In this document: in pieces, positions 1-64,000 of the stretch
Numbering within the stretch: position 1 is the first letter of the stretch
Layout of the letters: the number at the start of each line of letters is the position of its first letter
NCBI GenBank assembly: GCA_000165345.1
Contig: CM000429.1
Location: 704,001-768,000, forward strand
Direction: 5' to 3'
DNA: 64,000 nt
Translations under genes and position numbers: made by a program
Notes under the pieces: model-generated
The model's database searches: none
Told to the model about the DNA's origin: nothing
Seen by the model: the letters and a program-made list of their open reading frames with translations, nothing else

Positions 1-211
1 TTTGAATAAAAGAATTTATAAAGGAAGATTATATAGAGGGAAAATAATTCAGGATATTTAAATCAAGAGAATAAACATGAACTATTTATTAAGGACTAAG
101 TCTAATTTTTTGCTAATATATATTTTAATGATTGGTGTGAAAAAAGCATTAGAGTAAACAAATGCGGTATAGTATCTGTATATAAACATGGAAATGTGAA
201 TTGAAGATTAG

Positions 212-976
212 TTAGTCAGTTTTGTGTTTTTTACCTTTTTTTGACTTTGCTGAATTTTTGTTTTTGGAGGTTTGTTTATTATTATTGGTTTTGTTATTAT
301 TAGTAATGGGTTTGTAAATATTAGTAGTCTTTGATCTTTCTTTACTATTTAAATACTTATAAACTGGGTCTTCTTTCATAACTTTAGAAACTTTCATATT
401 CCTTTTAATATCGTAAATCATAAATAAACCAACTTCAGCAATTAAACATAGAATAGAGCATGCAATTCCAATGAAGATTCTGGAGTTAATATCCTCAAGA
501 CCCATATATAATGGAGCATAGAATCCACCAATAAATGTTAAAATAAGACCAATTAGTGCATTCATACTCATTAAAACGTCTCTAGAATAGTGCACTCCAA
601 AGGCATCTGGTACATTATTTGAAGTTTTAGTATACTTAGCTTGCGATAAATTTTTGATTGATGATTGATATTTACGTTCTTCTGAGCGCTTTCTTAATAT
701 TTCTATTATAGACAAATTTTTTTGTGTTGCATTTTTTTGATTCTGATCTAAGTCGATCTCTTTTTTGCTATTCAAAAGAAGTTCTTGTAGACTTGGAATA
801 GAGTCAACATTCTTTTCATCAGTTCCATTTTCTTTATTAATAGAGTTATATTCTTTAACTATTTTTGAATATGCTTTATATAATGTATCTACATCAATAT
901 TATCTGAGTTTTTAAAGGACTTATCACCATATTTAGAGAAGAAATCTTTCAGTTCTGGGGTAACTGAAACCTTCAT
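212..976 (-). CDS. hypothetical membrane protein (two predicted TM helices, basic N/K-rich C-terminus)
   Basis: 254-aa ORF. Hydrophobic stretches NALIGLILTFIGGFYAPLYMG and IFIGIACSILCLIAEVGLFMIY. No recognisable catalytic motif. Confidence 0.5.
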   Translation of the reverse strand: MKVSVTPELKDFFSKYGDKSFKNSDNIDVDTLYKAYSKIVKEYNSINKENGTDEKNVDSIPSLQELLLNSKKEIDLDQNQKNATQKNLSIIEILRKRSEERKYQSSIKNLSQAKYTKTSNNVPDAFGVHYSRDVLMSMNALIGLILTFIGGFYAPLYMGLEDINSRIFIGIACSILCLIAEVGLFMIYDIKRNMKVSKVMKEDPVYKYLNSKERSKTTNIYKPITNNNKTNNNKQTSKNKNSAKSKKGKKHKTD

Positions 977-2191
977 TTAGCTCAAATATTGTCACTTCTG
1001 TTAATGCTATTACTACTTTTCGTGGGGAATTAATAATCTATTAATTTTTTTCTTTTCTTTTTCTTTTAGTGACTTTATTTAATATTTGAATTAATCTTAT
1101 TCCCGCCTAATTGTGATCTTAAAGAATTAATTTCCAGAGGTTCTTAAAGATTCTCTTGAAAGGATATGATATAAATAAAATCTTGTAATTTAAGAAAAAG
1201 AGAATCGAAATGAATTGTTTTTTTGCTAATGATAAATTTTTATACATCTTTCTTATTAGGTAGATTTTTCAAATCATATTCAGTTTCAAGATCCTATCTA
1301 TTGCTTTATTATACATAGTAATATTCAACTATTACTTTCATTAATAGATTTATTTATTTAATTAGGCCACTTTAAAAAAAAAGTATTGAATTTTAAATGT
1401 GGGTTTTTTTTTGTAGAATACAAATAGTTACATTGAACTTTTAGTTAAAATTAATAAACAAAAATTACAGTTATTAAATAGCTTTTAATCAATTATCAAG
1501 TTATGAAATTTTCATTAAAACTTAAATTACTCAATATTAGTAATTCTAATATGCTATTGAATTTTTATTTTAAACATTTACAAGTACTAATAGTTATATA
1601 AGTTATCAATAAAATAAAAATATTAAAAAAATTATATTAAATAAAATTTTTGTAAAAGCTCACAAAGTTTAATAGTACTACCGGCAATTATTTTCTTATA
1701 ATATTTTGAATTCTTATGCATGCAAGAATTATGCAGTCATTATTTTTGGTACCGGCATAGGCGCCACCTTGCATGCAAAAATTAGTTCATGTGGATGCAG
1801 AAAAAATAATAGTGTGGAATAAAAAGAATTATACGTATGTAATAATAGTAAATGTTAAAAAAAAAAAAAAAAACTTAAAATAAGTGGCAATAATAATATA
1901 TATAAGAGAAAAATTGTGAAGTAAAAGTTAGAAAGAAAAAGTAGAATTTCAACAAAATTCTATTGTATTTCTTTTTCTCTTAAGTCCATTTTTTCGATGA
2001 TAAATGGATTCAAATTGATATAATTAAAGATTGACAACTAATTATTTAAAATAAGCTTTTAAGGAAAAAGAGTTACTATAAAAGTACGAAAGAAAAACAA
2101 ATTAACGAGAATAATTCTTCAAGAGTTTAAATTTTTAATAAATCAACGATATTATATGTGAAATAAATTACTATCATTAAAAAAAAAGCTG

Positions 2192-2227
<36 letters not shown>

Positions 2228-2288
2228 CAGTTCCTCTTTATATATATACATATTGTTATTTATATATAAATATATAATATAGGGGAAA

Positions 2289-5200
2289 ATGACTGATCAT
2301 AGCCAAATTATGGATAGTGTGATTGCAACCCCAAGAGCTTCAAGTAATGGTAGCATATTCTGGGTTACTCCAACACAATTTAATCCACAAACAGGCACTT
2401 ATCAGACACATTATTATTCAGATGATTTGGTGAAATCTGGAACAGTTAGTGTTGGAACCCCAACATGGAAAAATAATTCAATGGTTCCACAAGCAATTCC
2501 ATCTTCAAATATAAATAGTAAATCAGTTGCAGCTCCGATTTTAATTCCTCCTCCGCAAAGCCGAAATTTGGCAAACTTTGAAGATCCAGTGATAAGGATA
2601 CCAGAAGGAATAAAAGAATTAGAATATGAAGATGACGACGATCAAAGTGTTGTAGATATTAAACAGTTAGGTCAAAATTTTGATTATGATTCAGAGAATG
2701 GCGATAATTCAAATAGAGCAAAGAATGTGGTTGATGCTGTAGTTGCATTAGGACATGTTTTAGTTAAAGATTTGCAAAAAGCAGTACCAAATTTAAAAAA
2801 CAGTGGAAGTTCAATTTTTGAAAGCTGTCTTGCAGGTTCAAATATTACTGGTTTAGAAAATGAGTTGGCATTTTCTCCAAAAAATATATTAAAAGATACA
2901 TTAAAAAACAATACCCAAGTTAAGCCACATTTACTTCCTAATGGGGTAACTATGCAAGAATTAATTGCATCAGGGGGTAATATTGGAAGTTCACCAGATA
3001 AAAGATTTAAAAAAATGTCGAGTATGCTTTCATCTTCAACATTATTATCTTCAGAATTATTTTTTGATCAAAATAAATTCCCAAGAATGAGCTTAATCAC
3101 TTATGAGTCATCTCATAATAATAATAAGGCAATTCAATTGAATCAGGAAGCCGTAAAACGTTTAAATTCAGATTTTGGAGATTCACCTCTATGCTTTATA
3201 AGCTTGATTGATTGCCCTAGTGAATTATTCTCAACTTTGTTATTAAATCCAGATTTGGAATCATTATCAGTACAAAAGATAATTAATAAAGAGTTATCAG
3301 ATAGACAACAACATATTACCAATAATCAAAATAGTTTGGTTGATTTATACTATTGGTACAAAGATGAAGAATTTATATATTTATTATTAGATTTTAAAAT
3401 TTCAATGATACCAAAGTTACATGATATTTTATTAATTCTAGCAAATTCTATTTCATCTACCGTTGTTATGAATAATTCTGGAATAATTAATCAAGAATCT
3501 TTAAAAAAGCTTGTACCAATTATGGATTTACAAAAAGAATTTGAATCACGTCAAGAAAAAATTATTAATAAATTGGTTAATAATAGTAAATCTGGAGGTA
3601 TGAGTAATAATAATAATAATAATAATAATATAAAGAGTGGTGAATTTAATACTCCACCACGAGAAGTTGGACAAGAATTAAAAGATGATGATTTCAAAAC
3701 AGCTCAAGCTAATCCATTGTTATTATTAACTCCAAGATATAAACCTACTCTAAGATCAGAAACTTTTAATGAGTTTAATCAAATAACTGAACAAGAATTA
3801 GATAAAAATAATTTAAATCATGGTACTCCTAGAACCTTATTATGCACTTTAAAAACTACTCCAAGGCCATATTTAGTATGGTTATTACATGATTTTAATT
3901 TCTTATTATATGATACAGCTAATAATATGATATTAAAAAGCATTGATTATTTTGAGACACTTATGACAGAATTAGGTTGTGGTTATGAATGTGAAGATTC
4001 ACAGATTACTTATTTTGAAAATCTCAAGCTTTATTTAAGATCATATTATACAATGAAAGAATGTCATACATTAGTTTCACCATATACAATTGATAATAGT
4101 GAAAGAAAAATTAGAATGGATCATATGAAACAGATTGCTTGTTTAAGACAGAGATTACTTGGAATAAGTAAAAATCATGCAATCAGTCATAAGCTTGGCC
4201 AGTATAATTCATCATTAACAATTAATCGTTATCTTTCAATATTCTTTAAAGTATTAAATAATAATGAAACACAAGATCTCTCAGAGTTGAATGAAATTGT
4301 GCAAAGAAGGTTTTGTGATAGAATATTAATGGATGTTAATGATTATTATTTGTCAGAAGACAAGAAATTAATGGAATCTTTACCTATGAATGAAACTGCA
4401 TTAAAATGTGAAACTAAAGAGATCAGATCCAAATGCATGCATTTATATAAGGAATACACAAGTACATTAATAGATACTGATATTTATATTGATTATAAGA
4501 TTCAATTACAATCAGAATTACAAGATAGAGAGAATGATACAATAAAAGAGAATTTAAATATTTCAGTAAAATATTGTACAACATATTTGAATGAGATAGC
4601 AAAAAAGAATATTTCAAATAAATTATATAATGGAATAAAAAGTAATAATACATCATTTGAAAGTTTAAATAATAAAAATAGTAATATTAATTCAAGAAAA
4701 CAATATAGTATATTAGATCTTGAGAAGGATTTGGATGATATATATTTAACTATGTTAGATAGTTTGAATGATAAAATTCCAAGAGAAATATCATTGAATT
4801 GTTTTCTAAAAGTGGCAAATGAACTTAGACATGAATGGTATCAAGTTAATGGAAGTGGAAATAATATGGGGTTAAACTCCAGTTCAGTTAATAGTAAAGG
4901 AGTGGAAAACGATAAAATTGGAATAGAAAATTGTTTTGGTAGTAATAATGGTAATAATAGATTTGATGATGAATTTATGAGAAGAATGGAAACTCCTGAA
5001 ATGCTAGTAAATAGGCTGAATGCTGATTTGGAAGAAATTGATTCGGAGTATAATGGTTATTCTTTGATGCAAAAAAAGGAGTTATTGGAAGATATATTAT
5101 TAGAAGCAACAAAGAAGAAGGATCGATTAAGTGATTTTTATAATAGTAACCAACTATATGGTTTAGATAATTTAATAACTGCAGTACAAGATAGATTGGA

Positions 5201-5411
5201 TATAGTAAATTCAGAAAGGAAAAGTATTATGGATAATAACGAGATACAAAGACAGATGATATTAAAACAAAAGCATAAACGTTGGAGAAAGTTTTTTCCT
5301 TGTTTAAAGAAGAATATTAATTATGATGTAAATACAATTAATAATACAACAAATAATTGTAATAACATTCAGATGAATGACATGAGCCATTCGATAGATG
5401 AATCATATTAA
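2289..5411 (+). CDS. large hypothetical protein (1040 aa) with poly-N tract
   Basis: Single long ORF with non-random amino-acid composition and an (AAT)n-encoded N run near 3600. No P-loop or other motif I can assign to a family. Confidence 0.6.
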   Translation: MTDHSQIMDSVIATPRASSNGSIFWVTPTQFNPQTGTYQTHYYSDDLVKSGTVSVGTPTWKNNSMVPQAIPSSNINSKSVAAPILIPPPQSRNLANFEDPVIRIPEGIKELEYEDDDDQSVVDIKQLGQNFDYDSENGDNSNRAKNVVDAVVALGHVLVKDLQKAVPNLKNSGSSIFESCLAGSNITGLENELAFSPKNILKDTLKNNTQVKPHLLPNGVTMQELIASGGNIGSSPDKRFKKMSSMLSSSTLLSSELFFDQNKFPRMSLITYESSHNNNKAIQLNQEAVKRLNSDFGDSPLCFISLIDCPSELFSTLLLNPDLESLSVQKIINKELSDRQQHITNNQNSLVDLYYWYKDEEFIYLLLDFKISMIPKLHDILLILANSISSTVVMNNSGIINQESLKKLVPIMDLQKEFESRQEKIINKLVNNSKSGGMSNNNNNNNNIKSGEFNTPPREVGQELKDDDFKTAQANPLLLLTPRYKPTLRSETFNEFNQITEQELDKNNLNHGTPRTLLCTLKTTPRPYLVWLLHDFNFLLYDTANNMILKSIDYFETLMTELGCGYECEDSQITYFENLKLYLRSYYTMKECHTLVSPYTIDNSERKIRMDHMKQIACLRQRLLGISKNHAISHKLGQYNSSLTINRYLSIFFKVLNNNETQDLSELNEIVQRRFCDRILMDVNDYYLSEDKKLMESLPMNETALKCETKEIRSKCMHLYKEYTSTLIDTDIYIDYKIQLQSELQDRENDTIKENLNISVKYCTTYLNEIAKKNISNKLYNGIKSNNTSFESLNNKNSNINSRKQYSILDLEKDLDDIYLTMLDSLNDKIPREISLNCFLKVANELRHEWYQVNGSGNNMGLNSSSVNSKGVENDKIGIENCFGSNNGNNRFDDEFMRRMETPEMLVNRLNADLEEIDSEYNGYSLMQKKELLEDILLEATKKKDRLSDFYNSNQLYGLDNLITAVQDRLDIVNSERKSIMDNNEIQRQMILKQKHKRWRKFFPCLKKNINYDVNTINNTTNNCNNIQMNDMSHSIDESY

Positions 5412-6028
5412 GGTATGAGAAGGAAAAAAGGATAATTTATAATATATATATATATATATATATTATAAATTGAAAGAAAAGAAGAATAAAACAAATATTA
5501 TATTCTATATTTCGGGGTTTATTTTACTTGAAATATGGTTTTAAATTACTCAACCAGTTGATGATCTTTGCCAATTTCTTCATAGCAATATATAATAATT
5601 CTTTAATTACATGTAAAAATTAATAGTAAATTTAATTAAAAAGTTTGCAGAAACAATTTCAATATTAAAGTTAAAAAAAGGGTATAAATAAAAAAAAAGC
5701 ATTAATTAATAGAAATATCAAGTTAGAGGAGATAAAGTAATTAATAGGAACGGATAATGAAAATTAGGTAGTATAGAAATTCAGAAATAATTCCAGAAAG
5801 TGATAATGTTAGCGAAAAAAGACAATATTTTTTTCTTCTTTTGAAGCTAGTAATTATTTATTTTCTAATGTATTATCAAACTATTTATTGAGATTAAATC
5901 TTGCTCTCTTTTTTAAAATTATTATTATTGATATTTCCTACATAAAACAGAAAGAATTACGTGTCATTTATTATTTTTGCATGCAATGCAACTTTTGGCG
6001 GTAATGTAGTAAGAATAAGGGGTATGTT

Positions 6029-8050
6029 TTAATATGGTGAGAAGTTAAAGTTGGGACGACCTTCTGACGGAATATTGTAATATGGGGAAGAAGTTTCATA
6101 AGTTGATCTGTAGTTTGATAGTGGATCTGGTGTAAGGAGCGGGTTTGGTGGAGAGTTGGAGTGTGCGGTGAATTGGTCTTCTTGTTTTCTGGTGATTGTG
6201 CTAGAAATTGAGTTATTTTTTGATAGAATAGTATTATGTGGTGGAGTAATTTGATTATTATGATTACTATAATTGTAGTTGTAATTACTATTAGTACTAG
6301 GATTAATATTAGTATTATTATAGTTATAGTTGAATGTTTCCGTAGTATTTTGGTTTTGAATTCCAAGTGAAGCATTAGTTTTAGGTTTAGAGATCGATGA
6401 TAATGAGAGAATAGGCTGGTTATTACTGTTATTGAGTGTAGATGGTGAAGGTGGTTTTGAAGAGATAGTTTTCATATATTCATCATTTGGACTTATGATA
6501 GTTTTAAGTTGAGGAAACTGTTCAGTTGATGCATTAATGGGTGTATTATAGATTGAGCTATTATTATTGGGAATAAAGTTTTGAGGATGATGAATATTTG
6601 TATTATATGTTGAGATTTGAGGGAATTGACTTTGGGATTGAGGGATAGAGTTAGATGAGGGTGAAAAAGGTTGTTGAATATAATTAAGATTTTGAATAGA
6701 ATTATTGTATGGGAGTTTGTTATAAATTTGTTGATTTGGTGGGGAGAATGATGAAGATTGATTTTTCTTTTGTAAAAAGATATCATTTCTGCATCTTAAA
6801 AGATTAACAGTACCGTTAAGAATTCCATTGTTTACAAGTTGGAAAAAGTCATCATAAGAGCAGAACTCTTTGTTAAGGTAATCACGAATAACTTGAGATG
6901 CAAGTTTTTTAGATTTTTCAGAGGAAATTTGAGTTTTCTTTTTTGGTTTTCCATTTTTATTATTTGTAGTAACTTTAATAATACTAATATGTTCAATAAG
7001 TTTGGCAAGCTCATCAATAGAAAGCAATCCATCACGATTGGAATCATAGTAGAAGAATATGAACTGTAATCTAAGCCTATTGAAATTTGGAGAATTTTTT
7101 TCTTTAATATTATATGGTCTAAAAATGAGCATTCCAGTAAGAAATTCGACTTGGGTAATGTAATCATCTTGATTTCTATCCATTACACTAAAAATAGTGC
7201 CTCTATATCCAACTTCAATAATATTGACATATTCCATAAGTTTTTCAAATTCAAAGTTTGATATGAATCCTTTAACAGTATTTGAAAATGAGCTAAATAG
7301 AGTAGATAAGTAGTTGCATTCATTTTGAACATCAAGTTCAACCACTGCAAGCGGTAGAAGTTTGGAGTAGCTATTCCATTCTTTCCAGTTGGAGCTATTT
7401 GGTTTAGTTACTGTACTCTTTGCATTTGCATAACCTCCAAATTCAGTTTTTTTTGCTGTATTTAAATCAATTCTGCTTGATGATATTACATTATTGTCGT
7501 ATGAAGATGGTAATTTCCCGGCTCCCATTGGTGCTCCTATAGTAGTTATTGTTGCTGTTCCAGTACCTAATTTTATTGGTGCTGCTGCTTCTCCAATTCC
7601 AGTTCCAGTTCCAGTTCCTGATGAAATATATTTTTCTCTTGATTGATAATTACTGTCGATTATTCGACTGGATTCATCAATTGTATTAATTCTATTTGGA
7701 ATAGTTTCATATTCTATTGGTGTATTAAAATTATCGTTGCTTTGATTTAAATATTGATAACCACTTATATTATGAATATTATTATGTTGATTAATATATC
7801 TTGGATATACATTTGGGGATGAAACATAACTCTTATTAGTATTATTAAAGTTATTATCGCCTGTATAATAATAAGTTCCAGCATTATTTTTATCTGAATA
7901 TTCTGATAATGGTAATTTATATTGATTATAATTTCCGGGTGAATTTGGCTGTAAGACTTTTTTCATATTGTTTAAATTCATGCTAGTACTGGGATTACCA
8001 CCTATTCCATTAATATTTGCACAGTTTCCAAAACTTAGCAATTGGCTCAT
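6029..8050 (-). CDS. EF-hand domain protein with N/S/T/P-rich low-complexity flanks
   Basis: Two canonical EF-hand loops, DRNQDDYITQVEF and DSNRDGLLSIDEL, in the central region. The rest is N/Q/S/T/P-rich, typical of Dictyostelium. Confidence 0.6.
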   Translation of the reverse strand: MSQLLSFGNCANINGIGGNPSTSMNLNNMKKVLQPNSPGNYNQYKLPLSEYSDKNNAGTYYYTGDNNFNNTNKSYVSSPNVYPRYINQHNNIHNISGYQYLNQSNDNFNTPIEYETIPNRINTIDESSRIIDSNYQSREKYISSGTGTGTGIGEAAAPIKLGTGTATITTIGAPMGAGKLPSSYDNNVISSSRIDLNTAKKTEFGGYANAKSTVTKPNSSNWKEWNSYSKLLPLAVVELDVQNECNYLSTLFSSFSNTVKGFISNFEFEKLMEYVNIIEVGYRGTIFSVMDRNQDDYITQVEFLTGMLIFRPYNIKEKNSPNFNRLRLQFIFFYYDSNRDGLLSIDELAKLIEHISIIKVTTNNKNGKPKKKTQISSEKSKKLASQVIRDYLNKEFCSYDDFFQLVNNGILNGTVNLLRCRNDIFLQKKNQSSSFSPPNQQIYNKLPYNNSIQNLNYIQQPFSPSSNSIPQSQSQFPQISTYNTNIHHPQNFIPNNNSSIYNTPINASTEQFPQLKTIISPNDEYMKTISSKPPSPSTLNNSNNQPILSLSSISKPKTNASLGIQNQNTTETFNYNYNNTNINPSTNSNYNYNYSNHNNQITPPHNTILSKNNSISSTITRKQEDQFTAHSNSPPNPLLTPDPLSNYRSTYETSSPYYNIPSEGRPNFNFSPY

Positions 8051-9675
8051 TTTGCGATATTCAATCAGTCACTTTTATTATCTTTTCTTTCTTAGTTTAT
8101 ACAATCTTAACTTAATTAAAGCAATAATTTTATTATAATTATTATTATATTTAGGATTATGATTGAAAACTAAATATTGTGGGCTTTTTAAGTAAATAGA
8201 TATATAAAATTAAATAAAAAAAGAAGGAAATGGATCTTTCTTGATTCGATTTTGATTTATATAATCAATCAATAAGCCGAGTTACTTATTTGTAAAAATA
8301 AATTCACATATATTTCTTTTTATTTCCTTTTTTCTTTTTTATTCCTCTTTTTATTTTATCCCTTTATAATAATAATCTACATAATATATACATGGAAAAT
8401 ATTATGTATGCCTGCTTGCCCGCCAAAAATTTTGAAACACGTGGAGATTAAATGACTAAATAAAAAAAGAAAAATAAATAAATTTATTCTAATAATATGG
8501 AAAATTTTCTTACATAAAGTTGTATGAAAGAACATCGTTATTTTATTTTATTTTTCCTAATCTTATTAAAAACATAAAAAATCTGAATATTTCTAAATTA
8601 TACTGCATTCCAAATAAAATGTAATTAGTTATTATCTTTAATTATATCTTGAAAATAAAAGGAAATTATTTGGGAAAGAAAAAAAATAATTAGCTAACAG
8701 TTTAATATCTATTTTTTTAAAAGTATTATTAATAATTAAAATTTTATTTGTACAAATCATCATTACCGGTATTGTTTGAAAAAAAATGCTTGCATTTTCG
8801 CATGCATGCACAATTTTTTACTAAAATCATTTATCCACATAAAATTTTATGTGGACAAAAATTTTAAAAAAATTAAAATTAAGAATAGAAACGAATAAAT
8901 GGTTTATAATGTTTAATTTTGGTATTGAATATTATCTCGTAAATGTATACAAAAAAGAAGAAAAAAAGAATAAGTAGTAGTAAGAAGAAGGATTGTTTGA
9001 TTATTGGTAATTTAATTTTATTTATAGAAAGTAAGTGTATTCAAGAACTCAAGTGAATATATTACAAATACTAAATATTTATTAGCGTAATAAATATTGA
9101 AAAAAATTAATTATTTAAAGTATTTGATTAATAAATATTAATAAGATATATGCGTAATTTGAAAGATTTAGGAGCAAATAGAATATTACAAGTGTGGGGC
9201 GGCCTGTATGTGTGTCATGTCGTAAAATAAATATTTGGGTTATATAAAAATATAAATATATATTTTATATTTATATTATATTGTACTTAAAAAAAAAAAA
9301 TATATTAATGAATAAAGTTTTTCAAAGAAAGGAGAACACAAAACTTGGCTAAATTATAAAATCGAAACTTTTAATAATAATAATATTATTATTATATGCA
9401 TAAATATATATAAAAGGTATAAACAAGATATTGCAAAGAAGAGAATTAATTAAATAGAGAATATAGTGGTGGTTAGTAATAAATATATAATGAAAAATAT
9501 TTGATCCAGAATCTAAAAATTAATAAAATATTCTCTCAGTTAAAATTAGGAGAAAATAAATAAAATAGTTTTAAGGTAAATAAAGAGAATGCAAATTAAC
9601 AAATAATATTTGAAATAATATATAGTTTAAGGAAAAATTATATATTTGAGAATAATAATAATATATTTGAAAAAA

Positions 9676-12270
<2,595 letters not shown>

Positions 12271-12476
12271 CCAATTTAATTACAAAGTATCCTTTTTCTT
12301 AATAAAAAAAGTAAATGGTACCTATATGGTATCGAATATATATATGTAATTATATTATTACAGTATAAATAAGATCCGAGAGGAAACTAAATAGAAAATT
12401 ATATATCTCCAGTATAGAAAGATAAGATATAAACCTTAAAATCTAGTAGTAATCCTTTGTTTCTTTAATAATCGTT

Positions 12477-15400
12477 TTAATTGAAAAAGGGGAGTAGTTG
12501 GACAATCTTGCAATTTTGTAGTGTATCAATAATTAAAAGAGTGTTCTTATTGATGAAAATTGCATGGGAAATGATTTTGTTGTATTGATTGGATGTTAAG
12601 CTGTTATTAATAATATTAAGAGGATTTAAAGAAAGGGAATGATTAATATTGAATTTAATAATTGGTACGATTGTAATTTGATTATTATTAAAATATCTTT
12701 TGAAAGATGATTTAAGTAATAGAAATATATGATAAATAATACAAATACCATCAGATGATAATACTGTTAATTTTGAATTAATATAATTCGAATTTCTGTT
12801 AATAATATTATTAAGAGTGTTTAAATTGGATAAATTTGAAGTAAGTATATTCTTTTGTTTAAGTTTAAATAAGCTTGGATTTAAAAATTGTCTTCCAAAT
12901 AAATAAGATATAAACCATAAATTTCCAGTATTTGTAATAATTAAGAGTGTATTAGCTTGTTTCCAATTATGGCTTGTTGAAATTGGTGAACTTTCTAAAG
13001 CTATTAAAAGATCTGGTCGACTAATTATAGGTAAATTATATGATAAATTAGTCCAAATATCCCATATACATAAACAATTTTCATCTGATAATACTGATGA
13101 AATTTCGATCTTACTACTTAAATTCAAAGTATTATCTCCCATAAATTCTGCCAAATTTAATGTACCACTATTAATTAGAGTTCCACCTAATCCAATTCCT
13201 CCTTCACTTTCATTTAAGTAACCATAACTATTACCACCAATTGAATAAGAACTATTGGACTTTGCAGTATTAGGTGTTGATGCATTACTAATCGATTGTG
13301 ATTGAACATTATTGTTATTATTTGTTGTAGTAGTAACACTAATATTACCACCAACAATAGGTATTCTCTCACCTCTTGAATTAAATTTAGTATAGTTTCT
13401 AAAATTGAATGACGACCTTCCAAGTTCATTTCCTTCATTGTTATTAAAACTATTATTATTAATACTAGTAGTGTTATATACGAAATTGATTCCATTACCT
13501 GATGTTAGAATATATCTGCAAGAATAGTCAATAATTCCTGACCAAAAACAATTTGATTTATGTACTTGGAATATATATATTGGAATAAATGGATTCATAG
13601 CAGAACTTGACTTTGAACTTGAATTTGAATTTGAACTTGTGCTTGAACTTGTACTTTGTGCATTAATTGAACTTGAAGTCAAAATAATATTACTGCTGGA
13701 TGATAGTGAAGAATTATTTACACCTCCATTATTGACTGAAGTTGTTTGTAAACTATTATGAGATGAGGAAGGTTGGGAAGGATTAATATTGGGATTAGAA
13801 GGAACAAAAATCTCATCCTCTTCATCAGATAAGTAATTATTGTTGGAGTTGAGTTTATAAACCATAATAAAACCATTCGAAGTTGAGATAATTATATGTA
13901 TTTTACTTGGAGACCAACTTACATGGGTTATATTACCTAAATTATGATTATTTACCATTAATTTATTCAAATTAGTTGAAGTTGTAGGAGGCAATTCTTG
14001 GTGATAATTACGACCTTGGCCAATAGAATCAATACCCTTAAAAGATCTTTTATTAACATTATTTGATGTTAAATTGTAATATGACTTTGATAAACTATTT
14101 GAAATCATTATTGGCTTTGGATTTGATTTACTACTATTAATATTATTAATAATATCTCCAGTAATATTACTACTGGTATTAATAAAATAATTGGGATGAT
14201 TTACTTTATGATAATTACTGAAAGCTAAAGAATGACTCCAATATGGATAAACAATATGAGAAACTCTTGGATTTCTTAATTGTATTGCTTCACCACATAT
14301 TATTGCTTTGACATTATTGAATTGATTTTGTATTTTTGAAAAACTTAACGGAATATCTGTAAATATCTGTAAGAATCGTATTTCTTGAAAATTACAAGTT
14401 AGATGAGATCCTGATCCAATATTTGTATTAAAATCCGATACTCCTCCCCCTATATTTAACTCATTTTCTTTTGATGTATATAAATCGAGATAAATACTTT
14501 TAACTCCTTTCTTTATATTAACACAAAAATCAATATCATATATTGGCATAATACAAGGAGATGATGATGATGATGATAACAATAAGCTTTTATTACTTTT
14601 TCTTCTTTCCAGTTTTCTATATGATAAAAGTCCATGATCATCTTGATTTTCCTCCAATTTCCCAAAAATTAAGAGTCTCTTTAAAAGAAAAGAGTTTAAA
14701 AGAACTTCTAATCTTATGATCTTTTCTGATTTGAAAATGTTATCAAAATCTTCTCCGAATTTACCAAATTTCATTCCCTGAAAAATAACTCCTTCATAAT
14801 AATATGAATTTATATGATTTCTTCTCATAAAACTTATTGGATGAATAAAATATAATTTTGAATTTAACATTAAGTGAGTTTTTTCACCTAATAATAAAAA
14901 TGGACTGTTATTTACATCCATCTTACAATCCATCAATAATGGACTTTCTTGATATAATATATGACCTAATAATGTATTTGATCTTTCTACTCCTTCTTTT
15001 TCACCTTTTTGAATTCTATTCTTATACCATTTATAATAATAATCTTCTTCATTAACATATTCATTTTCATTCTCTAATTCAACTAAAGTTTCAGATTCAT
15101 TCTCATCTTGTTGCTTACTTTGATCAAATCCAAAATAATGATAATAATAAAAATCATCATCTTCATATTGTTTAATCTCATTATCTATTAATATATTATC
15201 ATTCATCATATTCTCCTCTTTTTTACTGTCTCTCTCCAAATCTTCAATATTGTTATTATTACCACTCAAATAGTGAACATTTGGAACTAAATTAAGTTTA
15301 GGAGTTGGAATAATACGATTATTATATATTAACATATTAATCATAAAGAGTGATGGATTATTCATTCTCATTGATTCTTCTTTCTTATTCAATCTGAATC

Positions 15401-18400
15401 TATCATCACTTACTTCAAAGTATTCATTTGAAAAATCTAGTTTCAATTTTTCAAGTTCAAAACCTGAATTTTTATTATTATCATTACTTGTATTTGTTGT
15501 TGTTGAATTTGTACAAGATATACTATTTAATAAATTCACAGAATACTGTTCACTAGATTCTAATTCAATGCTTGAGATATTATTCGAGTTTTCTTTAAAA
15601 TTCCATACCTTCTTCAATAAATAATAATATAAATTACTGATTGATCCAATATCATATGATATTATTAATTCCTTATTTCTTAGTATATTTATTAATAATA
15701 GATTTTTGATTCCCATTCCAATCCAAATTTCTTTTAATATAATAATAATTTTGATTATAATAACATTAATAGTGGGCAGATGATGATTATTAGTATTTAG
15801 TTCAGGATAATTATTAGTATTAACAACTCGAGTAAATAATATACTTTTCTTTTCATCAATAGAATCATAGTAATATGTTAGGATGAGTGGTAATAACGGA
15901 ATAATAATTTCTTTCCATTCTTTAAATACTCTATTATTATAGGACTCTTTTAAAGCAAGATTTAATTGGTCTGTTGTTATCTTGTTTGTAATAGATTCTT
16001 CTTGTAATATAGAATTGAAACTTAACTCGCTATTATTATCTTCATTAATTAATTCTTGATGAATTTTTATTATACTAGTAGATAATACTATTATTATAGT
16101 ATTAAAATACATGAGTTGATCTTCTTTTACATATTGAAATGAATTATTTTGAATTTCTTCTTGGATATTATCATTATTAGAATTACTTTCAATATCTTTA
16201 ATATATCCATATTCTTTAGTAAATTCTAATAATAACCTCAAAAGCTTTAATAACTTGATTCCTAATCTTTTGGTTAATCTTCTTTTTAAATGCAAATCTA
16301 ACTTTTGATAACTTTTTAATATTATAACAAACTTGATTATTTTTATTAAATTTTGATACTTGAGCACATTAATATCTTTAGAACCTTTTATTTTGGATAT
16401 GAGATCCTGTATAATAATCATAAACATATAAATTTTTAATAGCTTGGTTATAATAATTGTTGGATTTTCATTAATAATTTTGGAAGAACCAACTTCTTCT
16501 CCTTCATTTCCAGGCTCTAACAATAATTCAAATAAAATATGATTAACTTTATTCCTAAATATTAAAATTAATAATTCACATTTATTTATAATATATTGAT
16601 CACCATTCCTACTTTCGAAAGTTAATATAATTTCATTATTAATTCTGGAAAAAAACTCAAATAAAGAGTCCCATATATAATCAAATCCAAAATGACCCAA
16701 ATTCCAAGAATTCTTATTTTCTGAAAATATCTCAAAAATTAAATTCAAATATTTACCCCTCAACCCGGAAATATCTTCTGATAGTCTTTTTTTACATGCA
16801 ACATGCATTATGCTAATATCATTTTTAATTACGTCATTTTTTGTGTGCATACCGGTATTGACATTATTAAAATATTTGTCCACATTAGTTAATAATAAAT
16901 AATTAAAAATATTAATAGGATTAATATTAAGATTGTTTTTTTCTTGATTATAGTTGAAATGAAATACGGAAATAAATTCTGGAATTTTGGAATATTGATT
17001 AATCCATTCAAAAAGATTATTGTTGTTTAAGAAGAAGAAGTAATTAATATGTAAATATTTTATATAATTTTGAATTCTATTGAGAATATTTGGCTTAATA
17101 ATTAAATTATAATAATGATAATGAATATTTTTTGTTTTAAAAAAGTCTTGATTATTTTCGATATAAGTTAGCCACGAAATATAATGGTATGGATTCATAC
17201 ATTTTTTGATATAATAAGAAATTATTTCAATTATATTGTCAAATGATGGATATTTTAAGCTTTCACTTAATTCATAAGATTGAGATTGTGAGCTGATTAA
17301 AATTTTTAATTTAATATAATTATTAAATAAGAATAAATGTTCAGGATGTATAAAGCTGTAATTTAAATCATAACTATTTTGATCATTTAAATAAGAATCT
17401 TCAATATATTTATTATTTGGAATGATTTCTTCAATCTTTATATTACTTTTAAAATAATCTTCTATACTACACATTAATTCACAAACTTTAAAGAAAATTG
17501 TTGGACATGATAATTTTAACAAAATATTAAGTATATCCACTCTATTAATATTATCAAATTTGAAATTATTTACACTTGAATAATTTAATATTGATATTAT
17601 GCTTAACCACGGGTCTTTATTTATTAATGATAATAACCATAAATTACTCAAATACTTATTGTAAAGATTCACCAAAGTATTCTTCTCATTATCATTTATT
17701 CCATTCGAGTTTAATAACAATTTTAATAAAAGAAATAATAGTTGTGGATCATTCAAATACTTTATACATATGTTTGCTATTTCGTCATAAGATCTACTTA
17801 ATATAAAGAAACACAAACTCCAATGGTACTTTCTTTGTTTTATCAAGTAATAACCATTATTAATTGCTTGTTTCTTTAATTCATCATTATTTATATTATA
17901 ATTTAATAAAAAATCAAATACATTCTTTTGATCTAAAATCTTAAATATTGCAGAAACTATATTTAATTTATTAATGCATGTGTATATTATCAAAACAATA
18001 TTTAACATTTCATCTTGGAAAATATTACTATTTTTTTTCTGATTATCTGGAAATTCAAAGCTTAATTCTTTTCTCCTTTCAGAAATTACTTTTATCAGGT
18101 TTTGATATAATTTTTGAACCCATTTTTCAATAAATTCCTGAAATTTAAAATTTTCTGTTAATATATAAATCACTCCAAACTTTTTCAAATCTTTCCAGTC
18201 GATTAAATTACTATTAAAATTCCCAAGAATTTTATCAACTATATGGTCCTTTTCGCAAAGTGAAATCCAACAAATATCTTCAGATTTTAATATGAATCCA
18301 CCTTCTCCTAACATATCATAGTAATTTATTCTTATAAAATATCTCTTTATTTGGTATTCTTCGAATTCCGTAATATTCATTCTATGGCCATATGTTTTAT

Positions 18401-21400
18401 TTTTTCTTAGCTCTATTAAAGAATCGTAAAGTTTTTGATATTCTCCTAAATTTTCCAAAGATTTATAATCTTGGTTATCATAATATCCATCCAAATAATC
18501 ATCAAGATTGTAAGGCACAATATTAAGATTTGGTGAATCTTGAATATCCTCTATAATCTTATCAAAAATTTGTTTGGAAAATGATTGCTTTCTATCATTT
18601 AATGAAAAAACAAAATCTTCCAATACTTTAATTTGTTTAAGTGAAAAATTATTTCCTTTCTCATATATATTATTTTCAGGTCTTTTATATATTCTTGGAA
18701 TAATTTGGTCATTTGTATTAAAAAATAAATAAAGTCCATCAAAAATTTCCAATCTTTGTATTCTAATTAACTCACCAGTATTACTCATCTGGAAATGTTC
18801 ATACAAATCTATCTCGTTATTGGTTTCCCATCTACATACGTCCTTGTTCCAGTAAATTGACCCAATAATTTTTCCATGGTTAACTATGAAACAAAAATAA
18901 GTCATTTCAAAGTCTTGAAGAATTACTAGTTGATTATTCTTGTATTTATTATATGAAGTTAAATCATCGTCGCTTTCATTATTTTTTTCAAAAGAGATTT
19001 CCTTTGAAAAATTAATATTTTTTGATTTATACAAACTATAATCATCAATAATTGAAATCTCTTGAAAAGGATTTAAAGAAATGGTTTCTTCTCCTTCAAT
19101 ATTAAGCAGATTTAATGATAATAAAGAATAACAAAGCAATATTCCATTCCTATTATTATAAATTAATAAGTTATAATCCAATGTTTTTATTAATAATGAA
19201 TCTTTTGTGAAATCAAAGAATGATCTGTTCAACTTGATTTTTGAAGTTATTTCAACCTTATTATGGATATCACTTATATTACAAATATATATATAAAGTT
19301 GTCCCATTTCATTAATTTTATTATTATTAATCATTTCTTGGCCATTTTCTTTATCATATATAAAAATATTGGTTGTTACAAATATTAATGATTTTTCAGT
19401 ACTTGGTTGTTTTATTAATAAAAAACATCCATTAAAATTTATATTGGATAAACTTTGATACATATATGTTGATATTAACCTTAATTCTAATTGAATTCCA
19501 GATTTATTATAACTTTTTTCAATTTGGCTTAATAATAGAGATTCTTGATTTTTTATATTAATCTCAAACATTATTATGTGGTTAACTTCAAAAACTAAAT
19601 CTTTAACCAAACATACGCAAATACAATATCCACCAATTACTGAAGAATGTTTATCTAAGAATACGATTTCATATTTATTATCCATAAATTCATTAAAAAA
19701 TAATTTTTCCAGAATTTGTTCATGATTAATAAATAAATCACTATTATCGTTTTCTAAGCTCCCAATATTATCCCCAGAAATTATTCCTTGACTATTAATA
19801 TCAACTTGTAATAATTCTAAAGTTGAAGAACCATTTTCACAAATACTCGTTAGTCCAAATATTCTCAATTGGCTTGAATTATTTAATTGTACTAATAAAA
19901 TCTGATAATAACTGGAAGTTATTCCTTCTGATATATTAACTATTTTTTCAATATTCAAATCATTTAAATCATAAATATCATTATTATCAAATTCTATACC
20001 GTTGTCCACATTAATATTTAATGTGTGCATGTTTGAAAAAATGCATGCAAAATTATTATTTGCATGTATAAATGTAAATAATTTTTTGGGATTAAGATTA
20101 TCTAAAAGAAGGATATGTCCATTATTGAGTAAAATAAGAATTTCATTGATATTAGTAAGCTCTACAGCAAATTTTCCATAAATATTATTAGTATTTTTGA
20201 GATTTGATTGAATTTTTGGAGTAATTCTTATTAATTTTGAAAAATGCCAAATACCAGTTTTGTCATTAAAAATATATTCAGAAATGCTTGAATCTTTTAA
20301 TTGAAATATAAAATTATAATTATTTCCATTTGAATGGTTTGAAAGTTTATCATTCTTCCAAAATATCATAATATTTGACACGTCACTAGGTAAAATATTA
20401 TTTCTATTAGAAATAAAATTCATTTGTGAGTTGTTTATGAAATTCTTATTATCAATATTATTAAATTGGCAGATTTCCCATTTACATATTGATGAATTAA
20501 TTTCATCATTCCAAATGTCTAATTGAAATACATTAAAGCAAAAAACTTCTTTGCCAATGGAAATTATTAACTTTACTTGCTTATTTTGTTCCTCATTCAT
20601 TGTAAAAATATCACAATTATGTATGCAAGAATTTAAAGGAATTGAAGATTTGGAAATCTCATCATATTCTGAATTTAAATTATAATAAAAATAATCATCA
20701 TTGTCATCTTCAACAAGAGGAAATCTATTTGTTGAATAATAATAAGAAGGATCTTCAACTTCAACATTATAATCATTAATAGATTTATCTAATGCTTCCA
20801 TTGAATTAAAATGATGAATTACATTATCTCTATAACTTTCCCAAATTATATTAATATCCTCATTTCTAACGAATGGTCTATTATTAAATCTTAAATATAA
20901 AGTTTGAATAAATTGACATGGTTTATTTAAAGATGATTCTCTCCAAATTCTAATAATTATTTCTTCATTATTTCTTGAAATTATACAAAAAGAAGATAAT
21001 TCTGAAATTCCTCCAAGTTTCTTTAATTTATATGGTATTTTTGATGACCAAGGCTTCCATGAAACATTTATAATCTTTTCTTCTTGTTTTAAAGAAATCT
21101 TTTGAAATTGAAATTGGTTTGGAAATACACCTGAAATACGAGTATTACTACCAATTGTATATAAATTCATCTCTTCTTCATTCTTTGAATATTCATATCT
21201 CCATATAAATAATTCATTATCTAAATGTTGATATACTAGAATAAATCTTTCACTATTATCAAAAGCTAATTGTAAATCTATTCTTGGACCTGCAAAGCTT
21301 AATTCTTGTTCTAATAATGGTTTCGAATCTACACCTGTTAATATTTCTATATATAAATTTTCCAAATCATTTAAAAATGTATTTGATTCCTTTTCAAGTC

Positions 21401-22031
21401 TTCTTCTATATATTATTTCTTTATAAATATCAATATTAAAAATCTCAAATTGTAATTTCCAAACTGTTAAAAAAGTTCCACGATTACTTGAAGAATGTTG
21501 TATTACTAATTTATTATGATCAATCCAACTTATACTCTTCAATTTTCCATCATTATTATTAACTTTTGATAAATCTATCTTAATAAAAAGTCTTAATTTT
21601 ATATTTTTATATCTTTGACTCCATAATATATTTAATCTTCTTCTATGATTTTCTCCTAAAATATCAGTAACTCCAAAACCTTGAATTTCTTTCAAATTTT
21701 CTTTACAAAATTTATTAATATTATTATAATATTCTTCATAATTTATATCAAAATTTGGAGCAATTATTCCTTCATCTAGTAATTCAATATATCTTAAATC
21801 ATCATCAAGAGTCCAAACTTCAAAACTATTTTCAAAACCAATCACTAAAACAAGTAAATCTTCATGCCAACACAAATAAGTTGGTACTACTTCTTCAAGT
21901 GTATCTATTATTTGAATAGTTTTTCCTTGATCAATATTAATTATAGCAACTTTTGGCAGTATACTCTTTTCATCCACTAACACACACAATGGCCACCTAT
22001 TATGAACTGCTCTATTACCGTTGCTATGCAT
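12477..22031 (-). CDS. giant hypothetical protein (3184 aa), WD-repeat-like segments at both ends, N/S-rich linkers
   Basis: Uninterrupted 9.5-kb ORF. WD-like blocks, e.g. GNITHVSWSPSKIHIIISTSNGFIMVYKL and CLCIWDIW. No BEACH, kinase, AAA or chorein motif seen. Family unassigned (a DmX-like/Rav1 architecture was considered but the N-terminus does not match). Confidence 0.65.
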   Translation of the reverse strand: MHSNGNRAVHNRWPLCVLVDEKSILPKVAIINIDQGKTIQIIDTLEEVVPTYLCWHEDLLVLVIGFENSFEVWTLDDDLRYIELLDEGIIAPNFDINYEEYYNNINKFCKENLKEIQGFGVTDILGENHRRRLNILWSQRYKNIKLRLFIKIDLSKVNNNDGKLKSISWIDHNKLVIQHSSSNRGTFLTVWKLQFEIFNIDIYKEIIYRRRLEKESNTFLNDLENLYIEILTGVDSKPLLEQELSFAGPRIDLQLAFDNSERFILVYQHLDNELFIWRYEYSKNEEEMNLYTIGSNTRISGVFPNQFQFQKISLKQEEKIINVSWKPWSSKIPYKLKKLGGISELSSFCIISRNNEEIIIRIWRESSLNKPCQFIQTLYLRFNNRPFVRNEDINIIWESYRDNVIHHFNSMEALDKSINDYNVEVEDPSYYYSTNRFPLVEDDNDDYFYYNLNSEYDEISKSSIPLNSCIHNCDIFTMNEEQNKQVKLIISIGKEVFCFNVFQLDIWNDEINSSICKWEICQFNNIDNKNFINNSQMNFISNRNNILPSDVSNIMIFWKNDKLSNHSNGNNYNFIFQLKDSSISEYIFNDKTGIWHFSKLIRITPKIQSNLKNTNNIYGKFAVELTNINEILILLNNGHILLLDNLNPKKLFTFIHANNNFACIFSNMHTLNINVDNGIEFDNNDIYDLNDLNIEKIVNISEGITSSYYQILLVQLNNSSQLRIFGLTSICENGSSTLELLQVDINSQGIISGDNIGSLENDNSDLFINHEQILEKLFFNEFMDNKYEIVFLDKHSSVIGGYCICVCLVKDLVFEVNHIIMFEINIKNQESLLLSQIEKSYNKSGIQLELRLISTYMYQSLSNINFNGCFLLIKQPSTEKSLIFVTTNIFIYDKENGQEMINNNKINEMGQLYIYICNISDIHNKVEITSKIKLNRSFFDFTKDSLLIKTLDYNLLIYNNRNGILLCYSLLSLNLLNIEGEETISLNPFQEISIIDDYSLYKSKNINFSKEISFEKNNESDDDLTSYNKYKNNQLVILQDFEMTYFCFIVNHGKIIGSIYWNKDVCRWETNNEIDLYEHFQMSNTGELIRIQRLEIFDGLYLFFNTNDQIIPRIYKRPENNIYEKGNNFSLKQIKVLEDFVFSLNDRKQSFSKQIFDKIIEDIQDSPNLNIVPYNLDDYLDGYYDNQDYKSLENLGEYQKLYDSLIELRKNKTYGHRMNITEFEEYQIKRYFIRINYYDMLGEGGFILKSEDICWISLCEKDHIVDKILGNFNSNLIDWKDLKKFGVIYILTENFKFQEFIEKWVQKLYQNLIKVISERRKELSFEFPDNQKKNSNIFQDEMLNIVLIIYTCINKLNIVSAIFKILDQKNVFDFLLNYNINNDELKKQAINNGYYLIKQRKYHWSLCFFILSRSYDEIANICIKYLNDPQLLFLLLKLLLNSNGINDNEKNTLVNLYNKYLSNLWLLSLINKDPWLSIISILNYSSVNNFKFDNINRVDILNILLKLSCPTIFFKVCELMCSIEDYFKSNIKIEEIIPNNKYIEDSYLNDQNSYDLNYSFIHPEHLFLFNNYIKLKILISSQSQSYELSESLKYPSFDNIIEIISYYIKKCMNPYHYISWLTYIENNQDFFKTKNIHYHYYNLIIKPNILNRIQNYIKYLHINYFFFLNNNNLFEWINQYSKIPEFISVFHFNYNQEKNNLNINPINIFNYLLLTNVDKYFNNVNTGMHTKNDVIKNDISIMHVACKKRLSEDISGLRGKYLNLIFEIFSENKNSWNLGHFGFDYIWDSLFEFFSRINNEIILTFESRNGDQYIINKCELLILIFRNKVNHILFELLLEPGNEGEEVGSSKIINENPTIIITKLLKIYMFMIIIQDLISKIKGSKDINVLKYQNLIKIIKFVIILKSYQKLDLHLKRRLTKRLGIKLLKLLRLLLEFTKEYGYIKDIESNSNNDNIQEEIQNNSFQYVKEDQLMYFNTIIIVLSTSIIKIHQELINEDNNSELSFNSILQEESITNKITTDQLNLALKESYNNRVFKEWKEIIIPLLPLILTYYYDSIDEKKSILFTRVVNTNNYPELNTNNHHLPTINVIIIKIIIILKEIWIGMGIKNLLLINILRNKELIISYDIGSISNLYYYLLKKVWNFKENSNNISSIELESSEQYSVNLLNSISCTNSTTTNTSNDNNKNSGFELEKLKLDFSNEYFEVSDDRFRLNKKEESMRMNNPSLFMINMLIYNNRIIPTPKLNLVPNVHYLSGNNNNIEDLERDSKKEENMMNDNILIDNEIKQYEDDDFYYYHYFGFDQSKQQDENESETLVELENENEYVNEEDYYYKWYKNRIQKGEKEGVERSNTLLGHILYQESPLLMDCKMDVNNSPFLLLGEKTHLMLNSKLYFIHPISFMRRNHINSYYYEGVIFQGMKFGKFGEDFDNIFKSEKIIRLEVLLNSFLLKRLLIFGKLEENQDDHGLLSYRKLERRKSNKSLLLSSSSSSPCIMPIYDIDFCVNIKKGVKSIYLDLYTSKENELNIGGGVSDFNTNIGSGSHLTCNFQEIRFLQIFTDIPLSFSKIQNQFNNVKAIICGEAIQLRNPRVSHIVYPYWSHSLAFSNYHKVNHPNYFINTSSNITGDIINNINSSKSNPKPIMISNSLSKSYYNLTSNNVNKRSFKGIDSIGQGRNYHQELPPTTSTNLNKLMVNNHNLGNITHVSWSPSKIHIIISTSNGFIMVYKLNSNNNYLSDEEDEIFVPSNPNINPSQPSSSHNSLQTTSVNNGGVNNSSLSSSSNIILTSSSINAQSTSSSTSSNSNSSSKSSSAMNPFIPIYIFQVHKSNCFWSGIIDYSCRYILTSGNGINFVYNTTSINNNSFNNNEGNELGRSSFNFRNYTKFNSRGERIPIVGGNISVTTTTNNNNNVQSQSISNASTPNTAKSNSSYSIGGNSYGYLNESEGGIGLGGTLINSGTLNLAEFMGDNTLNLSSKIEISSVLSDENCLCIWDIWTNLSYNLPIISRPDLLIALESSPISTSHNWKQANTLLIITNTGNLWFISYLFGRQFLNPSLFKLKQKNILTSNLSNLNTLNNIINRNSNYINSKLTVLSSDGICIIYHIFLLLKSSFKRYFNNNQITIVPIIKFNINHSLSLNPLNIINNSLTSNQYNKIISHAIFINKNTLLIIDTLQNCKIVQLLPFFN

Positions 22032-22526
22032 ATTTCTCGTACACTTGACGAATAAATTTACGCAATTTTTCCATCCATCACTTTTTTTCTTTTCAATTTA
22101 TTTAATATATATTCATTTAATTAATATTATTTACTTTCTGAACCCGCTCCCGCCTTTGGCGGGCATTTGTGGTTCGGTACTTAAGACAAATTCTACTATT
22201 AACTGGAAAAAATTATTAAAAGGAAAGAAAAAAAGTAAAAGGAGAATAAATTTAAGGGAGGAATGTGAAGCAAGGATTTTCTTTTTTTTCTATAAATAAT
22301 AAATTTATTAAAAAAAATAAATTTATTTATTATATATATGAATATATATATATGTATATATACATATATATATACATATATATGCAAGTATAGAAATATT
22401 TAATCAAGTAATAAAGAGAAGAGAATATTAAAATAATAGATTATTTAGAGACTATTGAAGGAATTATTTTATTAGTATTCCTTTTTTCCTCCCTTTGTAA
22501 ATAAATTAAAAGGTGAATAAAAGTAA

Positions 22527-23252
22527 ATGTTCAATATGATTAACTTAAAATTGCATACTACTAGATTTTTAATTCTAGTATTAGTTATTTTAAGTAATAT
22601 TGGTGAATTATTATCACAGGATGTTGAAACTGAAAATAAATCAAGTAGATATGATCATATAGTTGATCAAATTTATTATAATAGGTACCATTCAAATAAT
22701 GCTAAATATTTAGTTTGGTTATTAGTATTGGTGCCGGTATTTATATGTATTCCATGCCTAATTTGGGTTTGGTGTAGTGATCACTGTTTACAAATTCTTA
22801 AATATAGAAGTAATATGAAAGTTTTTAAAGAAAAGAAACTTATGAATGAAATTATTCTAACTAATTTAAGTGATAATATATTAAATAAGGAATTGAATGG
22901 TAGCAACTCATCACTTCCTTCAATGGGAGTTCCTCATTCTATGCCCCCGCCTATTCCTCATCCACCTCAACCTCAATTTCATCCTCAAATGGGAGGAGTT
23001 ATGCCACAGCCACCTCCAATGCCACAACCGCCTCCAATGCCACAACCACAGCCCTCTTCTCATCCACAGATATTATCTCAACCAATAATTGGAGGACCTC
23101 AACAAAATCCTATATTACCAACACATATTCAACCATCACCTTCATACATTCCGAATCTCCATATATCTAGGCCACCTAATATGGAGTTACCTCAACTTGT
23201 ACAACAAGATCATGCTCACCATCATCATCATTGTGGATTTAATGGTCATTAA
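22527..23252 (+). CDS. single-pass membrane protein with signal peptide, Pro/Gln-rich tail (PPPMPQPPPMPQPQP) and His-rich C-terminus
   Basis: N-terminal hydrophobic signal (FLILVLVILSNIG), second TM (LVWLLVLVPVFICIPCLIWVW), proline-rich repeat, terminal HAHHHHHCGFNGH. Confidence 0.5.
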   Translation: MFNMINLKLHTTRFLILVLVILSNIGELLSQDVETENKSSRYDHIVDQIYYNRYHSNNAKYLVWLLVLVPVFICIPCLIWVWCSDHCLQILKYRSNMKVFKEKKLMNEIILTNLSDNILNKELNGSNSSLPSMGVPHSMPPPIPHPPQPQFHPQMGGVMPQPPPMPQPPPMPQPQPSSHPQILSQPIIGGPQQNPILPTHIQPSPSYIPNLHISRPPNMELPQLVQQDHAHHHHHCGFNGH

Positions 23253-23654
23253 TGACAATAATATGTTTAAATAATTAATTCATAATAGAGAAAATTATTT
23301 GGATTATTTATCTCTAAATCTATAATTAGAGACTACCGATATAAGAGCACAGGAAAAAGAAAGATATAAGAATTGATTTGGAATATATTAGTCATCCACT
23401 TGATAGTTCAAAAAGTATCGAGCCAGTTTTTTTTTTAAAGAGAAAAAAAGTATTTTTGAAAATTAAGATCAAACAATAATCATATAACCATTGTTTCTTT
23501 TTCTTTTAAAAAAAGTTTTACAGATTTGATACCTGAGAATAATTATACGGTACTAGTAAAAATGCATGTATATTATTAATTGTGAGCCAGATGAATGTAA
23601 ACATTGCATGCAATAGATGGCAACTATTTTAAGAAATTTTTTAAAAAAACAAAG

Positions 23655-24692
23655 TCACATCTGAGGGTCTTTTTTCGCTTTTTTAGTAGATCCTGGTGGT
23701 CTTCCTCTATTACCTGAACCTGGAGGTCTTCCTCTAACACCTGTTTTTCTTTTAACAATACCAATTTCACAGATCTCACTACTATCTATATTATATAATG
23801 GTTTAGTATGAGATTCTAATAAGTATTGGTTATTATTAATAAATTTTTCTATTGATGATACAATCTTATTAACTCTTGAATCAAGTTGTGTTACCATTTC
23901 AGATTTTCTCTCAAAAGTGATTTCAATATCATTTTTACATGTTTGAAATTTATTATATAGTTCTTCATATAATCTCATCTTGAATTCATTTTCACGAGCA
24001 ATATTTTCAGAATTTAATTCGGTACCTGGTATATATATATTAGTAACTCTAAAATAATTTAATTGATGATGATTAATTATTTTAGATTTTAAAGATACAT
24101 ATTTATTATGTATACTTTTTTCAATAAAAAATATATTATCGATATTATGTGGTACCGAATTATTAATACTAGCATAAGTTTTTGATAATTCTAGCAATAA
24201 ATTATATAATTTATTATGACTTTCATTTAATAAAGACCATCTTTGATCAATATAATCATTAAATCTATTTAAAGATAGAAATACTTGATTAAATATATGT
24301 GGAAACGAAAGAAGTTCATTTCTCCACTCACTTGCTTTTTTTTTTGAATTTAACTGTTGTTGTTGTTGTACATTAATTATATTATTGTTAGTATAATAAT
24401 TATTTTCTTTCTTTTCAATTTCAATATTATCTTGTTTTTCATTTTGAGTTCTAATTTCCATTCCAATTGAGTGATTTCCAATTATAACTTCAGAGTTTCC
24501 TTCATATGTTTGTTTAAAATGATTATTTAAGCTTGAATTTTGATCATGTTTATCACTATTATTATCATAGAAATTCCTTTCTTCTGTATATTTATTTCCA
24601 TTCAAAGATTCCTCCATAGTATTCTGTTCTAAATCTCCTACAATTTCGCTTCCTTCATGACAAACTTTATCAAAATGTATGTTTGTTTCCAT
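23655..24692 (-). CDS. AT-hook DNA-binding protein (two C-terminal RGRP AT-hooks)
   Basis: C-terminus KRKTGVRGRPPGSGNRGRPPGSTKKAKK carries two GRP AT-hook cores. Poly-Q run encoded by (TTG)n on the + strand near 24355. Confidence 0.55.
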   Translation of the reverse strand: METNIHFDKVCHEGSEIVGDLEQNTMEESLNGNKYTEERNFYDNNSDKHDQNSSLNNHFKQTYEGNSEVIIGNHSIGMEIRTQNEKQDNIEIEKKENNYYTNNNIINVQQQQQLNSKKKASEWRNELLSFPHIFNQVFLSLNRFNDYIDQRWSLLNESHNKLYNLLLELSKTYASINNSVPHNIDNIFFIEKSIHNKYVSLKSKIINHHQLNYFRVTNIYIPGTELNSENIARENEFKMRLYEELYNKFQTCKNDIEITFERKSEMVTQLDSRVNKIVSSIEKFINNNQYLLESHTKPLYNIDSSEICEIGIVKRKTGVRGRPPGSGNRGRPPGSTKKAKKDPQM

Positions 24693-25094
24693 AAATTAAA
24701 AAGAAAATAGTTGCTTTTTTCTCTTAAATTGTGAATTATATTTATATATATAAAAAATAAAAATATGACTTGGCGGCAAAATGAGCCCGCCTTTAAGTTT
24801 AATAATTATTTAAAAGGTACCGGTATAAATATGTTTTGCATGCAATTAAAGATGGAATAAAAAAAAAAATAATAATTCTTATTTTTAAAATTAATAATTA
24901 TTTTATTTAAAAAGATAAGAGAAAAATAAAGAAAATGAATAAAAAAGAAAAGGTTTGAAATGAAATTATATGGCTTAATAGTAAAATAAAATTAGGAATA
25001 ATAATAATATAAATACAATTAGACAATAGAAAATGAAGATAAAAGATATTTATTAAGAAAATTATTTTTTTCTTCCTTCTCTTATTCTTTTGTA

Positions 25095-26909
<1,815 letters not shown>

Positions 26910-27314
26910 TTTATAATTTTTTTTTTTTTTAATAATTAATTCTTCTTTTTCTTCTAAATAATATTAATATTTAATATTAATATATAATCAAATTAATTGT
27001 AGAAATCTTTTGATTTTAAATAACTATAGTTTATTCAACTTTTAAATAATAATTCCATATATAAATACGCATGCGTGTAAATATGTATTTAAAAGTAATT
27101 AACTTAAATTTAGTGTATTTTTTCCCTTATTCCTTGTTCTTAAATAATTTTATAATTACCAAATTATATTTTGTAAGATAAAAAAAGAAGGAAAAAAGGA
27201 AGATTTTAAAAAAAAAAAAAAAGAAAAAGAAATCGATTATGTAATTTCTTCCAATCCAAATTATACAGTCAAATCTTCCTTTTTCTTTATTTTTATAATT
27301 TCTTTTTTTAAATA

Positions 27315-27351
<37 letters not shown>

Positions 27352-27420
27352 CTAAATTTTTTATCTCCTAAATTCGACTTCTTATTGTTAATTTTGACTA
27401 TTAATTAATATTCTCTACTG

Positions 27421-27477
27421 TTGGCGCCCAAACTCACATATTTTTCAATTATTAATTCCGGTACCTGTTTTGGCGCC
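27421..27477. promoter_or_regulatory. paired TTGGCGCC boxes (TTGGCGCCCAAA and TTTTGGCGCCAAC, ~45 bp apart) flanking a CCGGTACC motif in the NOL10/AAGAB-like divergent promoter
   Basis: Read directly. Two near-identical GC boxes in otherwise >85% AT intergenic DNA. Confidence 0.35.
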
Positions 27478-27679
27478 AACTAGAAAATTAAAAAATGTCA
27501 AAAAAAAAAAATTTCCCACGTTATTTAATAATAATTAATATATAAATGAAGAATTTAAAATTGTGTGAATAAAAAATATGAAATATATAAAGCTATATTG
27601 ATATAAAAAGAGAAAGAGAGAGAGAGAAAAAAAAGTTATTGTTATCAATATAATAATTAATTAATATTTGTAATTAGAA

Positions 27680-28618
27680 ATGCTATATGTTATTGGTGAA
27701 TATAACAAACAAAAAAAATTTTTATCAAGTTTGATAAACCATTTACAAGGAAAATACGAAAATAAGGAAGAAACAACATTACCAGAAGAAGCAAAATTAC
27801 CAGAAAAAGTAAAAATTAATACCAAATATTATACAACAGAAATACAAGTCCAATTTTGGACCATAAATGAATATTTAGCTTTAGATTATAAAAACAAAAA
27901 TTTATATACTAAACATGAAATAATAACTCATACTCCTATTTTAATACCTAATCCAGAAGCTATTCTATTAATATTTTCTAAAATAGATTTGAACCAAAAT
28001 TATCATCTTTTATCATTACTGGATAAAAGATATCATCCATCAAATCATGAAATAACTAGAATTTGTTGTATAATATATAATAATTATGAAGAAATTATTA
28101 AAGAAAATGACAGCCTTAGAGAAAAAATGATTATTAATTGTAATCAGTTTAATTATGAATTTATCATATTAGTATTGGATACTAATGATATAATAAAACA
28201 AGATGACTTATTATTCTCCTTTATTGAAGGGACAAAAAGAGTCACCCAAGCATTATATTGTACACATTGGAAAAATATGTATAAACAACAAATAGCTGTT
28301 CCAAATCTTGAAAACAATAAACATCATGATATTTCACAATATCAAGAACAAGATCTTGATAATTATTTAGATAATTTTGAATTCTTGTTATCCATTATGA
28401 GAAAAATGACCTGCGATATTAAGCATTTGTCTGATCAAGAAAGAAGAGAAAGAGCCTCAAATCTTATTTGTGATTTAGCCAAATATCTAAATCTGGATGA
28501 TGAGGACGGCAATAATGATGACACCAATGACGATAACTCTAATAATGATAACTTCAATGATAATAACGCCAACTATGAATATGAATACAATGACTCTGAT
28601 CTTGTTAACAGCCAATAG
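27680..28618 (+). CDS. hypothetical acidic protein, weak similarity to alpha/gamma-adaptin-binding protein p34 (AAGAB)
   Basis: 312-aa ORF. The NTKYYTTEIQVQFW segment resembles the AAGAB WTIDNKYYSADIN block. D/N-rich acidic C-terminus. Family assignment is tentative. Confidence 0.4.
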   Translation: MLYVIGEYNKQKKFLSSLINHLQGKYENKEETTLPEEAKLPEKVKINTKYYTTEIQVQFWTINEYLALDYKNKNLYTKHEIITHTPILIPNPEAILLIFSKIDLNQNYHLLSLLDKRYHPSNHEITRICCIIYNNYEEIIKENDSLREKMIINCNQFNYEFIILVLDTNDIIKQDDLLFSFIEGTKRVTQALYCTHWKNMYKQQIAVPNLENNKHHDISQYQEQDLDNYLDNFEFLLSIMRKMTCDIKHLSDQERRERASNLICDLAKYLNLDDEDGNNDDTNDDNSNNDNFNDNNANYEYEYNDSDLVNSQ

Positions 28619-28683
28619 TATTGGTATACATTTAACTGGGTTGCCAGTAGTATATTCAGTCACAATAATAGCTTCTTTTCTTT

Positions 28684-28912
28684 CTCCTTAGTTTTCCTTT
28701 TATCCTTCTCCCTTCCTTCCTCCCTTCCTCTCTCCTTCTCCCTTCCTCTCTCCTTCTCCCTTCCTCTCTCCTTCTCCCTTCCTTCCTTCCTCCCTTCCTC
28801 TCTCCTTCTCCTTTCCTCCCTTCTTCTTTCCTCCCTCCTTTTTCATTTCCTCCTCCCTTCTCCCATCCTCTTCGCATTCTATACCTACAACTCCCCTCTA
28901 CTTTCCTCAATA
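28684..28912. repeat. CT-rich (TCCCTTCC / CTCTCCTT)n minisatellite, pyrimidine on + strand
   Basis: Direct reading shows CCTTCTCCCTTCCTCTCTCCTT-type units repeated over ~230 bp. It produces a spurious RKEEGRR-repeat ORF on the minus strand (28656-28910). Confidence 0.8.
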
Positions 28913-28929
28913 TTCACCTCCCACATTTC

Positions 28930-31137
28930 TTAATTCCCAACTTCTGATTCATATATATTTGATATAATTGTATTATTAGCATTTATACTATCTCTTGATT
29001 GATTATATAAAGAATCAATATATTTTCCAATATTAAAAATGCCATTTCCATTTTCCCCCATATTAGTATCTTCTCCTTCTTTACTATTGTCTTTATCTGA
29101 TACAATATAATGTTTTACTTTTAATGGAGTTTTACTATAATGACTTATCTTTGTAGAAAATATCTTATTTGAAGTATTCAATTCATCACTAATAATTTGA
29201 TCAACAGGTGATGCCAATGTTGATGTAATATTCATTTCTTGTTGCTCCTCTTCCTTACCACCTGCTCCTCGCTCTCCTTTCTCTTCTCCTTCTTCTCCTT
29301 CTTCTCCTTCTTGCTCTCCTTCTTCTCCCTTTCCCTCTTCCTTTCCCTCTTCCTTTCCCTTTCCCTTTCCCTCCTCCTCTTCCCTTCCCTTTCCCTCCTC
29401 CTCTCTTACATTCTTTTCTTGTTTCTGCTTCTTCTCTTCTTTTTGCTTATCTTCATTCTCATCCATATGTTTTACTTGATCCTCTTGATCTCGTTCTTGT
29501 TTATCCACATATTCATCATTATCATTTTCAATATCTTCACTGCCATTTCCTCTTAAAGAAATATATAATTTATCATGATAATCAACAATACTTGAAGAAT
29601 CTGATGAATTATCATTTTTTTCATTATTTATACTCATCAAATATCTTTGACTTATATTATTTAAACTTGTATTTCTTCTTCTTAATGAATTATGACTATT
29701 CTTTGATATTTGATCTTTTAAATCACTATTATCGTTATTATTACTATTATCATCATCATTATCATTATCATCATTCATTATTGCTTGATTTATATCATTT
29801 CCAGAAACAAAATTATCCTTAATACTTTCATTTCCATTTACATTAATATTCGATAATAAAGTTGAAACATTTTCATTATCTTTTTCATTTATTTTAATAT
29901 TTGTTAATTCAAAATCTTGACTTTCATCTTCTTTATTATTACTATTATTATTATTATTACGTTTCTTCTTATTATTCTCAGAAGGAATTGCTTGAATAAT
30001 TGCATATGGATATTTATTCTGACCAAAATCTCGATGATTTAAATTTTCAAAAAATTTGGATTTATCATAAAAATATAACATATCTGTACAATTACAATTA
30101 ATATTATTACATAAAAGTTTTCCTTGTTGATTTGGATTACAAGGCATAAATTTATAATATGTATAATTACAATCCATTGGATCAGTTACTTTTAATATCA
30201 TAGAATATGAACTATTTGATAAAGTACTAAGTTGAACAGCTGTTAATTCTTCATGTATATTTTCAGAATCAATCATTTTTGAAATTTCATACATTATATG
30301 TATTCCTTGCATTGCTGTAATTGTATGTCCAATATTATAATACATTCTTTGATTAATATTTTGTATTTCAAGTTCAGTACTCATAAATATTGAAGTTTGT
30401 AAAAATATATGAAATGGAATTAATTTATCTTTACTTCCATGAAATATATATACTCGAGTATTTTGTTTTTTTTCATCACTAACATTGAAATCAAAAATTT
30501 CATTATTTAAAGGAGAATCTTTTCCTAATGATAAATGACTAATCATTGGAATCCAACCAGATACTCCTATTACACCTCCTATTGTAATATCTCTCATAAT
30601 CATTGAAGTAATTAATGCCATAGCAGAACCTTGAGAAAAACCTATTAAAAATATTCTACTTTGATCAATTCCTAAATCAATTTCAGATTTAATAATATTA
30701 CGTATTCTTTTTACACTTTCTAAAATTCCATTAATATCTTCAATATTTTCTGTTGGTGAAAATGATGTAATATTAAACCATGCAGGACATTCATTTCCAT
30801 AGATAGCAGTGATTTTTCTATATTTAGAAGTTGGTATTATCCATTTTGTATTTGGTAAGAAATCTTTTTTATTAACAAGTATTAAAAATCTTTCCCATTC
30901 TACTGCTGAGCTACATAATCCATGTAACCATACAATAACATTTTGATAATTAGATGGAGTAAAATTTAATCCATAACCTCCATTAGTATCACCTTTTTTA
31001 AATTTTACTGTTTGATTTGCTTTTTTTAAAAGGCATTCAACATTAGAAAAAAAAATTATAAAAATGATAAAAATCACATATATTCTTGGGATTTTTCTTT
31101 GAATTTCTAAGCTTAACATATTTGAATTTTTTTCCAC
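28930..31137 (-). CDS. secreted/membrane alpha/beta-hydrolase of the phospholipase/carboxylesterase (LYPLA-like, Abhydrolase_2) family with Cys-rich middle and long Gly/Glu/Lys-rich acidic tail
   Basis: Signal peptide (IYVIFIIFIIFFSNVECL). Abhydrolase_2-like order VIVWLHGL..GFSQGSAMAL (GxSxG nucleophile)..IFHGSKDKLIP. Cys-rich block NCNCTDMLYFY. C-terminal EEGKGKEEGEEGEEGE low-complexity region. Confidence 0.7.
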   Translation of the reverse strand: MEKNSNMLSLEIQRKIPRIYVIFIIFIIFFSNVECLLKKANQTVKFKKGDTNGGYGLNFTPSNYQNVIVWLHGLCSSAVEWERFLILVNKKDFLPNTKWIIPTSKYRKITAIYGNECPAWFNITSFSPTENIEDINGILESVKRIRNIIKSEIDLGIDQSRIFLIGFSQGSAMALITSMIMRDITIGGVIGVSGWIPMISHLSLGKDSPLNNEIFDFNVSDEKKQNTRVYIFHGSKDKLIPFHIFLQTSIFMSTELEIQNINQRMYYNIGHTITAMQGIHIMYEISKMIDSENIHEELTAVQLSTLSNSSYSMILKVTDPMDCNYTYYKFMPCNPNQQGKLLCNNINCNCTDMLYFYDKSKFFENLNHRDFGQNKYPYAIIQAIPSENNKKKRNNNNNSNNKEDESQDFELTNIKINEKDNENVSTLLSNINVNGNESIKDNFVSGNDINQAIMNDDNDNDDDNSNNNDNSDLKDQISKNSHNSLRRRNTSLNNISQRYLMSINNEKNDNSSDSSSIVDYHDKLYISLRGNGSEDIENDNDEYVDKQERDQEDQVKHMDENEDKQKEEKKQKQEKNVREEEGKGREEEEGKGKGKEEGKEEGKGEEGEQEGEEGEEGEEKGERGAGGKEEEQQEMNITSTLASPVDQIISDELNTSNKIFSTKISHYSKTPLKVKHYIVSDKDNSKEGEDTNMGENGNGIFNIGKYIDSLYNQSRDSINANNTIISNIYESEVGN

Positions 31138-32630
31138 TTAAAAAAAAAATCTTTAAAAATTTATCGAATAAATAAAGAAATAAATATGTGTGTTAATACC
31201 CCGTACATATATTTATATCTTTTTTTCTTTTTTAGTTAATTTCTTCCTTTTTTTTTTTTTTTTTAAAAAAAAACTTTATATATGTTTACTATTTAATAAA
31301 TATATAATTTATATATATAAATTATCAATAAATAAATAGATAAATATATATAAATGTGTATTAGATATATTCACTTTTCTAATTCTGAATCAAACAAAGA
31401 AAAAAAAATGTATTTATTTTCACAATTTAACCATTAATTATTTTAATCTGTAAAATTGATAATATTTCTTATATTACTTAAATGTGAACTATTGTACTAA
31501 TACTTCCATATATGTGCAAATTGAAAATTGAAAAAAATAATAATAAATAAAAGTAAATATTGCCAAATTATTACTTTTTATTAAGCAAATCCTTACGATT
31601 TGTTAATATGATTATATTATTTTGTGAAGTAATATATAAATTTAGAAAGGCTATTAATAAAATTTCCTGTTAACTTGATTTTCCACAAATTATTAACTTC
31701 ACTCTTCAATTGCCTTTTTTGACTATTACCTGAAAATCAAACACCTTTCAAATTTTTTCTTTTCACCTTTATTTATCATAGTATTTATATTTTACTTTCT
31801 TATATAAATTTGACCGAGACAAGACGTGCGGATCGAGCAAATTAAATATCAAGAAGGAATTTTGACACGTAATTGCTAGAAGCGCGGTGGGGGGAAGAAG
31901 ATATGGGTAATGAATGAAAAAGTGTAGTAAAATTTGTAAAAGAAATTGAATGAATAGGTGAGAGATTTGATGTAAATTGAATGAGAGTGGAAATGGAATG
32001 TATTTCTATTTCTTATAATTTTTTTTTCTTTTTTTTTTTCATATTGTAATTAAAGACTAGTTATTTAGTAATGGGTTTTATGAGAGAGTAAATATATTAA
32101 ATTCGACAAAATGATTAGAAGAAGGGATTTCAATGATGATATATATTATTACTATTATTTCGTCTAAATTAGATATATATAGTTACAATGAAATTCTTCA
32201 GAGTTTAAATTAAATACTAGAATAGATTTTTTTTTTCTTTATTTTATAAACAGGTTTAAAATGACATTAATATTTAACTTAAGATTGTAATATATTTAAA
32301 TATATTTATTAATTATAATAAATATTAATATAAGTTAAATAAAACACATTCCCGCTATCCCGCCCCCACAAATGATACCCTAACCGGGGATCTAATGAAA
32401 ATAAATGAATTTTGACTGGGCGGCAAATATTTGGCCGCCTAAAGTTTCGGAAAAAAAAGCATTCAAGGTTTCTGTGGGAAAGGATTTAAAAGAAAAAATG
32501 TGGGAAATAATAGAAAATAATGAAAAAAATAGAGAAAAAAAGGAATAGTAGAAAACAATGTCAAATTAGGCTAATTTAATATAATTAAATGAAATAAAAG
32601 TAGATAAGGTTACAATTATTATTATTATTA

Positions 32631-33521
32631 TTACGGATTAGAATCATGATGACAAGCATAAAACCCAAAAAAGAGCTCATTTTTACACAAACTCCATACA
32701 ATATTTTCAGTAAATCCTCCTGCACGTTGTTTAGATTCAATGGATGAATATGTTGAAACATTTGATTTCTTAGCATTTTGATGTAGATATTCCTTGCATG
32801 TAATATTCTTGTCGATAGGATTAGGAATGTTACTACCAAGAGCAATATTTTGATTATTAGAATTGTTTTGATTGTTAGAATTTTTATTAAAATTTTGAAA
32901 GAATTCAGGATATTCATTTTGAAGTGGGTGTACAATTTGAAGATGATCAATTGTGGTATTTTGAGAAAGTTGATTAAGTTGCTCATAAAAAGTACCTTCT
33001 TTTTGTACAATTTCAAGAATATCATTTCTTAAAAGAGTTTCTTCTCTAGTTTTTCTATCTAATATAGCAACTTGATTTTCTTTTGAATATTGATTTAAGA
33101 AATCTTGTGTTGATTTCTTTTCTGTATCATTTCCATAAATTAATTTATATATTAAATCTTCACGTTTCTCAAGATAATTATCATAACAAGGAGTATCTTT
33201 AAAATCTTTTCTTGTTTCATTTAATATTGTATATACCTGTTTTCTTGCTTGACTTTCAAATTTTAAAAAATCTGTCTCGCCATATTCAAAATCTGCAATA
33301 TATTTAACAAAACCATGACATACTGGACATATTTGATTACTTCCTCTTAATATACTTGTTGATTTTTTATTATTATTTGCTTTTGTTGAACATTCTGAAC
33401 AAAATTTATGTCCACATGGATCACCATAGTACATTTTGATATCATTCTTATAATATGTACTTGTCATACATAATGGGCAAGAATATTGTTTTTGACCATC
33501 TTTCCAAATATCTTCATTCAT
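32631..33521 (-). CDS. mnat1: CDK-activating kinase assembly factor MAT1 (RING finger + MAT1 domain)
   Basis: C3HC4 RING: CPLCMTSTYYKNDIKMYYGDPCGHKFCSECS...CPVCHG. The MAT1-domain block FESQARKQVYTILNETRKDFKDTPCYDNYLEKREDLIYKLIYGND aligns with human MNAT1. Confidence 0.85.
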   Translation of the reverse strand: MNEDIWKDGQKQYSCPLCMTSTYYKNDIKMYYGDPCGHKFCSECSTKANNNKKSTSILRGSNQICPVCHGFVKYIADFEYGETDFLKFESQARKQVYTILNETRKDFKDTPCYDNYLEKREDLIYKLIYGNDTEKKSTQDFLNQYSKENQVAILDRKTREETLLRNDILEIVQKEGTFYEQLNQLSQNTTIDHLQIVHPLQNEYPEFFQNFNKNSNNQNNSNNQNIALGSNIPNPIDKNITCKEYLHQNAKKSNVSTYSSIESKQRAGGFTENIVWSLCKNELFFGFYACHHDSNP

Positions 33522-34006
33522 CTTAATTTTGCATATTTTTTTTATAATATTTTTAATTATATATATTTTTTCTGATAATTAATAATATCAGCTTCTTTAT
33601 AAATAGCTAAATAATTTAAAATGAATTAATGTTATTATTATTATTTAATAGCAATATGAATGATTAATTAAATTCCAAAATAATTAATTTAAAATCTATT
33701 ATTGTTTTAAATTCAATATCCAATTTCATTCCTTAAGTTAAACAATTTTAATTTTCTTATTCTTATTCTTTCTTTCTCACTTTATTTCTATCTATTTAAT
33801 TACCTCTCTATCAGAAGATCAAAACTTCAAATTAAATTAGTTGTAATTACTATTCCTAATATTCTCCACCTTTTTTCCTTTAAAGAATTATTTTCTATAG
33901 AAAAATAATAAATAAACAAAAAGTTGAAATTTATTATTATTATTATTTTATTTTTTTTCTTTTATTTCCCCATATAATTTCTTTATTTGACATTTATATA
34001 TAAACA

Positions 34007-34018
34007 TTTGGCGGGAAA
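34007..34018. promoter_or_regulatory. E2F-like box TTTGGCGGGAAA ~80 bp upstream of cyclin H ATG, in the MAT1/cyclin H divergent intergenic region
   Basis: Read directly: catTTGGCGGGAAAtatg. Matches the canonical E2F consensus TTTSSCGC. Function inferred. Confidence 0.4.
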
Positions 34019-34097
34019 TATGAAAAATTATATTAATATTAAAATATGTAATGAATAGAAAAATATAAAGACGGTATTAAATACTAGTAATAATATT

Positions 34098-35173
34098 ATG
34101 AGTGTGTATCCATCTGAATCACATCATTTGAAAGAATGGGTTTTTGGATCTTTAGATTTATTAAAAACAAAAAAAAATTACATTAATGAGAAAGCAAAAG
34201 AAAATTGGAAGGATATTTTTAGACAAATTTCGAGTGAGAATTTTGAGATTAATGAGTTGTTATTAACATCAAAAGATGAAGAAACTTTAATTTCTTATTA
34301 TGGTAGACAATTGATAGAATTTTGTAATCATAAACAGCTTCCATTTGTTTCAAAATATAATGCATCAATATTATATCATAGATTTTTTACTAATCAAAGT
34401 GTAATGGATTATGATCCTAGAATTATAATATTTACAAGTATATCATTAGCATTAAAATTAGAAGAATTTGGACTTCATTTTACATTAGAGAAACTTTTTG
34501 GAGATGTCCCAGGTTTGAATATACAAGAAGTTTTTAGACATGAATTAACTGTGTGTAATACATTAAAATTTCATTTATATATATTAAATCCAAGAAATAC
34601 ATTAGAAGGTTTAAGACTTTTATATAAAAAGTATTATATAGATATTTTGGTAGTTGATGAGAATTTGGATAATAATGATCATAAGAAAACTGAAAATAAG
34701 AAAAATCAATTAATAAGTTTATTATCAAAAGTTATATTAAAAGCAGAAACATACGTATTAATGATTTTACATACATTGTAAGTTTTTTTTTAAAATTTTT
34801 AATTAATGAAAATTAACTATTTTAAATATTTAGGTGTTTTCTAATATATACTCCTTCACAAATTTCAATTGCACTTTTTGATATTAGTGCTAGAGAACTT
34901 AATTTACCTCATTCTGGGGAATTTTTAAAGAAAGTTCTTAAAGAAATTCACCAAGCTAATAGTTTTCAATTAAATGCTGAAACAAGTCATTCTAGTTTAA
35001 CAATTATACATTCAGTTCGAGATTTTGTTATGCAAACTTTAGAAAATGATAGAATTGCAAGAGAAAGAGGCTATGAACATGAAGAAATTGAAACTACGCG
35101 AATTCTTGATAAACTAGGTAAATTACAAAGAAGAAGGAATAAGGAAATGAAGAGAAGAAAGAAGAGTTCCTAA
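34098..35173 (+). CDS. ccnh: cyclin H (2 exons: 34098..34777, 34834..35173)
   Basis: Cyclin-H blocks YYGRQLIEFCN, NQSVMDYDPRIIIFTSISLALKLEEF and FHLYILNPRNTLEGL. GTAAGT donor at 34778 and TAG acceptor ending 34833 restore the frame, and exon 2 begins LCFLIYTPSQISIALFD (cyclin box 2). Stop TAA at 35171-35173. Confidence 0.85.
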
Positions 35174-35221
35174 ATATAATTGATTAATACATTTAAATAT
35201 AAATATAGATATATAATAAAA

Positions 35222-35270
<49 letters not shown>

Positions 35271-35451
35271 TTTATTAATTCATGCACTCAACTAACTTTA
35301 ATCGCATGCAGATTAGTTTTTGCATGCTAACCCAGTTTTTTTTGTCAAAATTTTTTACACGTAATTTACACGTAATTAATTTAATATTATTTCTTGAATT
35401 ACTTTTTAAATAAAAAGGGGGTAGCGCGGGAAATTGGGAAAGAAAAAAAGA

Positions 35452-36306
35452 TTAGTAATTTTGGATCCCAAACTCCAAAATAAGTAAATTATCCAGAGGA
35501 ATTCTTCTAGATCTGCATACAAATTCAAGTGAATGATTTCTAGGAAGAATTTGTCCCCCTTTTAAAAAAATAGAAGGAATCTTTTCAAATTTCTCGTTGG
35601 ATTTATGCATAATATAATTTTGTAAATGAAAAATAGTGATTTGAGGTGGAACTATAAGGTAAGGTTTTTCCAATTGAAAAAATTCTGAATTTATTGATTC
35701 TAATTTAATTTTCATTGATAAATTTTCCAAAACTGTAGTTGTTTGATTATTTGAATCAACTGTTTTATTTTTTTCTAATTCGGGTAAAAGAATTTCATTA
35801 TAAAAATTTGCCGTTGAATCTATTGGTTTAAGCTTAATTTTATTCAATAATTGTGAAGTTATAGGTTTTGTGAGACTCATTAGATCTTTTTCATCATGTA
35901 TATCAGCCTCATCTCCGTATTTTTCTAAAAATTCAGTATATAACTTTCTTTCTTTATCCTTAAATTCTGGAAAAATCTTATCTGTAATATTCTGTATTGT
36001 TCTGTCAAATACTAATCCTTGCAAAGGATATATACCAATATTTTGTCCACATTTTGGGCATTCTGCACCTTTTGATTCAATATGTTCAATTATACAAGCT
36101 TTACAAAATGTATGCAAACATTCTCTTATAGTTGTTGCTCCTCTAAAAAATCCTTCACATATTGGACATATTAATAAATCTGAAACAACCTTTCTTTTAA
36201 ATGATACATCTAACCCATTCTCTGTTACTTTTGTCTCAAGATCTCCAGGTTCATATATATATTTTGAATCATCTTTTACTCCTTTTCTATTTCTTGAAAA
36301 GTTCAT
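35452..36306 (-). CDS. Polycomb-group RING finger (BMI1/PCGF-like) protein: RING + C-terminal ubiquitin-like (RAWUL-type) region
   Basis: LICPICEGFFRGATTIRECLHTFCKACIIEHIESKGAECPKCGQ..LVFDRTIQNITDKIFPEF is collinear with BMI1 [61 protein letters not shown]. Confidence 0.75.
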   Translation of the reverse strand: MNFSRNRKGVKDDSKYIYEPGDLETKVTENGLDVSFKRKVVSDLLICPICEGFFRGATTIRECLHTFCKACIIEHIESKGAECPKCGQNIGIYPLQGLVFDRTIQNITDKIFPEFKDKERKLYTEFLEKYGDEADIHDEKDLMSLTKPITSQLLNKIKLKPIDSTANFYNEILLPELEKNKTVDSNNQTTTVLENLSMKIKLESINSEFFQLEKPYLIVPPQITIFHLQNYIMHKSNEKFEKIPSIFLKGGQILPRNHSLEFVCRSRRIPLDNLLILEFGIQNY

Positions 36307-37253
36307 TATTGTCAGTAGTAATTAAGTATATATTTTTTACTATTATTATTAGTATTAATATAAATATTATTATTATTTTAATACTTTATTTCCTTATATA
36401 GGAAATAAATTAAAAGAATAAAAAAAAAGGAAATTCACTGTTCGACACTTCAAGTGCTTCTAAAGTATAATCCTCTTATGCCATAATAAGTTATTTTGAG
36501 AAATTTTGTATGGAGATAGTGCAATCCTAATATTCAATAATATGATCCTCAATTAGTTAAAAGCTATTTATTATCAATTATTATTTTACAATATTTTTAA
36601 AATTTATATCATTTTTTTGGCGCGCAATTAGCATTTATCCCACAATATTTATTATTTATATTTCCAACTAATTAATAGAATTAATAATGGAATATATTTG
36701 AACTCTAAAACCGAGAATTTTTTAAATATTCTTTTTATAATTAAAAATATGTAATGGTAACTTTAATTCATTAAAAATACTAGCTAAATAATAAGAAATA
36801 TATTCGGAAATTTATCGATAAATAATTAGAAGAAAAAATGAGTACCGAATATAAAATTAGAAATAATCTTTGTTTATACAGAAATATTGTATTAATAATG
36901 AATAATTATTACAAGGTACCGTTAAAAATCTGCTAATTTGTTGAAGCATTATAATTTAACAAATTTCAATTTCCATTGTTACTACTACGATTGCCCCTCA
37001 GCCGATTTCTTACCAAATTGATTTATAAATTCTTTCATTTAAAAACAAAAATAGTAATTTAATATATACCGGTATCGGTAAATTTTAAAGTGTGTAATAT
37101 TGTAAAAATTCATAATTATTCCTTTTTTCTTTCTTTTAAAGCTACTTTAATATATACTAACTGAACGCTTATATTACAAATTCATGCAGAATATACAGTA
37201 GATTAGTTTATCTAATACCAGATTTATTTTTGATATATATACATATTACATCC

Positions 37254-37820
37254 ATGAGTAATTTTGAAGAATCCGAACAAATATTTCCCACATCGGAAAC
37301 TAAAATTGAAGCAGAAAGACAACAACATATCATTTTAGATAAAAAAAGACTAATCACATTTACTCTTACAGATATATGTTTATTATTAGAAAAAGTAATG
37401 GAACAACAAGGGGATGAATCAGTAATTACATGCAGAAGCACTGATTGGAATTTAATAGCTTCTCAATTAGACAAGGATCCTTTTGAAATTGAATATTTTT
37501 GGAAAGTTTTTAACCCAGATATACATTTTAAACCTACTCTAGGTTATGCTGTCGTTCCAGTAGAATTAAATCTTAATCAAGAAACATTACTACTATATGA
37601 AAATGTTGACCATCAAACTAATGCAATTTATAACTATAAATTACAAAGCTCAGTAAACTCTAAAATGGATTCACTCAGAAATCAAACCACTTTAAAACCT
37701 ATTTTAGATTTTGCAAAAGTCAGAATACAATTATTAAATTCTGCATTCGAAGCTAAAAAGAAATTTAATAATTTGGCATGCACTCCCGCCAGTGGCGCCG
37801 GCGGGGAAAGTGGTAACTAG
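37254..37820 (+). CDS. hypothetical protein (~188 aa)
   Basis: ORF with coding-like composition. Likely start MSNFEES at 37254 (the ORF track begins at 37230). GC-rich 3' end (CTPASGAGGESGN). No family assigned. Confidence 0.45.
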   Translation: MSNFEESEQIFPTSETKIEAERQQHIILDKKRLITFTLTDICLLLEKVMEQQGDESVITCRSTDWNLIASQLDKDPFEIEYFWKVFNPDIHFKPTLGYAVVPVELNLNQETLLLYENVDHQTNAIYNYKLQSSVNSKMDSLRNQTTLKPILDFAKVRIQLLNSAFEAKKKFNNLACTPASGAGGESGN

Positions 37821-38018
37821 ATATATTTATAAATTAATAAAGATTGACTGAAAAAGGATAAAAGAAATAATAAACTGTGCCAATGTAAATACATAATTAA
37901 ACGAGATAAATTATTTTTCAAAAAAAAATCAAAATTTGAAACAAAATAAATACTATATTCAATCCTTTTTTTCCTTTCATTACAATAAATATAGGAAGTG
38001 CTTTACAAGCAGATAATT

Positions 38019-38936
38019 ATGGAATCTAATATTTTATGTGTGTTTACAGATGTAGATGGTACACTAGCAAATAATGAGAATCAACTTTCATTAAAAAATG
38101 CAAAAACTATTTCAGCCCTAATGGACTCTCATATTTTGTTAGTACCAGCAACAGGACGCTCCAAAGTGGGTTTTCTAAGAATGTTCACAGAAGATATTAT
38201 GGATATTGCCAAACATCATGGATTCCCAGGAATATTTTTTAATGGAGCAGTTTTGATTGGTCCAAATGGAATTGATGATATTATGAAAACTTGGACTATT
38301 TCTGATGAATGTATGATAGAACTCTGTAACTTATTAGATTCAATAAAAATTGAATGGCAACCTGAAGATGAAGGTTATGAAGAAGCCAAACTTAAAGGTG
38401 AAACACATAGAGGAGTTGCATATAGCGTTTATTTACTGAATGAATTTGTACACAATGTTAGAGGTAGTCATTTAAGATATGTTGAAGGTCTAAGTAGAGA
38501 GTTTTCAGTAAAAGTTGAAAGTGTTGTTGATGTCATTAAAAAAAATAAGAATCAATCTTTAAAGTTTATTATTGGTGAATCTAGGGAAAAACTTGAAGAA
38601 ATTAAAGATATTGTACATGCTTTTCTTAAAGATAAACCAGCAAGAGTCCTCTTTTCTCATCCTCTAATACTGGAGATATTACATATAGATTGTTCAAAGG
38701 GAAATGCTGCAGAACATTTACTCAAAACACTTAATATACATCCTGAAAATTGTCTAGCTATTGGAGATGCCGAAAATGATGTTGAGTTGCTTAAACTCTC
38801 AGGAATTTCTGTTGCTGTTGCTAATGCTTGTAATATGGCCAAAGGTGCCGCCCAGCATATAGTTTCATCTAATGATGATGACGGATTTTCGGAAGCTATT
38901 CAGAAATTCTGCAATATTCAAATCAATTTAGACTAG
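38019..38936 (+). CDS. HAD-superfamily Cof-type (IIB) hydrolase / sugar-phosphatase-like
   Basis: HAD motif I FTDVDGTL, motif II LVPATGRS, motif III/IV region K..GDAENDVELLKLSGISVAVANA. Cof-like cap between the motifs. Confidence 0.75.
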   Translation: MESNILCVFTDVDGTLANNENQLSLKNAKTISALMDSHILLVPATGRSKVGFLRMFTEDIMDIAKHHGFPGIFFNGAVLIGPNGIDDIMKTWTISDECMIELCNLLDSIKIEWQPEDEGYEEAKLKGETHRGVAYSVYLLNEFVHNVRGSHLRYVEGLSREFSVKVESVVDVIKKNKNQSLKFIIGESREKLEEIKDIVHAFLKDKPARVLFSHPLILEILHIDCSKGNAAEHLLKTLNIHPENCLAIGDAENDVELLKLSGISVAVANACNMAKGAAQHIVSSNDDDGFSEAIQKFCNIQINLD

Positions 38937-39763
38937 TTTTTCTTGAATAAAAGGTTACTCTTTTCCTTTTCTTCTACACCATTGATACCACTCTCAGTAA
39001 TATATTATAACTAATTCAGTCACTCACCCATTTCTTCTTTTTTGCTGTAGAAGAAGAAAGTTCAATTAACATTCATTTATTCACCTCAATATTTCTTTAT
39101 TCTCCATTAAATGGTAACTTCAATATTTAGGCGGCAACTGTTGTGCATGCACCACATGCAAATTACTCAATAATGTGGGGCGGGCACAATAAATAATAAA
39201 GGAAGTGCCATATTAGTTTGTGTAAATTTGTTGTGGTTTATTTTCACCAATGATAACAAATTCGGAACATAAAGTTACAAAAAGAATATCGTACATCGTT
39301 AATTAAAAGTAATTTAGTGATTATAAATCATTAAAATTTTGAATATGAAATTGGTTAGTAACAACTATAAGTAATTCGTTTTCTTATCATTTTATATTGT
39401 TACCATTTATATTCTTTTTTTATTGGACTTTTCAAGATTCCAGATATGTTTGAAATTATTGTTTTGAATTAATTTCGTGCATATCTATGTTTTTTTCTTT
39501 ACTAAATGGTCTTGTTAAAAATCACTATCTCTGATTCAATTTTTTCTTTTTTTCCCTGAATTATTGAAGATTATAGTTTACTAGAAACTAATATTATTTT
39601 TTGCCATAAAAATATTTAAAAAATATATATAGATATATTACATTACCGGTAAAAAAAAAAAAAAAAAAAAAAATTTAACCCCAAAAAACTTAAAATTCTC
39701 AAAAAAAAAAAATAAATACAAAAGAAAGGAATTGTAAAATTGATTAAAGTATTAAGGTTAAAA

Positions 39764-40332
39764 ATGTCAAAGCCTGATGTAGTTAAACAATTACAAATAA
39801 AAACATCTTCATTAAAAAGAATGATGAAAGATTTAGAAATGTATAAGAAAGAAGAAGAAGAATTCAAAGAAAACATAGAAAAGATGAAGGTAAGTTAATT
39901 TCTACCAATTTGGTAATATAATGATTAAATGTTATATTGCTAAACATAATGCAATTATTATTTTAATGAATTTATTTTAATAATATTTAGAATGATGGCA
40001 AAAACTTTCATGATATTCAACAACAAGAAAAATGCCTACATGAAACCTTACTAGTTTATCGTGATGTGTTAAAACGACTTTCTTTAGGATATTCTGACCT
40101 TCATAAACATTTGAAAGAGAATTTTGATGAAAATTATTCTAAATTAAGTAATTCATCAGAAAATAACTCTAATTTAGAAACGGAAGACCCAAAACATCAA
40201 TTAATTTCATCTGCTATTGCTGAATTAAAAAAGGTACAATCTGAATATGGAAACATTATTAAACTTGAAAGCCTTTCAATTGGAAATGACACAAAAAATG
40301 AATCGAATTCTAACAATACTGATTTTGTTTAG
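39764..40332 (+). CDS. tbca: tubulin-specific chaperone A (TBCA) (2 exons: 39764..39889, 39991..40332)
   Basis: Exon 1 MSKPDVVKQLQIKTSSLKRMMKDLEMYKKEEEEFKENIEKMK matches human TBCA MADPRVRQIKIKTGVVKRLVKEKVMYEKEAKQQEEKIEKMR. GTAAGT donor at 39890 and TAG acceptor ending 39990. Exon 2 continues the three-helix coiled coil. Confidence 0.8.
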
Positions 40333-40657
40333 ATTATTCTTTTAGCTATTATTAATTCCTATTTAAATATTATAATTATTTTTTTTTCCATCACTTATTT
40401 AAAAAAATAAAATAATTAAAACAATTACGTGTTTGACTAAATTATTATTATTATTATTTTTGCATGTGGTCAACTTTTGTACCGGTATTTACATGCATTA
40501 TTGAAAATAACTTTATGTGGACAAATTAATGCAAGAATTAAATTAAATTTTAGGAATGATATAGATTGAATTATTAAAAAATAATAAATTGGAACATGCA
40601 AAATAAAATTAATATTAAAATTGAACAAGTAAATAATTAATTAATTAATTTAATACA

Positions 40658-41176
40658 ATGAATGATAATGAAAACATCGAGAATTTGGTTGGACTATTAA
40701 AAAAAGTTGAGAGAAAACAGAGAAGGGAAGAATTTGAAAAATATAGAAAAGCTTCAGATGAAATACAGCATGAATTAAAACAATACTTGGTAAAATTTCA
40801 TCAAATAGCTAAAAAGTCAGAGAAAAAAGCTTTAGAACAAATTAATAATGAATATAAACAAGAAGAAAGAAGAATAGAAGAATCTTTAGAACAAATTAAA
40901 GATATTGAAGTACAATTTAATAAGATAAATTCAGAATATGAAAAAGGTAAAAAAAATTTACAAAGTAGAATTTCAAAATTAAAAGAAATGTACTCAACGC
41001 AATTAGAATTAATTCAAGAAGAAGAAAGGAAAGAATTGAGAATATTAAGAAAAGAGATGAAAAATTTACTTTTATTAACCAAAAAAGAGGCCTATCAATT
41101 TTCCAAGAATAATATAAAGTTTGGAAATATGAAAATAATTAACCTAATAAAAAGAATATCATCAGATTTAAATTAA
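40658..41176 (+). CDS. small coiled-coil protein (172 aa), family unassigned
   Basis: Heptad-rich K/E sequence throughout. No catalytic motifs. Confidence 0.5.
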   Translation: MNDNENIENLVGLLKKVERKQRREEFEKYRKASDEIQHELKQYLVKFHQIAKKSEKKALEQINNEYKQEERRIEESLEQIKDIEVQFNKINSEYEKGKKNLQSRISKLKEMYSTQLELIQEEERKELRILRKEMKNLLLLTKKEAYQFSKNNIKFGNMKIINLIKRISSDLN

Positions 41177-41202
41177 ATATTAAAATTAACATTACGTTAC
41201 TA

Positions 41203-43362
41203 TTATAATTTTGATGGCATTGGACCAATACATTCATTAATATCTTGATTTGTAACTGTTTCTTTATTTAAAAGTAAATCAGAAAGTTTATGGACCTGCT
41301 CTTTTTTTAAAATTAATAATTCTTTAACACGAGAATATTGATCATTAATCATCTTTCTTATACAATTATCTATTGCCTGAGATGTAGCTTCAGAATATGG
41401 TTTATATAAAGAATAACTACTGGTATTATTTGAATTTGAAGAAGTTCCATCAATATTCATATTGGAATTAAAAGTTGTTAATCCAATCTGAGGGTCCATT
41501 CCGTATAAAGTTATCATTGAATTAGCAATCATTGTAGCTTTTTGGAGATCATCATATGCACCTGTTGTAATCGATTCTGAATATAACTCTTCAGAAGCCC
41601 TTCCTGCTAATAGAACTGCAATTTTATCAAGCAAAGCCTCTTTTGAAAGAAGTCTTAATTCATTTGGAACCATTTGAGCAAATCCTAAAGCACCTCCTGT
41701 TCTTGGTACTATAGAAACTTTTAATATAGGATCAGCATGTTTTAAATACCAACCAGCAATTGCATGACCAGATTCATGTAAACTAACAATTTTCTTCTCT
41801 TTTGGTGAAAGATAACCATCCAATTTCTTAAGACCGCCAATAATTCTATCAGATGCTTTATCAAAATCAATCAAATCAACTCCAGAATTACTAGTTCGCC
41901 TTGCTGCATGTATAGCAGCTTCATTACATAAATTTCTAATTTCAGATCCAACAAAACCTGGAGATAAGCAAGCAAGATATTTAATTAACTCATCTTTATT
42001 CAATTTTTCATTCAACTTTAAAGGTTTTAGATGGATCTTAAAAATCTCTTTACGCTCTTCAAGATTTGGTCTTTCAATATTAATAATCCTATCAAATCTT
42101 CCTGGACGTGTTAATGCGGGATCTAATACATCAGAACGATTTGTTCCTGCTAAAACTATTACTCCATTATTTTCAGTAAATCCATCCATTTCTACAAGAA
42201 TCTGATTAAGAGTGCTTTCTCTCTCATCATTAGATGAAGCAGCAAATCCACCCCCTTTTGCACGCTTTCTTCCAACTGCATCAATTTCATCAATAAAAAC
42301 AATACTTGGAGATAATTTTCTTGCCTGTGAAAATAATTCTCTTACTCTACTTGCACCCATTCCAACAAAAATCTCAATAAAATCACTTCCAGATATATAA
42401 AAAAATGGTACATTAGCTTCACCAGCAACAGCTTTTGCCAATAATGTTTTACCGGTACCTGGTGGTCCTACCAATAAAGCACCTTTTGGTATTTTTGCAC
42501 CAAGATCTTGAAATCTTTTTGGATCTTTTAAGAATTCTACCAATTCATATATTTCTTGTTTGGCTTCTTTCATTCCAGCAATATCACTAAATTTAATATT
42601 TTTATTCATATTTTTAACTTGGCTAAAACTTGAATAATTTGATTTAATTAATCTATCTGAAGCTGAATTACTTATAGATTTTGAGAAAGATCTTAATAAT
42701 AATAAAGCTATTGTAATTCCTATTGCTCTTGGAAGTAAATCATTCACAATTTTTTTAAATGATATTAAATGAGAGTATTCTATTGGAACAAAATTTAAAG
42801 TATTCAAACCCATTGAATCTTGTACTTGTTTCATTTTACTCTCAAATGAAGAAAAATCTCCAATACTAAAGTAAATGATTTTTAATTTTGGATTATTTAC
42901 ATTTTCTTTCAAGTAAGCTTTACCTCTTTCATTATTTACTTGAATTCTATCAACATAACCTTTGCTCAAGTATAAATTCACAAATTCTTGAAGAGTTATG
43001 GTATTTTTATATTCATCATATTTCATCTTTGAAAATAATCCAAGACTTGAAATCCCAAATATTGAAATTAAAAACTTATCAAATTTTAATCTATCATTTT
43101 GGCTATTAAAATTGGTATTTTCTTTATTATTTAATTCAAAATTCTTTCTATATGGGATTTTTTTACTTTTGTTGATATTCAACTTATTTTTCATCCAATA
43201 ATTTACTGCAAAACGACTCAAAGCTCCATTTTGATATGTTGGTGATAATTTCAATAAAGAACTACTTTTTTGACTTAATAATTTAAATAATGTATTTGAG
43301 TAAGTATTACTTTGGGAAAATCCCTTTTTTATCATAAAATTAACCAATTGAGCATTTAGCAT
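41203..43362 (-). CDS. mitochondrial m-AAA protease (AFG3-like/paraplegin-like FtsH family; AAA+ ATPase + M41 zinc metalloprotease)
   Basis: Walker [19 protein letters not shown], Walker [10 protein letters not shown], second region of homology, [35 protein letters not shown] (HExxH zinc site; very close to AFG3L2 [34 protein letters not shown]). Confidence 0.85.
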
Positions 43363-43523
43363 TACTTTTTATACTTACTTTTATACTAATGCATCATCAA
43401 TCAAACAAATAATATATATTATCTTAGTAAAGTCTCATTTCCAGATTTAAAAAAAATAAGAAGAAATATAATAGGTCAAAATTTTAATCATATTAATTGT
43501 CAGAAAAATAATGATTCAAGAAA

Positions 43524-43536
43524 TTTCCCGCCAAAA
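43524..43536. promoter_or_regulatory. E2F-like box TTTCCCGCCAAAA in the divergent intergenic region between the AFG3-like gene (-) and the CS-domain gene (+)
   Basis: Read directly: aaaTTTCCCGCCAAAActttg. A perfect reverse-orientation E2F consensus. Confidence 0.35.
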
Positions 43537-43801
43537 CTTTGCAATATTTGTATTAGTCTTGAAAAAAAATAATTGGTAATAATATTGTGGGAAAAGAAGC
43601 TATTGAATTAAAAAAAAAGTTGGCAAATATTTGACAATAATAGAAATTAGTTTATTTTTGATATGGTGATTGTGTGGATTTATTAATAATTCATCAAATT
43701 ATTTAAAGAAAAAAATTGGATTAAATTTGAAAATAATTCAATTAAGTCTAAATTAAATAAATAACTAATACAAAGAAATTTATTTAGGAAATTAATCTAT
43801 A

Positions 43802-44437
<636 letters not shown>

Positions 44438-44567
44438 AATAGAAAAAAAAAATAAATAAGAAAATAAAATTTAAATGATTATTTATAATTAAAAGTATAG
44501 AAATATTTATCTATATATGCATAAATATATGCATGCAAATATAAGTATTTATCCACCAGACTTACAG

Positions 44568-45392
44568 CTATTCATTAATTGTTGCAACATCCCAGGGACC
44601 AAATATGACATTTTTATAATTTGAACCACAATAAACATATAATATAGTTCCGGAAATAATTACAGCACAAATAATGGTGTAAACAATATTAAGTGGATAA
44701 TATAAAAACCAAATTGGGGTAATAGATGTAATTGGCGTTAGTACATAAAGATAAACCTTTGGTAAATTATTCCATAAATTATGTCTTACCATTCTGCTAA
44801 AATATAAAATATGTATACTGAAGCATAGAAAAAAGTAAACTTGTATATTATTTTCAAGTCTAGATGCAAGTAATATGGATCCAAGCATTGAAAGATTTAA
44901 TGCAACAACATCAGTATTTTGATGTTCAATTTCTTTCAGGTCCTTGTAAATAATTGTATAATCATGTGATAAAAGGTAAAGTAAAAAAGCTATAGTACAA
45001 AGCGCAATAATTGTATCGTCACTGAAAGAAGCTGTTAATGTGATTAATATAGGTGAGACCAACCATAAGAATCCAAAAATTACAAGTAAATTAACGTTAG
45101 GGGAGATAAAGATATACATAATTGATAATAGTGAAAGATCAAGTAAAGCCAGAAATTCAAAGCTTAAAAATCCAATATAAAGATTATACCAAATTAATAT
45201 AGTTTGAATAAGTAGTCCAAGCACTTGAAGTACACCAATTAATCTAATTAGTATATCATAATAATTATGTTGAATACTTGTAATGTGCGTTACATTATAT
45301 TTTAAATATTCTTCATAATTATCATTATCGTCAATTGAAATGTCATTTGGAGAACCTTCTTGGAACTCTCTATATAAAACTTTATGAACCAT
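44568..45392 (-). CDS. pigc: phosphatidylinositol N-acetylglucosaminyltransferase subunit C (PIG-C/GPI2), multi-pass membrane protein
   Basis: Blocks KVLYREF..NY, LTASFSDDTIIALCTIAFLLYLLSHDY, LASRL and C-terminal GPWDVATINE align with human PIGC [55 protein letters not shown]. About 7 TM helices. Confidence 0.75.
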   Translation of the reverse strand: MVHKVLYREFQEGSPNDISIDDNDNYEEYLKYNVTHITSIQHNYYDILIRLIGVLQVLGLLIQTILIWYNLYIGFLSFEFLALLDLSLLSIMYIFISPNVNLLVIFGFLWLVSPILITLTASFSDDTIIALCTIAFLLYLLSHDYTIIYKDLKEIEHQNTDVVALNLSMLGSILLASRLENNIQVYFFLCFSIHILYFSRMVRHNLWNNLPKVYLYVLTPITSITPIWFLYYPLNIVYTIICAVIISGTILYVYCGSNYKNVIFGPWDVATINE

Positions 45393-46615
45393 ATAAATTA
45401 ATTAATGCAGAAGCTATTCACGACAATCGCTTGATCAATTGTAGTATTAATATAATCCAAAATATTCATTCAATTATCCAATATTAATAATTAGAAACTT
45501 AATTAATCATTTATTTATTTACAAAATTGATCAATTCATGTATTGTTTGTAATGATATTAAAATTAAATGATTCTTTAATTACATATAAAAGATTAAATA
45601 TTTCATTATATTTAAATCGTATGTGATCAATTTACTAATAAATATTTATTAGTAAAAAATCAAGTTCATATACAGAAAACTATATTAAATTCAACAAATT
45701 TCCATGTTAAAGATCTTTAAGTAATATTAATAATTTTTTTTGTATTATTCAAGAGCAAATATTATTTTTTTTATTTTTTTTTATTTTTTTTTATTATTAT
45801 TTTACTATTATTATTAATAATAATATTATTATTTATTACTATAATAATATCAATATTATTATCTCCTCATACTTTTCTTGTGTTAATGCTACCTTGATTT
45901 GCCCTTTATTCTGCCCCCATCCTAACTTTAACCTCTGTAGATTATGCTAATAAATCACGGCGGAGACTAGACGTGGCGCAAAGGACTCTTTGCGTTGGGT
46001 AAATTTGTGGGGCAACGCAGATTCTATGTGGATGTCAAAAGTGACGTGTTTGGTTCTGAACCGGTATAGGGATTTGATTAATTGCATGTACAACTATGTG
46101 GACAATTTTTTTAAAAAAATGCATGTGAATATGCATGCATAGATGCGAAAAATAATAATAACAAACAAAGTGGATTTCTCAGTAATTATTGAGAAAAAGA
46201 ACTACAAAGATAAGTTGGAAATAAGAGAATAAAAAAAGGGAATAATAACAATAATAATTAATTGTAAAAACTTGGGATAATGTTAATATCAGAGACGAGT
46301 GCAACAAGCACAATGAAATATCAACAAAGATCCGATAATTGTATTTAATATAGGCATGACTTAGCACCATAAGATCAGTGAACTCTCAAATTGTTTTTTT
46401 ATTCAAGAAGTTATCAATTACAGTGACTCTGTATGCCAAAAAATTAAATGAATTCAAATTAATATTTATGAGAATAAATTTGTATTCATTGAAAAGGGAG
46501 AAAATAAAATTTGAAAATGGAGTTGACTTTTTTTTAAAAATAACGAAGTTACATTTTAATGGGTAATAAGTATTAATATATACATTAAAGAAATGAAAAA
46601 TTATAATTTTTACTA

Positions 46616-47998
46616 TTATTCACCAGAAAGTCCAAATTTATTAGTCCATTCAGTGAATTTGTCAATATCAAGATTTGTAATTGAAGATTTGGTTTTTGAT
46701 AATACATGAATAAGGTCAGATTTAGTTAATTTTGGAGGTAAAAGCTGGTTGTTCGGAATATCATAAAGTGAAGTTTTTCTATATAGTTCTTTATCATAAT
46801 GATCAATATTTGAAGGTTGGGAACAAGGAGTCCAATAAATCTTAAAATTTTCAGCATTATTATTAGTGATTTCATCATTATTATTCATTATAACAACTTT
46901 TTTAAACCAATTGGATTCACTACATTTACGTATTGGTTCAAATAAAGCATCTTTAATTAATATAGAGACATCGCTGGAACTATAACCATGAGTCATCTTT
47001 GCTATATAATTAATATCATCATCAATTAAAGAATGATTAATGGATTTTAAACCATTCTTAATCAACAATACACGGGATTCTTCATCTGGAAGTGGGATAT
47101 AAATTCTTCTTTCAAATCTCCTACGAATTCCTGAATCAATTTCCCAGGGTATATTTGTAGTACCAAGTACTAGAATGGGCTTAAAATTGTTGTTATTAGA
47201 ATTTGAATTTACGCCATCCATTTGAACAAGAAATTCTGTTTTAATACGTCTGGTTGCTTCATTTTCTTGTTCATTACGGCTACTACATAAACTATCAATT
47301 TCATCAATAAAAATGATAGAAGGAGCTCTTTCTCTAGCAACATCAAATAAAGCTTTAATTAGCTTTTCTGATTCACCTTGCCATTTACTAGTAAGATCAG
47401 CACTAGAAATGGAAAGAAATGTACCCTTCATTTCAGTTGCACAAGCTTTAGCAAGAAAAGTTTTTCCAGTACCTGGTGGTCCATATAAAAGAATGCCTTT
47501 CCAAGGCTTTAATTTTCCTTGAAATAATTCAGGAAATTTGGCTGGTAGAATTACTGCCTCTTTAAGAGAAGTTTTTGCTTGTTCAAGTCCTATAATATCA
47601 TCCCAAGAGATATTTGGGCTTTCCATTAAAATACAACTACGGATTGCATCTTTAAGAGGATCATTAATATTTGATGGATTTTGGGAACTTTTAGAAATAT
47701 TTTCTGAAGATGAAGATGATGATAAACCTGGTGTTGAAGTTGAAGCTAAATTTGGATTAGAAATGGTTTTTGATCCTTTTCCATTGTTATTAATCAAATT
47801 CTTTATTTGTTCAGCTCTGGAAACTAATTGTTCCATTCTAGTAAGAAGAACTTTTTTAACTCTTTCATCATTTTGATATTTACAAATATGGTCCCATTTT
47901 TGAAGAGCTGAAATATATATATTCAATGCTTCTTCCAGATTCCCAATCTTTTCTTTTTCAGTACCTTGTTTAATGAGATCCAGAATATTGTTAATCAT
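46616..47998 (-). CDS. vps4: vacuolar protein sorting 4 (VPS4), MIT domain + AAA ATPase
   Basis: N-terminal MIT helix pair. [58 protein letters not shown] and C-terminal KFTEWTNKFG are nearly collinear with human VPS4A/B. Confidence 0.9.
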   Translation of the reverse strand: MINNILDLIKQGTEKEKIGNLEEALNIYISALQKWDHICKYQNDERVKKVLLTRMEQLVSRAEQIKNLINNNGKGSKTISNPNLASTSTPGLSSSSSSENISKSSQNPSNINDPLKDAIRSCILMESPNISWDDIIGLEQAKTSLKEAVILPAKFPELFQGKLKPWKGILLYGPPGTGKTFLAKACATEMKGTFLSISSADLTSKWQGESEKLIKALFDVARERAPSIIFIDEIDSLCSSRNEQENEATRRIKTEFLVQMDGVNSNSNNNNFKPILVLGTTNIPWEIDSGIRRRFERRIYIPLPDEESRVLLIKNGLKSINHSLIDDDINYIAKMTHGYSSSDVSILIKDALFEPIRKCSESNWFKKVVIMNNNDEITNNNAENFKIYWTPCSQPSNIDHYDKELYRKTSLYDIPNNQLLPPKLTKSDLIHVLSKTKSSITNLDIDKFTEWTNKFGLSGE

Positions 47999-48418
47999 TT
48001 CAAATCATTTTTTTTTAAATTAAAATAATAATCAGCTTTAAGAATAAAAGTAAGTAATAATAACAATAATAATCTTTCAATAATTTACAGTTGCTGGTAT
48101 TGCATTGAAGTTTCTTTTTCTAATTAATTAATTTATTAACTTGGATTTTCAAAATTACTCAAGATGATTTTAAAAAAAATGGTCAATTATCACTATATTA
48201 AATTGGTAAAAGTAATAATAATATAATTATTATTTTTCGTTATTATTATCGCATTAATTAATTTTACTAATATTTATTCTTTTATTAAAAAATTATTATT
48301 AATCATTTGGGCGGGCTCAGAGACGTGTATAACATATATTGAAAAATACAATAATATTTGATATAAGGTCTAAAATTCAAGTAAGGTAAAGGATTAATAA
48401 AACTTATAAATTAGAATT

Positions 48419-49570
<1,152 letters not shown>

Positions 49571-49792
49571 TTTTCTTTTTCTTTAATAAATACTAATAAT
49601 ATAATTATACAAGTAAAAAAAAAATGAATTTATTATAATCTTCTCTTTACAATTAATTATTAGTGTTATTGTTTTTTATAGTTAACTTATATCTAATAAT
49701 TTTAATTTCTTATTTTATAGTTATCCTCTTTCTATATTCTGTGCTTAAAATTAATTTCTTATTACCCACAGAAGAAATGTATTTTTTGCCAT

Positions 49793-49805
49793 TTTGGCGC
49801 CAAGT
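49793..49805. promoter_or_regulatory. E2F-like box TTTTGGCGCCAAG ~175 bp upstream of psf2 (GINS) ATG
   Basis: Read directly: ccaTTTTGGCGCCAAGtgtg. GC-rich island in AT-rich upstream DNA. Confidence 0.4.
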
Positions 49806-49976
49806 GTGTGTAAATTCTTTAAACAAATTATTTTATTGTTTGTAACGTTAATGAAAGGTATCGAATAATTAAAATAAATTTTGAATTAATAAGGACAAGT
49901 AAAAACAATCAAGGTTGTAGATTTTGTTGAAATTTATATCATAAACAAAATAACAGCTTTTTTCATTGAAATTATA

Positions 49977-50801
49977 ATGAGCAATTTAACATGTCCTTTT
50001 GAAATAAAAAGTGATAAGGGTATTTCCTTTGAAGAGAGTTTATTTATTGCAGAAGAACAAACTTATGTGGATATTATCCCCAATATAAAGATGGAAAAAA
50101 AGTTAATATTTTCAGTAAGTTCAAATTTTTTGGAAAATATCAAGTAAAAATCATTTCTTTTTTAATTTCTAGGTTGAAATTGGGCCATTTATACCTTATC
50201 AAAAGAGCAAAGTACCTCTATGGATTGCAAAGTATTTGGATTCCAAAAATCTATGTAAACTAATACCTCCAAATTGGCTCACTCAAGAAGGACTTAGAAA
50301 ATTACTTGTCGATGAAGATAAACTTGGACAAGAAACATTTTGCTTTATTGATTTTTATTATTATCAAATTGCAAATATATATTTCCAACTTAGAAATGAT
50401 CCATTTAATGGAAAAAAAAGTAAAGTAAAAAGTAAGTTAAATTAATACATGTATTAATATTTCAATAAATACACACTATAAATATTGTAATTTAATTATA
50501 TATAATTTCACTTATTATATTTCTTTTTCCCATTTTAGAACTTTTCCAAGACCTAATCAATAGAAGACAAGCTAAACTGAAGGCAAACTATAAACATTTG
50601 ACTCTTCCTAAAGCATTGGATGTTTCAAACTTGGGGCTTATTGAACTAAATTTTGGTTCAAATGAATGCTTTCACACACTTTCTGATCTACAAAATCTTT
50701 GGATAAATACTCTACCTATCAATTCTACTACCCAACTGCAAACCCAACAATATTCCTCCCAAGAAGATGAATACGACAATCATCATTATTATGCTGATTA
50801 A
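49977..50801 (+). CDS. gins2: GINS complex subunit Psf2 (3 exons: 49977..50114, 50173..50431, 50539..50801)
   Basis: Exon 2 VEIGPFIPYQKSKVPLWIAKYLDSKNLCKLIPPNWL matches human GINS2 [33 protein letters not shown]. Exon 3 LFQDLINRRQAKLK matches IRTLVKDMWDTRIAKLR. GTAAGT donors at 50115 and 50432; acceptors end at 50172 and 50538; phases consistent. Confidence 0.8.
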
Positions 50802-50855
50802 TATTTAATTATTATATATAATTTATTTCCAATCATTTTAATATTCCACTGAATC

Positions 50856-50934
50856 CAAAGGCGCGCGCGCCGATTGCTGTATATTAGTGGATGTAATATA
50901 TGGTACCGAAATTATTAAAATGTTTTGGCGGTAA
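50856..50934. promoter_or_regulatory. GC-rich promoter island upstream of mus81: GGCGCGCGCGCC palindrome plus TTTTGGCGGTAA E2F-like box
   Basis: caaaGGCGCGCGCGCCgat at 50856-50874 and tgTTTTGGCGGTAAc at 50921-50935, 310-390 bp upstream of the mus81 ATG at 51245. Confidence 0.35.
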
Positions 50935-51244
50935 CATTGGAGAATAATGGTAAAATAAATATTTTCTTAAAAAAAAGGTAACGAAATGGGGGGAAAATGT
51001 GCGAAATTATTTTTTAGTATACATATTATAAAAATTTTGATTGTGTGTGTTTATCTCTTTTAATATTTTCAAATAATATTCGTCATTTAATTTATAATTA
51101 ACTTTTTTTTTTTAATATTTCAATCTCTTTATTAATCTGAACTTTAGTTTTCATTTTCAAAAGTAAAATAATGGAATGAAGAAAATATAATAAATCAACA
51201 AGAATTTAATCAAAATTTGAAAAAAAAAATCACCTGAATTACAT

Positions 51245-53449
<2,205 letters not shown>

Positions 53450-54023
53450 TCTTTTTTATGTTTATTTTTTCTTTCTTTAGTTATACATGGTAGATTTATT
53501 ATTGATAACCATAATATTATCGAAATGATCAATATACTTGTTAATATACTGAATAATATAGCCAAGTACTTAATTTCCATATATTCTTTCCTAGACTTTT
53601 TAAAAATAGTAATTCAATTCTTTGCAACTTTTCTTTTTAAATGTTACCCCTCTTTACTTTTTTTTAATGATATTCCCCTTTTATTGTGTGTGCCTTACGT
53701 GTCAATATTGTATATCCAAGAACAAATCGCAAATTGCCTTTCCCGCCAACATGTTTACCTTGAAATATTGTGCAATTTTATAAAGAAAAAAAAAAAGTAT
53801 TTAGTGGTTATTTTCATAGTGAGAAAAAATGGATAAATAATTTAACCAACTAATCAAAAATATTAACAAATTAATTTTCATGATTGTGTTATTCAGTAAT
53901 AATGTGTTTCGTGGTGGGGGGAAGAAGAAAACAATAATAATCAAAAGATGACGTGTGGGCGGTAAAAACATGCAATTTAGAATAAATATATTTTGTGTAA
54001 ATATAATTATTAATAATAAATCA

Positions 54024-55247
54024 TTAAAGAGAAAATAGATTAGAGATATCATCATCTGATTGAATTTCTAAGTTATTGGATACCTTTACATCAGTCATAT
54101 CACATTCATTAAATTGAAGAATTGTAGGAAGTTTTTGTCGTTGATAATTATAAATTGAAATAAGTTCTCTAGTAACATTATGATCAAGCTTATCATGGCG
54201 ATGTCTAATATACCAGAATCCAATTTGTGGAATTTTTCCTGAAAAATTTCTAAGTTCATGAACAATTTTAGTATTGTAAAAATTCTCCAGATTTTGAACA
54301 AATAGTTGGAATTCATGTACTTGATGTGAATTATTAATTTCATCTCTAAATATATGAGCTCCTGGGAGACTAAATATAGTATGAAAAATCCTATAAAGAT
54401 GTGTTCGAATAATTCCAACATTTGGAGGTGGATAAAGAATACAATAATCCAAATATTCGAGTGCTATTTGAAATTGTGAAGGTTTATTATTAATGGCTTC
54501 TGGAGTTTTAAAACCTTGAAATAGCCATGGATTCTCTAAAATTCCTTCAGCACTCATTACTGCATCAGCTCCTGTATAATTCAAACATTTTTGAATATCC
54601 TCATAATTGGAAATACCACCATTAGCAATAAATGGAATTGAACATCTTGATTTTAAAATTTTTAAAGCCTCCCAATTAGCTGGTCCTGTCAACACTCCTC
54701 TAGAAGTCATTGTTCTTCCATGTACAGCAATCATACAGGCACCAGCAGACTCCAACCTTTTGATTAAATTTATTGTTGGTTGTAAATCATGATGATCAAG
54801 TATTCTAATTTTACATGATACTGGGCATTTTAAATCACTTTCTGATAATGTTGAAATGATTCTTTCCATCAAGTCTGGATTTGATAATAGAAATGCACCA
54901 TAATTTCCCCTCTTTGCAATATTTTGTGGGCATCCAAAATTTATATCAATTCCTTTAACTTTATCATCAATAAATTTTGAAGCTTTTACTAGAGTTTCTG
55001 GATCATTTCCACAAAATTGAACTATCATTGGGTCATCCTCTTCACATGTTTGAAAATTTGTCTCTCTATAACCTTGTAGTTTTGAAAATAATCCAGAATG
55101 GTACATTGGTGAATATCCTAAATCACATCCATACTTTTTGCAAATAAGGCGAAAAGCTAATTCACTGCCATCTACCATTGGAGCTAAAACTGTTTTTGGA
55201 GACTTTAATACATTTTTCCAATTTTCCCAAGGGGATAACTTGGTCAT
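54024..55247 (-). CDS. dus1l: tRNA-dihydrouridine synthase, DUS1-like
   Basis: VLAPMVDGSELAFRLICKKYG..MIVQFCGNDPETLV..GIDINFGCPQNIAKRGNYGAFL..CKIR..HGRT..ANGGI is collinear with human DUS1L, including the catalytic Cys in GCPQ and the FMN-binding TIM barrel. Confidence 0.85.
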   Translation of the reverse strand: MTKLSPWENWKNVLKSPKTVLAPMVDGSELAFRLICKKYGCDLGYSPMYHSGLFSKLQGYRETNFQTCEEDDPMIVQFCGNDPETLVKASKFIDDKVKGIDINFGCPQNIAKRGNYGAFLLSNPDLMERIISTLSESDLKCPVSCKIRILDHHDLQPTINLIKRLESAGACMIAVHGRTMTSRGVLTGPANWEALKILKSRCSIPFIANGGISNYEDIQKCLNYTGADAVMSAEGILENPWLFQGFKTPEAINNKPSQFQIALEYLDYCILYPPPNVGIIRTHLYRIFHTIFSLPGAHIFRDEINNSHQVHEFQLFVQNLENFYNTKIVHELRNFSGKIPQIGFWYIRHRHDKLDHNVTRELISIYNYQRQKLPTILQFNECDMTDVKVSNNLEIQSDDDISNLFSL

Positions 55248-55677
55248 TTTCCTTTAAAGCTCTACTACTAAGCTAAGCTTAAAGTAATAAGTAGTTTTAA
55301 TTTAATATATTAGAAACCTTAAACTATTTAATAATTGAAACTCTGAGAAGTTTAAATACTCAAATTGTATAATGATTTTCCATTTCCATTTGTTTACTCG
55401 TTTTTTTTATTATTTTCGTTATGTCAAATTAAGACATTCGATTACTATTAATTTAAAAAACTCAAATTTTGGCGCCTATACCGGTAAAATGACGTGGAAT
55501 TTTAATTGGGTGAATGGAAAAAAAATTATTTGTATTTGCATGACATTACGTCATTCATTCAAAAATATTAAATTATAAAATAAATGGATATGTTTTTTAA
55601 ATAAATTATTAAGATTCAAATGAATCATAAGAAGTGTCAAGCTTTGATCAATTTTTTCTAGTTTTAATATATTAAAA

Positions 55678-57868
55678 ATGGATTATTTGAAGAAATATAT
55701 TGAAACTATTCCATATTTTAATAATGAGAAGAAAAAGACTTCTAGATTCGGAATTACTGAGGATATGGTTCCTTCATTTTCTAATGGAAAAAGGGTAAGT
55801 GTGTTACATTATATATATCAAAATAATCCAACTTATTATGTGTAATTTTTTTATTTTTAAATTAAAACTTAATATAAATAATAGGGAATTAGACTTACTA
55901 CTAATCTATGCATGGTAAGTTGAAATCATTAATAAAAAAAAATAAATAATACTAATTATAAATATTTTAATTCTATTTATAATAATAGAGATACCGATTT
56001 TTAAAAGTTGAGGATCATATAGTTCCTATATATCCTGAAAGGGAGAAACCAATAAGAGAGAAGATTGAAAATGTACAATTCCAAGGAACTTTTAATTTGA
56101 GGGATGAAATTAAAAAAGTAAAATTTAAAGAAATAGAAGATGAGGAAATAGAAGCTGTTGAGTATGAGGTAAAAAAAATTGAAGAAGAAATTGAAGAACA
56201 GCCAAATATTCGTGGACAATATTTATATAAATATTACGAAAAAAATCCACTTAAATGGCATGGGCCAATGGGAATCAATAATAAAGGATTTAAAATACAA
56301 GGAAATATTTCGGCTGATAATAAAGTTAAAATTATAGATATAAGTGAAAATAAGAGTTTTAATCCAATAAAACATGTAAGATGGCATATGACTCCTCAAA
56401 TAATAACCGAAGGTGATGATTATTCTTTGGTTGACCCTCTTCCATTGTTTGAAGGTTTTGAATGGTATATATCAAGAGAAACTATTGGTCATTATTTAAG
56501 TGTTACAGTATTTAGGGGGAATACTATAAATAAGAATCAGATTAATCTAATTCAAGCTAAAGATTTACATTTTAATGGTCAAAAAAAACTGATTAATCAT
56601 GAAGATGATTCTGAATCTCTTATAAAATCAAACTTTAATTCAGAAAAAGATACTGATTTAGATAAATATATTACAGAAGAGACAATTATTGGGTAAGTTA
56701 TTTTAATAATATAATAATTATAACAATTTTTTGATATTAACTTATATCTAGGCCTGTTCTTATACCAGATTATATGGCTCATCAGATTTTAAGTTTTATT
56801 TGTAATGAAAGTTTTTCTTGTAATATAATTCTATTAGACCGTCCAAGGCCTTCATTTAAATTAGATAATGAAGACGTTGCAAAAAATTCGAATTCCAATA
56901 ATAAAAAAGGTGGTCAAGATGAAAATAATCAGGAAGATAAGAAGAAAAAGAAGAAGAAGAAGAATAAAAAGAAAAAGAAGAAACACATTGATAATGAAGA
57001 TGAAAATGATGAAGATGAAGATGGAAATAAGGATGATGATGAAGATAATGATGATGAAGATGATGATAACGAAGATGGTGAGAATGAAGATGGCGATGAC
57101 GATGACGATGACGATGATGATGAAGATGATGATGATGATGATGAGGAAGATGGTCAAGTAAAGGATTATAAAAGTAAATCTAAAATTGCAAAACATGGGA
57201 AGAATAAACAAGATCCAGAACAACATTCAGATTCAGATGCAAATTCCAAATCGGAATCTGGAACCGATTCTGATTCTGATTCTGATTCTGATTCCGATTC
57301 TGACTCTGATTCAAAAAATAAGAATCGAGAAGAAAATGAATATGATGATGATGATGACTATTGCGAGGAAAATGACTATTTAGCATTTAAAAGGGAAACA
57401 TATAGGGGAACATTTGAGTCAAAATTAATGGATGGAATTGTAAAAATATCCTATAATACTAAAAAAGATGAAAAGAAAGAGAGAAGAAAAAAAAGAAAAT
57501 TGTTAAAAGTAGTTAAGGATAATAAGAATGGGAATACAGAGGCGAATTCTATTGAATATAAGTTAAGTTATCATAAATCAATAGAATTTGAATTTGATAG
57601 ATTTTTCTTCACCATTGAACATAAATATAATACAAGTATTGTTAAAATGATAATTTTTGAGACAGAAAATAGAAGCTATGAAATCAGGTTCAGAGTTGAT
57701 CCAGAACTAGGAAGAGATAATTTTTACTATGCAATGATTGCTTTTCAAGGATGTTATAAAAGTCAAAATTATGACTGGGATGATCACCTTAAAAATGGTA
57801 ATATAGCTTCAATTAAAGATTTAATTCAAGAAGAATTAGAAATCTTAGCTTTAAAAGGCTATAATTAA
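55678..57868 (+). CDS. hypothetical acidic protein with poly-D and (DS)n tracts (4 exons: 55678..55794, 55885..55914, 55989..56692, 56752..57868)
   Basis: ATG at 55678. GTAAGT donors at 55795, 55915 and 56693; AG acceptors ending at 55884, 55988 and 56751. All phases close, joining ORF-track pieces 56097..56696 and 56774..57868. Central (GAT)n gives D9+ and (GATTCT)n gives DSDSDSDSDSDS. The globular C-terminal ~130 aa is unassigned. Confidence 0.55.
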
Positions 57869-58072
57869 TTTCATTTTTTTTTTTTAACTAATGCTTAAAG
57901 CATGCATGCATTACAAATTGCATGCAATTTGTAATAGTTGACACGTAACAATTGTTTTGTGAATATAATTAATAGAATTTTTTCTTTTTTTTTTAATTTT
58001 AAAAAATCAAATATAAAATATGCGATATAATACAGAATAAATATGGATAATCAATTATTATGAAATTTGGAA

Positions 58073-59184
58073 TTATTCATGTAAATTATTGGAAATATTT
58101 AAAAGGTTATCAATCATTACATGTTGAATTTGTTTCATAACATTATTATCAATAGATTCAATTAGTTTCCCAATATTTGAAATATGATAATAAATTGTTT
58201 GATTATTAATAATAGTAATAGAATTTCTGTCAATAGCAATATTTTGCATATTATTCTCATTACTAACTTCGTCATTAAAATTGGATTTAGTATTTGATCT
58301 TAAAAAGCTCTTTAAGAATTTAGTATCACTCAATTCAAATTTTTTTTCTACCCAGTTAGTTTTACATCCATCAAATAAAATGGTTTCATTATTATAATTA
58401 TTTTCATCATCTCCAGAAGATGAATGTTTTTTTTGTTTATCTTTAAATCCATAATAATAAGTTGATCCAACTCTATATGTTGCAATTCCTGATGAATGAG
58501 AAAGTACAGTTTCTACATTATGTATAATATCCAAAAAATAAACTATTTCAGTTAAATCATTTGTTGAAGATTTTTCATTAATATTATCATTTAAAAAATT
58601 GAATGGATTAATTATATGTTTCATTACAAAACAAGTTCCAAAAGAATCTCCTTCAAGATCATAACAATAAACATTACTCAATAAAACTCCATGATCACAT
58701 ATATCTTCTTCTAATCCACCATTTATATATGTATAATTTTGACAATAAATCTCGTAAACTTTTTGAAATTCTGTTTCCAGCATTTTTAAATGGTTTAAAT
58801 CATTATTTGCAATTTCTTTAAAACTTTCTGCTTTTTCAGAATCATATTCCTCTTTAGATTTTGGATCAATATAAAATTTATATGTATATGGTGATCTAAA
58901 ATAATTTTCAATTCTGTTTGAGTTACATCCTAAATAATACATTTTTGTTTCCAAATCTAAAATCACTTTTAATGGGGTTTCAATTCTTTGAAAAATTTCT
59001 TTGGATGATTCTGGATATATATCGCCTATTATTCAAATTAATATTATTATTATTATATTATTATTTATTATTAAAACTTACATAAATATTTTACTGTATT
59101 GTCAGTTTCACTTGGAAGACATTTTGACCAAATTTTTAAGGCATTAATTATTTCTTCATCATGATATCTTCCATTTGGATTCAT
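58073..59184 (-). CDS. hypothetical protein (2 exons on minus strand: 59184..59082, 59025..58073)
   Basis: Upstream exon MNPNGRYHDEEIINALKIWSKCLPSETDNTVKYL. Minus-strand GTAAGT donor at 59081-59076. The acceptor AATAATAG ends at 59026, then the frame continues CDIYPESSKEIFQRIETPLKVILDLETKM... into the 58073..58966 ORF. Family unassigned. Confidence 0.5.
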
Positions 59185-59756
59185 TTTCAAATTTAATTGT
59201 TTTTTAATTTATTTTGGGTGATTTGCATGCAATCTTCTTTATTTTTTTCCCTTTATATATTATTATGCAAAAATTAATATCATTAAATTAAATTGGTATC
59301 TACTATAACATATTATGTACAATTCTTTTTTCTTTTCAAAGATAAATCTTTAAAAATACGAATAAATTATCCAATATAATTATTTAATTTTACGCCTTTT
59401 ATAACAATAATAATAATAATAATATCTCCAATTTTTCTTTTAATATATCTAAATTATCCCCTCACGCCAAAAAAAAAACATATTTATATATAAATATATA
59501 TTCTGACCAAAGAATAATTCAACCTTAACATTGAAATCCAAAATTAAATTTATAAATGAATACAATGATCACACAATAATTCAACATAATTTATGGCAAT
59601 AAAGTAATAATTAAAATAATTATTAAATTTTTGGACTTTAATATATTTTTATTTTCCCTCTTATTGTATTATAAATAATATTACTAGTAAAAACTATTTC
59701 AATAAAGTGTTTTATATTATTAAAAAAAAAAAAAAAGAAACTACTATAATAACAAA

Positions 59757-60422
59757 ATGCAATCATATAAAATCAATGAATTTGGCAATGAAATTCATAA
59801 CAACAAGATAAATTTCGAGCCTTCTGGATTATTAGCTAAGGAATCAAACTCTCTAAATGGAGTATTTCTAAAGGTATGTTTTTAAATAAGTTTAAGAAAA
59901 CTTTATTAAAAAAAAAAGTATTCAAAACCTTCAGATTCATGCAATTCACATAAAAAATGGAAACTTTATGTATTTAAATATAATTATCCACATGATGTGG
60001 GGAAAAATGACAATACCGGTATTGTGCATGTAAATAATGACAGTTCATGTGGACAACACGTATATAATGAAACAATACCATTATATAATAATGAATATTA
60101 TTTAATAGGTAATTTTTGATGAAAATTTCAGTTAATTAATTAATTATCTTTTTTCTTTGATAAATAAGGTAAGGATGCAAGAGTAGTTAATATAAACTTA
60201 AAAGAAGACTCGATAGAAGATCAACATGCAGTAATACAACATAGAGTTAATAAGAAAGGTATTCCAACAATATATATAATAGATTTAGATAGCAAGTATG
60301 GTACATTTATTAATGATGAGAGAATAGAGTCAAGAAGATATTATGAGTTAATTGAGAAAGATTCGATCCGATTTGGTGAATGTAAAAATGAATATATTTT
60401 ATTGCATGATGGAATGATATGA
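59757..60422 (+). CDS. snip1: SNIP1/Pml1-like FHA-domain protein (3 exons: 59757..59873, 59919..60108, 60169..60422)
   Basis: Exon 1 INFEPSGLLAKESNSLNGVFLK matches SNIP1 PNFELSGALLEDTNTFRGVVIK. Exon 2 YSKPSDSCNSHKKWKLYVFK...ETIPLYNNEYYLIG matches YSEPPEARIPKKRWRLYPFKNDEVLPVMYIHRQSAYLLG. Exon 3 GKDARVVNINLKEDSIEDQHAVIQHRV..IYIIDLDSKYGTFINDERIESRRYYELIEKDSIRFG..EYILLHD matches the FHA core. Donors GTATGT at 59874 and GTAATT at 60109; acceptors end at 59918 and 60168. Confidence 0.7.
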
Positions 60423-60571
60423 TGCAAGTAATAATATAATATATATAAGAATTGATAAATTTAAAATTAAATGAAAAGCTAATAAAAATATCAAGCAATT
60501 TGAGATTGATTTTCCGCATGAAAACTTTGTTCTAAGTATTCTCATCTCATACAGCATAATTAATTATTAAA

Positions 60572-61942
60572 CTACTCATTATTACTATTATTATTAACAT
60601 TATTATTATTGGTATTATTATTATTATTGCTATTATTAGCAAGAATAGAAGAAAGAGAAGTAAGATGTCCCATCCATTGATTAAGTTTTTTATCCAAAGA
60701 TTCCCATTCAGCTTTACCAAATTGTCTCTTTGTAACGCAATTAATATTAACAGTATTGGAATTCTCTGAGATATTTCCATCAATAAGTCCAACACTTATT
60801 GCATTAACTACAGCATCTTGAGTATCAAATGATGATAGTCTGAATTCTTTTTCAAGTTCATCTAACTTAATAGATGATTTACCTTTTGCCAATGTTGAAA
60901 TAGTTAATAATTGAAGTTTATTAACAATATTACTTTCATTAGCCTTTAAAATTGGTAATTTATCAAGAAAGTTCTGATATTCTTGGTTATTATTTTGAAG
61001 TTTATCATGGAAATCTCCAACTGTGCCTTGATAACATATATCAAATAATTCCAATAAGACTTTATACTCTTTTGAGTAATTTTCCTTAATATATTGGTAA
61101 ATTGGCATTGATAGTAATGAATCAAAGAATAATATTTCTGGTAAAAGAATGGTTGAAATAAGAAACTGTACTCCTAAATCAAGTATGCGGCTATTTGATT
61201 TTATTGATTGAGAAATCTCATCTTTTGATTTAAAAGTTTCAAAGAATCCAACTAAATAATCATAAGCTTTCTTATTCAAATAATTCTTATTATCTTTTGA
61301 TTCTGATGATATAATATCATACATACCCAAATACAAATTTCTCTTCAGTTCAGATTTTGATTCATCAATATTTGTAATCTTCTTTTCTAACATATCTAAT
61401 GAAGATTCCATTGTTTCAAAGTTATTAAAACAACCATATTGTGCCTTATATTTTAATATATTTACTAGAAGTTCAAGATCTTGACCAAAAATATCATAAT
61501 AAACCTGTAATACATTAATTCTCAATTTTGGAATTTCACCTTTACTCATTAATTTTTCAAGGAAAATCTTCTTACATGTATCAATTCTTGATTTATCAAA
61601 CTTTGGATGAAGAAGCATTGAAATTAATGGTATAAAGAATTCCTCTGATTCTTTATATAACTCTCCAAAACTTCGTTTAACATCATCACGTATTACTATT
61701 TCTTTCTTTACCTCAGCATCCTTCAAAATCTCAAATATTCCATCCAAATTTTCAACAAGTAATTCAAATACAGATGCCATATCTACTTCAGATATATCAT
61801 CTCTAACCAATTTACAAACTTTTTCATAAAATGAATTCGATTTTTTCTTATCTAAGTAATCTAAAATTGTGAATAGCCAGTCACACAAAAGGATTGAAGT
61901 TGAACGTCCATTTCCATTTGAAGTAAATACTAGCTGCATCAT
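60572..61942 (-). CDS. eif3m: eukaryotic translation initiation factor 3 subunit M (eIF3m), PCI-domain protein
   Basis: C-terminal PCI/winged helix NKLQLLTISTLAKGKSSIKLDELEKEFRLSSFDTQDAVVNAISVGLIDGNI..VTKRQFGKAEWESLDKKLNQW matches human EIF3M MAKMRLLTFMGMA..EISFDTMQQELQIGADDVEAFVIDAVRTKMV..RTFGKQQWQQLYDTLNAW. Poly-N tail. Confidence 0.7.
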   Translation of the reverse strand: MMQLVFTSNGNGRSTSILLCDWLFTILDYLDKKKSNSFYEKVCKLVRDDISEVDMASVFELLVENLDGIFEILKDAEVKKEIVIRDDVKRSFGELYKESEEFFIPLISMLLHPKFDKSRIDTCKKIFLEKLMSKGEIPKLRINVLQVYYDIFGQDLELLVNILKYKAQYGCFNNFETMESSLDMLEKKITNIDESKSELKRNLYLGMYDIISSESKDNKNYLNKKAYDYLVGFFETFKSKDEISQSIKSNSRILDLGVQFLISTILLPEILFFDSLLSMPIYQYIKENYSKEYKVLLELFDICYQGTVGDFHDKLQNNNQEYQNFLDKLPILKANESNIVNKLQLLTISTLAKGKSSIKLDELEKEFRLSSFDTQDAVVNAISVGLIDGNISENSNTVNINCVTKRQFGKAEWESLDKKLNQWMGHLTSLSSILANNSNNNNNTNNNNVNNNSNNE

Positions 61943-62018
61943 TTTTTTTTATTCTCTTATTCACTAATATATTTCTTTCAACCTTTCGATATTTATAATA
62001 TAATATATTACTATCTAA

Positions 62019-62052
<34 letters not shown>

Positions 62053-62828
62053 AATTATCTCTCTTTTTTTTTAGAAGAAATTTTGAAATTATACAATAAT
62101 ATAATAATCTTCTTTACAAGCCAATATCCCCAAGTAAAAGTAATTAGTACACTTTTTAATTCAACAAATACGATCAGTTGGTTACTCCTTTTTCTCTATC
62201 AATCCAATCCTGATCTTTAATGTAAATTTTTATACTATATTACTAATATTATTATTGACTAGTTTTTCTTATCCTTTTTACTCTTTAATTAATTATTTCT
62301 CATCTCAGAAAGCCCGCCGTCCCGTTGTTTGGCGCGCGCCATTTTTTTTTATAAGAATTAATGATAAAAAAAAATAAATAAGAATTTAAAAAAATAAGGG
62401 AAAAAAAAATTAGAGATAAAAATCATAGGAAAAGAAATAAATGATAAAATTCAGATAGAAAATAATGAAAAGAGAATAGTTTGAAAAATCACAGAAAAAA
62501 AAGATGGATAAATAGATTTTAGAAAATTTTATCTTCTTTTTGTCTGAATAAAATTTCTTATCTATTATTAATCTATCAAATTCTTTACTTTTCACATTAA
62601 ACCATAGTTATAAAGTGAAGAAAATGTAACACTAAAACTTGTATTGACTTGAAATATGGAACTCTTTACAAATTTTTAAAATAACTATTTTCAAAATTTG
62701 TGTGCATTATATTTTAATTTTGTGTGCATATAACAAAAATAATTAAAATTTGAATAAAATAATTTAATATTAATATTGATCGTTGAACATTAATAATTGT
62801 TTAACTCTGTAGGTTATTAAATCTTAAA

Positions 62829-63242
62829 TTAAACTTTTGCTCTATTAGAAATAGCTGGAAATTTATCAGATCCAAAATTATTTGAAACAATATCGTCAGA
62901 TGATCTAACAACGAATCTTTGTGAATTTGGATTGGTATACTCAGATCTACTATTTCTCTTTTTAGCAGCAAAGTATATAATTCGAATTAAAGCTATTAAT
63001 ATTATGAATCCAATAAAAGATCCAAGTCCAATAAAATATGATGTAGCCATTGCTGCTCTTGCATTTGTTATACCAAATAAACTATGATCAAAACTTGTTG
63101 CAAAAGTTGCTACTTTAAATATTTCATTTAAGCTAAACCCTGTAGCTCCTGCATCTAATGCTGATAGTCTTGGACTTTGTTGTGGAGGTCCTTCATAGTA
63201 ATTATTCATTAAATTCAATTCTCCCTGGAAAGCTGTCTTCAT
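62829..63242 (-). CDS. small hypothetical membrane protein (137 aa, one Gly-rich TM helix)
   Basis: ORF with hydrophobic segment AMATSYFIGLGSFIGFIILIALIRIIYF followed by a basic stretch. No family assigned. Confidence 0.45.
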   Translation of the reverse strand: MKTAFQGELNLMNNYYEGPPQQSPRLSALDAGATGFSLNEIFKVATFATSFDHSLFGITNARAAMATSYFIGLGSFIGFIILIALIRIIYFAAKKRNSRSEYTNPNSQRFVVRSSDDIVSNNFGSDKFPAISNRAKV

Positions 63243-64000
63243 ATTTCTAAACTTGACTAACTTTAATGCTTCTTATTTTACTATTAATATAATAATTCTG
63301 TTTCTTTTCTTATGATAAAAGTTATTAAACTTTTCACTTTTTATTTATTCACAAAATTTTTTTTTGTATCTATTAAGACACTGCATTTTACAGATGCATA
63401 ACTACATGCATAATACTTTTTTTATGATGGCGGGCTTTTCATATAATTTTTTCAGACTATAATAAATAGTCCAATTTGTTTTACCATTCCAACCGCCCAA
63501 CACAGTAAACAATATAGTAGGAATTAATGTTAATATATATATATATATATTATAGCCGAGATAAGAAACAGTTTTTTAACACAAAATTAATTAAATGTAT
63601 AGTTAATCTCAAATCTATGTAACTTTTGTTTAAGGTCATTATAACCAAACTAGAATTGCTCTCAAGAATAGAGTAATTAATAACAAATATCAATACTTCT
63701 AACAATATTATTATTACATGGAGTAGAAATTACCACCTTTTTCTGTTAATACTGATACCATTAGTTAATTTTCTCAGTTCATTTATAAATTTTATTATTA
63801 TTATTTTAATTAAGTGGGGAAAATGCATGCACACGCGTTGGCGCACAATTCCCTCATTCTTCTAATTTTATTATTAATATTTAATAGAAAGAAAAATTAG
63901 GTAGAAAATTAATAAACAAAATATCAAAAGAGAAAAAAGAAGGAAGATTTTGCCAAATTTAGCTTAAAATCAACTCAACTCAATTAAAGGCTTGTCCTAC

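Follow-up and report, generated by a model that had tools for sequence, protein, structure and literature searches.

Gene control in Cryptosporidium, an important diarrhoeal pathogen, is poorly understood. In Plasmodium berghei, female genes are reported to carry a 10-base element, TGTRNNYACA, which is a palindromic dimer site of sexual-stage regulators. Bankier, in 2003, is said to have singled out two abundant octamer motifs, one E2F-like and the other that of TGCATGCA. A 2025 review recognizes only six families of upstream motif, namely AP2_1, AP2_2, G-box, E2F, GAGA and CAAT. The first of these, with the word TGCATGCA, is the ApiAP2-binding motif of Apicomplexa (Oberstaller 2013, PMC3734150); the word has been linked to late or sexual-stage expression, and TGCATGYR has been tied to macrogamont genes (Hasan 2024, PMC11078545). 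In oomycetes, an upstream motif, ATACCGGTAT / GTACCGGTA, has been described in Plasmopara halstedii and Phytophthora (PMC10031896).

The stretch that we analyzed is a 64-kb window of Cryptosporidium parvum chromosome 1, comprising genes cgd1_3200 to approximately cgd1_3490; all positions given here are those of the window. In the middle of the 1.6-kb gap between cgd1_3220 and cgd1_3230 it contains a perfect 22-bp palindrome, TCCACATAAAATTTTATGTGGA, at positions 8834-8855. The palindrome resembles the P. berghei element in its inverted half-sites and in their location within promoters of genes under stage regulation, but the half-site has a different sequence, and its spacing in Cryptosporidium is not fixed. 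Like AP2_1, its arm word is short, over-represented and conserved in Cryptosporidium non-coding DNA, and the two occur in the same module, with GCATGCATGCA only 24-34 bp from the palindrome. The arm word ATGTGGAYAA nevertheless matches neither TGCATGCA nor any of the other listed ApiAP2 words (GCACAC, GTGTGT, GCGTGCA, G-box), and the AP2_1 pattern BGCATGCAH, which GCATGCATGCA matches at 8800-8810, is not matched by the arms TCCACAT/ATGTGGA. With the C. parvum G-box-like motif (DTGTGGGG / G.GGGG) the arms have in common a TGTGG core and an upstream location, and a true G-box-like copy, TGTGGGGCGG, is present in the same intergenic region at 9193-9202. Where the G-box needs GGG, however, the arms read TGTGGAC or TGTGGAT in all species. 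Since no species varies at these positions in either motif, we treat the arm word and the G-box as distinct. An E2F/DP site ([A/T][C/G]GCGC[G/C][A/T], TTTGGCGGGAA) was rejected, as the palindrome has no GGCGCC or GGCGGG core; E2F-like cores are found elsewhere in the intergenic region, at 8419-8424 and 9198-9202.

Two further systems invite comparison. The oomycete motif is the same palindromic word as TACCGGTA(TT), a partner of the arm word, and it too is over-represented upstream of genes and lacks a known factor. Oomycetes are stramenopiles, however, and no ATGTGGAC partner has been reported for their motif, so the resemblance may be coincidental. Two directional copies that face outward to divergent genes, roughly equidistant from both, are also reminiscent of bidirectional promoters with mirrored core elements; the difference is that cgd1_3220 and cgd1_3230 each have a conserved proximal block much nearer to the ATG.

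The words ATGTGGAC and TACCGGTA are absent from the searchable C. parvum motif literature: neither is mentioned in Mullapudi 2007, Oberstaller 2013 and 2014, the 2025 review, the ATAC-seq/polycistron and lncRNA preprints, Tandel 2023 or Hasan 2024. Literature searches found TGTGGAC, ATGTGGA, ACCGGTA and TACCGGTA only in primer sequences, with the exception of one oomycete motif paper. The text of the protein-binding-microarray paper contains no GTGGA, CCACA or CCGGT strings, and the texts searched name no ApiAP2 domain that binds the arm sequence. The silence of earlier C. parvum upstream-motif surveys on both words would be odd if the words were common and tracked expression. As a candidate reader of TACCGGTA, a Grainyhead-like protein (AACCGGTT) is in our estimation a poor fit, and we likewise take none of the bZIP ACGTGG-type, Runx, CSL and Ndt80-like sites to be a good fit for ATGTGGAC.

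Layout of the intergenic region

To the left of the palindrome is the EF-hand gene cgd1_3220 (6029..8050, minus strand), which has EF-hand Pfam matches, and to the right is cgd1_3230 (9676..12270, plus strand), a protein kinase gene of the OPK group with a Pkinase match of E=2e-31. With a minus-strand gene and a plus-strand gene on either side, the initial annotation was correct in speaking of a divergent promoter region. The distances from the palindrome to the ATGs of the two genes are roughly equal, at 784 and 826 bp, and the gap between the genes is long (1.6 kb) in every intestinal species examined. The same annotation described a perfect inverted repeat without a spacer, and this is what is found at 8834-8855, where the half-sites TCCACAT and ATGTGGA are inverted with respect to each other. 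In terms of composition, the palindrome is made up of two outward-facing ATGTGGA cores with AAAATTTT between them. The left copy, ATGTGGATAA on the minus strand (8831..8840), points to the EF-hand gene, while the right copy, ATGTGGACAA on the plus strand (8849..8858), points to the kinase gene and includes the right arm, which had rightly been assigned to the motif of a composite element.

Two further elements had been placed 60-90 bp upstream of the palindrome. The distance holds for TACCGGTATT, a palindromic partner motif at 8764..8773 (61-70 bp upstream), and for that motif only, because GCATGCATGCA, which represents two overlapping copies of TGCATGCA, the known ApiAP2 'AP2_1' word, sits much closer, at 8800..8810. 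Each gene also has a proximal block with runs that are invariant across species. On the EF-hand side this consists of an E2F-like CCCGCC and CACGTGGAG (8419..8446), and on the kinase side of the G-box/E2F-like TGTGGGGCGG and TGTGTCATGTCGTAAAAT (9193..9228); the latter block is partly retained even in C. bovis and C. muris. The palindrome module lies approximately 350-400 bp beyond the proximal block of either gene, and conservation is poor on both sides of it (8450-8760 and 8860-9160). From this position, in the middle of the intergenic region and beyond both E2F/G-box-like blocks, we infer an upstream module shared by cgd1_3220 and cgd1_3230 that would control them bidirectionally. At about 800 bp from either ATG, and with proximal blocks belonging to each gene, the module need not be the promoter of either one; it may supplement the proximal promoters with late or sexual-phase regulation.

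Word enrichment and the composite module

A scan of the window for perfect palindromes with arms of at least 9 bp returned 73 overlapping instances, almost all of them (AT)n or pure A/T. Only those at 8834-8855 and 57910-57935 have at least three G/C per arm, and none of 100 first-order Markov simulations contained a palindrome with arms of at least 11 bp and at least three G/C per arm. The 22-mer is unique within the window, even at three mismatches, and occurred in no dinucleotide shuffle.

The words that make up the palindrome and its surroundings, on the other hand, recur. Counting in the 64-kb window out of the 9-Mb genome, we found 8 copies of ATGTGGAC versus 0.72 expected and 10 copies of TACCGGTA versus 0.06 expected, as well as seven copies of the exact 10-mer ATGTGGACAA. 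When the non-repetitive words of the window are ranked by enrichment, TGCATGCA comes first and TACCGGTA second. These words also occur together: exact TACCGGTA lies within 100 bp of four of the eight ATGTGGAC copies (p=6e-5), and TGCATG lies within 60 bp of six of the ten TACCGGTA copies (p=2e-5). What recurs is a module of approximately 40-100 bp that contains ATGTGGAC and TACCGGTA and usually also the ApiAP2 word TGCATGCA; in four modules the order is TACCGGTA, TGCATG, ATGTGGAC, with start-to-start distances of 33-39 bp. Most copies of the ATGTGGA word outside the palindrome are single, and the window contains two divergent ATGTGGA pairs versus 0.074 expected (p=0.003). A terminal inverted repeat of a transposon or MITE was rejected as the source of the palindrome, given that the 22-mer is unique at up to three mismatches and that the module instances share short words, not flanks.

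We refer to the other instances as modules A and C to G. Module A (1743..1852, plus strand), upstream of cgd1_3210, contains TACCGGCAT, GGCGCCA, CATGCA, ATGTGGATGCAG, GTGTGGAA and TTATACGTAT in a single densely conserved block, in which stretches of 16, 21 and 24 nt do not vary among five species; a consensus RNA structure of the block had no covariation support. Two modules are found on the minus strand within the coding sequence of a gene for a 3184-aa Rav1/DMXL-like protein: module C (16850..16885) with ATGTGGACAA, TACCGGTA and CACACA, and module D (20002..20049) with TGCATGCA, CATGCACACA and ATGTGGACAA. Module C falls in the top peak of synonymous-site conservation of this 9.5-kb gene, where 83% of codons are identical versus a baseline of 32%, and it adjoins the longest invariant run of the gene; a 16-nt run, AATGTGGACAAATATT, is invariant. 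Module D is adjoined by ACCGGTAT in C. ubiquitum and C. canis. Module E (40480..40524, plus strand; TACCGGTATT, CATGCA, ATGTGGACAA) is located 142 bp upstream of the cgd1_3350 ATG, and module F (46026..46139, plus strand; ATGTGGATG, TGACGT, ACCGGTA, TGCATG, ATGTGGACAA, TGCATGCA) approximately 165-240 bp upstream of a conserved, unannotated structured RNA candidate (46262-46442). Module G (59984..60056), in exon 2 of the FHA-domain gene cgd1_3470, is the second divergent pair, with ATGTGGATAA(-), TACCGGTA, TGCATG and ATGTGGACAA(+) and a spacing of 53 bp; it is conserved in C. ubiquitum. C. felis lacks modules F and G, and in C. bovis a degenerate form is recognizable at module A only. Three of the approximately seven modules (C, D and G) are thus within coding sequence, an uncommon place for promoter elements. 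Wherever the surroundings are informative, the motif is oriented along the downstream unit on the same strand, be it a gene 142 bp away (E), the plus-strand RNA candidate (F) or the sense strand (C and D).

A broader interpretation, which we advance tentatively, is that TACCGGTA, TGCATGCA and ATGTGGAYAA could constitute a previously undescribed class of composite module, read by at least one putative DNA-binding protein and selected even in coding exons. Such modules might mark the starts of unannotated transcription units, among them the RNA candidate at 46262-46442 and transcripts arising within the Rav1-like and FHA genes, and the palindrome would be their bidirectional form. If the pattern holds genome-wide, it would extend the Cryptosporidium regulatory code by two words and by a module with a defined architecture, reveal regulatory DNA hidden in the coding exons of a very compact genome, and provide concrete bait for binding proteins. 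The palindrome between cgd1_3220 and cgd1_3230 would be a handy, symmetric locus for tests with reporters and genome editing.

Conservation and the arrangement of the two copies

Neither ATGTGGA arm varies among C. parvum, C. hominis, C. tyzzeri, C. meleagridis, chipmunk genotype I and C. ubiquitum, and in six to seven species the word ATGTGGA stays constant amid drifting sequence. C. canis has lost the left arm and kept the right one, ATGTGGACAA, together with ACCGGTA and CATGCA; its GC content is 41% in the locus and 35% in the cgd1_3220/cgd1_3230 intergenic region. Only nine blocks of at least 6 nt in the 1.6-kb region are invariant across five divergent species, and ATGTGGA at 8849-8855 is among them. 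In the partner site at 8764..8773, ACCGGTATT is invariant in four divergent species, as is CGCATGCATGCACA, within the element at 8800..8810, in four species. In an unbiased three-species footprint of 7.8 kb of intergenic sequence, ATGTGGA was tied as the 7-mer most frequently conserved to perfection, with three of five copies conserved versus a background of 2.9%. The full composite was seen only in the intestinal Cryptosporidium clade, and the C. muris loci lack it. A cis-regulatory motif is expected to be over-represented, to cluster with other motifs and to be under purifying selection in non-coding DNA, and all of this is found here. Our verdict is that the palindrome represents a real, conserved and most probably cis-regulatory element.

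The initial annotation proposed a dimeric transcription-factor site or, alternatively, a hairpin. The first proposal is borne out in that the arms are sequence-specific and constrained, the word is enriched and forms a composite with TACCGGTA and TGCATGCA, and a second divergent pair exists; the qualifier 'dimeric', however, is not established. The arms are separated by 8 bp in five species and by 10 bp in C. meleagridis, with spacer sequences (aaaatttt, aaaaattttt, gaattcga and taacttac) that vary across species. The pair in module G is 53 bp apart, a third divergent pair, in module D of C. canis, is 22 bp apart, and only one arm is kept at the palindrome locus of C. canis, whereas a rigid homodimer would hold its half-sites at one distance. 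Since the spacing is not fixed, autonomous copies are favored over one dimer site.

We therefore prefer an explanation in terms of autonomous cis-regulatory words, placed back to back in a shared bidirectional upstream module, and consider it reasonably probable. The palindrome would comprise two outward-facing copies of a word of approximately 10-12 bp, ATGTGGAYAA(AT), each of them most likely the target, as double-stranded DNA, of a sequence-specific protein. The copies apparently act as separate units and not as halves of a rigid dimer site, and the pair shares the composite module with the palindromic TACCGGTA site and the doubled TGCATGCA site, a known target of several ApiAP2 factors. 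What we observe is the sequence, its enrichment and conservation, the company of its partner words and the concordant drug responses of the two genes; binding by a particular protein, an influence on transcription and the directionality of the copies are what we infer. The pattern fits sequence-specific binding to two autonomous copies facing outward, as opposed to a rigid dimer or a selected hairpin.

A structural reading would make the palindrome a DNA cruciform or a single-stranded hairpin, e.g. at a site of replication or recombination, with the AAAATTTT center aiding melting. It can point to a palindrome that is perfect over 22 bp in C. parvum and, by our reading of the alignment, over approximately 30 bp in C. 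tyzzeri, to an 18-bp stem (approximately 40 bp) in C. meleagridis in which both homopolymer runs have grown symmetrically, and to predicted DNA hairpins that beat shuffles in five tested species (z from -3.2 to -8.4). Hairpin potential, however, follows trivially from two inverted copies of a word, and the extra symmetry in the flanks from the longer motif ATGTGGAYAAAT on both arms. In chipmunk genotype I and C. ubiquitum the spacer lacks palindromic symmetry and pairing is limited to the 7-bp motif cores, and C. canis, with one arm lost, has no significant hairpin (z=-1.0) though the element is otherwise kept. Changes in the arms are never compensatory; one specific sequence is held, as it also is in conserved single copies at other places. 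Selection for structure would be expected to leave compensatory pairing and a hairpin in every lineage that keeps the element, and neither was found, which makes the hairpin proposed in the initial annotation highly improbable. Even less can be said for a chance product of AT-rich DNA. Cryptosporidium intergenic sequence is indeed rich in perfect palindromes, but the simulations described above yielded no equivalent containing G/C and the shuffles no copy of the 22-mer, both arms are kept across six species, and the word is enriched and clustered with partner words, so that conservation and enrichment effectively refute this reading. The palindrome is most likely a conserved, putative protein-binding control site common to cgd1_3220 and cgd1_3230, and not a chance or hairpin feature.

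Expression of module-bearing genes and other functions

Expression data are available for both flanking genes. They are moderately expressed at all time points and classed as 'Unresolved', neither female- nor asexual-specific (PMC11078545, file S3), and both are down under five shared differentiation-inhibitor treatments (Hasan et al. 2024, PMC11078545, files S2 and S3; one RNA-seq dataset). All five genes of the window that have an ATGTGGA module and data showed only negative changes, versus 4 of the 24 other window genes; the Fisher p=0.001 for this association is post hoc and refers to 29 neighboring genes, among which local domain effects are possible. One gene, cgd1_3290, responds strongly to the same drugs and has one isolated ATGTGGATAA within its coding sequence; the composite module was not found upstream of it, and the module is therefore not the sole route to the drug response.

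These responses bear on the idea that the element is read by a protein but is architectural, its main output being a chromatin boundary, nucleosome organization, cohesin or condensin loading, or a replication origin, and not transcription of the neighboring genes. Modules every few kilobases, both between genes and deep within coding sequence (C, D and G), are compatible with such a role, as is a palindrome placed midway between proximal promoter blocks that are conserved separately, and the silence of expression-cluster motif searches on the words would suit an element unrelated to expression classes. We nevertheless consider it unlikely. The ApiAP2 word TGCATGCA, with its ties to stage-specific transcription, is usually part of the module, modules E and F lie directly upstream of, and are aimed at, a gene and an RNA candidate, and the module-bearing genes respond concordantly to differentiation inhibitors. 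A role at the level of RNA, either as a hairpin in an unannotated transcript or long 5' UTR or through the ATG of ATGTGGA starting a small upstream frame, is less probable still. The 1.6-kb gap in intestinal species leaves room for long UTRs or unannotated transcripts, the motif of module A opens a short frame (ATG TGG ATG CAG AAA AAA TAA) in a highly conserved block, and, by coordinate mapping, a 41-codon ORF of the gene caller begins at the right arm of the palindrome or beside it. Yet the flanks of the module are poorly conserved, in the coding modules the ATG of the motif is not in the reading frame, the hairpin is not retained in C. canis, and no Rfam family matches the palindrome region. 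The partner words TACCGGTA and TGCATGCA are themselves palindromic, and recognition of double-stranded DNA is therefore indicated, as our preferred explanation of autonomous protein-bound words would have it.

A known RNA gene was ruled out by scans of the whole window with Rfam 15 at gathering score and for tRNAs, which returned nothing. Permissive Rfam scans of 8050-9676 and 45800-46620 gave nothing credible; the only match in the former was a chance-level bacterial sRNA (E=0.84). The notion that long intergenic gaps always mark modules was also discarded, as some gaps in the ORF map proved to be intron-containing genes (FHA, the first exon of capping protein, and PSF2).

The palindrome and its recurring words

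The 22-bp inverted repeat at 8834-8855 had been annotated as a perfect palindrome in a divergent promoter region, and a sequence check confirmed that TCCACATAAAATTTTATGTGGA is perfect. The setting is also as described: a 1,625-bp gap separates the EF-hand gene on the minus strand from the kinase gene on the plus strand. [quoted passage not shown] The palindrome lies 784 bp from the ATG on one side and 826 bp from that on the other (821 bp counted from its right edge). The window, whose protein sequences cluster look-ups assign to Cryptosporidium parvum, is AT-rich and compact (21-30% GC, approximately 29 genes in 64 kb). Nearly all of its perfect palindromes with arms of at least 9 bp consist of (AT)n or of A and T alone; those at 8834-8855 and 57910-57935 are the only two with at least three G/C per arm, and 100 Markov simulations yielded no equivalent. 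The repeat at 8834-8855 is real, and it is under selection.

The second G/C-bearing palindrome, ATTACAAATTGCATGCAATTTGTAAT (26 bp, 57910-57935), is centered on TGCATGCA, sits in the short stretch that separates the 3' ends of two converging genes and adjoins another TGCATGCATGC. A 26-bp perfect A/T-rich palindrome, TTTACTAATAAATATTTATTAGTAAA, lies upstream of GPI2 at 45631-45656 and is largely kept in the orthologous C. ubiquitum locus (L013, about 4290-4315).

The right arm had been assigned to a composite element, and the word does recur and cluster with partner words. In the window, ATGTGGAC occurs in 8 copies against 0.72 expected, the 10-mer ATGTGGACAA in seven exact copies, and TACCGGTA in 10 copies against 0.06 expected; among non-repetitive 8-mers of the intergenic fraction, TACCGGTA ranks second in enrichment to TGCATGCA, with the E2F word behind it. 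Exact TACCGGTA lies within 100 bp of four of the eight ATGTGGAC copies (p=6e-5), degenerate copies adjoin two more, and TGCATG lies within 60 bp of 6 of the 10 TACCGGTA copies (p=2e-5). These contexts resolve into some seven modules: A (near 1743-1852); B, the palindrome locus (8764-8858), with partner words TACCGGTATT at 8764-8773 and GCATGCATGCA at 8800-8810; C (16850-16885) and D (20002-20049); E (40480-40524); F (46026-46139); and G (59984-60056). Four of them (A, E, F and G) share one word order, TACCGG(TA), TGCATG, ATGTGGA, at start-to-start distances of 33-39 bp. Two partnerless ATGTGGAC copies, at 33410 and 36045 within MAT1-like and RING-finger protein coding sequence, encode Cys-Gly and are regarded as chance occurrences.

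At 39644-39673, TACCGGTA runs straight into approximately 22 A, in a gap that appears to house the tubulin cofactor A gene (cgd1_3343). The minus-strand F-actin capping protein beta gene (cgd1_3460), whose plain ORF (58073-58942) is without the first ~52 profile positions, seems to begin with a further exon and an intron upstream of that ORF (58943-59186), with its ATG near 59186 and TGCATGCA 38 bp upstream of that ATG.

Conservation and the arrangement of the arms

Using kinase orthologues, we found syntenic regions in C. hominis, C. tyzzeri, C. meleagridis, chipmunk genotype I, C. ubiquitum, C. canis, C. bovis and C. muris. Gene order at the palindrome locus is the same in all species compared, and the gap measures 482 bp in C. 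muris and 1.5-1.7 kb in all others. Six species keep the module B layout, (T)ACCGGTA, GCATGCATGC(A), [T/G]TCCACAT, spacer and ATGTGGA[C/T/A]. As spacer, C. parvum, C. hominis and C. tyzzeri have aaaatttt, C. meleagridis has aaaaattttt, chipmunk genotype I has gaattcga and C. ubiquitum has taacttac. In C. canis (35% GC intergenic), ACCGGTA, CATGCA and one ATGTGGACAA remain; at this locus, C. bovis and C. muris are without module B. The whole gap contains only nine blocks of at least 6 nt that do not vary across five divergent species. One is ATGTGGA (8849-8855); CCCGCC and CACGTG on the EF-hand side and TGTGGGGCGG and TGTGTC.TGTCGTA on the kinase side are among the rest. In an unbiased three-species footprint (C. 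parvum, C. ubiquitum and C. canis) of eleven orthologous intergenic regions totaling 7.8 kb, ATGTGGA ties as the most often perfectly conserved 7-mer, with three of five copies conserved against a background of 2.9%.

These comparisons also bear on whether the palindrome is a dimeric site or a hairpin-forming sequence, as the initial annotation had proposed. A predicted DNA hairpin is better than shuffles wherever two inverted copies are present, and flank symmetry is greater in C. meleagridis (an 18-bp stem) and in C. tyzzeri. This extra symmetry arises because the longer word ATGTGGAYAAAT is on both arms, and in C. canis the hairpin is not better than shuffles. The arms retain one exact sequence across species, and the species comparison revealed no compensatory change in them. 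The fixed arm sequence, the same word conserved as lone copies elsewhere and the case of C. canis thus argue against a palindrome selected for structure. A rigid dimer fares no better: the spacer is free to vary in sequence, its length differs in one species, and another species has a single arm. Divergent ATGTGGA pairs within 80 bp do occur more often than expected in the window (2 against 0.074, p=0.003), at spacings of 8 and 53 bp; module D of C. canis supplies a third, with 22 bp between its copies. Together, the exact arms, varying spacer, single arm and pair spacings favor two autonomous, outward-facing copies of a putative protein-recognized word.

Module A is one place where the word is conserved as a lone copy: its TTCATGTGGATGCAGAAAAAA is invariant in five species, and the module can still be recognized in C. 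bovis. Both TACCGGTA and ATGTGGAC have zero copies in approximately 22 kb of syntenic sequence each from C. bovis (L011) and C. muris (L012), while the same loci in the C. parvum-C. canis group hold 1-2 and 2-4 copies, respectively; the pair thus appears largely restricted to the intestinal clade, barring module A in C. bovis.

Module A (L011:2403-2533 in C. bovis) is also a block of approximately 110 nt, near-invariant from C. parvum to C. canis and densely strung with the motif-like words TACCGGCAT, GGCGCCA, CATGCA, ATGTGGAT, GTGTGGAA and TTATACGTAT; no covariation suggesting RNA structure was found in it. The C. muris counterpart is GTCCACGT (reverse complement ACGTGGAC), which hints that A[C/T]GTGGA is possibly one motif family.

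Modules in coding sequence and near a candidate RNA

A Rav1/DMXL-like gene, whose 9.5-kb reading frame is intact and stays open in all nine species, contains modules C and D. In the codon alignment the module C DNA hardly differs between C. parvum and C. canis, and the protein there is not alignable in C. bovis and C. muris. Synonymous conservation peaks in the module C window (83% identical codons versus 32% for the gene overall), where the gene's longest invariant run (25 nt) adjoins its third longest (AATGTGGACAAATATT, 16 nt). The FHA-domain gene cgd1_3470 (59757-60422, plus strand; three exons and 186 aa in the spliced model, FHA E=1.3e-15), which is annotated in C. ubiquitum, carries module G in its exon 2, within a protein loop. 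Module G comprises a divergent ATGTGGA pair flanking TACCGGTA, is conserved in C. ubiquitum and is absent in C. felis, where the same loop has a different sequence. The module is thus under selection at the DNA level, whatever its coding context.

The strongest synonymous-site conservation of the Rav1-like gene (12477-22031, minus strand) spans 16805-16925, which coincides with ATGTGGACAA, TACCGGTATGCACACA, ATGACGTAAT and TGCATGTTGCATG; a regulatory element may lie here within the gene. At this very place the C. meleagridis annotation divides the gene in two (L007: 12726-17045 / 17465-22229), despite an unbroken frame. A plain ORF listing overlooks cgd1_3470.

Between GPI2 (cgd1_3380) and Vps4 (cgd1_3390), downstream of module F, lies a plus-strand non-coding block (46262-46442) whose conservation extends to C. 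ubiquitum, C. canis and even a GC-rich C. felis locus (orthologous positions L013:4922-5092, L014:5366-5576 and L015:4842-5092), with hairpin insertions of varying length in C. canis and C. felis. RNAalifold predicted 29 pairs, 8 with compensatory changes, and G-U pairs favor the plus strand. The block matches no Rfam family, and three orthologous annotations have no gene call at its position. A structured RNA may therefore be encoded here by a gene that annotations lack. Module F has its ATGTGGA copies 165-240 bp upstream of the block, pointing toward it, and ATGTGGATGTCA followed by TGACGT in this module is conserved in three species.

Known motifs and expression

Neither ATGTGGAC nor TACCGGTA is among the 25 motifs of Oberstaller 2013 (PMC3734150) or the six families of a 2025 review. 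The nearest catalogued motif, C. parvum DTGTGGGG, differs from the arm word at invariant positions. The text of other Cryptosporidium regulation papers contains neither word; figures and logos lie outside such text searches, and an earlier description is conceivable. In an oomycete study (PMC10031896), ATACCGGTAT is an upstream motif with no factor known there. Our best reading of these sequence patterns is that the palindrome presents, in bidirectional form, a cis-regulatory word that is apparently new to the literature and would belong to a composite module together with a known ApiAP2 site. The module may act as a promoter, an enhancer or an architectural site. TGCATGYR is enriched upstream of macrogamont genes and linked to the AP2 factor cgd2_3490 (PMC11078545).

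According to supplementary tables from Hasan et al. 2024 (PMC11078545), expression of both cgd1_3220 and cgd1_3230 is lowered by beloranib, BAY 61-3606, mubritinib, oligomycin A and AGM-1470, and cgd1_3210 (cpbgf_1003210, a 1040-aa protein in a cluster look-up) is lowered in four conditions. All five ATGTGGA-module genes with data have only negative changes, against 4 of the 24 other window genes, with 11 up (Fisher p=0.001; p=0.01 at a stricter cut). Because this comparison is post hoc and involves neighboring genes, and because cgd1_3220 and cgd1_3230 are both moderately expressed throughout 18-72 h, the association is suggestive only.

CRE/bZIP-like TGACGT words lie alongside several modules. 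That of module F is TGACGTg at 46043-46048, with a perfect TGACGTCA as its C. ubiquitum counterpart (L013, about 4676), and that of module C is ATGACGTAAT; at 55479-55560, TACCGGTAaaATGACGTGGA and TACGTCAT lie upstream of the Dus gene.

Follow-up and report, generated by a model that had tools for sequence, protein, structure and literature searches.

Two subunits of one protein complex, encoded side by side and transcribed away from each other across a short spacer, raise the question of whether selection has tied their expression together or whether a compact genome has simply brought them into contact. We examined this for the genes encoding MAT1 and cyclin H in a 64,000-nucleotide stretch of DNA (GenBank assembly GCA_000165345.1, contig CM000429.1, positions 704,001 to 768,000 of the forward strand), here called the window and numbered from its first letter. 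Both proteins belong to the CAK/TFIIH kinase module, which is known as CDK7-cyclin H-MAT1, as Kin28-Ccl1-Tfb3 in yeast, as MRK-Cyc1-MAT1 in Plasmodium and as Cdk7-CyclinH-Mat1 in Toxoplasma. An earlier note on this DNA had described the gene pair and an E2F box between the two genes, and had proposed a bidirectional promoter that enforces stoichiometric co-expression.

Identity and arrangement of the two genes

The genes are arranged head-to-head, with MAT1 on the minus strand and cyclin H on the plus strand, and all of the coordinates in the earlier note, including both start codons, were recovered:

32631 to 33521, minus strand: MAT1/Tfb3 orthologue cgd1_3300, 296 aa, single exon, ATG at 33521
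34098 to 34777, plus strand: exon 1 of the cyclin H gene cgd1_3310, with the first cyclin fold (Pfam Cyclin_N), ATG at 34098
34778 to 34833, plus strand: intron of cgd1_3310, 56 nt, GTAAGT...TAG, whose splicing restores the frame
34834 to 35173, plus strand: exon 2 of cgd1_3310, with a weakly detected second cyclin fold and, at the C-terminus, a basic tail, stop at 35173

The earlier note had assumed a dictyostelid origin, which proved incorrect. The DNA belongs to chromosome 1 of a parasite of the Cryptosporidium parvum group: it shares 99.95% identity with GCA_031892065.1 across 12.9 kb, and exact copies of the proteins are encoded in Cryptosporidium assemblies. A protein identical to the cgd1_3300 product is encoded in Cryptosporidium sp. 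43IA8 and C. parvum. The synteny comparison with other dictyostelids that had been suggested was therefore aimed at the wrong clade.

Pfam analysis of the cgd1_3300 product identified the MAT1 domain (PF06391, E=9e-10, 39.2 bits against a cutoff of 25) and an N-terminal C3HC4 RING (residues 14-69 match zf-C3HC4 with 22.6 bits against a cutoff of 21), with matches to further RING models; the Cys/His ligands of this RING are invariant in alignments. Its closest relatives in the PDB are yeast Tfb3 (4e-11) and human MAT1 (6e-8), which rank ahead of all other RING proteins, so the MAT1 assignment of the earlier note withstood the HMM check that it had proposed. The C-terminal segment of MAT1 is the part that binds CDK7-cyclin H. 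In cgd1_3300 a candidate for this segment, AGGFTE...CKNELFFGFY, is conserved, and a MAFFT alignment places its AGGFTE...ELFFGF tail opposite AGG...EEAFxGLF, the tail of the Balamuthia and metagenomic MAT1 proteins. The gene has also been named as the TFB3 orthologue in a published study (PMC2408969).

The same HMM check on cyclin H was borne out in part. Cyclin_N was detected in the cgd1_3310 product above its cutoff (E=5.6e-6, 26.5 bits against 23), and its best matches in the PDB, human cyclin H at 3e-16 and yeast Ccl1 at 2e-8, are far ahead of cyclin L1 (8e-3), but the second cyclin fold is weakly detected, with Cyclin_C_2 scoring 18.9 bits, below its cutoff of 27. Within the product, the stretch LIYTPSQI... 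aligns with residues 201-236 of human cyclin H with weak significance in the PDB search. A published gene listing annotates the gene as "possible cyclin H". The possibility that either MAT1 or cyclin H was misidentified is ruled out by the Pfam and PDB matches.

The intron-containing gene model for cyclin H put forward in the earlier note agrees with newer annotations. The spliced product has 339 aa and is identical to the NCBI models WKS76237.1 and KAL5370577.1, and tblastn located the exon junction, at aa 227/228, in seven other species as well. The NCBI title of WKS76237.1 is "cyclin H-like protein". The older Iowa II model of cgd1_3310 has 227 aa and ends at the intron, which confirms that this model, the basis of RT-PCR and clustering studies, is truncated there.

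The divergent spacer and its conservation in the genus

The spacer between the two start codons, given as about 575 bp in the earlier note, measures 576 bp and contains three features of interest:

33522 to 34097, no strand: divergent spacer between MAT1 and cyclin H, 576 bp, 16% G+C
33718 to 33734, no strand: conserved footprint ATCCAATTTCATTCCTT, 12 of 17 columns invariant in four species
33972 to 34001, no strand: conserved footprint ATATAATTTCTTTATTTGACATTTATATAT, 22 of 30 columns invariant in four species
34007 to 34018, plus strand: E2F/DP-type site TTTGGCGGGAAA, exact match to motif 4

The TTTGGCGGGAAA site was found exactly where the earlier note had placed it. It is situated 80-91 bp ahead of the cyclin H start codon; the MAT1 start codon is 486-497 bp away. 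The site fits the TTTSSCGC consensus on both strands. It corresponds to TTTGGCGGGAAV, the E2F-like motif 4 of C. parvum (Oberstaller 2013, PMC3734150). In a four-species alignment, 23% of the spacer positions are invariant overall and only three blocks are strongly conserved, namely 33718-33734, 33972-34001 and the E2F box (34003-34018). The ATATAATTTCTTTATTTGACATTTATATAT footprint is directly upstream of the E2F box, and in C. xiaoi and C. ryanae the box likewise follows a ACATTTAT remnant. The ATCCAATTTCATTCCTT footprint lies upstream of MAT1, approximately 200 bp from its ATG, and its sequence conservation and position make it a candidate for a MAT1-proximal promoter element. The spacer thus features two modules, one cyclin-proximal and one MAT1-proximal, approximately 240 bp apart. 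When ATCCAATTTCATTCCTT and ATATAATTTCTTTATTTGACATTTATATAT were considered as general motifs, neither was enriched within the window and both are locus-specific. No Rfam family reaches threshold anywhere within the window, spacer and flanks included, and the available part of the PMC7840661 supplements lists no lncRNA at cgd1_3290-3320.

The locus was compared between C. parvum and C. meleagridis, C. ubiquitum, C. canis, C. felis, C. xiaoi, C. ryanae, C. muris and C. serpentis. The neighbour of MAT1 is the cyclin H orthologue in each of the eight other species (tblastn), and the pair is divergent in all nine, with spacers of 576, 478, 554, 474, 455, 731, 900, 149 and 146 bp. The flanking gene order is also kept: a block of nine or more genes, in the order hydrolase, unknown, PCGF-like RING, cyclin H, MAT1, abhydrolase, adaptin-binding and NOL10, is collinear from C. 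parvum to C. muris. As the entire block is collinear, retention of the pair says little by itself and is no specific sign of selection.

The spacer of every intestinal-clade species (7/7, or seven of the nine species overall) contains exactly one strong E2F-like box. In C. parvum, C. meleagridis, C. ubiquitum, C. canis and C. felis, 66-90 bp separate the box from the cyclin H ATG downstream of it. In C. xiaoi and C. ryanae the distances are approximately 285-300 bp to the MAT1 ATG and 450-600 bp to that of cyclin H, and because the box is nearer to MAT1 in these two species it is not strictly a cyclin-H-proximal element. No E2F-like site was found in the 146-149-bp spacers of the gastric species C. 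muris and C. serpentis; these species retain the pair without it, so the arrangement does not depend on E2F. E2F boxes occur elsewhere within the collinear block of C. muris.

The motif itself is not a chance string, since it is enriched over shuffled sequence: the window contains four copies of the TTTGGCGGGAAA 12-mer with no more than one mismatch (0.14 expected) and 11 copies of TTTSSCGC (0.54 expected), all 11 of which are intergenic. The enrichment is not particular to this spacer but extends across the genome. Nine of the 27 neighbouring gene pairs in the window are divergent, and five of these nine divergent spacers carry an E2F-like site. Given that intergenic DNA carries approximately 0.5 sites per kb, the chance that a 576-bp spacer holds one is roughly one in four. 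No upstream elements in C. parvum are more over-represented than two E2F-like motifs, of which motif 4 is one (PMC3734150), and the literature describes E2F as the genome's most abundant transcription-factor site. [quoted passage not shown] The spacer is close in length to the mean intergenic distance of 504 bp in C. parvum (PMC7840661). A spacer that is shared by two genes and bears an E2F site is the default promoter architecture in this genome and is nothing distinctive; as short E2F-bearing spacers are the norm in Cryptosporidium, the MAT1-cyclin H layout is neat but fairly ordinary. The literature attributes two E2F and two DP genes to C. parvum, all of which are located outside the window, and published reviews state that E2F function in Cryptosporidium lacks validation.

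Expression of the pair and the origin of the arrangement

Expression was assessed with the 18S-normalised RT-PCR data of Mauzy 2012 (Table S1), which comprise four time courses with seven time points. Gene identifiers were fixed by mapping flanking RT-PCR primers, which place cgd1_3200 to cgd1_3490 of chromosome 1 on the window, together with annotations in two papers. The co-expression that the earlier note had put up for checking is visible in the medians: the log-median profiles of cgd1_3300 and cgd1_3310 correlate with r=0.88 (n=7 time points), and the two are each other's best match among 28 chromosome 1 genes, within the top 4.5% of 378 pairs. It does not hold up evenly across replicates, where Spearman coefficients are 0.31, 0.32, 0.89 and 0.14, and it is not particular to these partners: the tandem neighbour cgd1_3290, a non-partner, is nearly as good a match (r=0.82 and 0.77 with the two genes), and the unrelated divergent pair cgd1_3320/3330 reaches r=0.91. 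Co-regulation of MAT1 and cyclin H is plausible, and the series is consistent with generic co-variation of neighbouring genes or of divergent promoters.

The proposal of enforced stoichiometry is not supported. The signal for MAT1 is 200-770-fold higher than that for cyclin H, a gap that is indicative only, because the efficiencies of the RT-PCR primers are not known. In addition, Oberstaller 2013 assigned cgd1_3300 and cgd1_3310 to separate expression clusters, 51 and 27, of about 200.

Taken together, we consider it probable that the cgd1_3300/cgd1_3310 spacer is an E2F-bearing region that fires bidirectionally, and that the adjacency arose from compaction and chance rather than as a selected device for stoichiometry. 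The spacer would most likely be a single nucleosome-free region firing both ways, like most promoters of a compact genome. The 30-bp footprint and the E2F/DP site would together form a cyclin-H-proximal module at 80-125 bp from the start codon of cyclin H, and the footprint approximately 200 bp from the MAT1 ATG a second one. Transcription of cyclin H is probably driven by E2F/DP, the dominant promoter factor in Cryptosporidium, which may also have a part in that of MAT1, and such control could give rise to loosely similar time profiles with unequal transcript levels. Genome compaction and chance would account for the adjacency, which strong genus-wide synteny may then have frozen. The Cryptosporidium gene count is roughly 3,900. 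The prior chance that two named genes are adjacent is about 2/N, or approximately 5e-4 with N set to that count. The observation was post hoc, however, and with thousands of same-complex pairs in a proteome we estimate that a few adjacent ones would arise by chance across the genome.

That low prior is one of several points that favour a different origin, in which selection keeps the pair because one E2F-dependent promoter couples MAT1 to cyclin H and so matches the amounts and timing of CAK. MAT1 and cyclin H are direct partners in one complex, and biochemical work in Toxoplasma and Plasmodium has demonstrated a CAK trimer. The pair persists in nine species, down to a 146-bp spacer in which the promoters must overlap, a single E2F site is conserved in seven of them, and the mutual best correlation of the median profiles also speaks for coupling. 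The expression data nevertheless pull the other way, given the distance between transcript levels (subject to the primer efficiencies), the different published clusters, the weak replicate-level correlation and the almost equal co-variation of cgd1_3290. Conservation of the pair is not specific in a block that is collinear throughout the genus, the two gastric species have no E2F site, and the P. falciparum orthologues are on different chromosomes. We therefore consider selection for a shared promoter unlikely.

The disparity in abundance and the separate clusters would fit two independent back-to-back promoters, in which the E2F box and its adjoining footprint serve cyclin H only, 33718-33734 serves MAT1, and a boundary is all that the two genes have in common. 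The presence of two conserved modules, each nearer to one gene, and the short distance from the E2F box to the cyclin H ATG in five species also argue for such a division. However, MAT1 is the nearer gene to the box in C. xiaoi and C. ryanae, the median profiles of the two genes correlate, the spacers of C. muris and C. serpentis are too short for two fully separate promoter regions, and most regulatory ATAC-seq peaks in C. parvum were scored as bidirectional. Independent promoters thus seem improbable to us, and we retain the reading of a bidirectionally firing spacer whose adjacency was not selected.

A more far-reaching version of the selection argument, that Cryptosporidium, as the sole apicomplexan lineage to retain E2F/DP, hard-wired two CAK subunits to one selected E2F-dependent bidirectional promoter, appears very doubtful. 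If it were true, the kinase module responsible for activating CDKs and RNA polymerase II would come under the direct co-control of the cell-cycle factor E2F/DP. A shared E2F-dependent promoter in the spacer would also provide a compact, genetically tractable test case for the E2F/DP system, and for whether divergent Cryptosporidium promoters couple partner genes whose products must assemble.

Comparison with known systems

With its RING, MAT1 domain and candidate C-terminal segment, cgd1_3300 is a clear MAT1/Tfb3 orthologue, and cgd1_3310 is a clear cyclin H/Ccl1 orthologue, albeit with a weakly detected second cyclin fold. The third CAK subunit, CDK7, was looked for nearby and is absent from the window, where the sole kinase, cgd1_3230, is CAMK/AGC-like and is not a CDK. 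Profile searches with MAT1 retrieved only Cryptosporidium, a few transcriptome or metagenome fragments, and then animals, fungi and Balamuthia, with no genomic locus from a gregarine, coccidian or chromerid among them. In the organisms compared outside the genus the linkage is not shared; the earlier note had supposed its absence from animals and yeasts. To our knowledge, MNAT1 and CCNH are unlinked in humans, as are TFB3 and CCL1 in yeast, and no cyclin neighbour was found at the MAT1 locus of Pneumocystis. In P. falciparum, MAT1 (PFE0610c, chromosome 5) and Cyc1 (PF3D7_1463700, chromosome 14) are unlinked. No mention of MAT1-cyclin H adjacency was found in the literature searched, and the locus is a previously unremarked example of a divergent, functionally linked pair with an E2F-bearing spacer.

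The predicted site is typical of the Cryptosporidium E2F/DP elements (motifs 3 and 4 of Oberstaller 2013): it matches motif 4 exactly and occupies an upstream intergenic position at a typical distance from the start codon. The layout, in turn, resembles the bidirectional promoters of linked gene pairs, such as histone pairs and the ribosomal protein pair S16/L13, in being head-to-head with starts less than 1 kb apart (576 bp from ATG to ATG here and 146-900 bp in the eight other species), in encoding products of one complex and in being kept across species. The S16/L13 pair is kept across kingdoms, in fungi and in Apicomplexa, whereas conservation of the MAT1-cyclin H pair is confined to one genus with near-complete synteny, and sharing of its promoter is something we infer. 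As it stands, the locus adds one more example to a known class, the divergent, functionally linked gene pairs of compact genomes.

E2F-type sites in divergent spacers

Two E2F-type sites were located in other divergent spacers of the window, one of which is a second exact copy of TTTGGCGGGAAA that lies between genes for an FtsH-like AAA protease and an unknown protein:

27467-27478: TTTTGGCGCCAA, palindromic E2F-type site, NOL10-like/adaptin-binding divergent spacer
41203-43362, minus strand: FtsH-like AAA protease
43524-43535, minus strand: second exact copy of TTTGGCGGGAAA
43802-44437, plus strand: unknown gene

The TTTTGGCGCCAA site is kept in the orthologous NOL10-like/adaptin-binding spacer of Cryptosporidium muris (positions 10872-10883 of locus L009), whereas the same species has lost the E2F box from its MAT1/cyclin H spacer. 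The latter spans 149 bp in C. muris (L009 7852-8000) and 146 bp in Cryptosporidium serpentis (locus L010, 3147-3292), and the two are near-identical in sequence with a G+C content of 10-14%. The sole non-AT island in them, AACAGCGCTATTT, is a GCGC palindrome and falls outside the E2F consensus.

Cyclin H gene models

The widely used Cryptosporidium parvum Iowa II model of the cyclin H gene, cgd1_3310 (XP_628145.1), has 227 aa and ends at the intron, as do the cyclin H models of C. meleagridis, C. tyzzeri, C. xiaoi and C. ryanae. Expression and motif studies that rest on the 227-aa model have used a truncated gene.

The gap between MAT1 and cgd1_3290

An unusually long stretch of 1.5 kb without genes (31120-32630) separates the MAT1 stop from the start of its tandem neighbour, cgd1_3290; the corresponding gap in C. 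muris is just 349 bp. Promoter-like motif clusters are found here:

near 31880: GAAGCGCGGTGGGGGG
32350-32369: TCCCGCTATCCCGCCCCCAC
near 32420: GGGCGGCAAATATTTGGCCGCC, E2F-like

C. meleagridis and C. xiaoi have comparable motifs at comparable offsets. An unannotated transcript, possibly one that runs antisense to MAT1, may lie in this gap.

The 3' side of cyclin H

Cyclin H is convergent with cgd1_3320 (35452-36306, minus strand), which encodes a PCGF/BMI1-like RING protein with PDB matches to a RING2-BMI1 chimera (4e-26) and PCGF1 (6e-21). Judged by its sequence, cgd1_3320 is a Polycomb-type RING protein; the parasite that encodes it is not known to have PRC1. The spacer between these tail-to-tail genes (35174-35451) features a (TA)n microsatellite of ~40 bp (35230-35270) shortly 3' of the cyclin H stop codon, as well as three motifs:

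35304-35309 and 35322-35327: GCATGC cores, ApiAP2_1-type
35424-35433: GCGCGGGAAA, E2F-like

A GCATGC core is likewise present in this spacer in C. ubiquitum. In the parts of the PMC7840661 supplements consulted, no lncRNA is listed for cyclin H or cgd1_3320. With its motifs, the spacer resembles reported C. parvum promoters of 3'-end antisense lncRNAs.

Follow-up and report, generated by a model that had tools for sequence, protein, structure and literature searches.

A conserved cluster of transcription-factor-type DNA motifs on chromosome 1 of Cryptosporidium parvum, with one copy at the 5' end of an antisense lncRNA

A three-part element, made of ACCGGYAT, GCATG and ATGTGGA words, recurs within a 64-kb stretch of Cryptosporidium parvum chromosome 1 (the window, running from cgd1_3200 to about cgd1_3490), and one of its copies, at positions 46025 to 46105, points into the 3' end of a gene. 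What such an element does at this locus is the question considered here. A first-pass annotation had described it as a composite of fixed order and spacing, either a shared cis-regulatory module or a miniature dispersed repeat, in a dictyostelid genome. The window is apicomplexan; thus, the comparison with the Dictyostelium G-box and its factor GBF, and with dictyostelid repeat libraries, is inapplicable. The Dictyostelium system resembles the module in its G/T-rich core with TGTGG, but belongs to another organism, and a relationship is not expected. The copies listed by the annotation (1751, 8765, 40481, 60015 and the focal 46025) were all located with their sequences and coordinates, as were the partial copies at 24819 and 55478.

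Motifs and their copies in the window

The vocabulary of the element consists of the following words:

M1, a palindrome: (A/G)TACCGG(T/C)AT
AP2_1, an ApiAP2 site: TGCATG(C/T)A, to which the GCATG(C/T)A of the annotation corresponds
M3, an oriented decamer: (C/T)ATGTGGA(C/T)AA
ACGT-core box, often present: TGACGTG or ACGTGTCA
E2F-type site, also often present: GGCGCC

These component motifs are over-represented in the window relative to its composition, as is expected of a cis-regulatory module. ACCGGYAT gives 12 strand-hits at 9 loci (0.40 expected) and YATGTGGAYR gives 11 (0.76 expected). In an unbiased screen, the top 8-mers that are not of low complexity were TGCATGCA (15 vs 0.6), TACCGGTA (10 vs 0.41) and ATGTGGAC (8 vs 0.72), and ACGTGTCA was found 5 times vs 0.15 expected. 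The non-coding DNA alone holds 13 copies of AP2_1, where 0.1-0.8 would be expected. Seven exact M3 decamers are present, with conservation extending to the 3' part (ACAA) of ATGTGGACAA. Throughout the window ATGTGGACAA lies sense to the local transcription unit, with 3 intergenic copies, 4 coding copies and none antisense; the 4 copies in coding sense compare with 0.06 expected.

Apart from the focal copy (copy D), the following full, loose and partial copies and single sites were recorded:

1717..1797, plus strand: copy A, TGCATGCAAGAATT, GGTACCGGCATAGGCGCC, TGCATGCA and CATGTGGATG, midway along a 1.3-kb spacer between divergent genes (Vma12-like / cgd1_3210)
8763..8858, plus strand: copy B (loose), TTACCGGTATT, GCATGCATGCA and TTATCCACAT / TATGTGGACAA as an inverted pair, midway along a 1.6-kb spacer between divergent genes
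16795..16886, minus strand: module-like cluster, AATGTGGACAA, ATACCGGTAT, TGACGTAA and TGCATGTTGCATG (minus-strand reading), inside a 3184-codon ORF
20002..20066, minus strand: partial cluster in the same 3184-codon ORF, three AP2_1-type sites followed by AATGTGGACAA, without ACCGGYA
24770..24844, plus strand: partial copy G, E2F-like TTGGCGGC/GCCCGCC, GGTACCGGTAT and TGCATGCA, without ATGTGGA
37066..37081, no strand assigned: ATACCGGTATCGGTAA, an isolated M1 site
39643..39652, no strand assigned: palindrome TTACCGGTAA, 53 nt upstream of the 5' end of Cp_lnc_76 (39592, minus strand)
40425..40539, plus strand: copy C, TTACGTGT, GCATGTGGTCAA, GTACCGGTAT, ACATGCAT, TATGTGGACAA and ATGCAAGAATT
55471..55497, minus strand: partial copy, GGCGCC-TAT-ACCGGTAA-AATGACGTGG, in the bidirectional promoter of Dus and a 655-aa gene
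59985..60056, plus strand: copy E, TATCCACATGATGTGGGG, ATACCGGTAT, GTGCATGTA and CATGTGGACAA, forming in-frame codons (YPHDVGKNDNTGIVHVNNDSSCGQ)

In copy A, the palindrome is fused to an E2F-type GGCGCC (GGTACCGGCATAGGCGCC), and the reverse complement of the partial copy at 55471-55497, ACCGGTATAGGCGCC, agrees with copy A at 14/15 bases. Copy C precedes a 172-aa gene, whose ATG lies 134-233 bp downstream. Copy E (60015) is not intergenic and lies in exon 2 of a gene with an FHA domain (59757-60422); the cluster at 16795-16886 has a motif order unlike that of the other copies. Thus, the statement that four of five copies sit between gene starts holds neither for copy E nor for the focal copy, which has a 3' end on one side and a far-off 5' end on the other. 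For the three clusters located in coding DNA, a role as promoter is less evident.

The focal copy and the lncRNA Cp_lnc_62

When the supplementary FASTA of lncRNAs from PMC7840661 was matched to the window, one published transcript was found to begin inside the focal copy. The features of the locus are as follows:

46025..46036, plus strand: TATGTGGATGTC, upstream ATGTGGA-type site, ending 1 base before the assembled 5' end of Cp_lnc_62 (46037)
46037..47944, plus strand: Cp_lnc_62, published lncRNA
46041..46048, plus strand: GTGACGTG, ACGT-core box
46060..46067, plus strand: ACCGGTAT, half-degenerate copy of the M1 palindrome
46083..46090, plus strand: TGCATGTA, AP2_1-type ApiAP2 site
46095..46105, plus strand: TATGTGGACAA, M3 decamer
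46120..46140, plus strand: TGCATGTGAATATGCATGCAT, two additional AP2_1-type sites
46257..46450, plus strand: strongly conserved block inside Cp_lnc_62, probably structured
46616-47998, minus strand: Vps4 CDS, to which Cp_lnc_62 is antisense

Cp_lnc_62 is listed as antisense to CPATCC_0035890 and counted with the conserved lncRNAs; its lncRNA cluster is number 4, which is on at 48 h (PMC7840661). The focal motifs span -12 to +104 relative to its assembled 5' end and most of them lie just inside the transcript, with ACCGGTAT, TGCATGTA and TATGTGGACAA at +24 to +69, although such 5' ends derive from short-read assemblies and may be in error by tens of bases. The spacer at this locus is long because it is occupied by a lncRNA that is unannotated in the CDS sets. 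The palindrome TTACCGGTAA stands upstream of a second lncRNA, Cp_lnc_76, which is antisense to the HAD/S6PP gene and belongs, as does Cp_lnc_62, to cluster 4 (48 h). Only at these two lncRNA loci were the motifs placed at or near a transcription start. The lncRNA FASTA contained no plus-orientation match to sequence lying downstream of copies A, B, C or G or of two convergent spacers. The flagged copy is best explained as the promoter and 5' end of Cp_lnc_62, which is induced at 48 h, the gamont stage.

Further inside Cp_lnc_62, the block at 46257-46450 is probably a structured RNA element, judging from the pattern of substitutions: 32 pairs are 96% paired and 6 of them carry compensatory changes, whereas slid controls are 18-37% paired. 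A covariance-model search of Rfam gave no match for this block, and nothing was detected when the window and the focal spacer were scanned for tRNAs and Rfam families, so neither the block nor the GC-richer stretch at 45900-46020 is assigned to a known RNA family. A small-RNA study has reported 79 novel ncRNAs (PMC9465071). The word AAACTTGG, common to the structured block and the region upstream of a kinase gene, is marginally enriched (7 vs 2.3, reached in 2/100 shuffles).

Conservation and published counterparts of the motifs

At syntenic positions in C. meleagridis, chipmunk genotype I, C. ubiquitum and C. felis, the motifs are retained while the non-coding flanks have diverged, a cis-regulatory footprint. 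Compared with C. ubiquitum and the chipmunk genotype, identity per base is 0.83 for M1 (P=0.008) and 0.88 for M3 (P=0.0008), vs a background of 0.67, so that the motifs appear under purifying selection relative to flanking non-coding DNA, more weakly at the focal copy. The block around copy A (1722-1856, about 135 nt) is near-identical in chipmunk genotype I, with diverging flanks, and the same genotype retains every motif of copy 8765 across a 15-nt insertion. In copy 40481, the order TTACGTGT, GCATGTGGTCAA, TACCGGYAT, RCATGCA, TGTGGA is retained in four species; the copy is present in C. meleagridis, in C. ubiquitum and, in degenerate form, in the GC-rich C. felis. At the 55478 site, GGCGCC-ATACCGGTAA-TGACGTGG is conserved in C. 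ubiquitum, differs by one mismatch in the chipmunk genotype, and reads ACCTGTC in C. xiaoi. Copy E differs from C. ubiquitum at 1/25 third-codon positions, vs about 24% elsewhere in the FHA-domain gene; its segment is absent in the C. xiaoi and C. muris orthologues. ACCGGTA was not found in the 22-kb orthologous loci of these two species, and the isolated site ATACCGGTATCGGTAA is not conserved in C. ubiquitum.

The focal copy shows less conservation than any of the others. Its upstream site TATGTGGATGTC is conserved in C. ubiquitum and chipmunk genotype I and reads ATGTAAATGTC in C. meleagridis. The CCGGT core of ACCGGTAT is retained in all three, the TGCATG of TGCATGTA in C. meleagridis and C. 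ubiquitum (it is mutated in the chipmunk genotype), and the decamer TATGTGGACAA in C. parvum and C. meleagridis only, being missing in C. ubiquitum and the chipmunk genotype. Relatives of the ACGT-core GTGACGTG stand beside other copies, namely TGACGTGG, TTACGTGT and ACGTGTCA. A paralogue search with the neighbouring TSP1-domain protein returned only orthologues from other species.

An independent sample is provided by the published lncRNA motif table (PMC7840661, sheet S3), in which Li et al. 2021 applied MEME to 100 bp upstream of 396 C. parvum lncRNAs (PMC7840661, Fig. 2D). Their Motif5, TTGTCCACATK, occurs at 19 sites in the 100 bp preceding 18 lncRNAs. Its reverse complement is exactly (C/A)ATGTGGACAA, and in the window the decamers TATGTGGACAA and CATGTGGACAA match that reverse complement exactly. 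Computed from this table, the AP2 motif accompanies Motif5 at 11/18 lncRNAs vs 44/378 of the others (P=2e-6), so ATGTGGACAA and TGCATG co-occur genome-wide upstream of lncRNAs. The AP2 site is upstream of the sense-oriented ATGTGGACAA in only 5/7 cases, and the strands of Motif5 divide 13 vs 6 (13/19), a bias that is not significant. Motif4, [CCCATACCAGGTGGA], has instances CCTATACCGGC and CCCATACCGGC that hold the palindrome half ATACCGG and share their 5' flank with the 55478 site; it is dominated by a tandem repeat at a single locus, Cp_lnc_184. That paper discusses only E2F and AP2_1 by name, and gives Motifs 4 and 5 without name, factor or grammar. What the current work adds for Motif5 is its co-occurrence with AP2_1, its conservation elsewhere, and its presence in mRNA-side spacers and exons.

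AP2_1 (TGCATGCA) is bound by TGCAT-recognising ApiAP2 domains, including those of cgd2_3490, cgd1_3520, cgd8_3230 and cgd5_4250 (Bankier 2003; PMC3734150; PMC4117751), the binding of several C. parvum AP2 domains having been observed in vitro on protein-binding microarrays (Oberstaller 2013, PMC3734150; 2014, PMC4117751). Six or seven AP2 proteins are candidate readers. As published, AP2_1 is likewise strongly over-represented in non-coding DNA and present upstream of lncRNAs, but as a single site, whereas here it is one part of clusters with two other motifs. The G-box-like motif of Cryptosporidium (DTGTGGGG / G.GGGG, AP2 domains cgd8_810 and cgd2_2990; PMC3734150, PMC4117751) shares the (A/T)TGTGG core with ATGTGGACAA, but ends in GGGG instead of ACAA. 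True TGTGGGG sites flank copy D (46006), copy E (59996) and the kinase promoter (9193). Table 4 of the review consulted reports no AP2 domain that prefers ATGTGGACAA. The palindrome TACCGGTA matched nothing in the Cryptosporidium motif catalogues searched, and a search of the Cryptosporidium literature found no main-text description of ACCGGT, CCGGTA or TGTGGAC. The same 8-10-bp palindrome is a predicted conserved promoter motif in oomycetes, another SAR lineage, where it is linked to germinated-cyst and hyphal genes: M94 of P. infestans (Roy et al. 2013, PMC3597505) equals TACCGGTA, and it is also known as streme-5 of Plasmopara halstedii, ATACCGGTAT, and as motif-9 of Seidl et al., GTACCGGTA (cited in PMC10031896). 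The likeness is one of sequence only. In sporozoite ATAC-seq peaks, E2F motifs are reported to be enriched and AP2 motifs are not (bioRxiv 2025.01.17.633476), which counts against the reading as a cis-regulatory module.

Arrangement of the motifs and their probable function

The motifs cluster with one another beyond their individual frequencies, both in the window and in the lncRNA set. The window holds 22 CCGG and 18 ATGTGG[AT][CT] sites, which form 10 pairs within +-100 bp vs 1.2 expected; ATGTGGA[CT]-type sites occur in 4 intergenic regions, all of them among the 8/31 regions having ACCGGYA (P=0.002). The gapped pattern ACCGGYAT-N20-32-ATGTGGA has 4 matches vs 0 in 100 shuffles. Of the recurring three-part element as first described, the enrichment and co-occurrence stand, while strict order and spacing are doubtful. 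The layout appears to be preferred, not rigid, running from the palindrome through the AP2 site to ATGTGGACAA aimed at the transcription unit.

A rigid composite element, in which one protein complex reads ACCGGYAT, GCATG and ATGTGGAC at about 33-38 bp in the manner of an enhanceosome or bipartite site, would agree with the distances of 37, 33, 35 and 31 bp from palindrome to ATGTGGA in four copies, about three helical turns, and with the same spacing in close relatives of copies 1751, 40481 and 60015, the AP2 site floating between at 11-23 bp from the palindrome. When the clustering is taken into account, however, this coincidence (4/10 pairs in a 7-nt window) has P=0.03-0.11, or 0.08-0.21 when the coding copy, one of the four, is excluded. 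Other spacings are also seen: 83 in copy 8765 and 98 in its chipmunk orthologue, 65 in a copy specific to C. ubiquitum, and 33/33/30/23 among orthologues of copy 40481, where 30 belongs to C. ubiquitum and 23 to C. felis. Moreover, many palindromes (24819, 37068, 39645, 55480) have no ATGTGGA, and the order in the lncRNA table is mixed, so that we consider this explanation unlikely. That three sub-motifs recur in one order and on one strand within the window could also indicate a miniature dispersed repeat or transposon relic, with copies descending from one ancestral sequence of about 80 bp. The 12 invariant columns of the aligned copies are nevertheless all motif columns and the spacers between them are unrelated, which argues against a repeat. 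No terminal inverted repeats or target duplications were seen, all copies examined are syntenic across species without insertion or deletion of a whole copy, and the motifs also occur singly and in other orders in the window. A repeat origin, the second proposal of the first-pass annotation, is effectively refuted by the unrelated spacers and syntenic copies, and its probability is close to nil.

The remaining alternatives concern the level at which the motifs would act. Signals in the 5' leader of the transcript, serving RNA-binding proteins, stability or export, would fit the location of ACCGGTAT, TGCATGTA and TATGTGGACAA inside the assembled Cp_lnc_62 and the invariably sense orientation of the 7 window copies of ATGTGGACAA. 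Yet two of the three motifs are palindromic, as the sites of dimeric DNA-binding proteins typically are, TGCATGCA is a proven DNA site of AP2 domains, and Motif5 lies upstream of transcripts on both strands in the lncRNA table; the sense bias of a G-rich word is already predicted by purine-rich coding strands. Action as RNA is accordingly quite improbable. A chromosomal role outside transcription, for example as replication origin, chromatin boundary or loading site for cohesin or condensin, would be compatible with full clusters about every 10 kb, with several of them in the middle of long spacers (1.2-1.6 kb) away from start codons, and with others inside genes or in convergent 3'-3' spacers. 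No positive evidence for such a role was found, however; the lncRNA accounts for the long focal spacer, and promoter function directly explains why the motifs coincide with lncRNA 5' ends and are enriched upstream of lncRNAs. This alternative is very unlikely.

The clusters are probably compact RNA-polymerase-II promoter or enhancer-type cis-regulatory modules of C. parvum, built from a few putative protein-binding motifs. The syntenic conservation, the lncRNA 5' end and the co-occurrence upstream of lncRNAs support the proposal of a shared cis-regulatory module. In such modules, TGCAT-binding ApiAP2 proteins would occupy the AP2_1 sites, a dimeric factor may read the palindrome, and ATGTGGACAA may be read by a further putative factor; their binding would determine the place and time of transcription start. 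Each locus has retained its own motif arrangement in evolution, and the co-occurrence of the motifs is far beyond chance. At the focal locus, the product would be Cp_lnc_62, running antisense through Vps4 and induced at 48 h. It is conceivable, although rather doubtful, that TACCGGTA, AP2_1 and ATGTGGACAA form a dedicated 48-h gamont-stage promoter architecture of the C. parvum / C. ubiquitum / C. felis lineage, which would start antisense and intergenic lncRNAs as well as internal transcripts, be read in part by a non-AP2 factor common with oomycetes, and be written into coding exons under synonymous constraint (FHA exon 2 and the 3184-codon gene).

The three-part element stands as a genuine group of transcription-factor-type DNA motifs, conserved in evolution; as a promoter module, it is useful and fairly ordinary. 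Accounts of gene regulation in Cryptosporidium usually name only ApiAP2, E2F/DP and a few Myb factors, and few motifs are catalogued in print (AP2_1, GCACAC, G-box, E2F, GAGA, CAAT). AP2_1 is now joined by two more words under purifying selection, namely the palindrome TACCGGTA and a decamer that had been just an unnamed MEME result, ATGTGGACAA. At least two of these sites stand at the starts of 48-h-induced antisense lncRNAs. The palindrome and the decamer provide baits for the missing DNA-binding proteins, and the motifs are candidate elements for stage-specific transgene promoters. They also offer a testable handle on how antisense transcription is switched on in the sexual stage at housekeeping genes such as Vps4.

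Enrichment and co-occurrence of the sub-motifs

The first-pass annotation took this DNA to be dictyostelid. The Vps4-like ORF (46616-47998, minus strand), however, matches three Cryptosporidium parvum assemblies exactly and its neighbours are cgd1 genes; cluster look-ups of the flanking proteins place the window genes on C. parvum chromosome 1, from cgd1_3200 onwards. Apicomplexan gene regulation is thus the relevant background. The window is gene-dense, with 20-32% G+C, and scans of the 64 kb detected neither a tRNA nor, at the gathering threshold, any Rfam family.

Every string and position quoted in the annotation is present as given, and the recurrence it described far exceeds expectation: in 64 kb, 9 loci yield 12 strand-hits of ACCGGYAT where 0.40 would be expected, and YATGTGGAYR occurs 11 times against 0.76. 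The top non-repetitive 8-mers in an unbiased screen of the window were TGCATGCA (15 vs 0.6 expected), TACCGGTA (10 vs 0.41), ACGTGTCA (5 vs 0.15) and ATGTGGAC (8 vs 0.72). Two definitions were revised, the first sub-motif being the palindrome (A/G)TACCGG(T/C)AT and the third the decamer (C/T)ATGTGGACAA. Seven exact copies of ATGTGGACAA are found in the window, at 8849, 16885(-), 20011(-), 36052(-), 40515, 46096 and 60047, and all of them read in the sense direction of the transcription unit, local or downstream; within coding DNA of the window, four are sense (0.06 expected) and none antisense.

The co-occurrence of these motifs in the window is solid. CCGG is present just 22 times in the 64 kb, and ten CCGG/ATGTGG pairs lie no more than 100 bp apart, where 1.2 would be expected. 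All four intergenic regions with ATGTGGA[CT] fall among the 8 of 31 that contain the palindrome (P=0.002), and the ordered gapped pattern ACCGGYAT-N20-32-ATGTGGA occurs four times in the window but never in 100 shuffles. The fixed spacing of 33-38 bp proposed with this order is a weaker claim than co-occurrence: four of ten pairs share one 7-nt window (P=0.03-0.11, allowing for clustering), and when the coding copy E is set aside the coincidence has P=0.08-0.21, conditional on clustering.

Gene context and conservation across Cryptosporidium

Gene context was obtained from calls in annotated assemblies and from the ORF map; AP2_1 denotes the TGCATG-type ApiAP2 site.

1717-1797, copy A: middle of an unusually long divergent spacer (1.3 kb)
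8763-8858, copy B: middle of an unusually long divergent spacer (1.6 kb)
40425-40539, copy C: 172-aa gene 134-233 bp downstream
46025-46140, copy D (focal): 1.2-kb spacer from the GPI2/PIG-C start to the Vps4 stop, pointing into the Vps4 3' end
59985-60056, copy E: exon 2 of a three-exon FHA-domain gene
16795-16886, minus strand, module-like cluster: AP2_1 sites, palindrome, TGACGTAA and ATGTGGACAA, sense within the 3184-codon ORF 12477-22031
20002-20066, minus strand, partial cluster: AP2_1 sites and ATGTGGACAA only, without the palindrome, sense within the same ORF

Copy E lies in coding rather than intergenic DNA; the spliced CDS that contains it encodes the 186-aa product of the IOWA-ATCC annotation. 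The convergent 3'-3' spacers 5412-6028, 23253-23654, 34782-35451, 53837-54023 and 57869-58072 also carry AP2_1 sites, in many cases together with ACGTGT/TGACGT boxes, in contrast to E2F-type sites, which are found in divergent and tandem 5' spacers. This position of AP2_1 agrees with published evidence that transcription of antisense lncRNAs begins at the 3' ends of genes. Long A/T runs, homopolymeric and of low complexity, adjoin motif islands at 39654-39680 and 45740-45860. About 5.4 kb past the right end of the window (836-2506 of the adjoining sequence, L009), the neighbouring gene is the ApiAP2 gene cgd1_3520, a reported binder of TGCAT and G-box.

Orthologous loci were compared in C. meleagridis, chipmunk genotype I, C. 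ubiquitum, C. felis, C. xiaoi and C. muris. In copy C, TTACGTGT, GCATGTGGTCAA, TACCGG(T/C)AT, (A/G)CATGCA and TGTGGA keep the same order in four species including C. felis, while the distance from palindrome to ATGTGGA is 33, 33, 30 and 23 bp. The C. felis region (L005 1-9900) has 45-63% G+C vs about 25% in C. parvum, with proteins about 88% identical, and against this compositional shift conserved AT-rich motifs stand out. Copy A belongs to a stretch of some 135 nt (1722-1856) with a near-identical counterpart in chipmunk genotype I, whereas its flanks have diverged, and copy B retains all motifs there despite a 15-nt insertion. C. ubiquitum retains a partial copy located at 55471-55497, GGCGCC-TAT-ACCGGTAA-AATGACGTGG, and chipmunk genotype I has it with one change; the reverse complement of 55471-55485 (-), ACCGGTATAGGCGCC, is identical to copy A 1751-1765 (+) at 14 of 15 bases. 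ACCGG(C/T)ATAGGCGCC, in which the palindrome, a 3-nt spacer and an E2F-type GGCGCC are joined, occurs twice and both occurrences are conserved in other species; this arrangement suggests a recurrent composite of palindrome and E2F site.

When five spacers were compared with C. ubiquitum and chipmunk genotype I, identity per base was 0.83 for the palindrome (P=0.008) and 0.88 for ATGTGGA (P=0.0008) against a background of 0.67; the value for TGCATG, 0.75, did not differ significantly from that background. An isolated palindrome at 37066 is not retained in C. ubiquitum, and ACCGGTA does not occur in C. xiaoi or C. muris across their 22-kb orthologous loci. In the convergent spacer 57869-58072, ATGTGGAC is present in C. 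ubiquitum and chipmunk genotype I and decayed in C. parvum. Conservation is weakest at the focal copy: a core made up of ATGTGGATGTCAA, TGACGTG and CCGGT is also present in C. ubiquitum and chipmunk genotype I, TGCATG is shared with C. ubiquitum only, and the 3' TATGTGGACAA is restricted to C. parvum and C. meleagridis.

The FHA exon 2 segment that spells the motifs (YPHDVGKNDNTGIVHVNNDSSCGQ) is an in-frame insertion, with a gap in the C. xiaoi and C. muris orthologues. Third codon positions of the motif stretch differ from C. ubiquitum in 1 of 25 cases, compared with 19-32% in the rest of the gene; in chipmunk genotype I, 0 of 63 differ in exon 2 (59919-60108) and 28% in exon 1. Such unusual synonymous constraint, seen at this one locus, would fit a function in DNA or RNA that overlaps the codons.

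The focal copy and lncRNA transcription

The supplementary FASTA of Li et al. 2021 (PMC7840661) contains Cp_lnc_62(+), which begins AAAAGTGACGTGTTTGGTTCTGAACCGGTATAGGG... and maps to 46037-47944 of the window, antisense across nearly the whole Vps4 CDS. Its assembled 5' end lies one base past TATGTGGATGTC and the other sub-motifs fall inside the first 104 nt of the RNA, although this short-read end is imprecise and motif positions relative to the start site are approximate. Because the 5' end coincides with the motifs, the focal element is best interpreted as promoter and 5' region of this lncRNA. In PMC7840661 Cp_lnc_62 is listed as antisense to CPATCC_0035890 (Vps4), is among 167 genus-conserved lncRNAs, and belongs to cluster 4, described as switched on at 48 h; its VST values are 5.67, 5.25, 5.22, 5.79 and 7.61, the columns being taken as oocyst, 0 h, 2 h, 24 h and 48 h according to the sample scheme of that paper. 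Cp_lnc_76 (39592 to 37914, minus strand), also in cluster 4, has the palindrome TTACCGGTAA 53 nt from its start. The 48-h profile of these two lncRNAs (n=2) hints at a late gamont-stage programme. The third lncRNA of the window, Cp_lnc_61, has no module. The poly-A/T run beside TTACCGGTAA comprises about 29 bases of a roughly 35-base tract, and the run 39654-39680 was scored as Motif3 in PMC7840661.

An independent sample is provided by sheet S3 of the same paper, which covers the complete set of 396 lncRNAs and gives the MEME motifs of their upstream 100 bp: Motif1 is E2F, Motif2 ApiAP2 (ANTTGCATGYA), Motif3 a T-run and Motif4 CCCATACCAGGTGGA. Some Motif4 instances, CCTATACCGGC or CCCATACCGGC, contain a palindrome half-site and have the flank of the 55478 copy. 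Motif5, TTGTCCACATK, is the exact reverse complement of ATGTGGACAA; 19 sites for it are spread over the upstream regions of 18 lncRNAs. Motif2 accompanies it in 11 of these 18 lncRNAs vs 44 of the 378 others (Fisher P=2e-6; P=6e-5 with perfect GTCCACAT core sites). At 13 of the 19 sites ATGTGGACAA is directed at the lncRNA, a bias short of significance, and in five of seven lncRNA-directed cases an AP2 site lies 15-47 nt upstream. These figures indicate that co-occurrence generalises, but strict order and spacing do not.

Within Cp_lnc_62, the block 46257-46450 (+) is conserved in five Cryptosporidium species, even C. felis, with AACTTGGGA, TCCGATAATT, CTTAGCACC and CAGTGACTCTGT as common anchors. 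Its consensus fold has 32 pairs; 96% of cells are paired and compensatory double changes affect six pairs, a value reached in 1 of 500 shuffles; slid controls reach 18-37% pairing, and G-U pairs favour the plus strand. The block is apparently a structured RNA, as judged from this modelled fold. It has no Rfam match, and the novel intermediate-size ncRNAs reported in PMC9465071 may include it.

Possible mechanism and evolutionary meaning

The motifs are enriched, clustered and under purifying selection, and one of the clusters falls at the mapped 5' end of a lncRNA. AP2_1 is a biochemically established AP2-domain site. The palindrome would be bound by a dimeric factor, and ATGTGGACAA by another factor acting near the start site in an orientation-dependent manner; together with a TGCAT-binding ApiAP2 and sometimes E2F/DP, these factors may set the place and stage of transcription.

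The alternatives have less support. Both the spacing statistics and the drift of spacing in orthologues weaken the case for a rigid composite site. The sense-strand bias of ATGTGGACAA would fit a signal acting in RNA, but two of the sub-motifs are palindromic sites of DNA type, and Motif5 lies upstream of transcripts on both strands. For a replication origin or boundary, positive evidence is absent. The miniature dispersed repeat first offered beside a regulatory module was rejected: six aligned copies are identical in motif columns alone, with unrelated spacers and neither terminal repeats nor target duplications, and every examined copy is syntenic in other species.

The motif cluster is real and biologically meaningful, of promoter type and of a known general kind. 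AP2_1 is well known, and ATGTGGACAA was previously listed without a name, E2F and AP2_1 being the only motifs named in the main text of PMC7840661. The palindrome and ATGTGGACAA are absent from the C. parvum catalogues of Oberstaller 2013 (25 motifs), Oberstaller 2014 (AP2 specificities) and the 2025 review tables, and neither has a reported AP2-domain binder. In oomycetes, TACCGGTA is itself a predicted promoter motif, as P. infestans M94 and Plasmopara ATACCGGTAT; this match of the palindrome is a lead to a possible relationship. What is new is that the palindrome is a conserved element in Cryptosporidium, that ATGTGGACAA is shown to partner AP2_1, that the focal copy is tied to Cp_lnc_62, and that a copy is embedded in FHA exon 2 with synonymous constraint.

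Follow-up and report, generated by a model that had tools for sequence, protein, structure and literature searches.

Positions 59984–60080 of a C. parvum chromosome 1 sequence, which lie in exon 2 of a SNIP1-like FHA gene, probably have a dual use, encoding part of the protein and forming a candidate cis-regulatory module that is specific to one clade of Cryptosporidium. The segment carries a cluster of short motifs of non-random composition, it is conserved at the nucleotide level, and its sister copies are associated with transcript starts. All coordinates below refer to the 64,000-nucleotide stretch of DNA that was analyzed, hereafter called the window.

The motif cluster resides in a coding exon of a SNIP1-like FHA gene

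The initial annotation had assumed that this DNA is of dictyostelid origin, but the best protein matches are from Cryptosporidium with 98 to 100% identity, and the window belongs to C. parvum chromosome 1. The dictyostelid comparison set that it proposed was misdirected because the locus is from Cryptosporidium parvum. Its placement of the element in frame in exon 2 of a SNIP1-like FHA gene is borne out by the gene model. Exon 1 (59757–59873), exon 2 (59919–60108), and exon 3 (60169–60422), all on the plus strand, form the sole stop-free splice model that keeps the SNIP1-like flanks, and the resulting 186-amino acid product of this three-exon gene, CPATCC_000046, is identical to the annotated C. 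parvum IOWA-ATCC protein QOY43276.1. Exon 2 encodes KKWKLYVFK, then a loop of 31 amino acids, and then TIPLYNNEYYLIG, and the splice model and Pfam match assign the remainder of the FHA domain and the stop codon to exon 3. The FHA domain (PF00498) scores 58 bits in this model against a gathering cut-off of 20.7 and covers profile positions 1 to 67 of 67, wherein positions 1 to 8 are contributed by exon 2 and are absent from a competing 121-amino acid model that lacks this exon.

The FHA domain follows a segment of the form NFEPSGLL...KY.xP...W.LY.F, which the C. parvum protein has in common with human SNIP1 and apicomplexan SNIP1-like FHA proteins, although its N-terminus is much shorter than theirs. 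In an alignment of 14 homologues, residues S23, G24, L26, K39, Y40, P43, and L55 of this segment are invariant and F20, W53, Y56, and F58 are nearly so. In C. parvum, 31 residues separate W.LY.F from the first FHA strand, a loop that is ~6 to 10 residues long in other homologues, so the description of the element as an insertion holds relative to human SNIP1 and most homologues. It is not one clean insertion, however, but a graded variable loop, with 19 residues in C. bovis and C. ryanae, both of which have an equivalent of the CGQHVYNE part, and 12 in C. andersoni. An AF2 model depicts residues 62 to 84 as a low-confidence loop joining two strands. The enlarged loop is probably surface-exposed and, on this structural model, could be a tolerant site for hosting DNA motifs.

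It had also been argued that no canonical intron fits because the sole GT..AG pair would give an intron of 25 nt, which is too short. Exon 2 contains 12 such pairs, but the conclusion stands, since 9 of them break the frame and the three in-frame ones delete the conserved TIPLY..YYLIG. Moreover, true introns are 50 to 70% identical between species and contain indels, whereas the conserved block described below is 96 to 99% identical and in frame in four species, and therefore does not exhibit intron-type substitution.

Exon 2 contains a non-random cluster of enriched motifs

Six motifs occur within 59984–60080: TTATCCACAT, ATACCGGTAT, TGCATGTA, ATGTGGACAA, ACACGTAT, and TATATAAT. The first is an inverted copy of ATGTGGAYAA (59984–59993, minus strand), which a non-synonymous Y-to-C change in C. 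canis converts to a perfect TTGTCCACAT. The 13-bp palindrome CCACATGATGTGG that the initial annotation recognized at 59988–60000 exists but is not a conserved unit, given that only its left arm (TTRTCCACAT) is kept in C. ubiquitum and C. canis and its right arm is conserved in neither. The palindromic ATACCGGTAT motif (60013–60022) is invariant in four species. TGCATGTA (60025–60032, plus strand) is an AP2_1-like or TGCATGYR motif in which GCATGTA is invariant, and T60025 and the preceding base, 60024, vary between species such that the encoded amino acid is altered (V/L/A/M). ATGTGGACAA follows on the plus strand (60047–60056), and ACACGTAT, a member of the ACGT-core motif class, overlaps TATATAAT, which may be read as TATA-like (60056–60068, plus strand).

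Several of these sequences are strongly over-represented in the 64-kb window. ACCGGTAT occurs 11 times at eight loci versus 0.16 expected, and ATGTGGACAA is present in seven exact copies and in 13 copies with at most one mismatch (3.9 expected). Counts relative to expectation are 10 versus 0.41 for TACCGGTA, 15 versus 0.6 for TGCATGCA, which is the second most enriched 8-mer class, 8 versus 0.7 for TGTGGACA, and 5 versus 0.15 for ACGTGTCA. Sequence outside open reading frames, which amounts to 31% of the window, holds 64 to 82% of the matches to ACCGGT, ACGTGT, and GCATGC. ATGTGGAYAA lies within 100 bp at five of the eight ACCGGTAT loci (binomial p = 1.5e-6), and just three places in the window, FHA exon 2 among them, bring all four motif classes together within 90 bp. 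The exon 2 cluster thus has one property expected of a cis-regulatory module, namely a clustering of over-represented and mainly non-coding motifs.

Note that a four-class cluster arose in none of 200 Markov-3 simulations, a result that is partly circular because the motif classes were picked from the same window; this circularity affects neither the binomial test of co-occurrence nor the comparisons across species. A scan for bacterial-type promoters and terminators yielded no enrichment and is uninformative for a eukaryote.

Conservation of the exon 2 block follows motif boundaries

A nucleotide-level conserved block extends over 60012–60080 and includes a 35-nt invariant run (60046–60080). 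The element therefore reaches beyond position 60057, where it was originally thought to end. This block is 96 to 99% identical when C. parvum is compared with C. hominis, C. ubiquitum, and C. canis, and the corresponding range for exon 3 is 70 to 87% (C. canis and C. ubiquitum). For the pair of C. parvum and C. canis, identity is 95.7% in the block, 73.5% in exon 1, 69.7% in exon 3, and 50 to 56% in the introns. At synonymous sites, the block has 19 identical codons and one synonymous change versus 48 and 60, respectively, elsewhere (Fisher p = 1.5e-5). The substitutions that do occur in the block are confined to the spacers that separate the motif cores, and most of them change the encoded amino acid (V/L/A/M at 60024 and S/T at 60045).

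This pattern shows that the constraint tracks motif boundaries rather than codon positions and that it acts on the DNA and not on the peptide. Purifying selection on motif cores that is independent of coding constraint was likewise found at three of the related clusters described below (B, C, and H). The number of independent substitutions is small because the element is carried by four species only. The initial annotation had held that orthologues carrying the same residues would speak for conserved protein sequence. C. ubiquitum and C. canis do carry them, but more distant Cryptosporidium species have neither residues nor motifs (the motifs are missing from C. bovis, C. ryanae, and C. andersoni, whose loops are shorter), and the substitution pattern points to DNA constraint where the residues are shared.

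Related clusters occur in intergenic and coding DNA

The same motif order is found at three intergenic sites of the window. Cluster H (40427–40524, plus strand) has the same grammar as the exon 2 copy, and its end lies 134 bp before the ATG of a 172-amino acid gene. In the orthologous intergenic region of C. canis it is conserved motif by motif, whereas the surrounding DNA is otherwise unalignable. Cluster A (8765–8858, plus strand) lies in the divergent intergenic region between EF-hand and kinase genes. Cluster I (46026–46139, plus strand) has the same four motif classes as the exon 2 copy in the same order and orientation, and it is directed at a convergent minus-strand gene whose 3′ end is ~500 bp downstream. 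Unlike the coding FHA copy, cluster I is intergenic, and it is conserved in C. canis only in part.

Two further clusters, B (16795–16885) and C (20002–20068), both on the minus strand, are in frame in a gene for a 3184-amino acid Rav1-like protein. The most conserved 20-codon window among its 3184 codons ends on the ATGTGGACAA of cluster B, with 91.7% nucleotide identity versus a mean of 59%. In this gene, the cores ATGTGGACAAATAT, AATACCGG, GCACACAAAAAATGACGTAATT, and ATGCATGTTGCATG are invariant and the spacers contain indels. All three coding-embedded clusters, including that of the FHA gene, share the sense orientation of the gene that hosts them. The isolated ACCGGTA sites of clusters F and G are not conserved in C. 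canis, so a single motif carries less weight than the composite. The earlier proposal of a cis-element embedded in coding sequence is thus upheld, in that constraint follows motif boundaries and the grammar is shared with conserved intergenic promoter regions and with the 5′ end of a long noncoding RNA (lncRNA).

Relationship to lncRNAs and published motifs

That transcript is Cp_lnc_62(+), a published lncRNA antisense to Vps4 that is enriched at 48 h, whose 5′ end as listed maps to 46037, inside cluster I. Its assembled 5′ end is upstream of most of cluster I, so the motifs of this cluster may act from downstream of the start, which leaves some uncertainty about the exact geometry of the promoter. 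A second lncRNA with enrichment at 48 h is Cp_lnc_76(–), whose listed sequence begins 53 nt downstream of TTACCGGTAA. Six probes on both strands of 59300–61700, around the FHA and eIF3m genes, found no match among the published lncRNA sequences listed. An RNA overlapping the FHA gene in the sense orientation would merge with the FHA mRNA in a short-read assembly. Cp_lnc_375, listed as antisense to CPATCC_0000460, was considered as an FHA lncRNA and dismissed, as its listed sequence is absent from the window and locus numbers differ between CryptoDB and GenBank.

ATGTGGACAA is the reverse complement of TTGTCCACATK, listed as Motif5 among motifs found in the 100 bp that precede C. parvum lncRNAs (Li et al. 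2021, PMC7840661, Supplementary Table S3). Motif5 co-occurs with GCATG motifs, as for Cp_lnc_69, which has sites at –72, –51, and –33. The supplementary table and the one sentence that present Motif5 in print give no factor, grammar, conservation analysis, or coding-embedded cases. In the upstream regions of class II COWP genes, A[T/A]G[T/A]GGA.A has been reported to accompany AP2_1-like motifs (Oberstaller 2013, PMC3734150), and TGCATGYR is a macrogamont-promoter motif bound by the AP2 protein cgd2_3490 (PMC11078545). The AP2_1 motif TGCATGCA is bound by AP2 domains in vitro, as published, and published ATAC-seq data from sporozoites revealed E2F motifs but not AP2 motifs.

Relative to the AP2_1 and macrogamont motifs (PMC3734150, PMC4117751, and PMC11078545), TGCATGTA fits TGCATGYR; those motifs were described in upstream regions, whereas TGCATGTA is located inside a coding exon. 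It is also flanked by ATACCGGTAT and an ACGT-core site, both of which are absent from published Cryptosporidium motif lists. A 2025 review names only the E2F, AP2_1, AP2_2, G-box, GAGA, and CAAT families for Cryptosporidium, and a full-text literature search for GTCCACAT and TACCGGTA together with Cryptosporidium found no relevant paper.

Alternative explanations

The motifs might instead act at the RNA level. RNA-binding proteins would recognize them in the FHA mRNA and in the 5′ portions of other sense transcripts, or they would form a local hairpin, and exon 2 splicing, mRNA stability, or translation would be controlled in this way. The sense orientation of every coding-embedded cluster accords with this reading, as do the position of cluster I within the first ~70 nt of the listed Cp_lnc_62 and the omission of exon 2 from competing annotations. 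In addition, TTATCCACATGA at 59984 and TCATGTGGACAA at 60045 can pair, the minimum free energy (MFE) structure uses that stem, and the A-to-G change in the left arm in C. canis improves the pairing. The hairpin is nonetheless not a general feature because the ATGTGG copies of clusters H and I are direct rather than inverted, and a role in splicing does not generalize because the Rav1-like clusters are far from any intron. Folding yields an MFE of –25 kcal/mol with a z-score of only –1.5, and an Rfam search of 59400–60700 returned no match at E ≤ 1, so neither of these marks of a structured noncoding RNA is seen at the FHA element. Furthermore, ATACCGGTAT and TGCATGCA are perfect DNA palindromes of the kind typical of dimeric binders of double-stranded DNA, AP2 domains bind TGCATGCA as DNA, and ATGTGGAYAA occurs on both strands at intergenic sites. 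We therefore regard an RNA-level element as unlikely. It is quite improbable that exon 2 or the element is missing from mature mRNA, with the 121-amino acid annotation (intron 59874–60173) being correct or a major isoform and the cluster being an intronic regulatory element. Annotations of C. parvum P0002, C. hominis P0022, C. ubiquitum P0004, and C. canis P0008 do join exon 1 to DARVV, but curated IOWA-ATCC, C. meleagridis, C. tyzzeri, and one C. hominis annotation have the 186-amino acid form. Exon 2 is open and homologous in every Cryptosporidium, Theileria, and Babesia orthologue and in SNIP1, and its substitutions outside the block are of the coding type, many of them synonymous. The exon provides the first FHA strand, such that the Pfam match begins at position 1 with it and at position 9 without it, and no internal GT..AG pair excises the element while preserving both the frame and the conserved flanks.

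Two other readings were considered. Conservation of the peptide NTGI.HV..DS.CGQHVYNETIP in four species, and a 35-amino acid antisense open reading frame at 59974–60081 in C. parvum, would fit a constraint on protein only, combined with codon bias, local gene conversion, or the overlapping antisense micro-ORF. The antisense frame was rejected as the source of constraint, having two stops in C. canis and having lost its ATG in C. ubiquitum. Protein-only constraint is made highly improbable by the synonymous sites, which are far more variable in FHA domain parts that are themselves more conserved, by the tolerance of amino acid changes exactly in the spacers, and by the same signature at two further coding sites and one intergenic site. 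The exonised element that the initial annotation had offered as an alternative, that is, a mobile element or dispersed repeat inserted in the loop and then fixed, draws on the presence of an ordered motif set at no fewer than five loci and on the longer loop of the element-carrying clade. A blastn-short comparison of 59975–60090 with the window recovered only core matches of 10 to 17 nt, with no extended homology between copies, a six-copy alignment is invariant solely over ATGTGGACAA, spacer lengths vary between copies, and no terminal repeats or target duplications are seen. Cryptosporidium is not known to have transposable elements, and we consider such an insertion extremely improbable.

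Discussion

The reading that we favor is a module in DNA composed of four short site types: TTRTCCACAT or ATGTGGACAA, the palindrome ATACCGGTAT, an AP2-type TGCATGYR, and an ACGT-core site followed by a TATA-like run. Its grammar is ATGTGG, 17 to 20 nt, ACCGGTAT, a CATG-core site (GCATG on either strand), and ATGTGGACAA, and this grammar also marks intergenic promoter regions at other positions of the window. The module probably originated in the intestinal clade, represented by C. parvum, C. hominis, C. ubiquitum, and C. canis, where selection holds the motif cores fixed, including their synonymous sites, and allows the spacers and the residues they encode to drift. Sequence-specific DNA-binding factors may read it, with AP2 proteins presumably recognizing TGCATGYR and other factors the remaining sites. 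We infer for it a role as an intragenic promoter or enhancer that is active late in development, at ~48 h or in sexual stages. The likeliest output would be a plus-strand transcript that starts in or just after the cluster, at ~60040–60100, crosses the 3′ part of the FHA gene, and then continues into the antisense strand of eIF3m (60572–61942), a convergent gene 150 bp away. Such an output would mirror the arrangement of cluster I at the start of Cp_lnc_62, antisense to Vps4.

A far more ambitious version of this proposal is doubtful. It posits an undescribed late or sexual-stage promoter module, the ACCGGTAT/TGCATGYR/ATGTGGACAA/ACGT composite, that was assembled de novo several times inside coding sequence of the intestinal Cryptosporidium clade, such that regulatory DNA dictates the sequence and length of protein loops and the FHA copy launches a stage-specific eIF3m antisense transcript tied to the translational repression reported in macrogamonts.

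Cryptic or internal promoters occur in yeast and mammals, and exonic transcription-factor binding sites, or duons, were reportedly described by Stergachis and coworkers in 2013. The candidate resembles these in that coding DNA carries regulatory sites and has lowered synonymous divergence there. Unlike these, the C. parvum case is a multi-site module with a fixed grammar in an apicomplexan genome of ~9 Mb, and its constraint is so strong that the motifs rather than the peptide appear to dictate the sequence of the protein loop.

Gene regulation in Cryptosporidium is poorly understood. The composite joins a known AP2 site, two classes that are not listed (ATACCGGTAT and the ACGT core), and ATGTGGACAA, which has been mentioned in passing, and conservation between species in both intergenic DNA and coding exons indicates that the grammar is functional. 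Synonymous CRISPR recoding of the embedded copies could separate their regulatory role from their coding role while leaving the protein untouched. If true, the eIF3m antisense output would offer a handle on the stage-specific control of translation factors. For annotation and evolutionary studies of this 75%-coding genome, there is a warning that frozen synonymous sites and lineage-specific loop insertions may reflect embedded regulatory DNA. In the very compact genome of Cryptosporidium, gene-control sequence can occupy and constrain coding sequence.

Annotation of the SNIP1-like FHA gene

The window is AT rich (25% GC). The dictyostelid host assumed by the initial annotation was not borne out, because the spliced FHA product is 98% identical to an FHA protein of C. 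hominis and the locus resides on C. parvum chromosome 1. When its three exons (59757–59873, 59919–60108, and 60169–60422) are spliced, they yield a 186-aa protein identical to C. parvum IOWA-ATCC QOY43276.1 (CPATCC_000046). The gene is flanked by a divergent F-actin capping beta gene and by a convergent eIF3m (PCI-domain) gene whose 3′ end is 150 bp away. An E2F-like sequence, CCTCACGCCAAAAAAA (reverse complement TTTTTGGCGTGAGG), at 59460–59475 and approximately 290 bp 5′ of the FHA ATG, matches 9 of 11 positions of TTSSCGCCWAA and may be the ordinary promoter of the gene, separate from the internal module described below.

Deposited gene models conflict over exon 2. The 121-aa models from C. 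parvum, C. hominis, C. ubiquitum, and C. canis (P0002, P0022, P0004, and P0008) splice exon 1 onto an acceptor at position 60174, take all of exon 2 as intron (59874–60173), and truncate the FHA domain, whereas exon 2 is included in the 186-aa models of IOWA-ATCC, C. meleagridis, C. tyzzeri, and one C. hominis assembly. Variants of 195, 159, and 105 aa are also annotated. The 121-aa model is very likely wrong, or a minor isoform at most, because SNIP1 and all Cryptosporidium, Theileria, and Babesia orthologues have a homologous, open counterpart of exon 2, because substitutions in exon 2 outside the motif cluster are of the coding type, and because FHA profile positions 1 through 8 come from this exon.

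Motif content of exon 2 and recurrence of its grammar

The features that the initial annotation had named in exon 2 were all recovered where it had placed them. This cluster (cluster L) comprises TTATCCACAT at 59984–59993 (ATGTGGATAA on the minus strand), the palindrome CCACATGATGTGG at 59988–60000, ATACCGGTAT at 60013–60022, TGCATGTA at 60025–60032, and ATGTGGACAA at 60047–60056. Also present, but missing from that earlier list, are ACACGTAT at 60056–60063 and a TATA-like TATATAAT at 60061–60068.

Chance does not account for these motifs. In an unbiased scan of 8-mers across the window, TACCGGTA, TGCATGCA, TGTGGACA, and ACGTGTCA ranked with the most over-represented (11–33× expectation). Non-ORF sequence, 31% of the window, holds 64 to 82% of matches to ACCGGT, ACGTGT, and GCATGC, and ATGTGGAYAA lies within 100 bp of ACCGGTAT at five of eight loci (p = 1.5e-6). 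At least three of the four motif classes (ATGTGGAYAA, the ACCGGT palindrome, the AP2-type TGCATGYR/GCATG, and the ACGT core) meet within 90 bp at only five places, namely clusters A (8765–8858), B (16795–16885, minus strand, in ORF 12477–22031), H (40427–40524), I (46026–46139), and L. All four occur together in the window only at H, I, and L, and 200 Markov-3 simulations produced no such cluster, a comparison that is partly circular since the motifs were picked from the same window. These three clusters share an order of ACCGGTAT, a CATG-core site (GCATG or its reverse complement), and then ATGTGGACAA, with the outer motifs 32 to 36 nt apart; H and L also have ATGTGG 17 to 20 nt 5′ of ACCGGTAT.

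The most over-represented 8-mers of the window are CCGGTACC and AGGTACCG (6 versus 0.15 expected). They are coding at both ACCGGT sites checked, 26688 and 42451 (GTACCGGTACCTG), and may be related to “Motif4” (CCCATACCAGGTGGA) of the lncRNA study. Groupings of TGCATGCA and ACGTGT also occur in two short convergent 3′-3′ intergenic regions with no protein-gene promoter close by, at 35281–35368 (between cyclin and RING genes, with a C. canis counterpart at L011 19622–19660) and at 57900–57941 (between a 655-aa gene and the F-actin capping gene). They may be antisense promoters or 3′-end elements.

Conservation of the motif block

The gene was aligned among C. parvum, C. hominis, C. ubiquitum, and C. 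canis. Relative to C. parvum, the block at 60012–60080 is 98.6, 97.1, and 95.7% identical in the other three species, respectively; between C. parvum and C. canis, identity is 73.5% in exon 1, 69.7% in exon 3, and 50 to 56% in the introns. The longest invariant run of the whole gene, 35 nt, is at 60046–60080. Among codons for conserved degenerate amino acids, the block holds 19 that are identical and 1 with a synonymous change, compared with 48 and 60 in the rest of the CDS (Fisher p = 1.5e-5). A Tyr-to-Cys replacement upstream in C. canis converts TTATCCACAT to TTGTCCACAT, the exact reverse complement of ATGTGGACAA. The 13-bp palindrome, put forward as a conserved unit, did not hold up, as its right half is not conserved. 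A 35-aa antisense ORF across the block was ruled out as the source of the constraint because it is interrupted in C. canis and lacks its start codon in C. ubiquitum.

In the protein, W.LY.F and TIPLY are connected by a loop whose length differs among lineages, comprising approximately 6 to 10 residues in human SNIP1 and in fungal and other homologues, 12 in C. andersoni, 19 in C. bovis and C. ryanae, and 31 in C. parvum and C. hominis. An AlphaFold model (mean pLDDT 81) depicts residues 62 to 84 as a low-confidence loop between strands 53–61 and 85–93. The 12 residues in excess of C. bovis and C. ryanae (HDVGKNDNTGIV) bear the ACCGGTAT part, and CGQHVYNE (over ATGTGGACAACACGTATATAATGAA) aligns with RGRHAYHS and MNTHTYYS of those species. 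Thus, the loop is indeed longer than that of human SNIP1, but it is not the single clean insertion of 28 codons that had been proposed. A short direct repeat in exon 2 (AATGACAATACC at 60006–60017 and AATGAAACAATACC at 60066–60079, in different reading frames) hints that the expansion arose partly by local duplication.

None of the motifs is present in exon 2 of C. ryanae, C. bovis, or C. andersoni. The 3.7-kb FHA loci of these species (L006, L007, and L008) have one to three motif-class matches versus seven to eight in those of C. hominis, C. ubiquitum, and C. canis, so the motif vocabulary may differ between the intestinal clade and more distant Cryptosporidium species.

Conservation of other clusters

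Cluster H ends 134 bp 5′ of the ATG of a 172-aa gene, and C. canis keeps it motif by motif while the surrounding intergenic DNA barely aligns. Clusters B and C (20002–20068, minus strand) lie in frame in the 3184-aa Rav1-like gene CPHLJ_1g3240 (ORF 12477–22031, minus strand), which was compared with an orthologue (L012) of 53% amino-acid identity. Nucleotide identity averages 59% over this 9.5-kb gene, and the 20-codon window in which it is highest (91.7%) has the ATGTGGACAA of cluster B at its end. The spacers have diverged and contain indels, but the cores ATGTGGACAAATAT, AATACCGG, GCACACAAAAAATGACGTAATT, and ATGCATGTTGCATG do not vary. In the other species, cluster C reads ATGTGGACAAC, 9 nt, and ATACCGGTAT; at this point 12 nt are deleted in C. 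parvum, which fuses ATGTGGACAAC to GGTAT. Judged from these alignments, the conservation of clusters B, C, and L on the DNA indicates that coding-embedded composite clusters under DNA-level selection are a recurrent feature rather than a single case.

Links to transcription

The AP2_1 motif corresponds to TGCATGCA. Promoters specific to macrogamonts are enriched for TGCATGYR, to which the AP2 protein cgd2_3490 binds in vitro (PMC11078545). Five motifs have been described in the 100 bp preceding C. parvum lncRNAs (PMC7840661), and one of these, Motif5 (TTGTCCACATK), has ATGTGGACAA as its reverse complement. In the ATGTGGACAA orientation, Motif5 is usually 25 to 45 nt upstream of lncRNAs, often beside GCATG motifs, and Cp_lnc_69 has sites at −72, −51, and −33. 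ATGTGGACAA also fits A[T/A]G[T/A]GGA.A, an unnamed motif that accompanies AP2_1-like motifs in the upstream regions of class II oocyst-wall protein genes (PMC3734150). ATACCGGTAT and the ACGT-core motif were not found in the published Cryptosporidium motif lists consulted or in text searches.

Three of the published lncRNAs lie in the window. Cp_lnc_62(+) starts at 46037 within cluster I, runs antisense across Vps4, and is on the 48 h enriched list; because most of cluster I lies downstream of its 5′ end, the exact promoter geometry is uncertain. Cp_lnc_76(−), on the same list and antisense to a HAD hydrolase, starts at 39592, 53 nt 3′ of TTACCGGTAA. Cp_lnc_61(+), from 41321 to approximately 42773 and antisense to FtsH, is just downstream of the 172-aa gene preceded by cluster H. 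Among the published sequences listed, none matches 59300–61700, where short-read assembly would merge a sense-overlapping RNA with the FHA mRNA.

Interpretation of cluster L

We consider cluster L probably to be a clade-specific module of dual use, both coding and cis-regulatory, that is read on DNA. By analogy with cluster I, which it resembles in grammar, orientation, and placement toward a convergent gene, cluster L would be predicted to give rise to a late-stage plus-strand transcript that starts in or just after the cluster and runs antisense into eIF3m.

The main rival, that the element acts at the RNA level, is doubtful. All coding-embedded copies are in the sense orientation and a long-range stem is possible, but two of the motifs are palindromic, both strands are used at intergenic sites, AP2 domains are known to bind DNA, and there is no general hairpin; the RNA fold of the element is not significantly stable (z = −1.5), and Rfam yielded no match. 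Other explanations are each very improbable. For an intron or mis-annotation, no GT..AG pair removes the element with the frame and conserved flanks kept, in agreement with the initial annotation. For a mobile element, the copies have motif cores in common without extended homology, so that “copy” denotes a recurring motif grammar and not a repeat by descent. For constraint on the protein alone, the few substitutions in the block follow the limits of the motifs and not the codon positions, affecting the two bases that separate ACCGGTATT from GCATG (V/L/A/M) and the base preceding CATGTGGACAA (S/T).

There is precedent in principle for regulatory sites in exons and for promoters inside genes, and earlier work on C. 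parvum had noticed two of the four motifs. What is new is the composite grammar, two motif classes absent from the published lists consulted, cross-species evidence that the grammar is functional, and its embedding in coding exons, where selection is strong enough to hold synonymous sites fixed and, apparently, to shape a protein loop.
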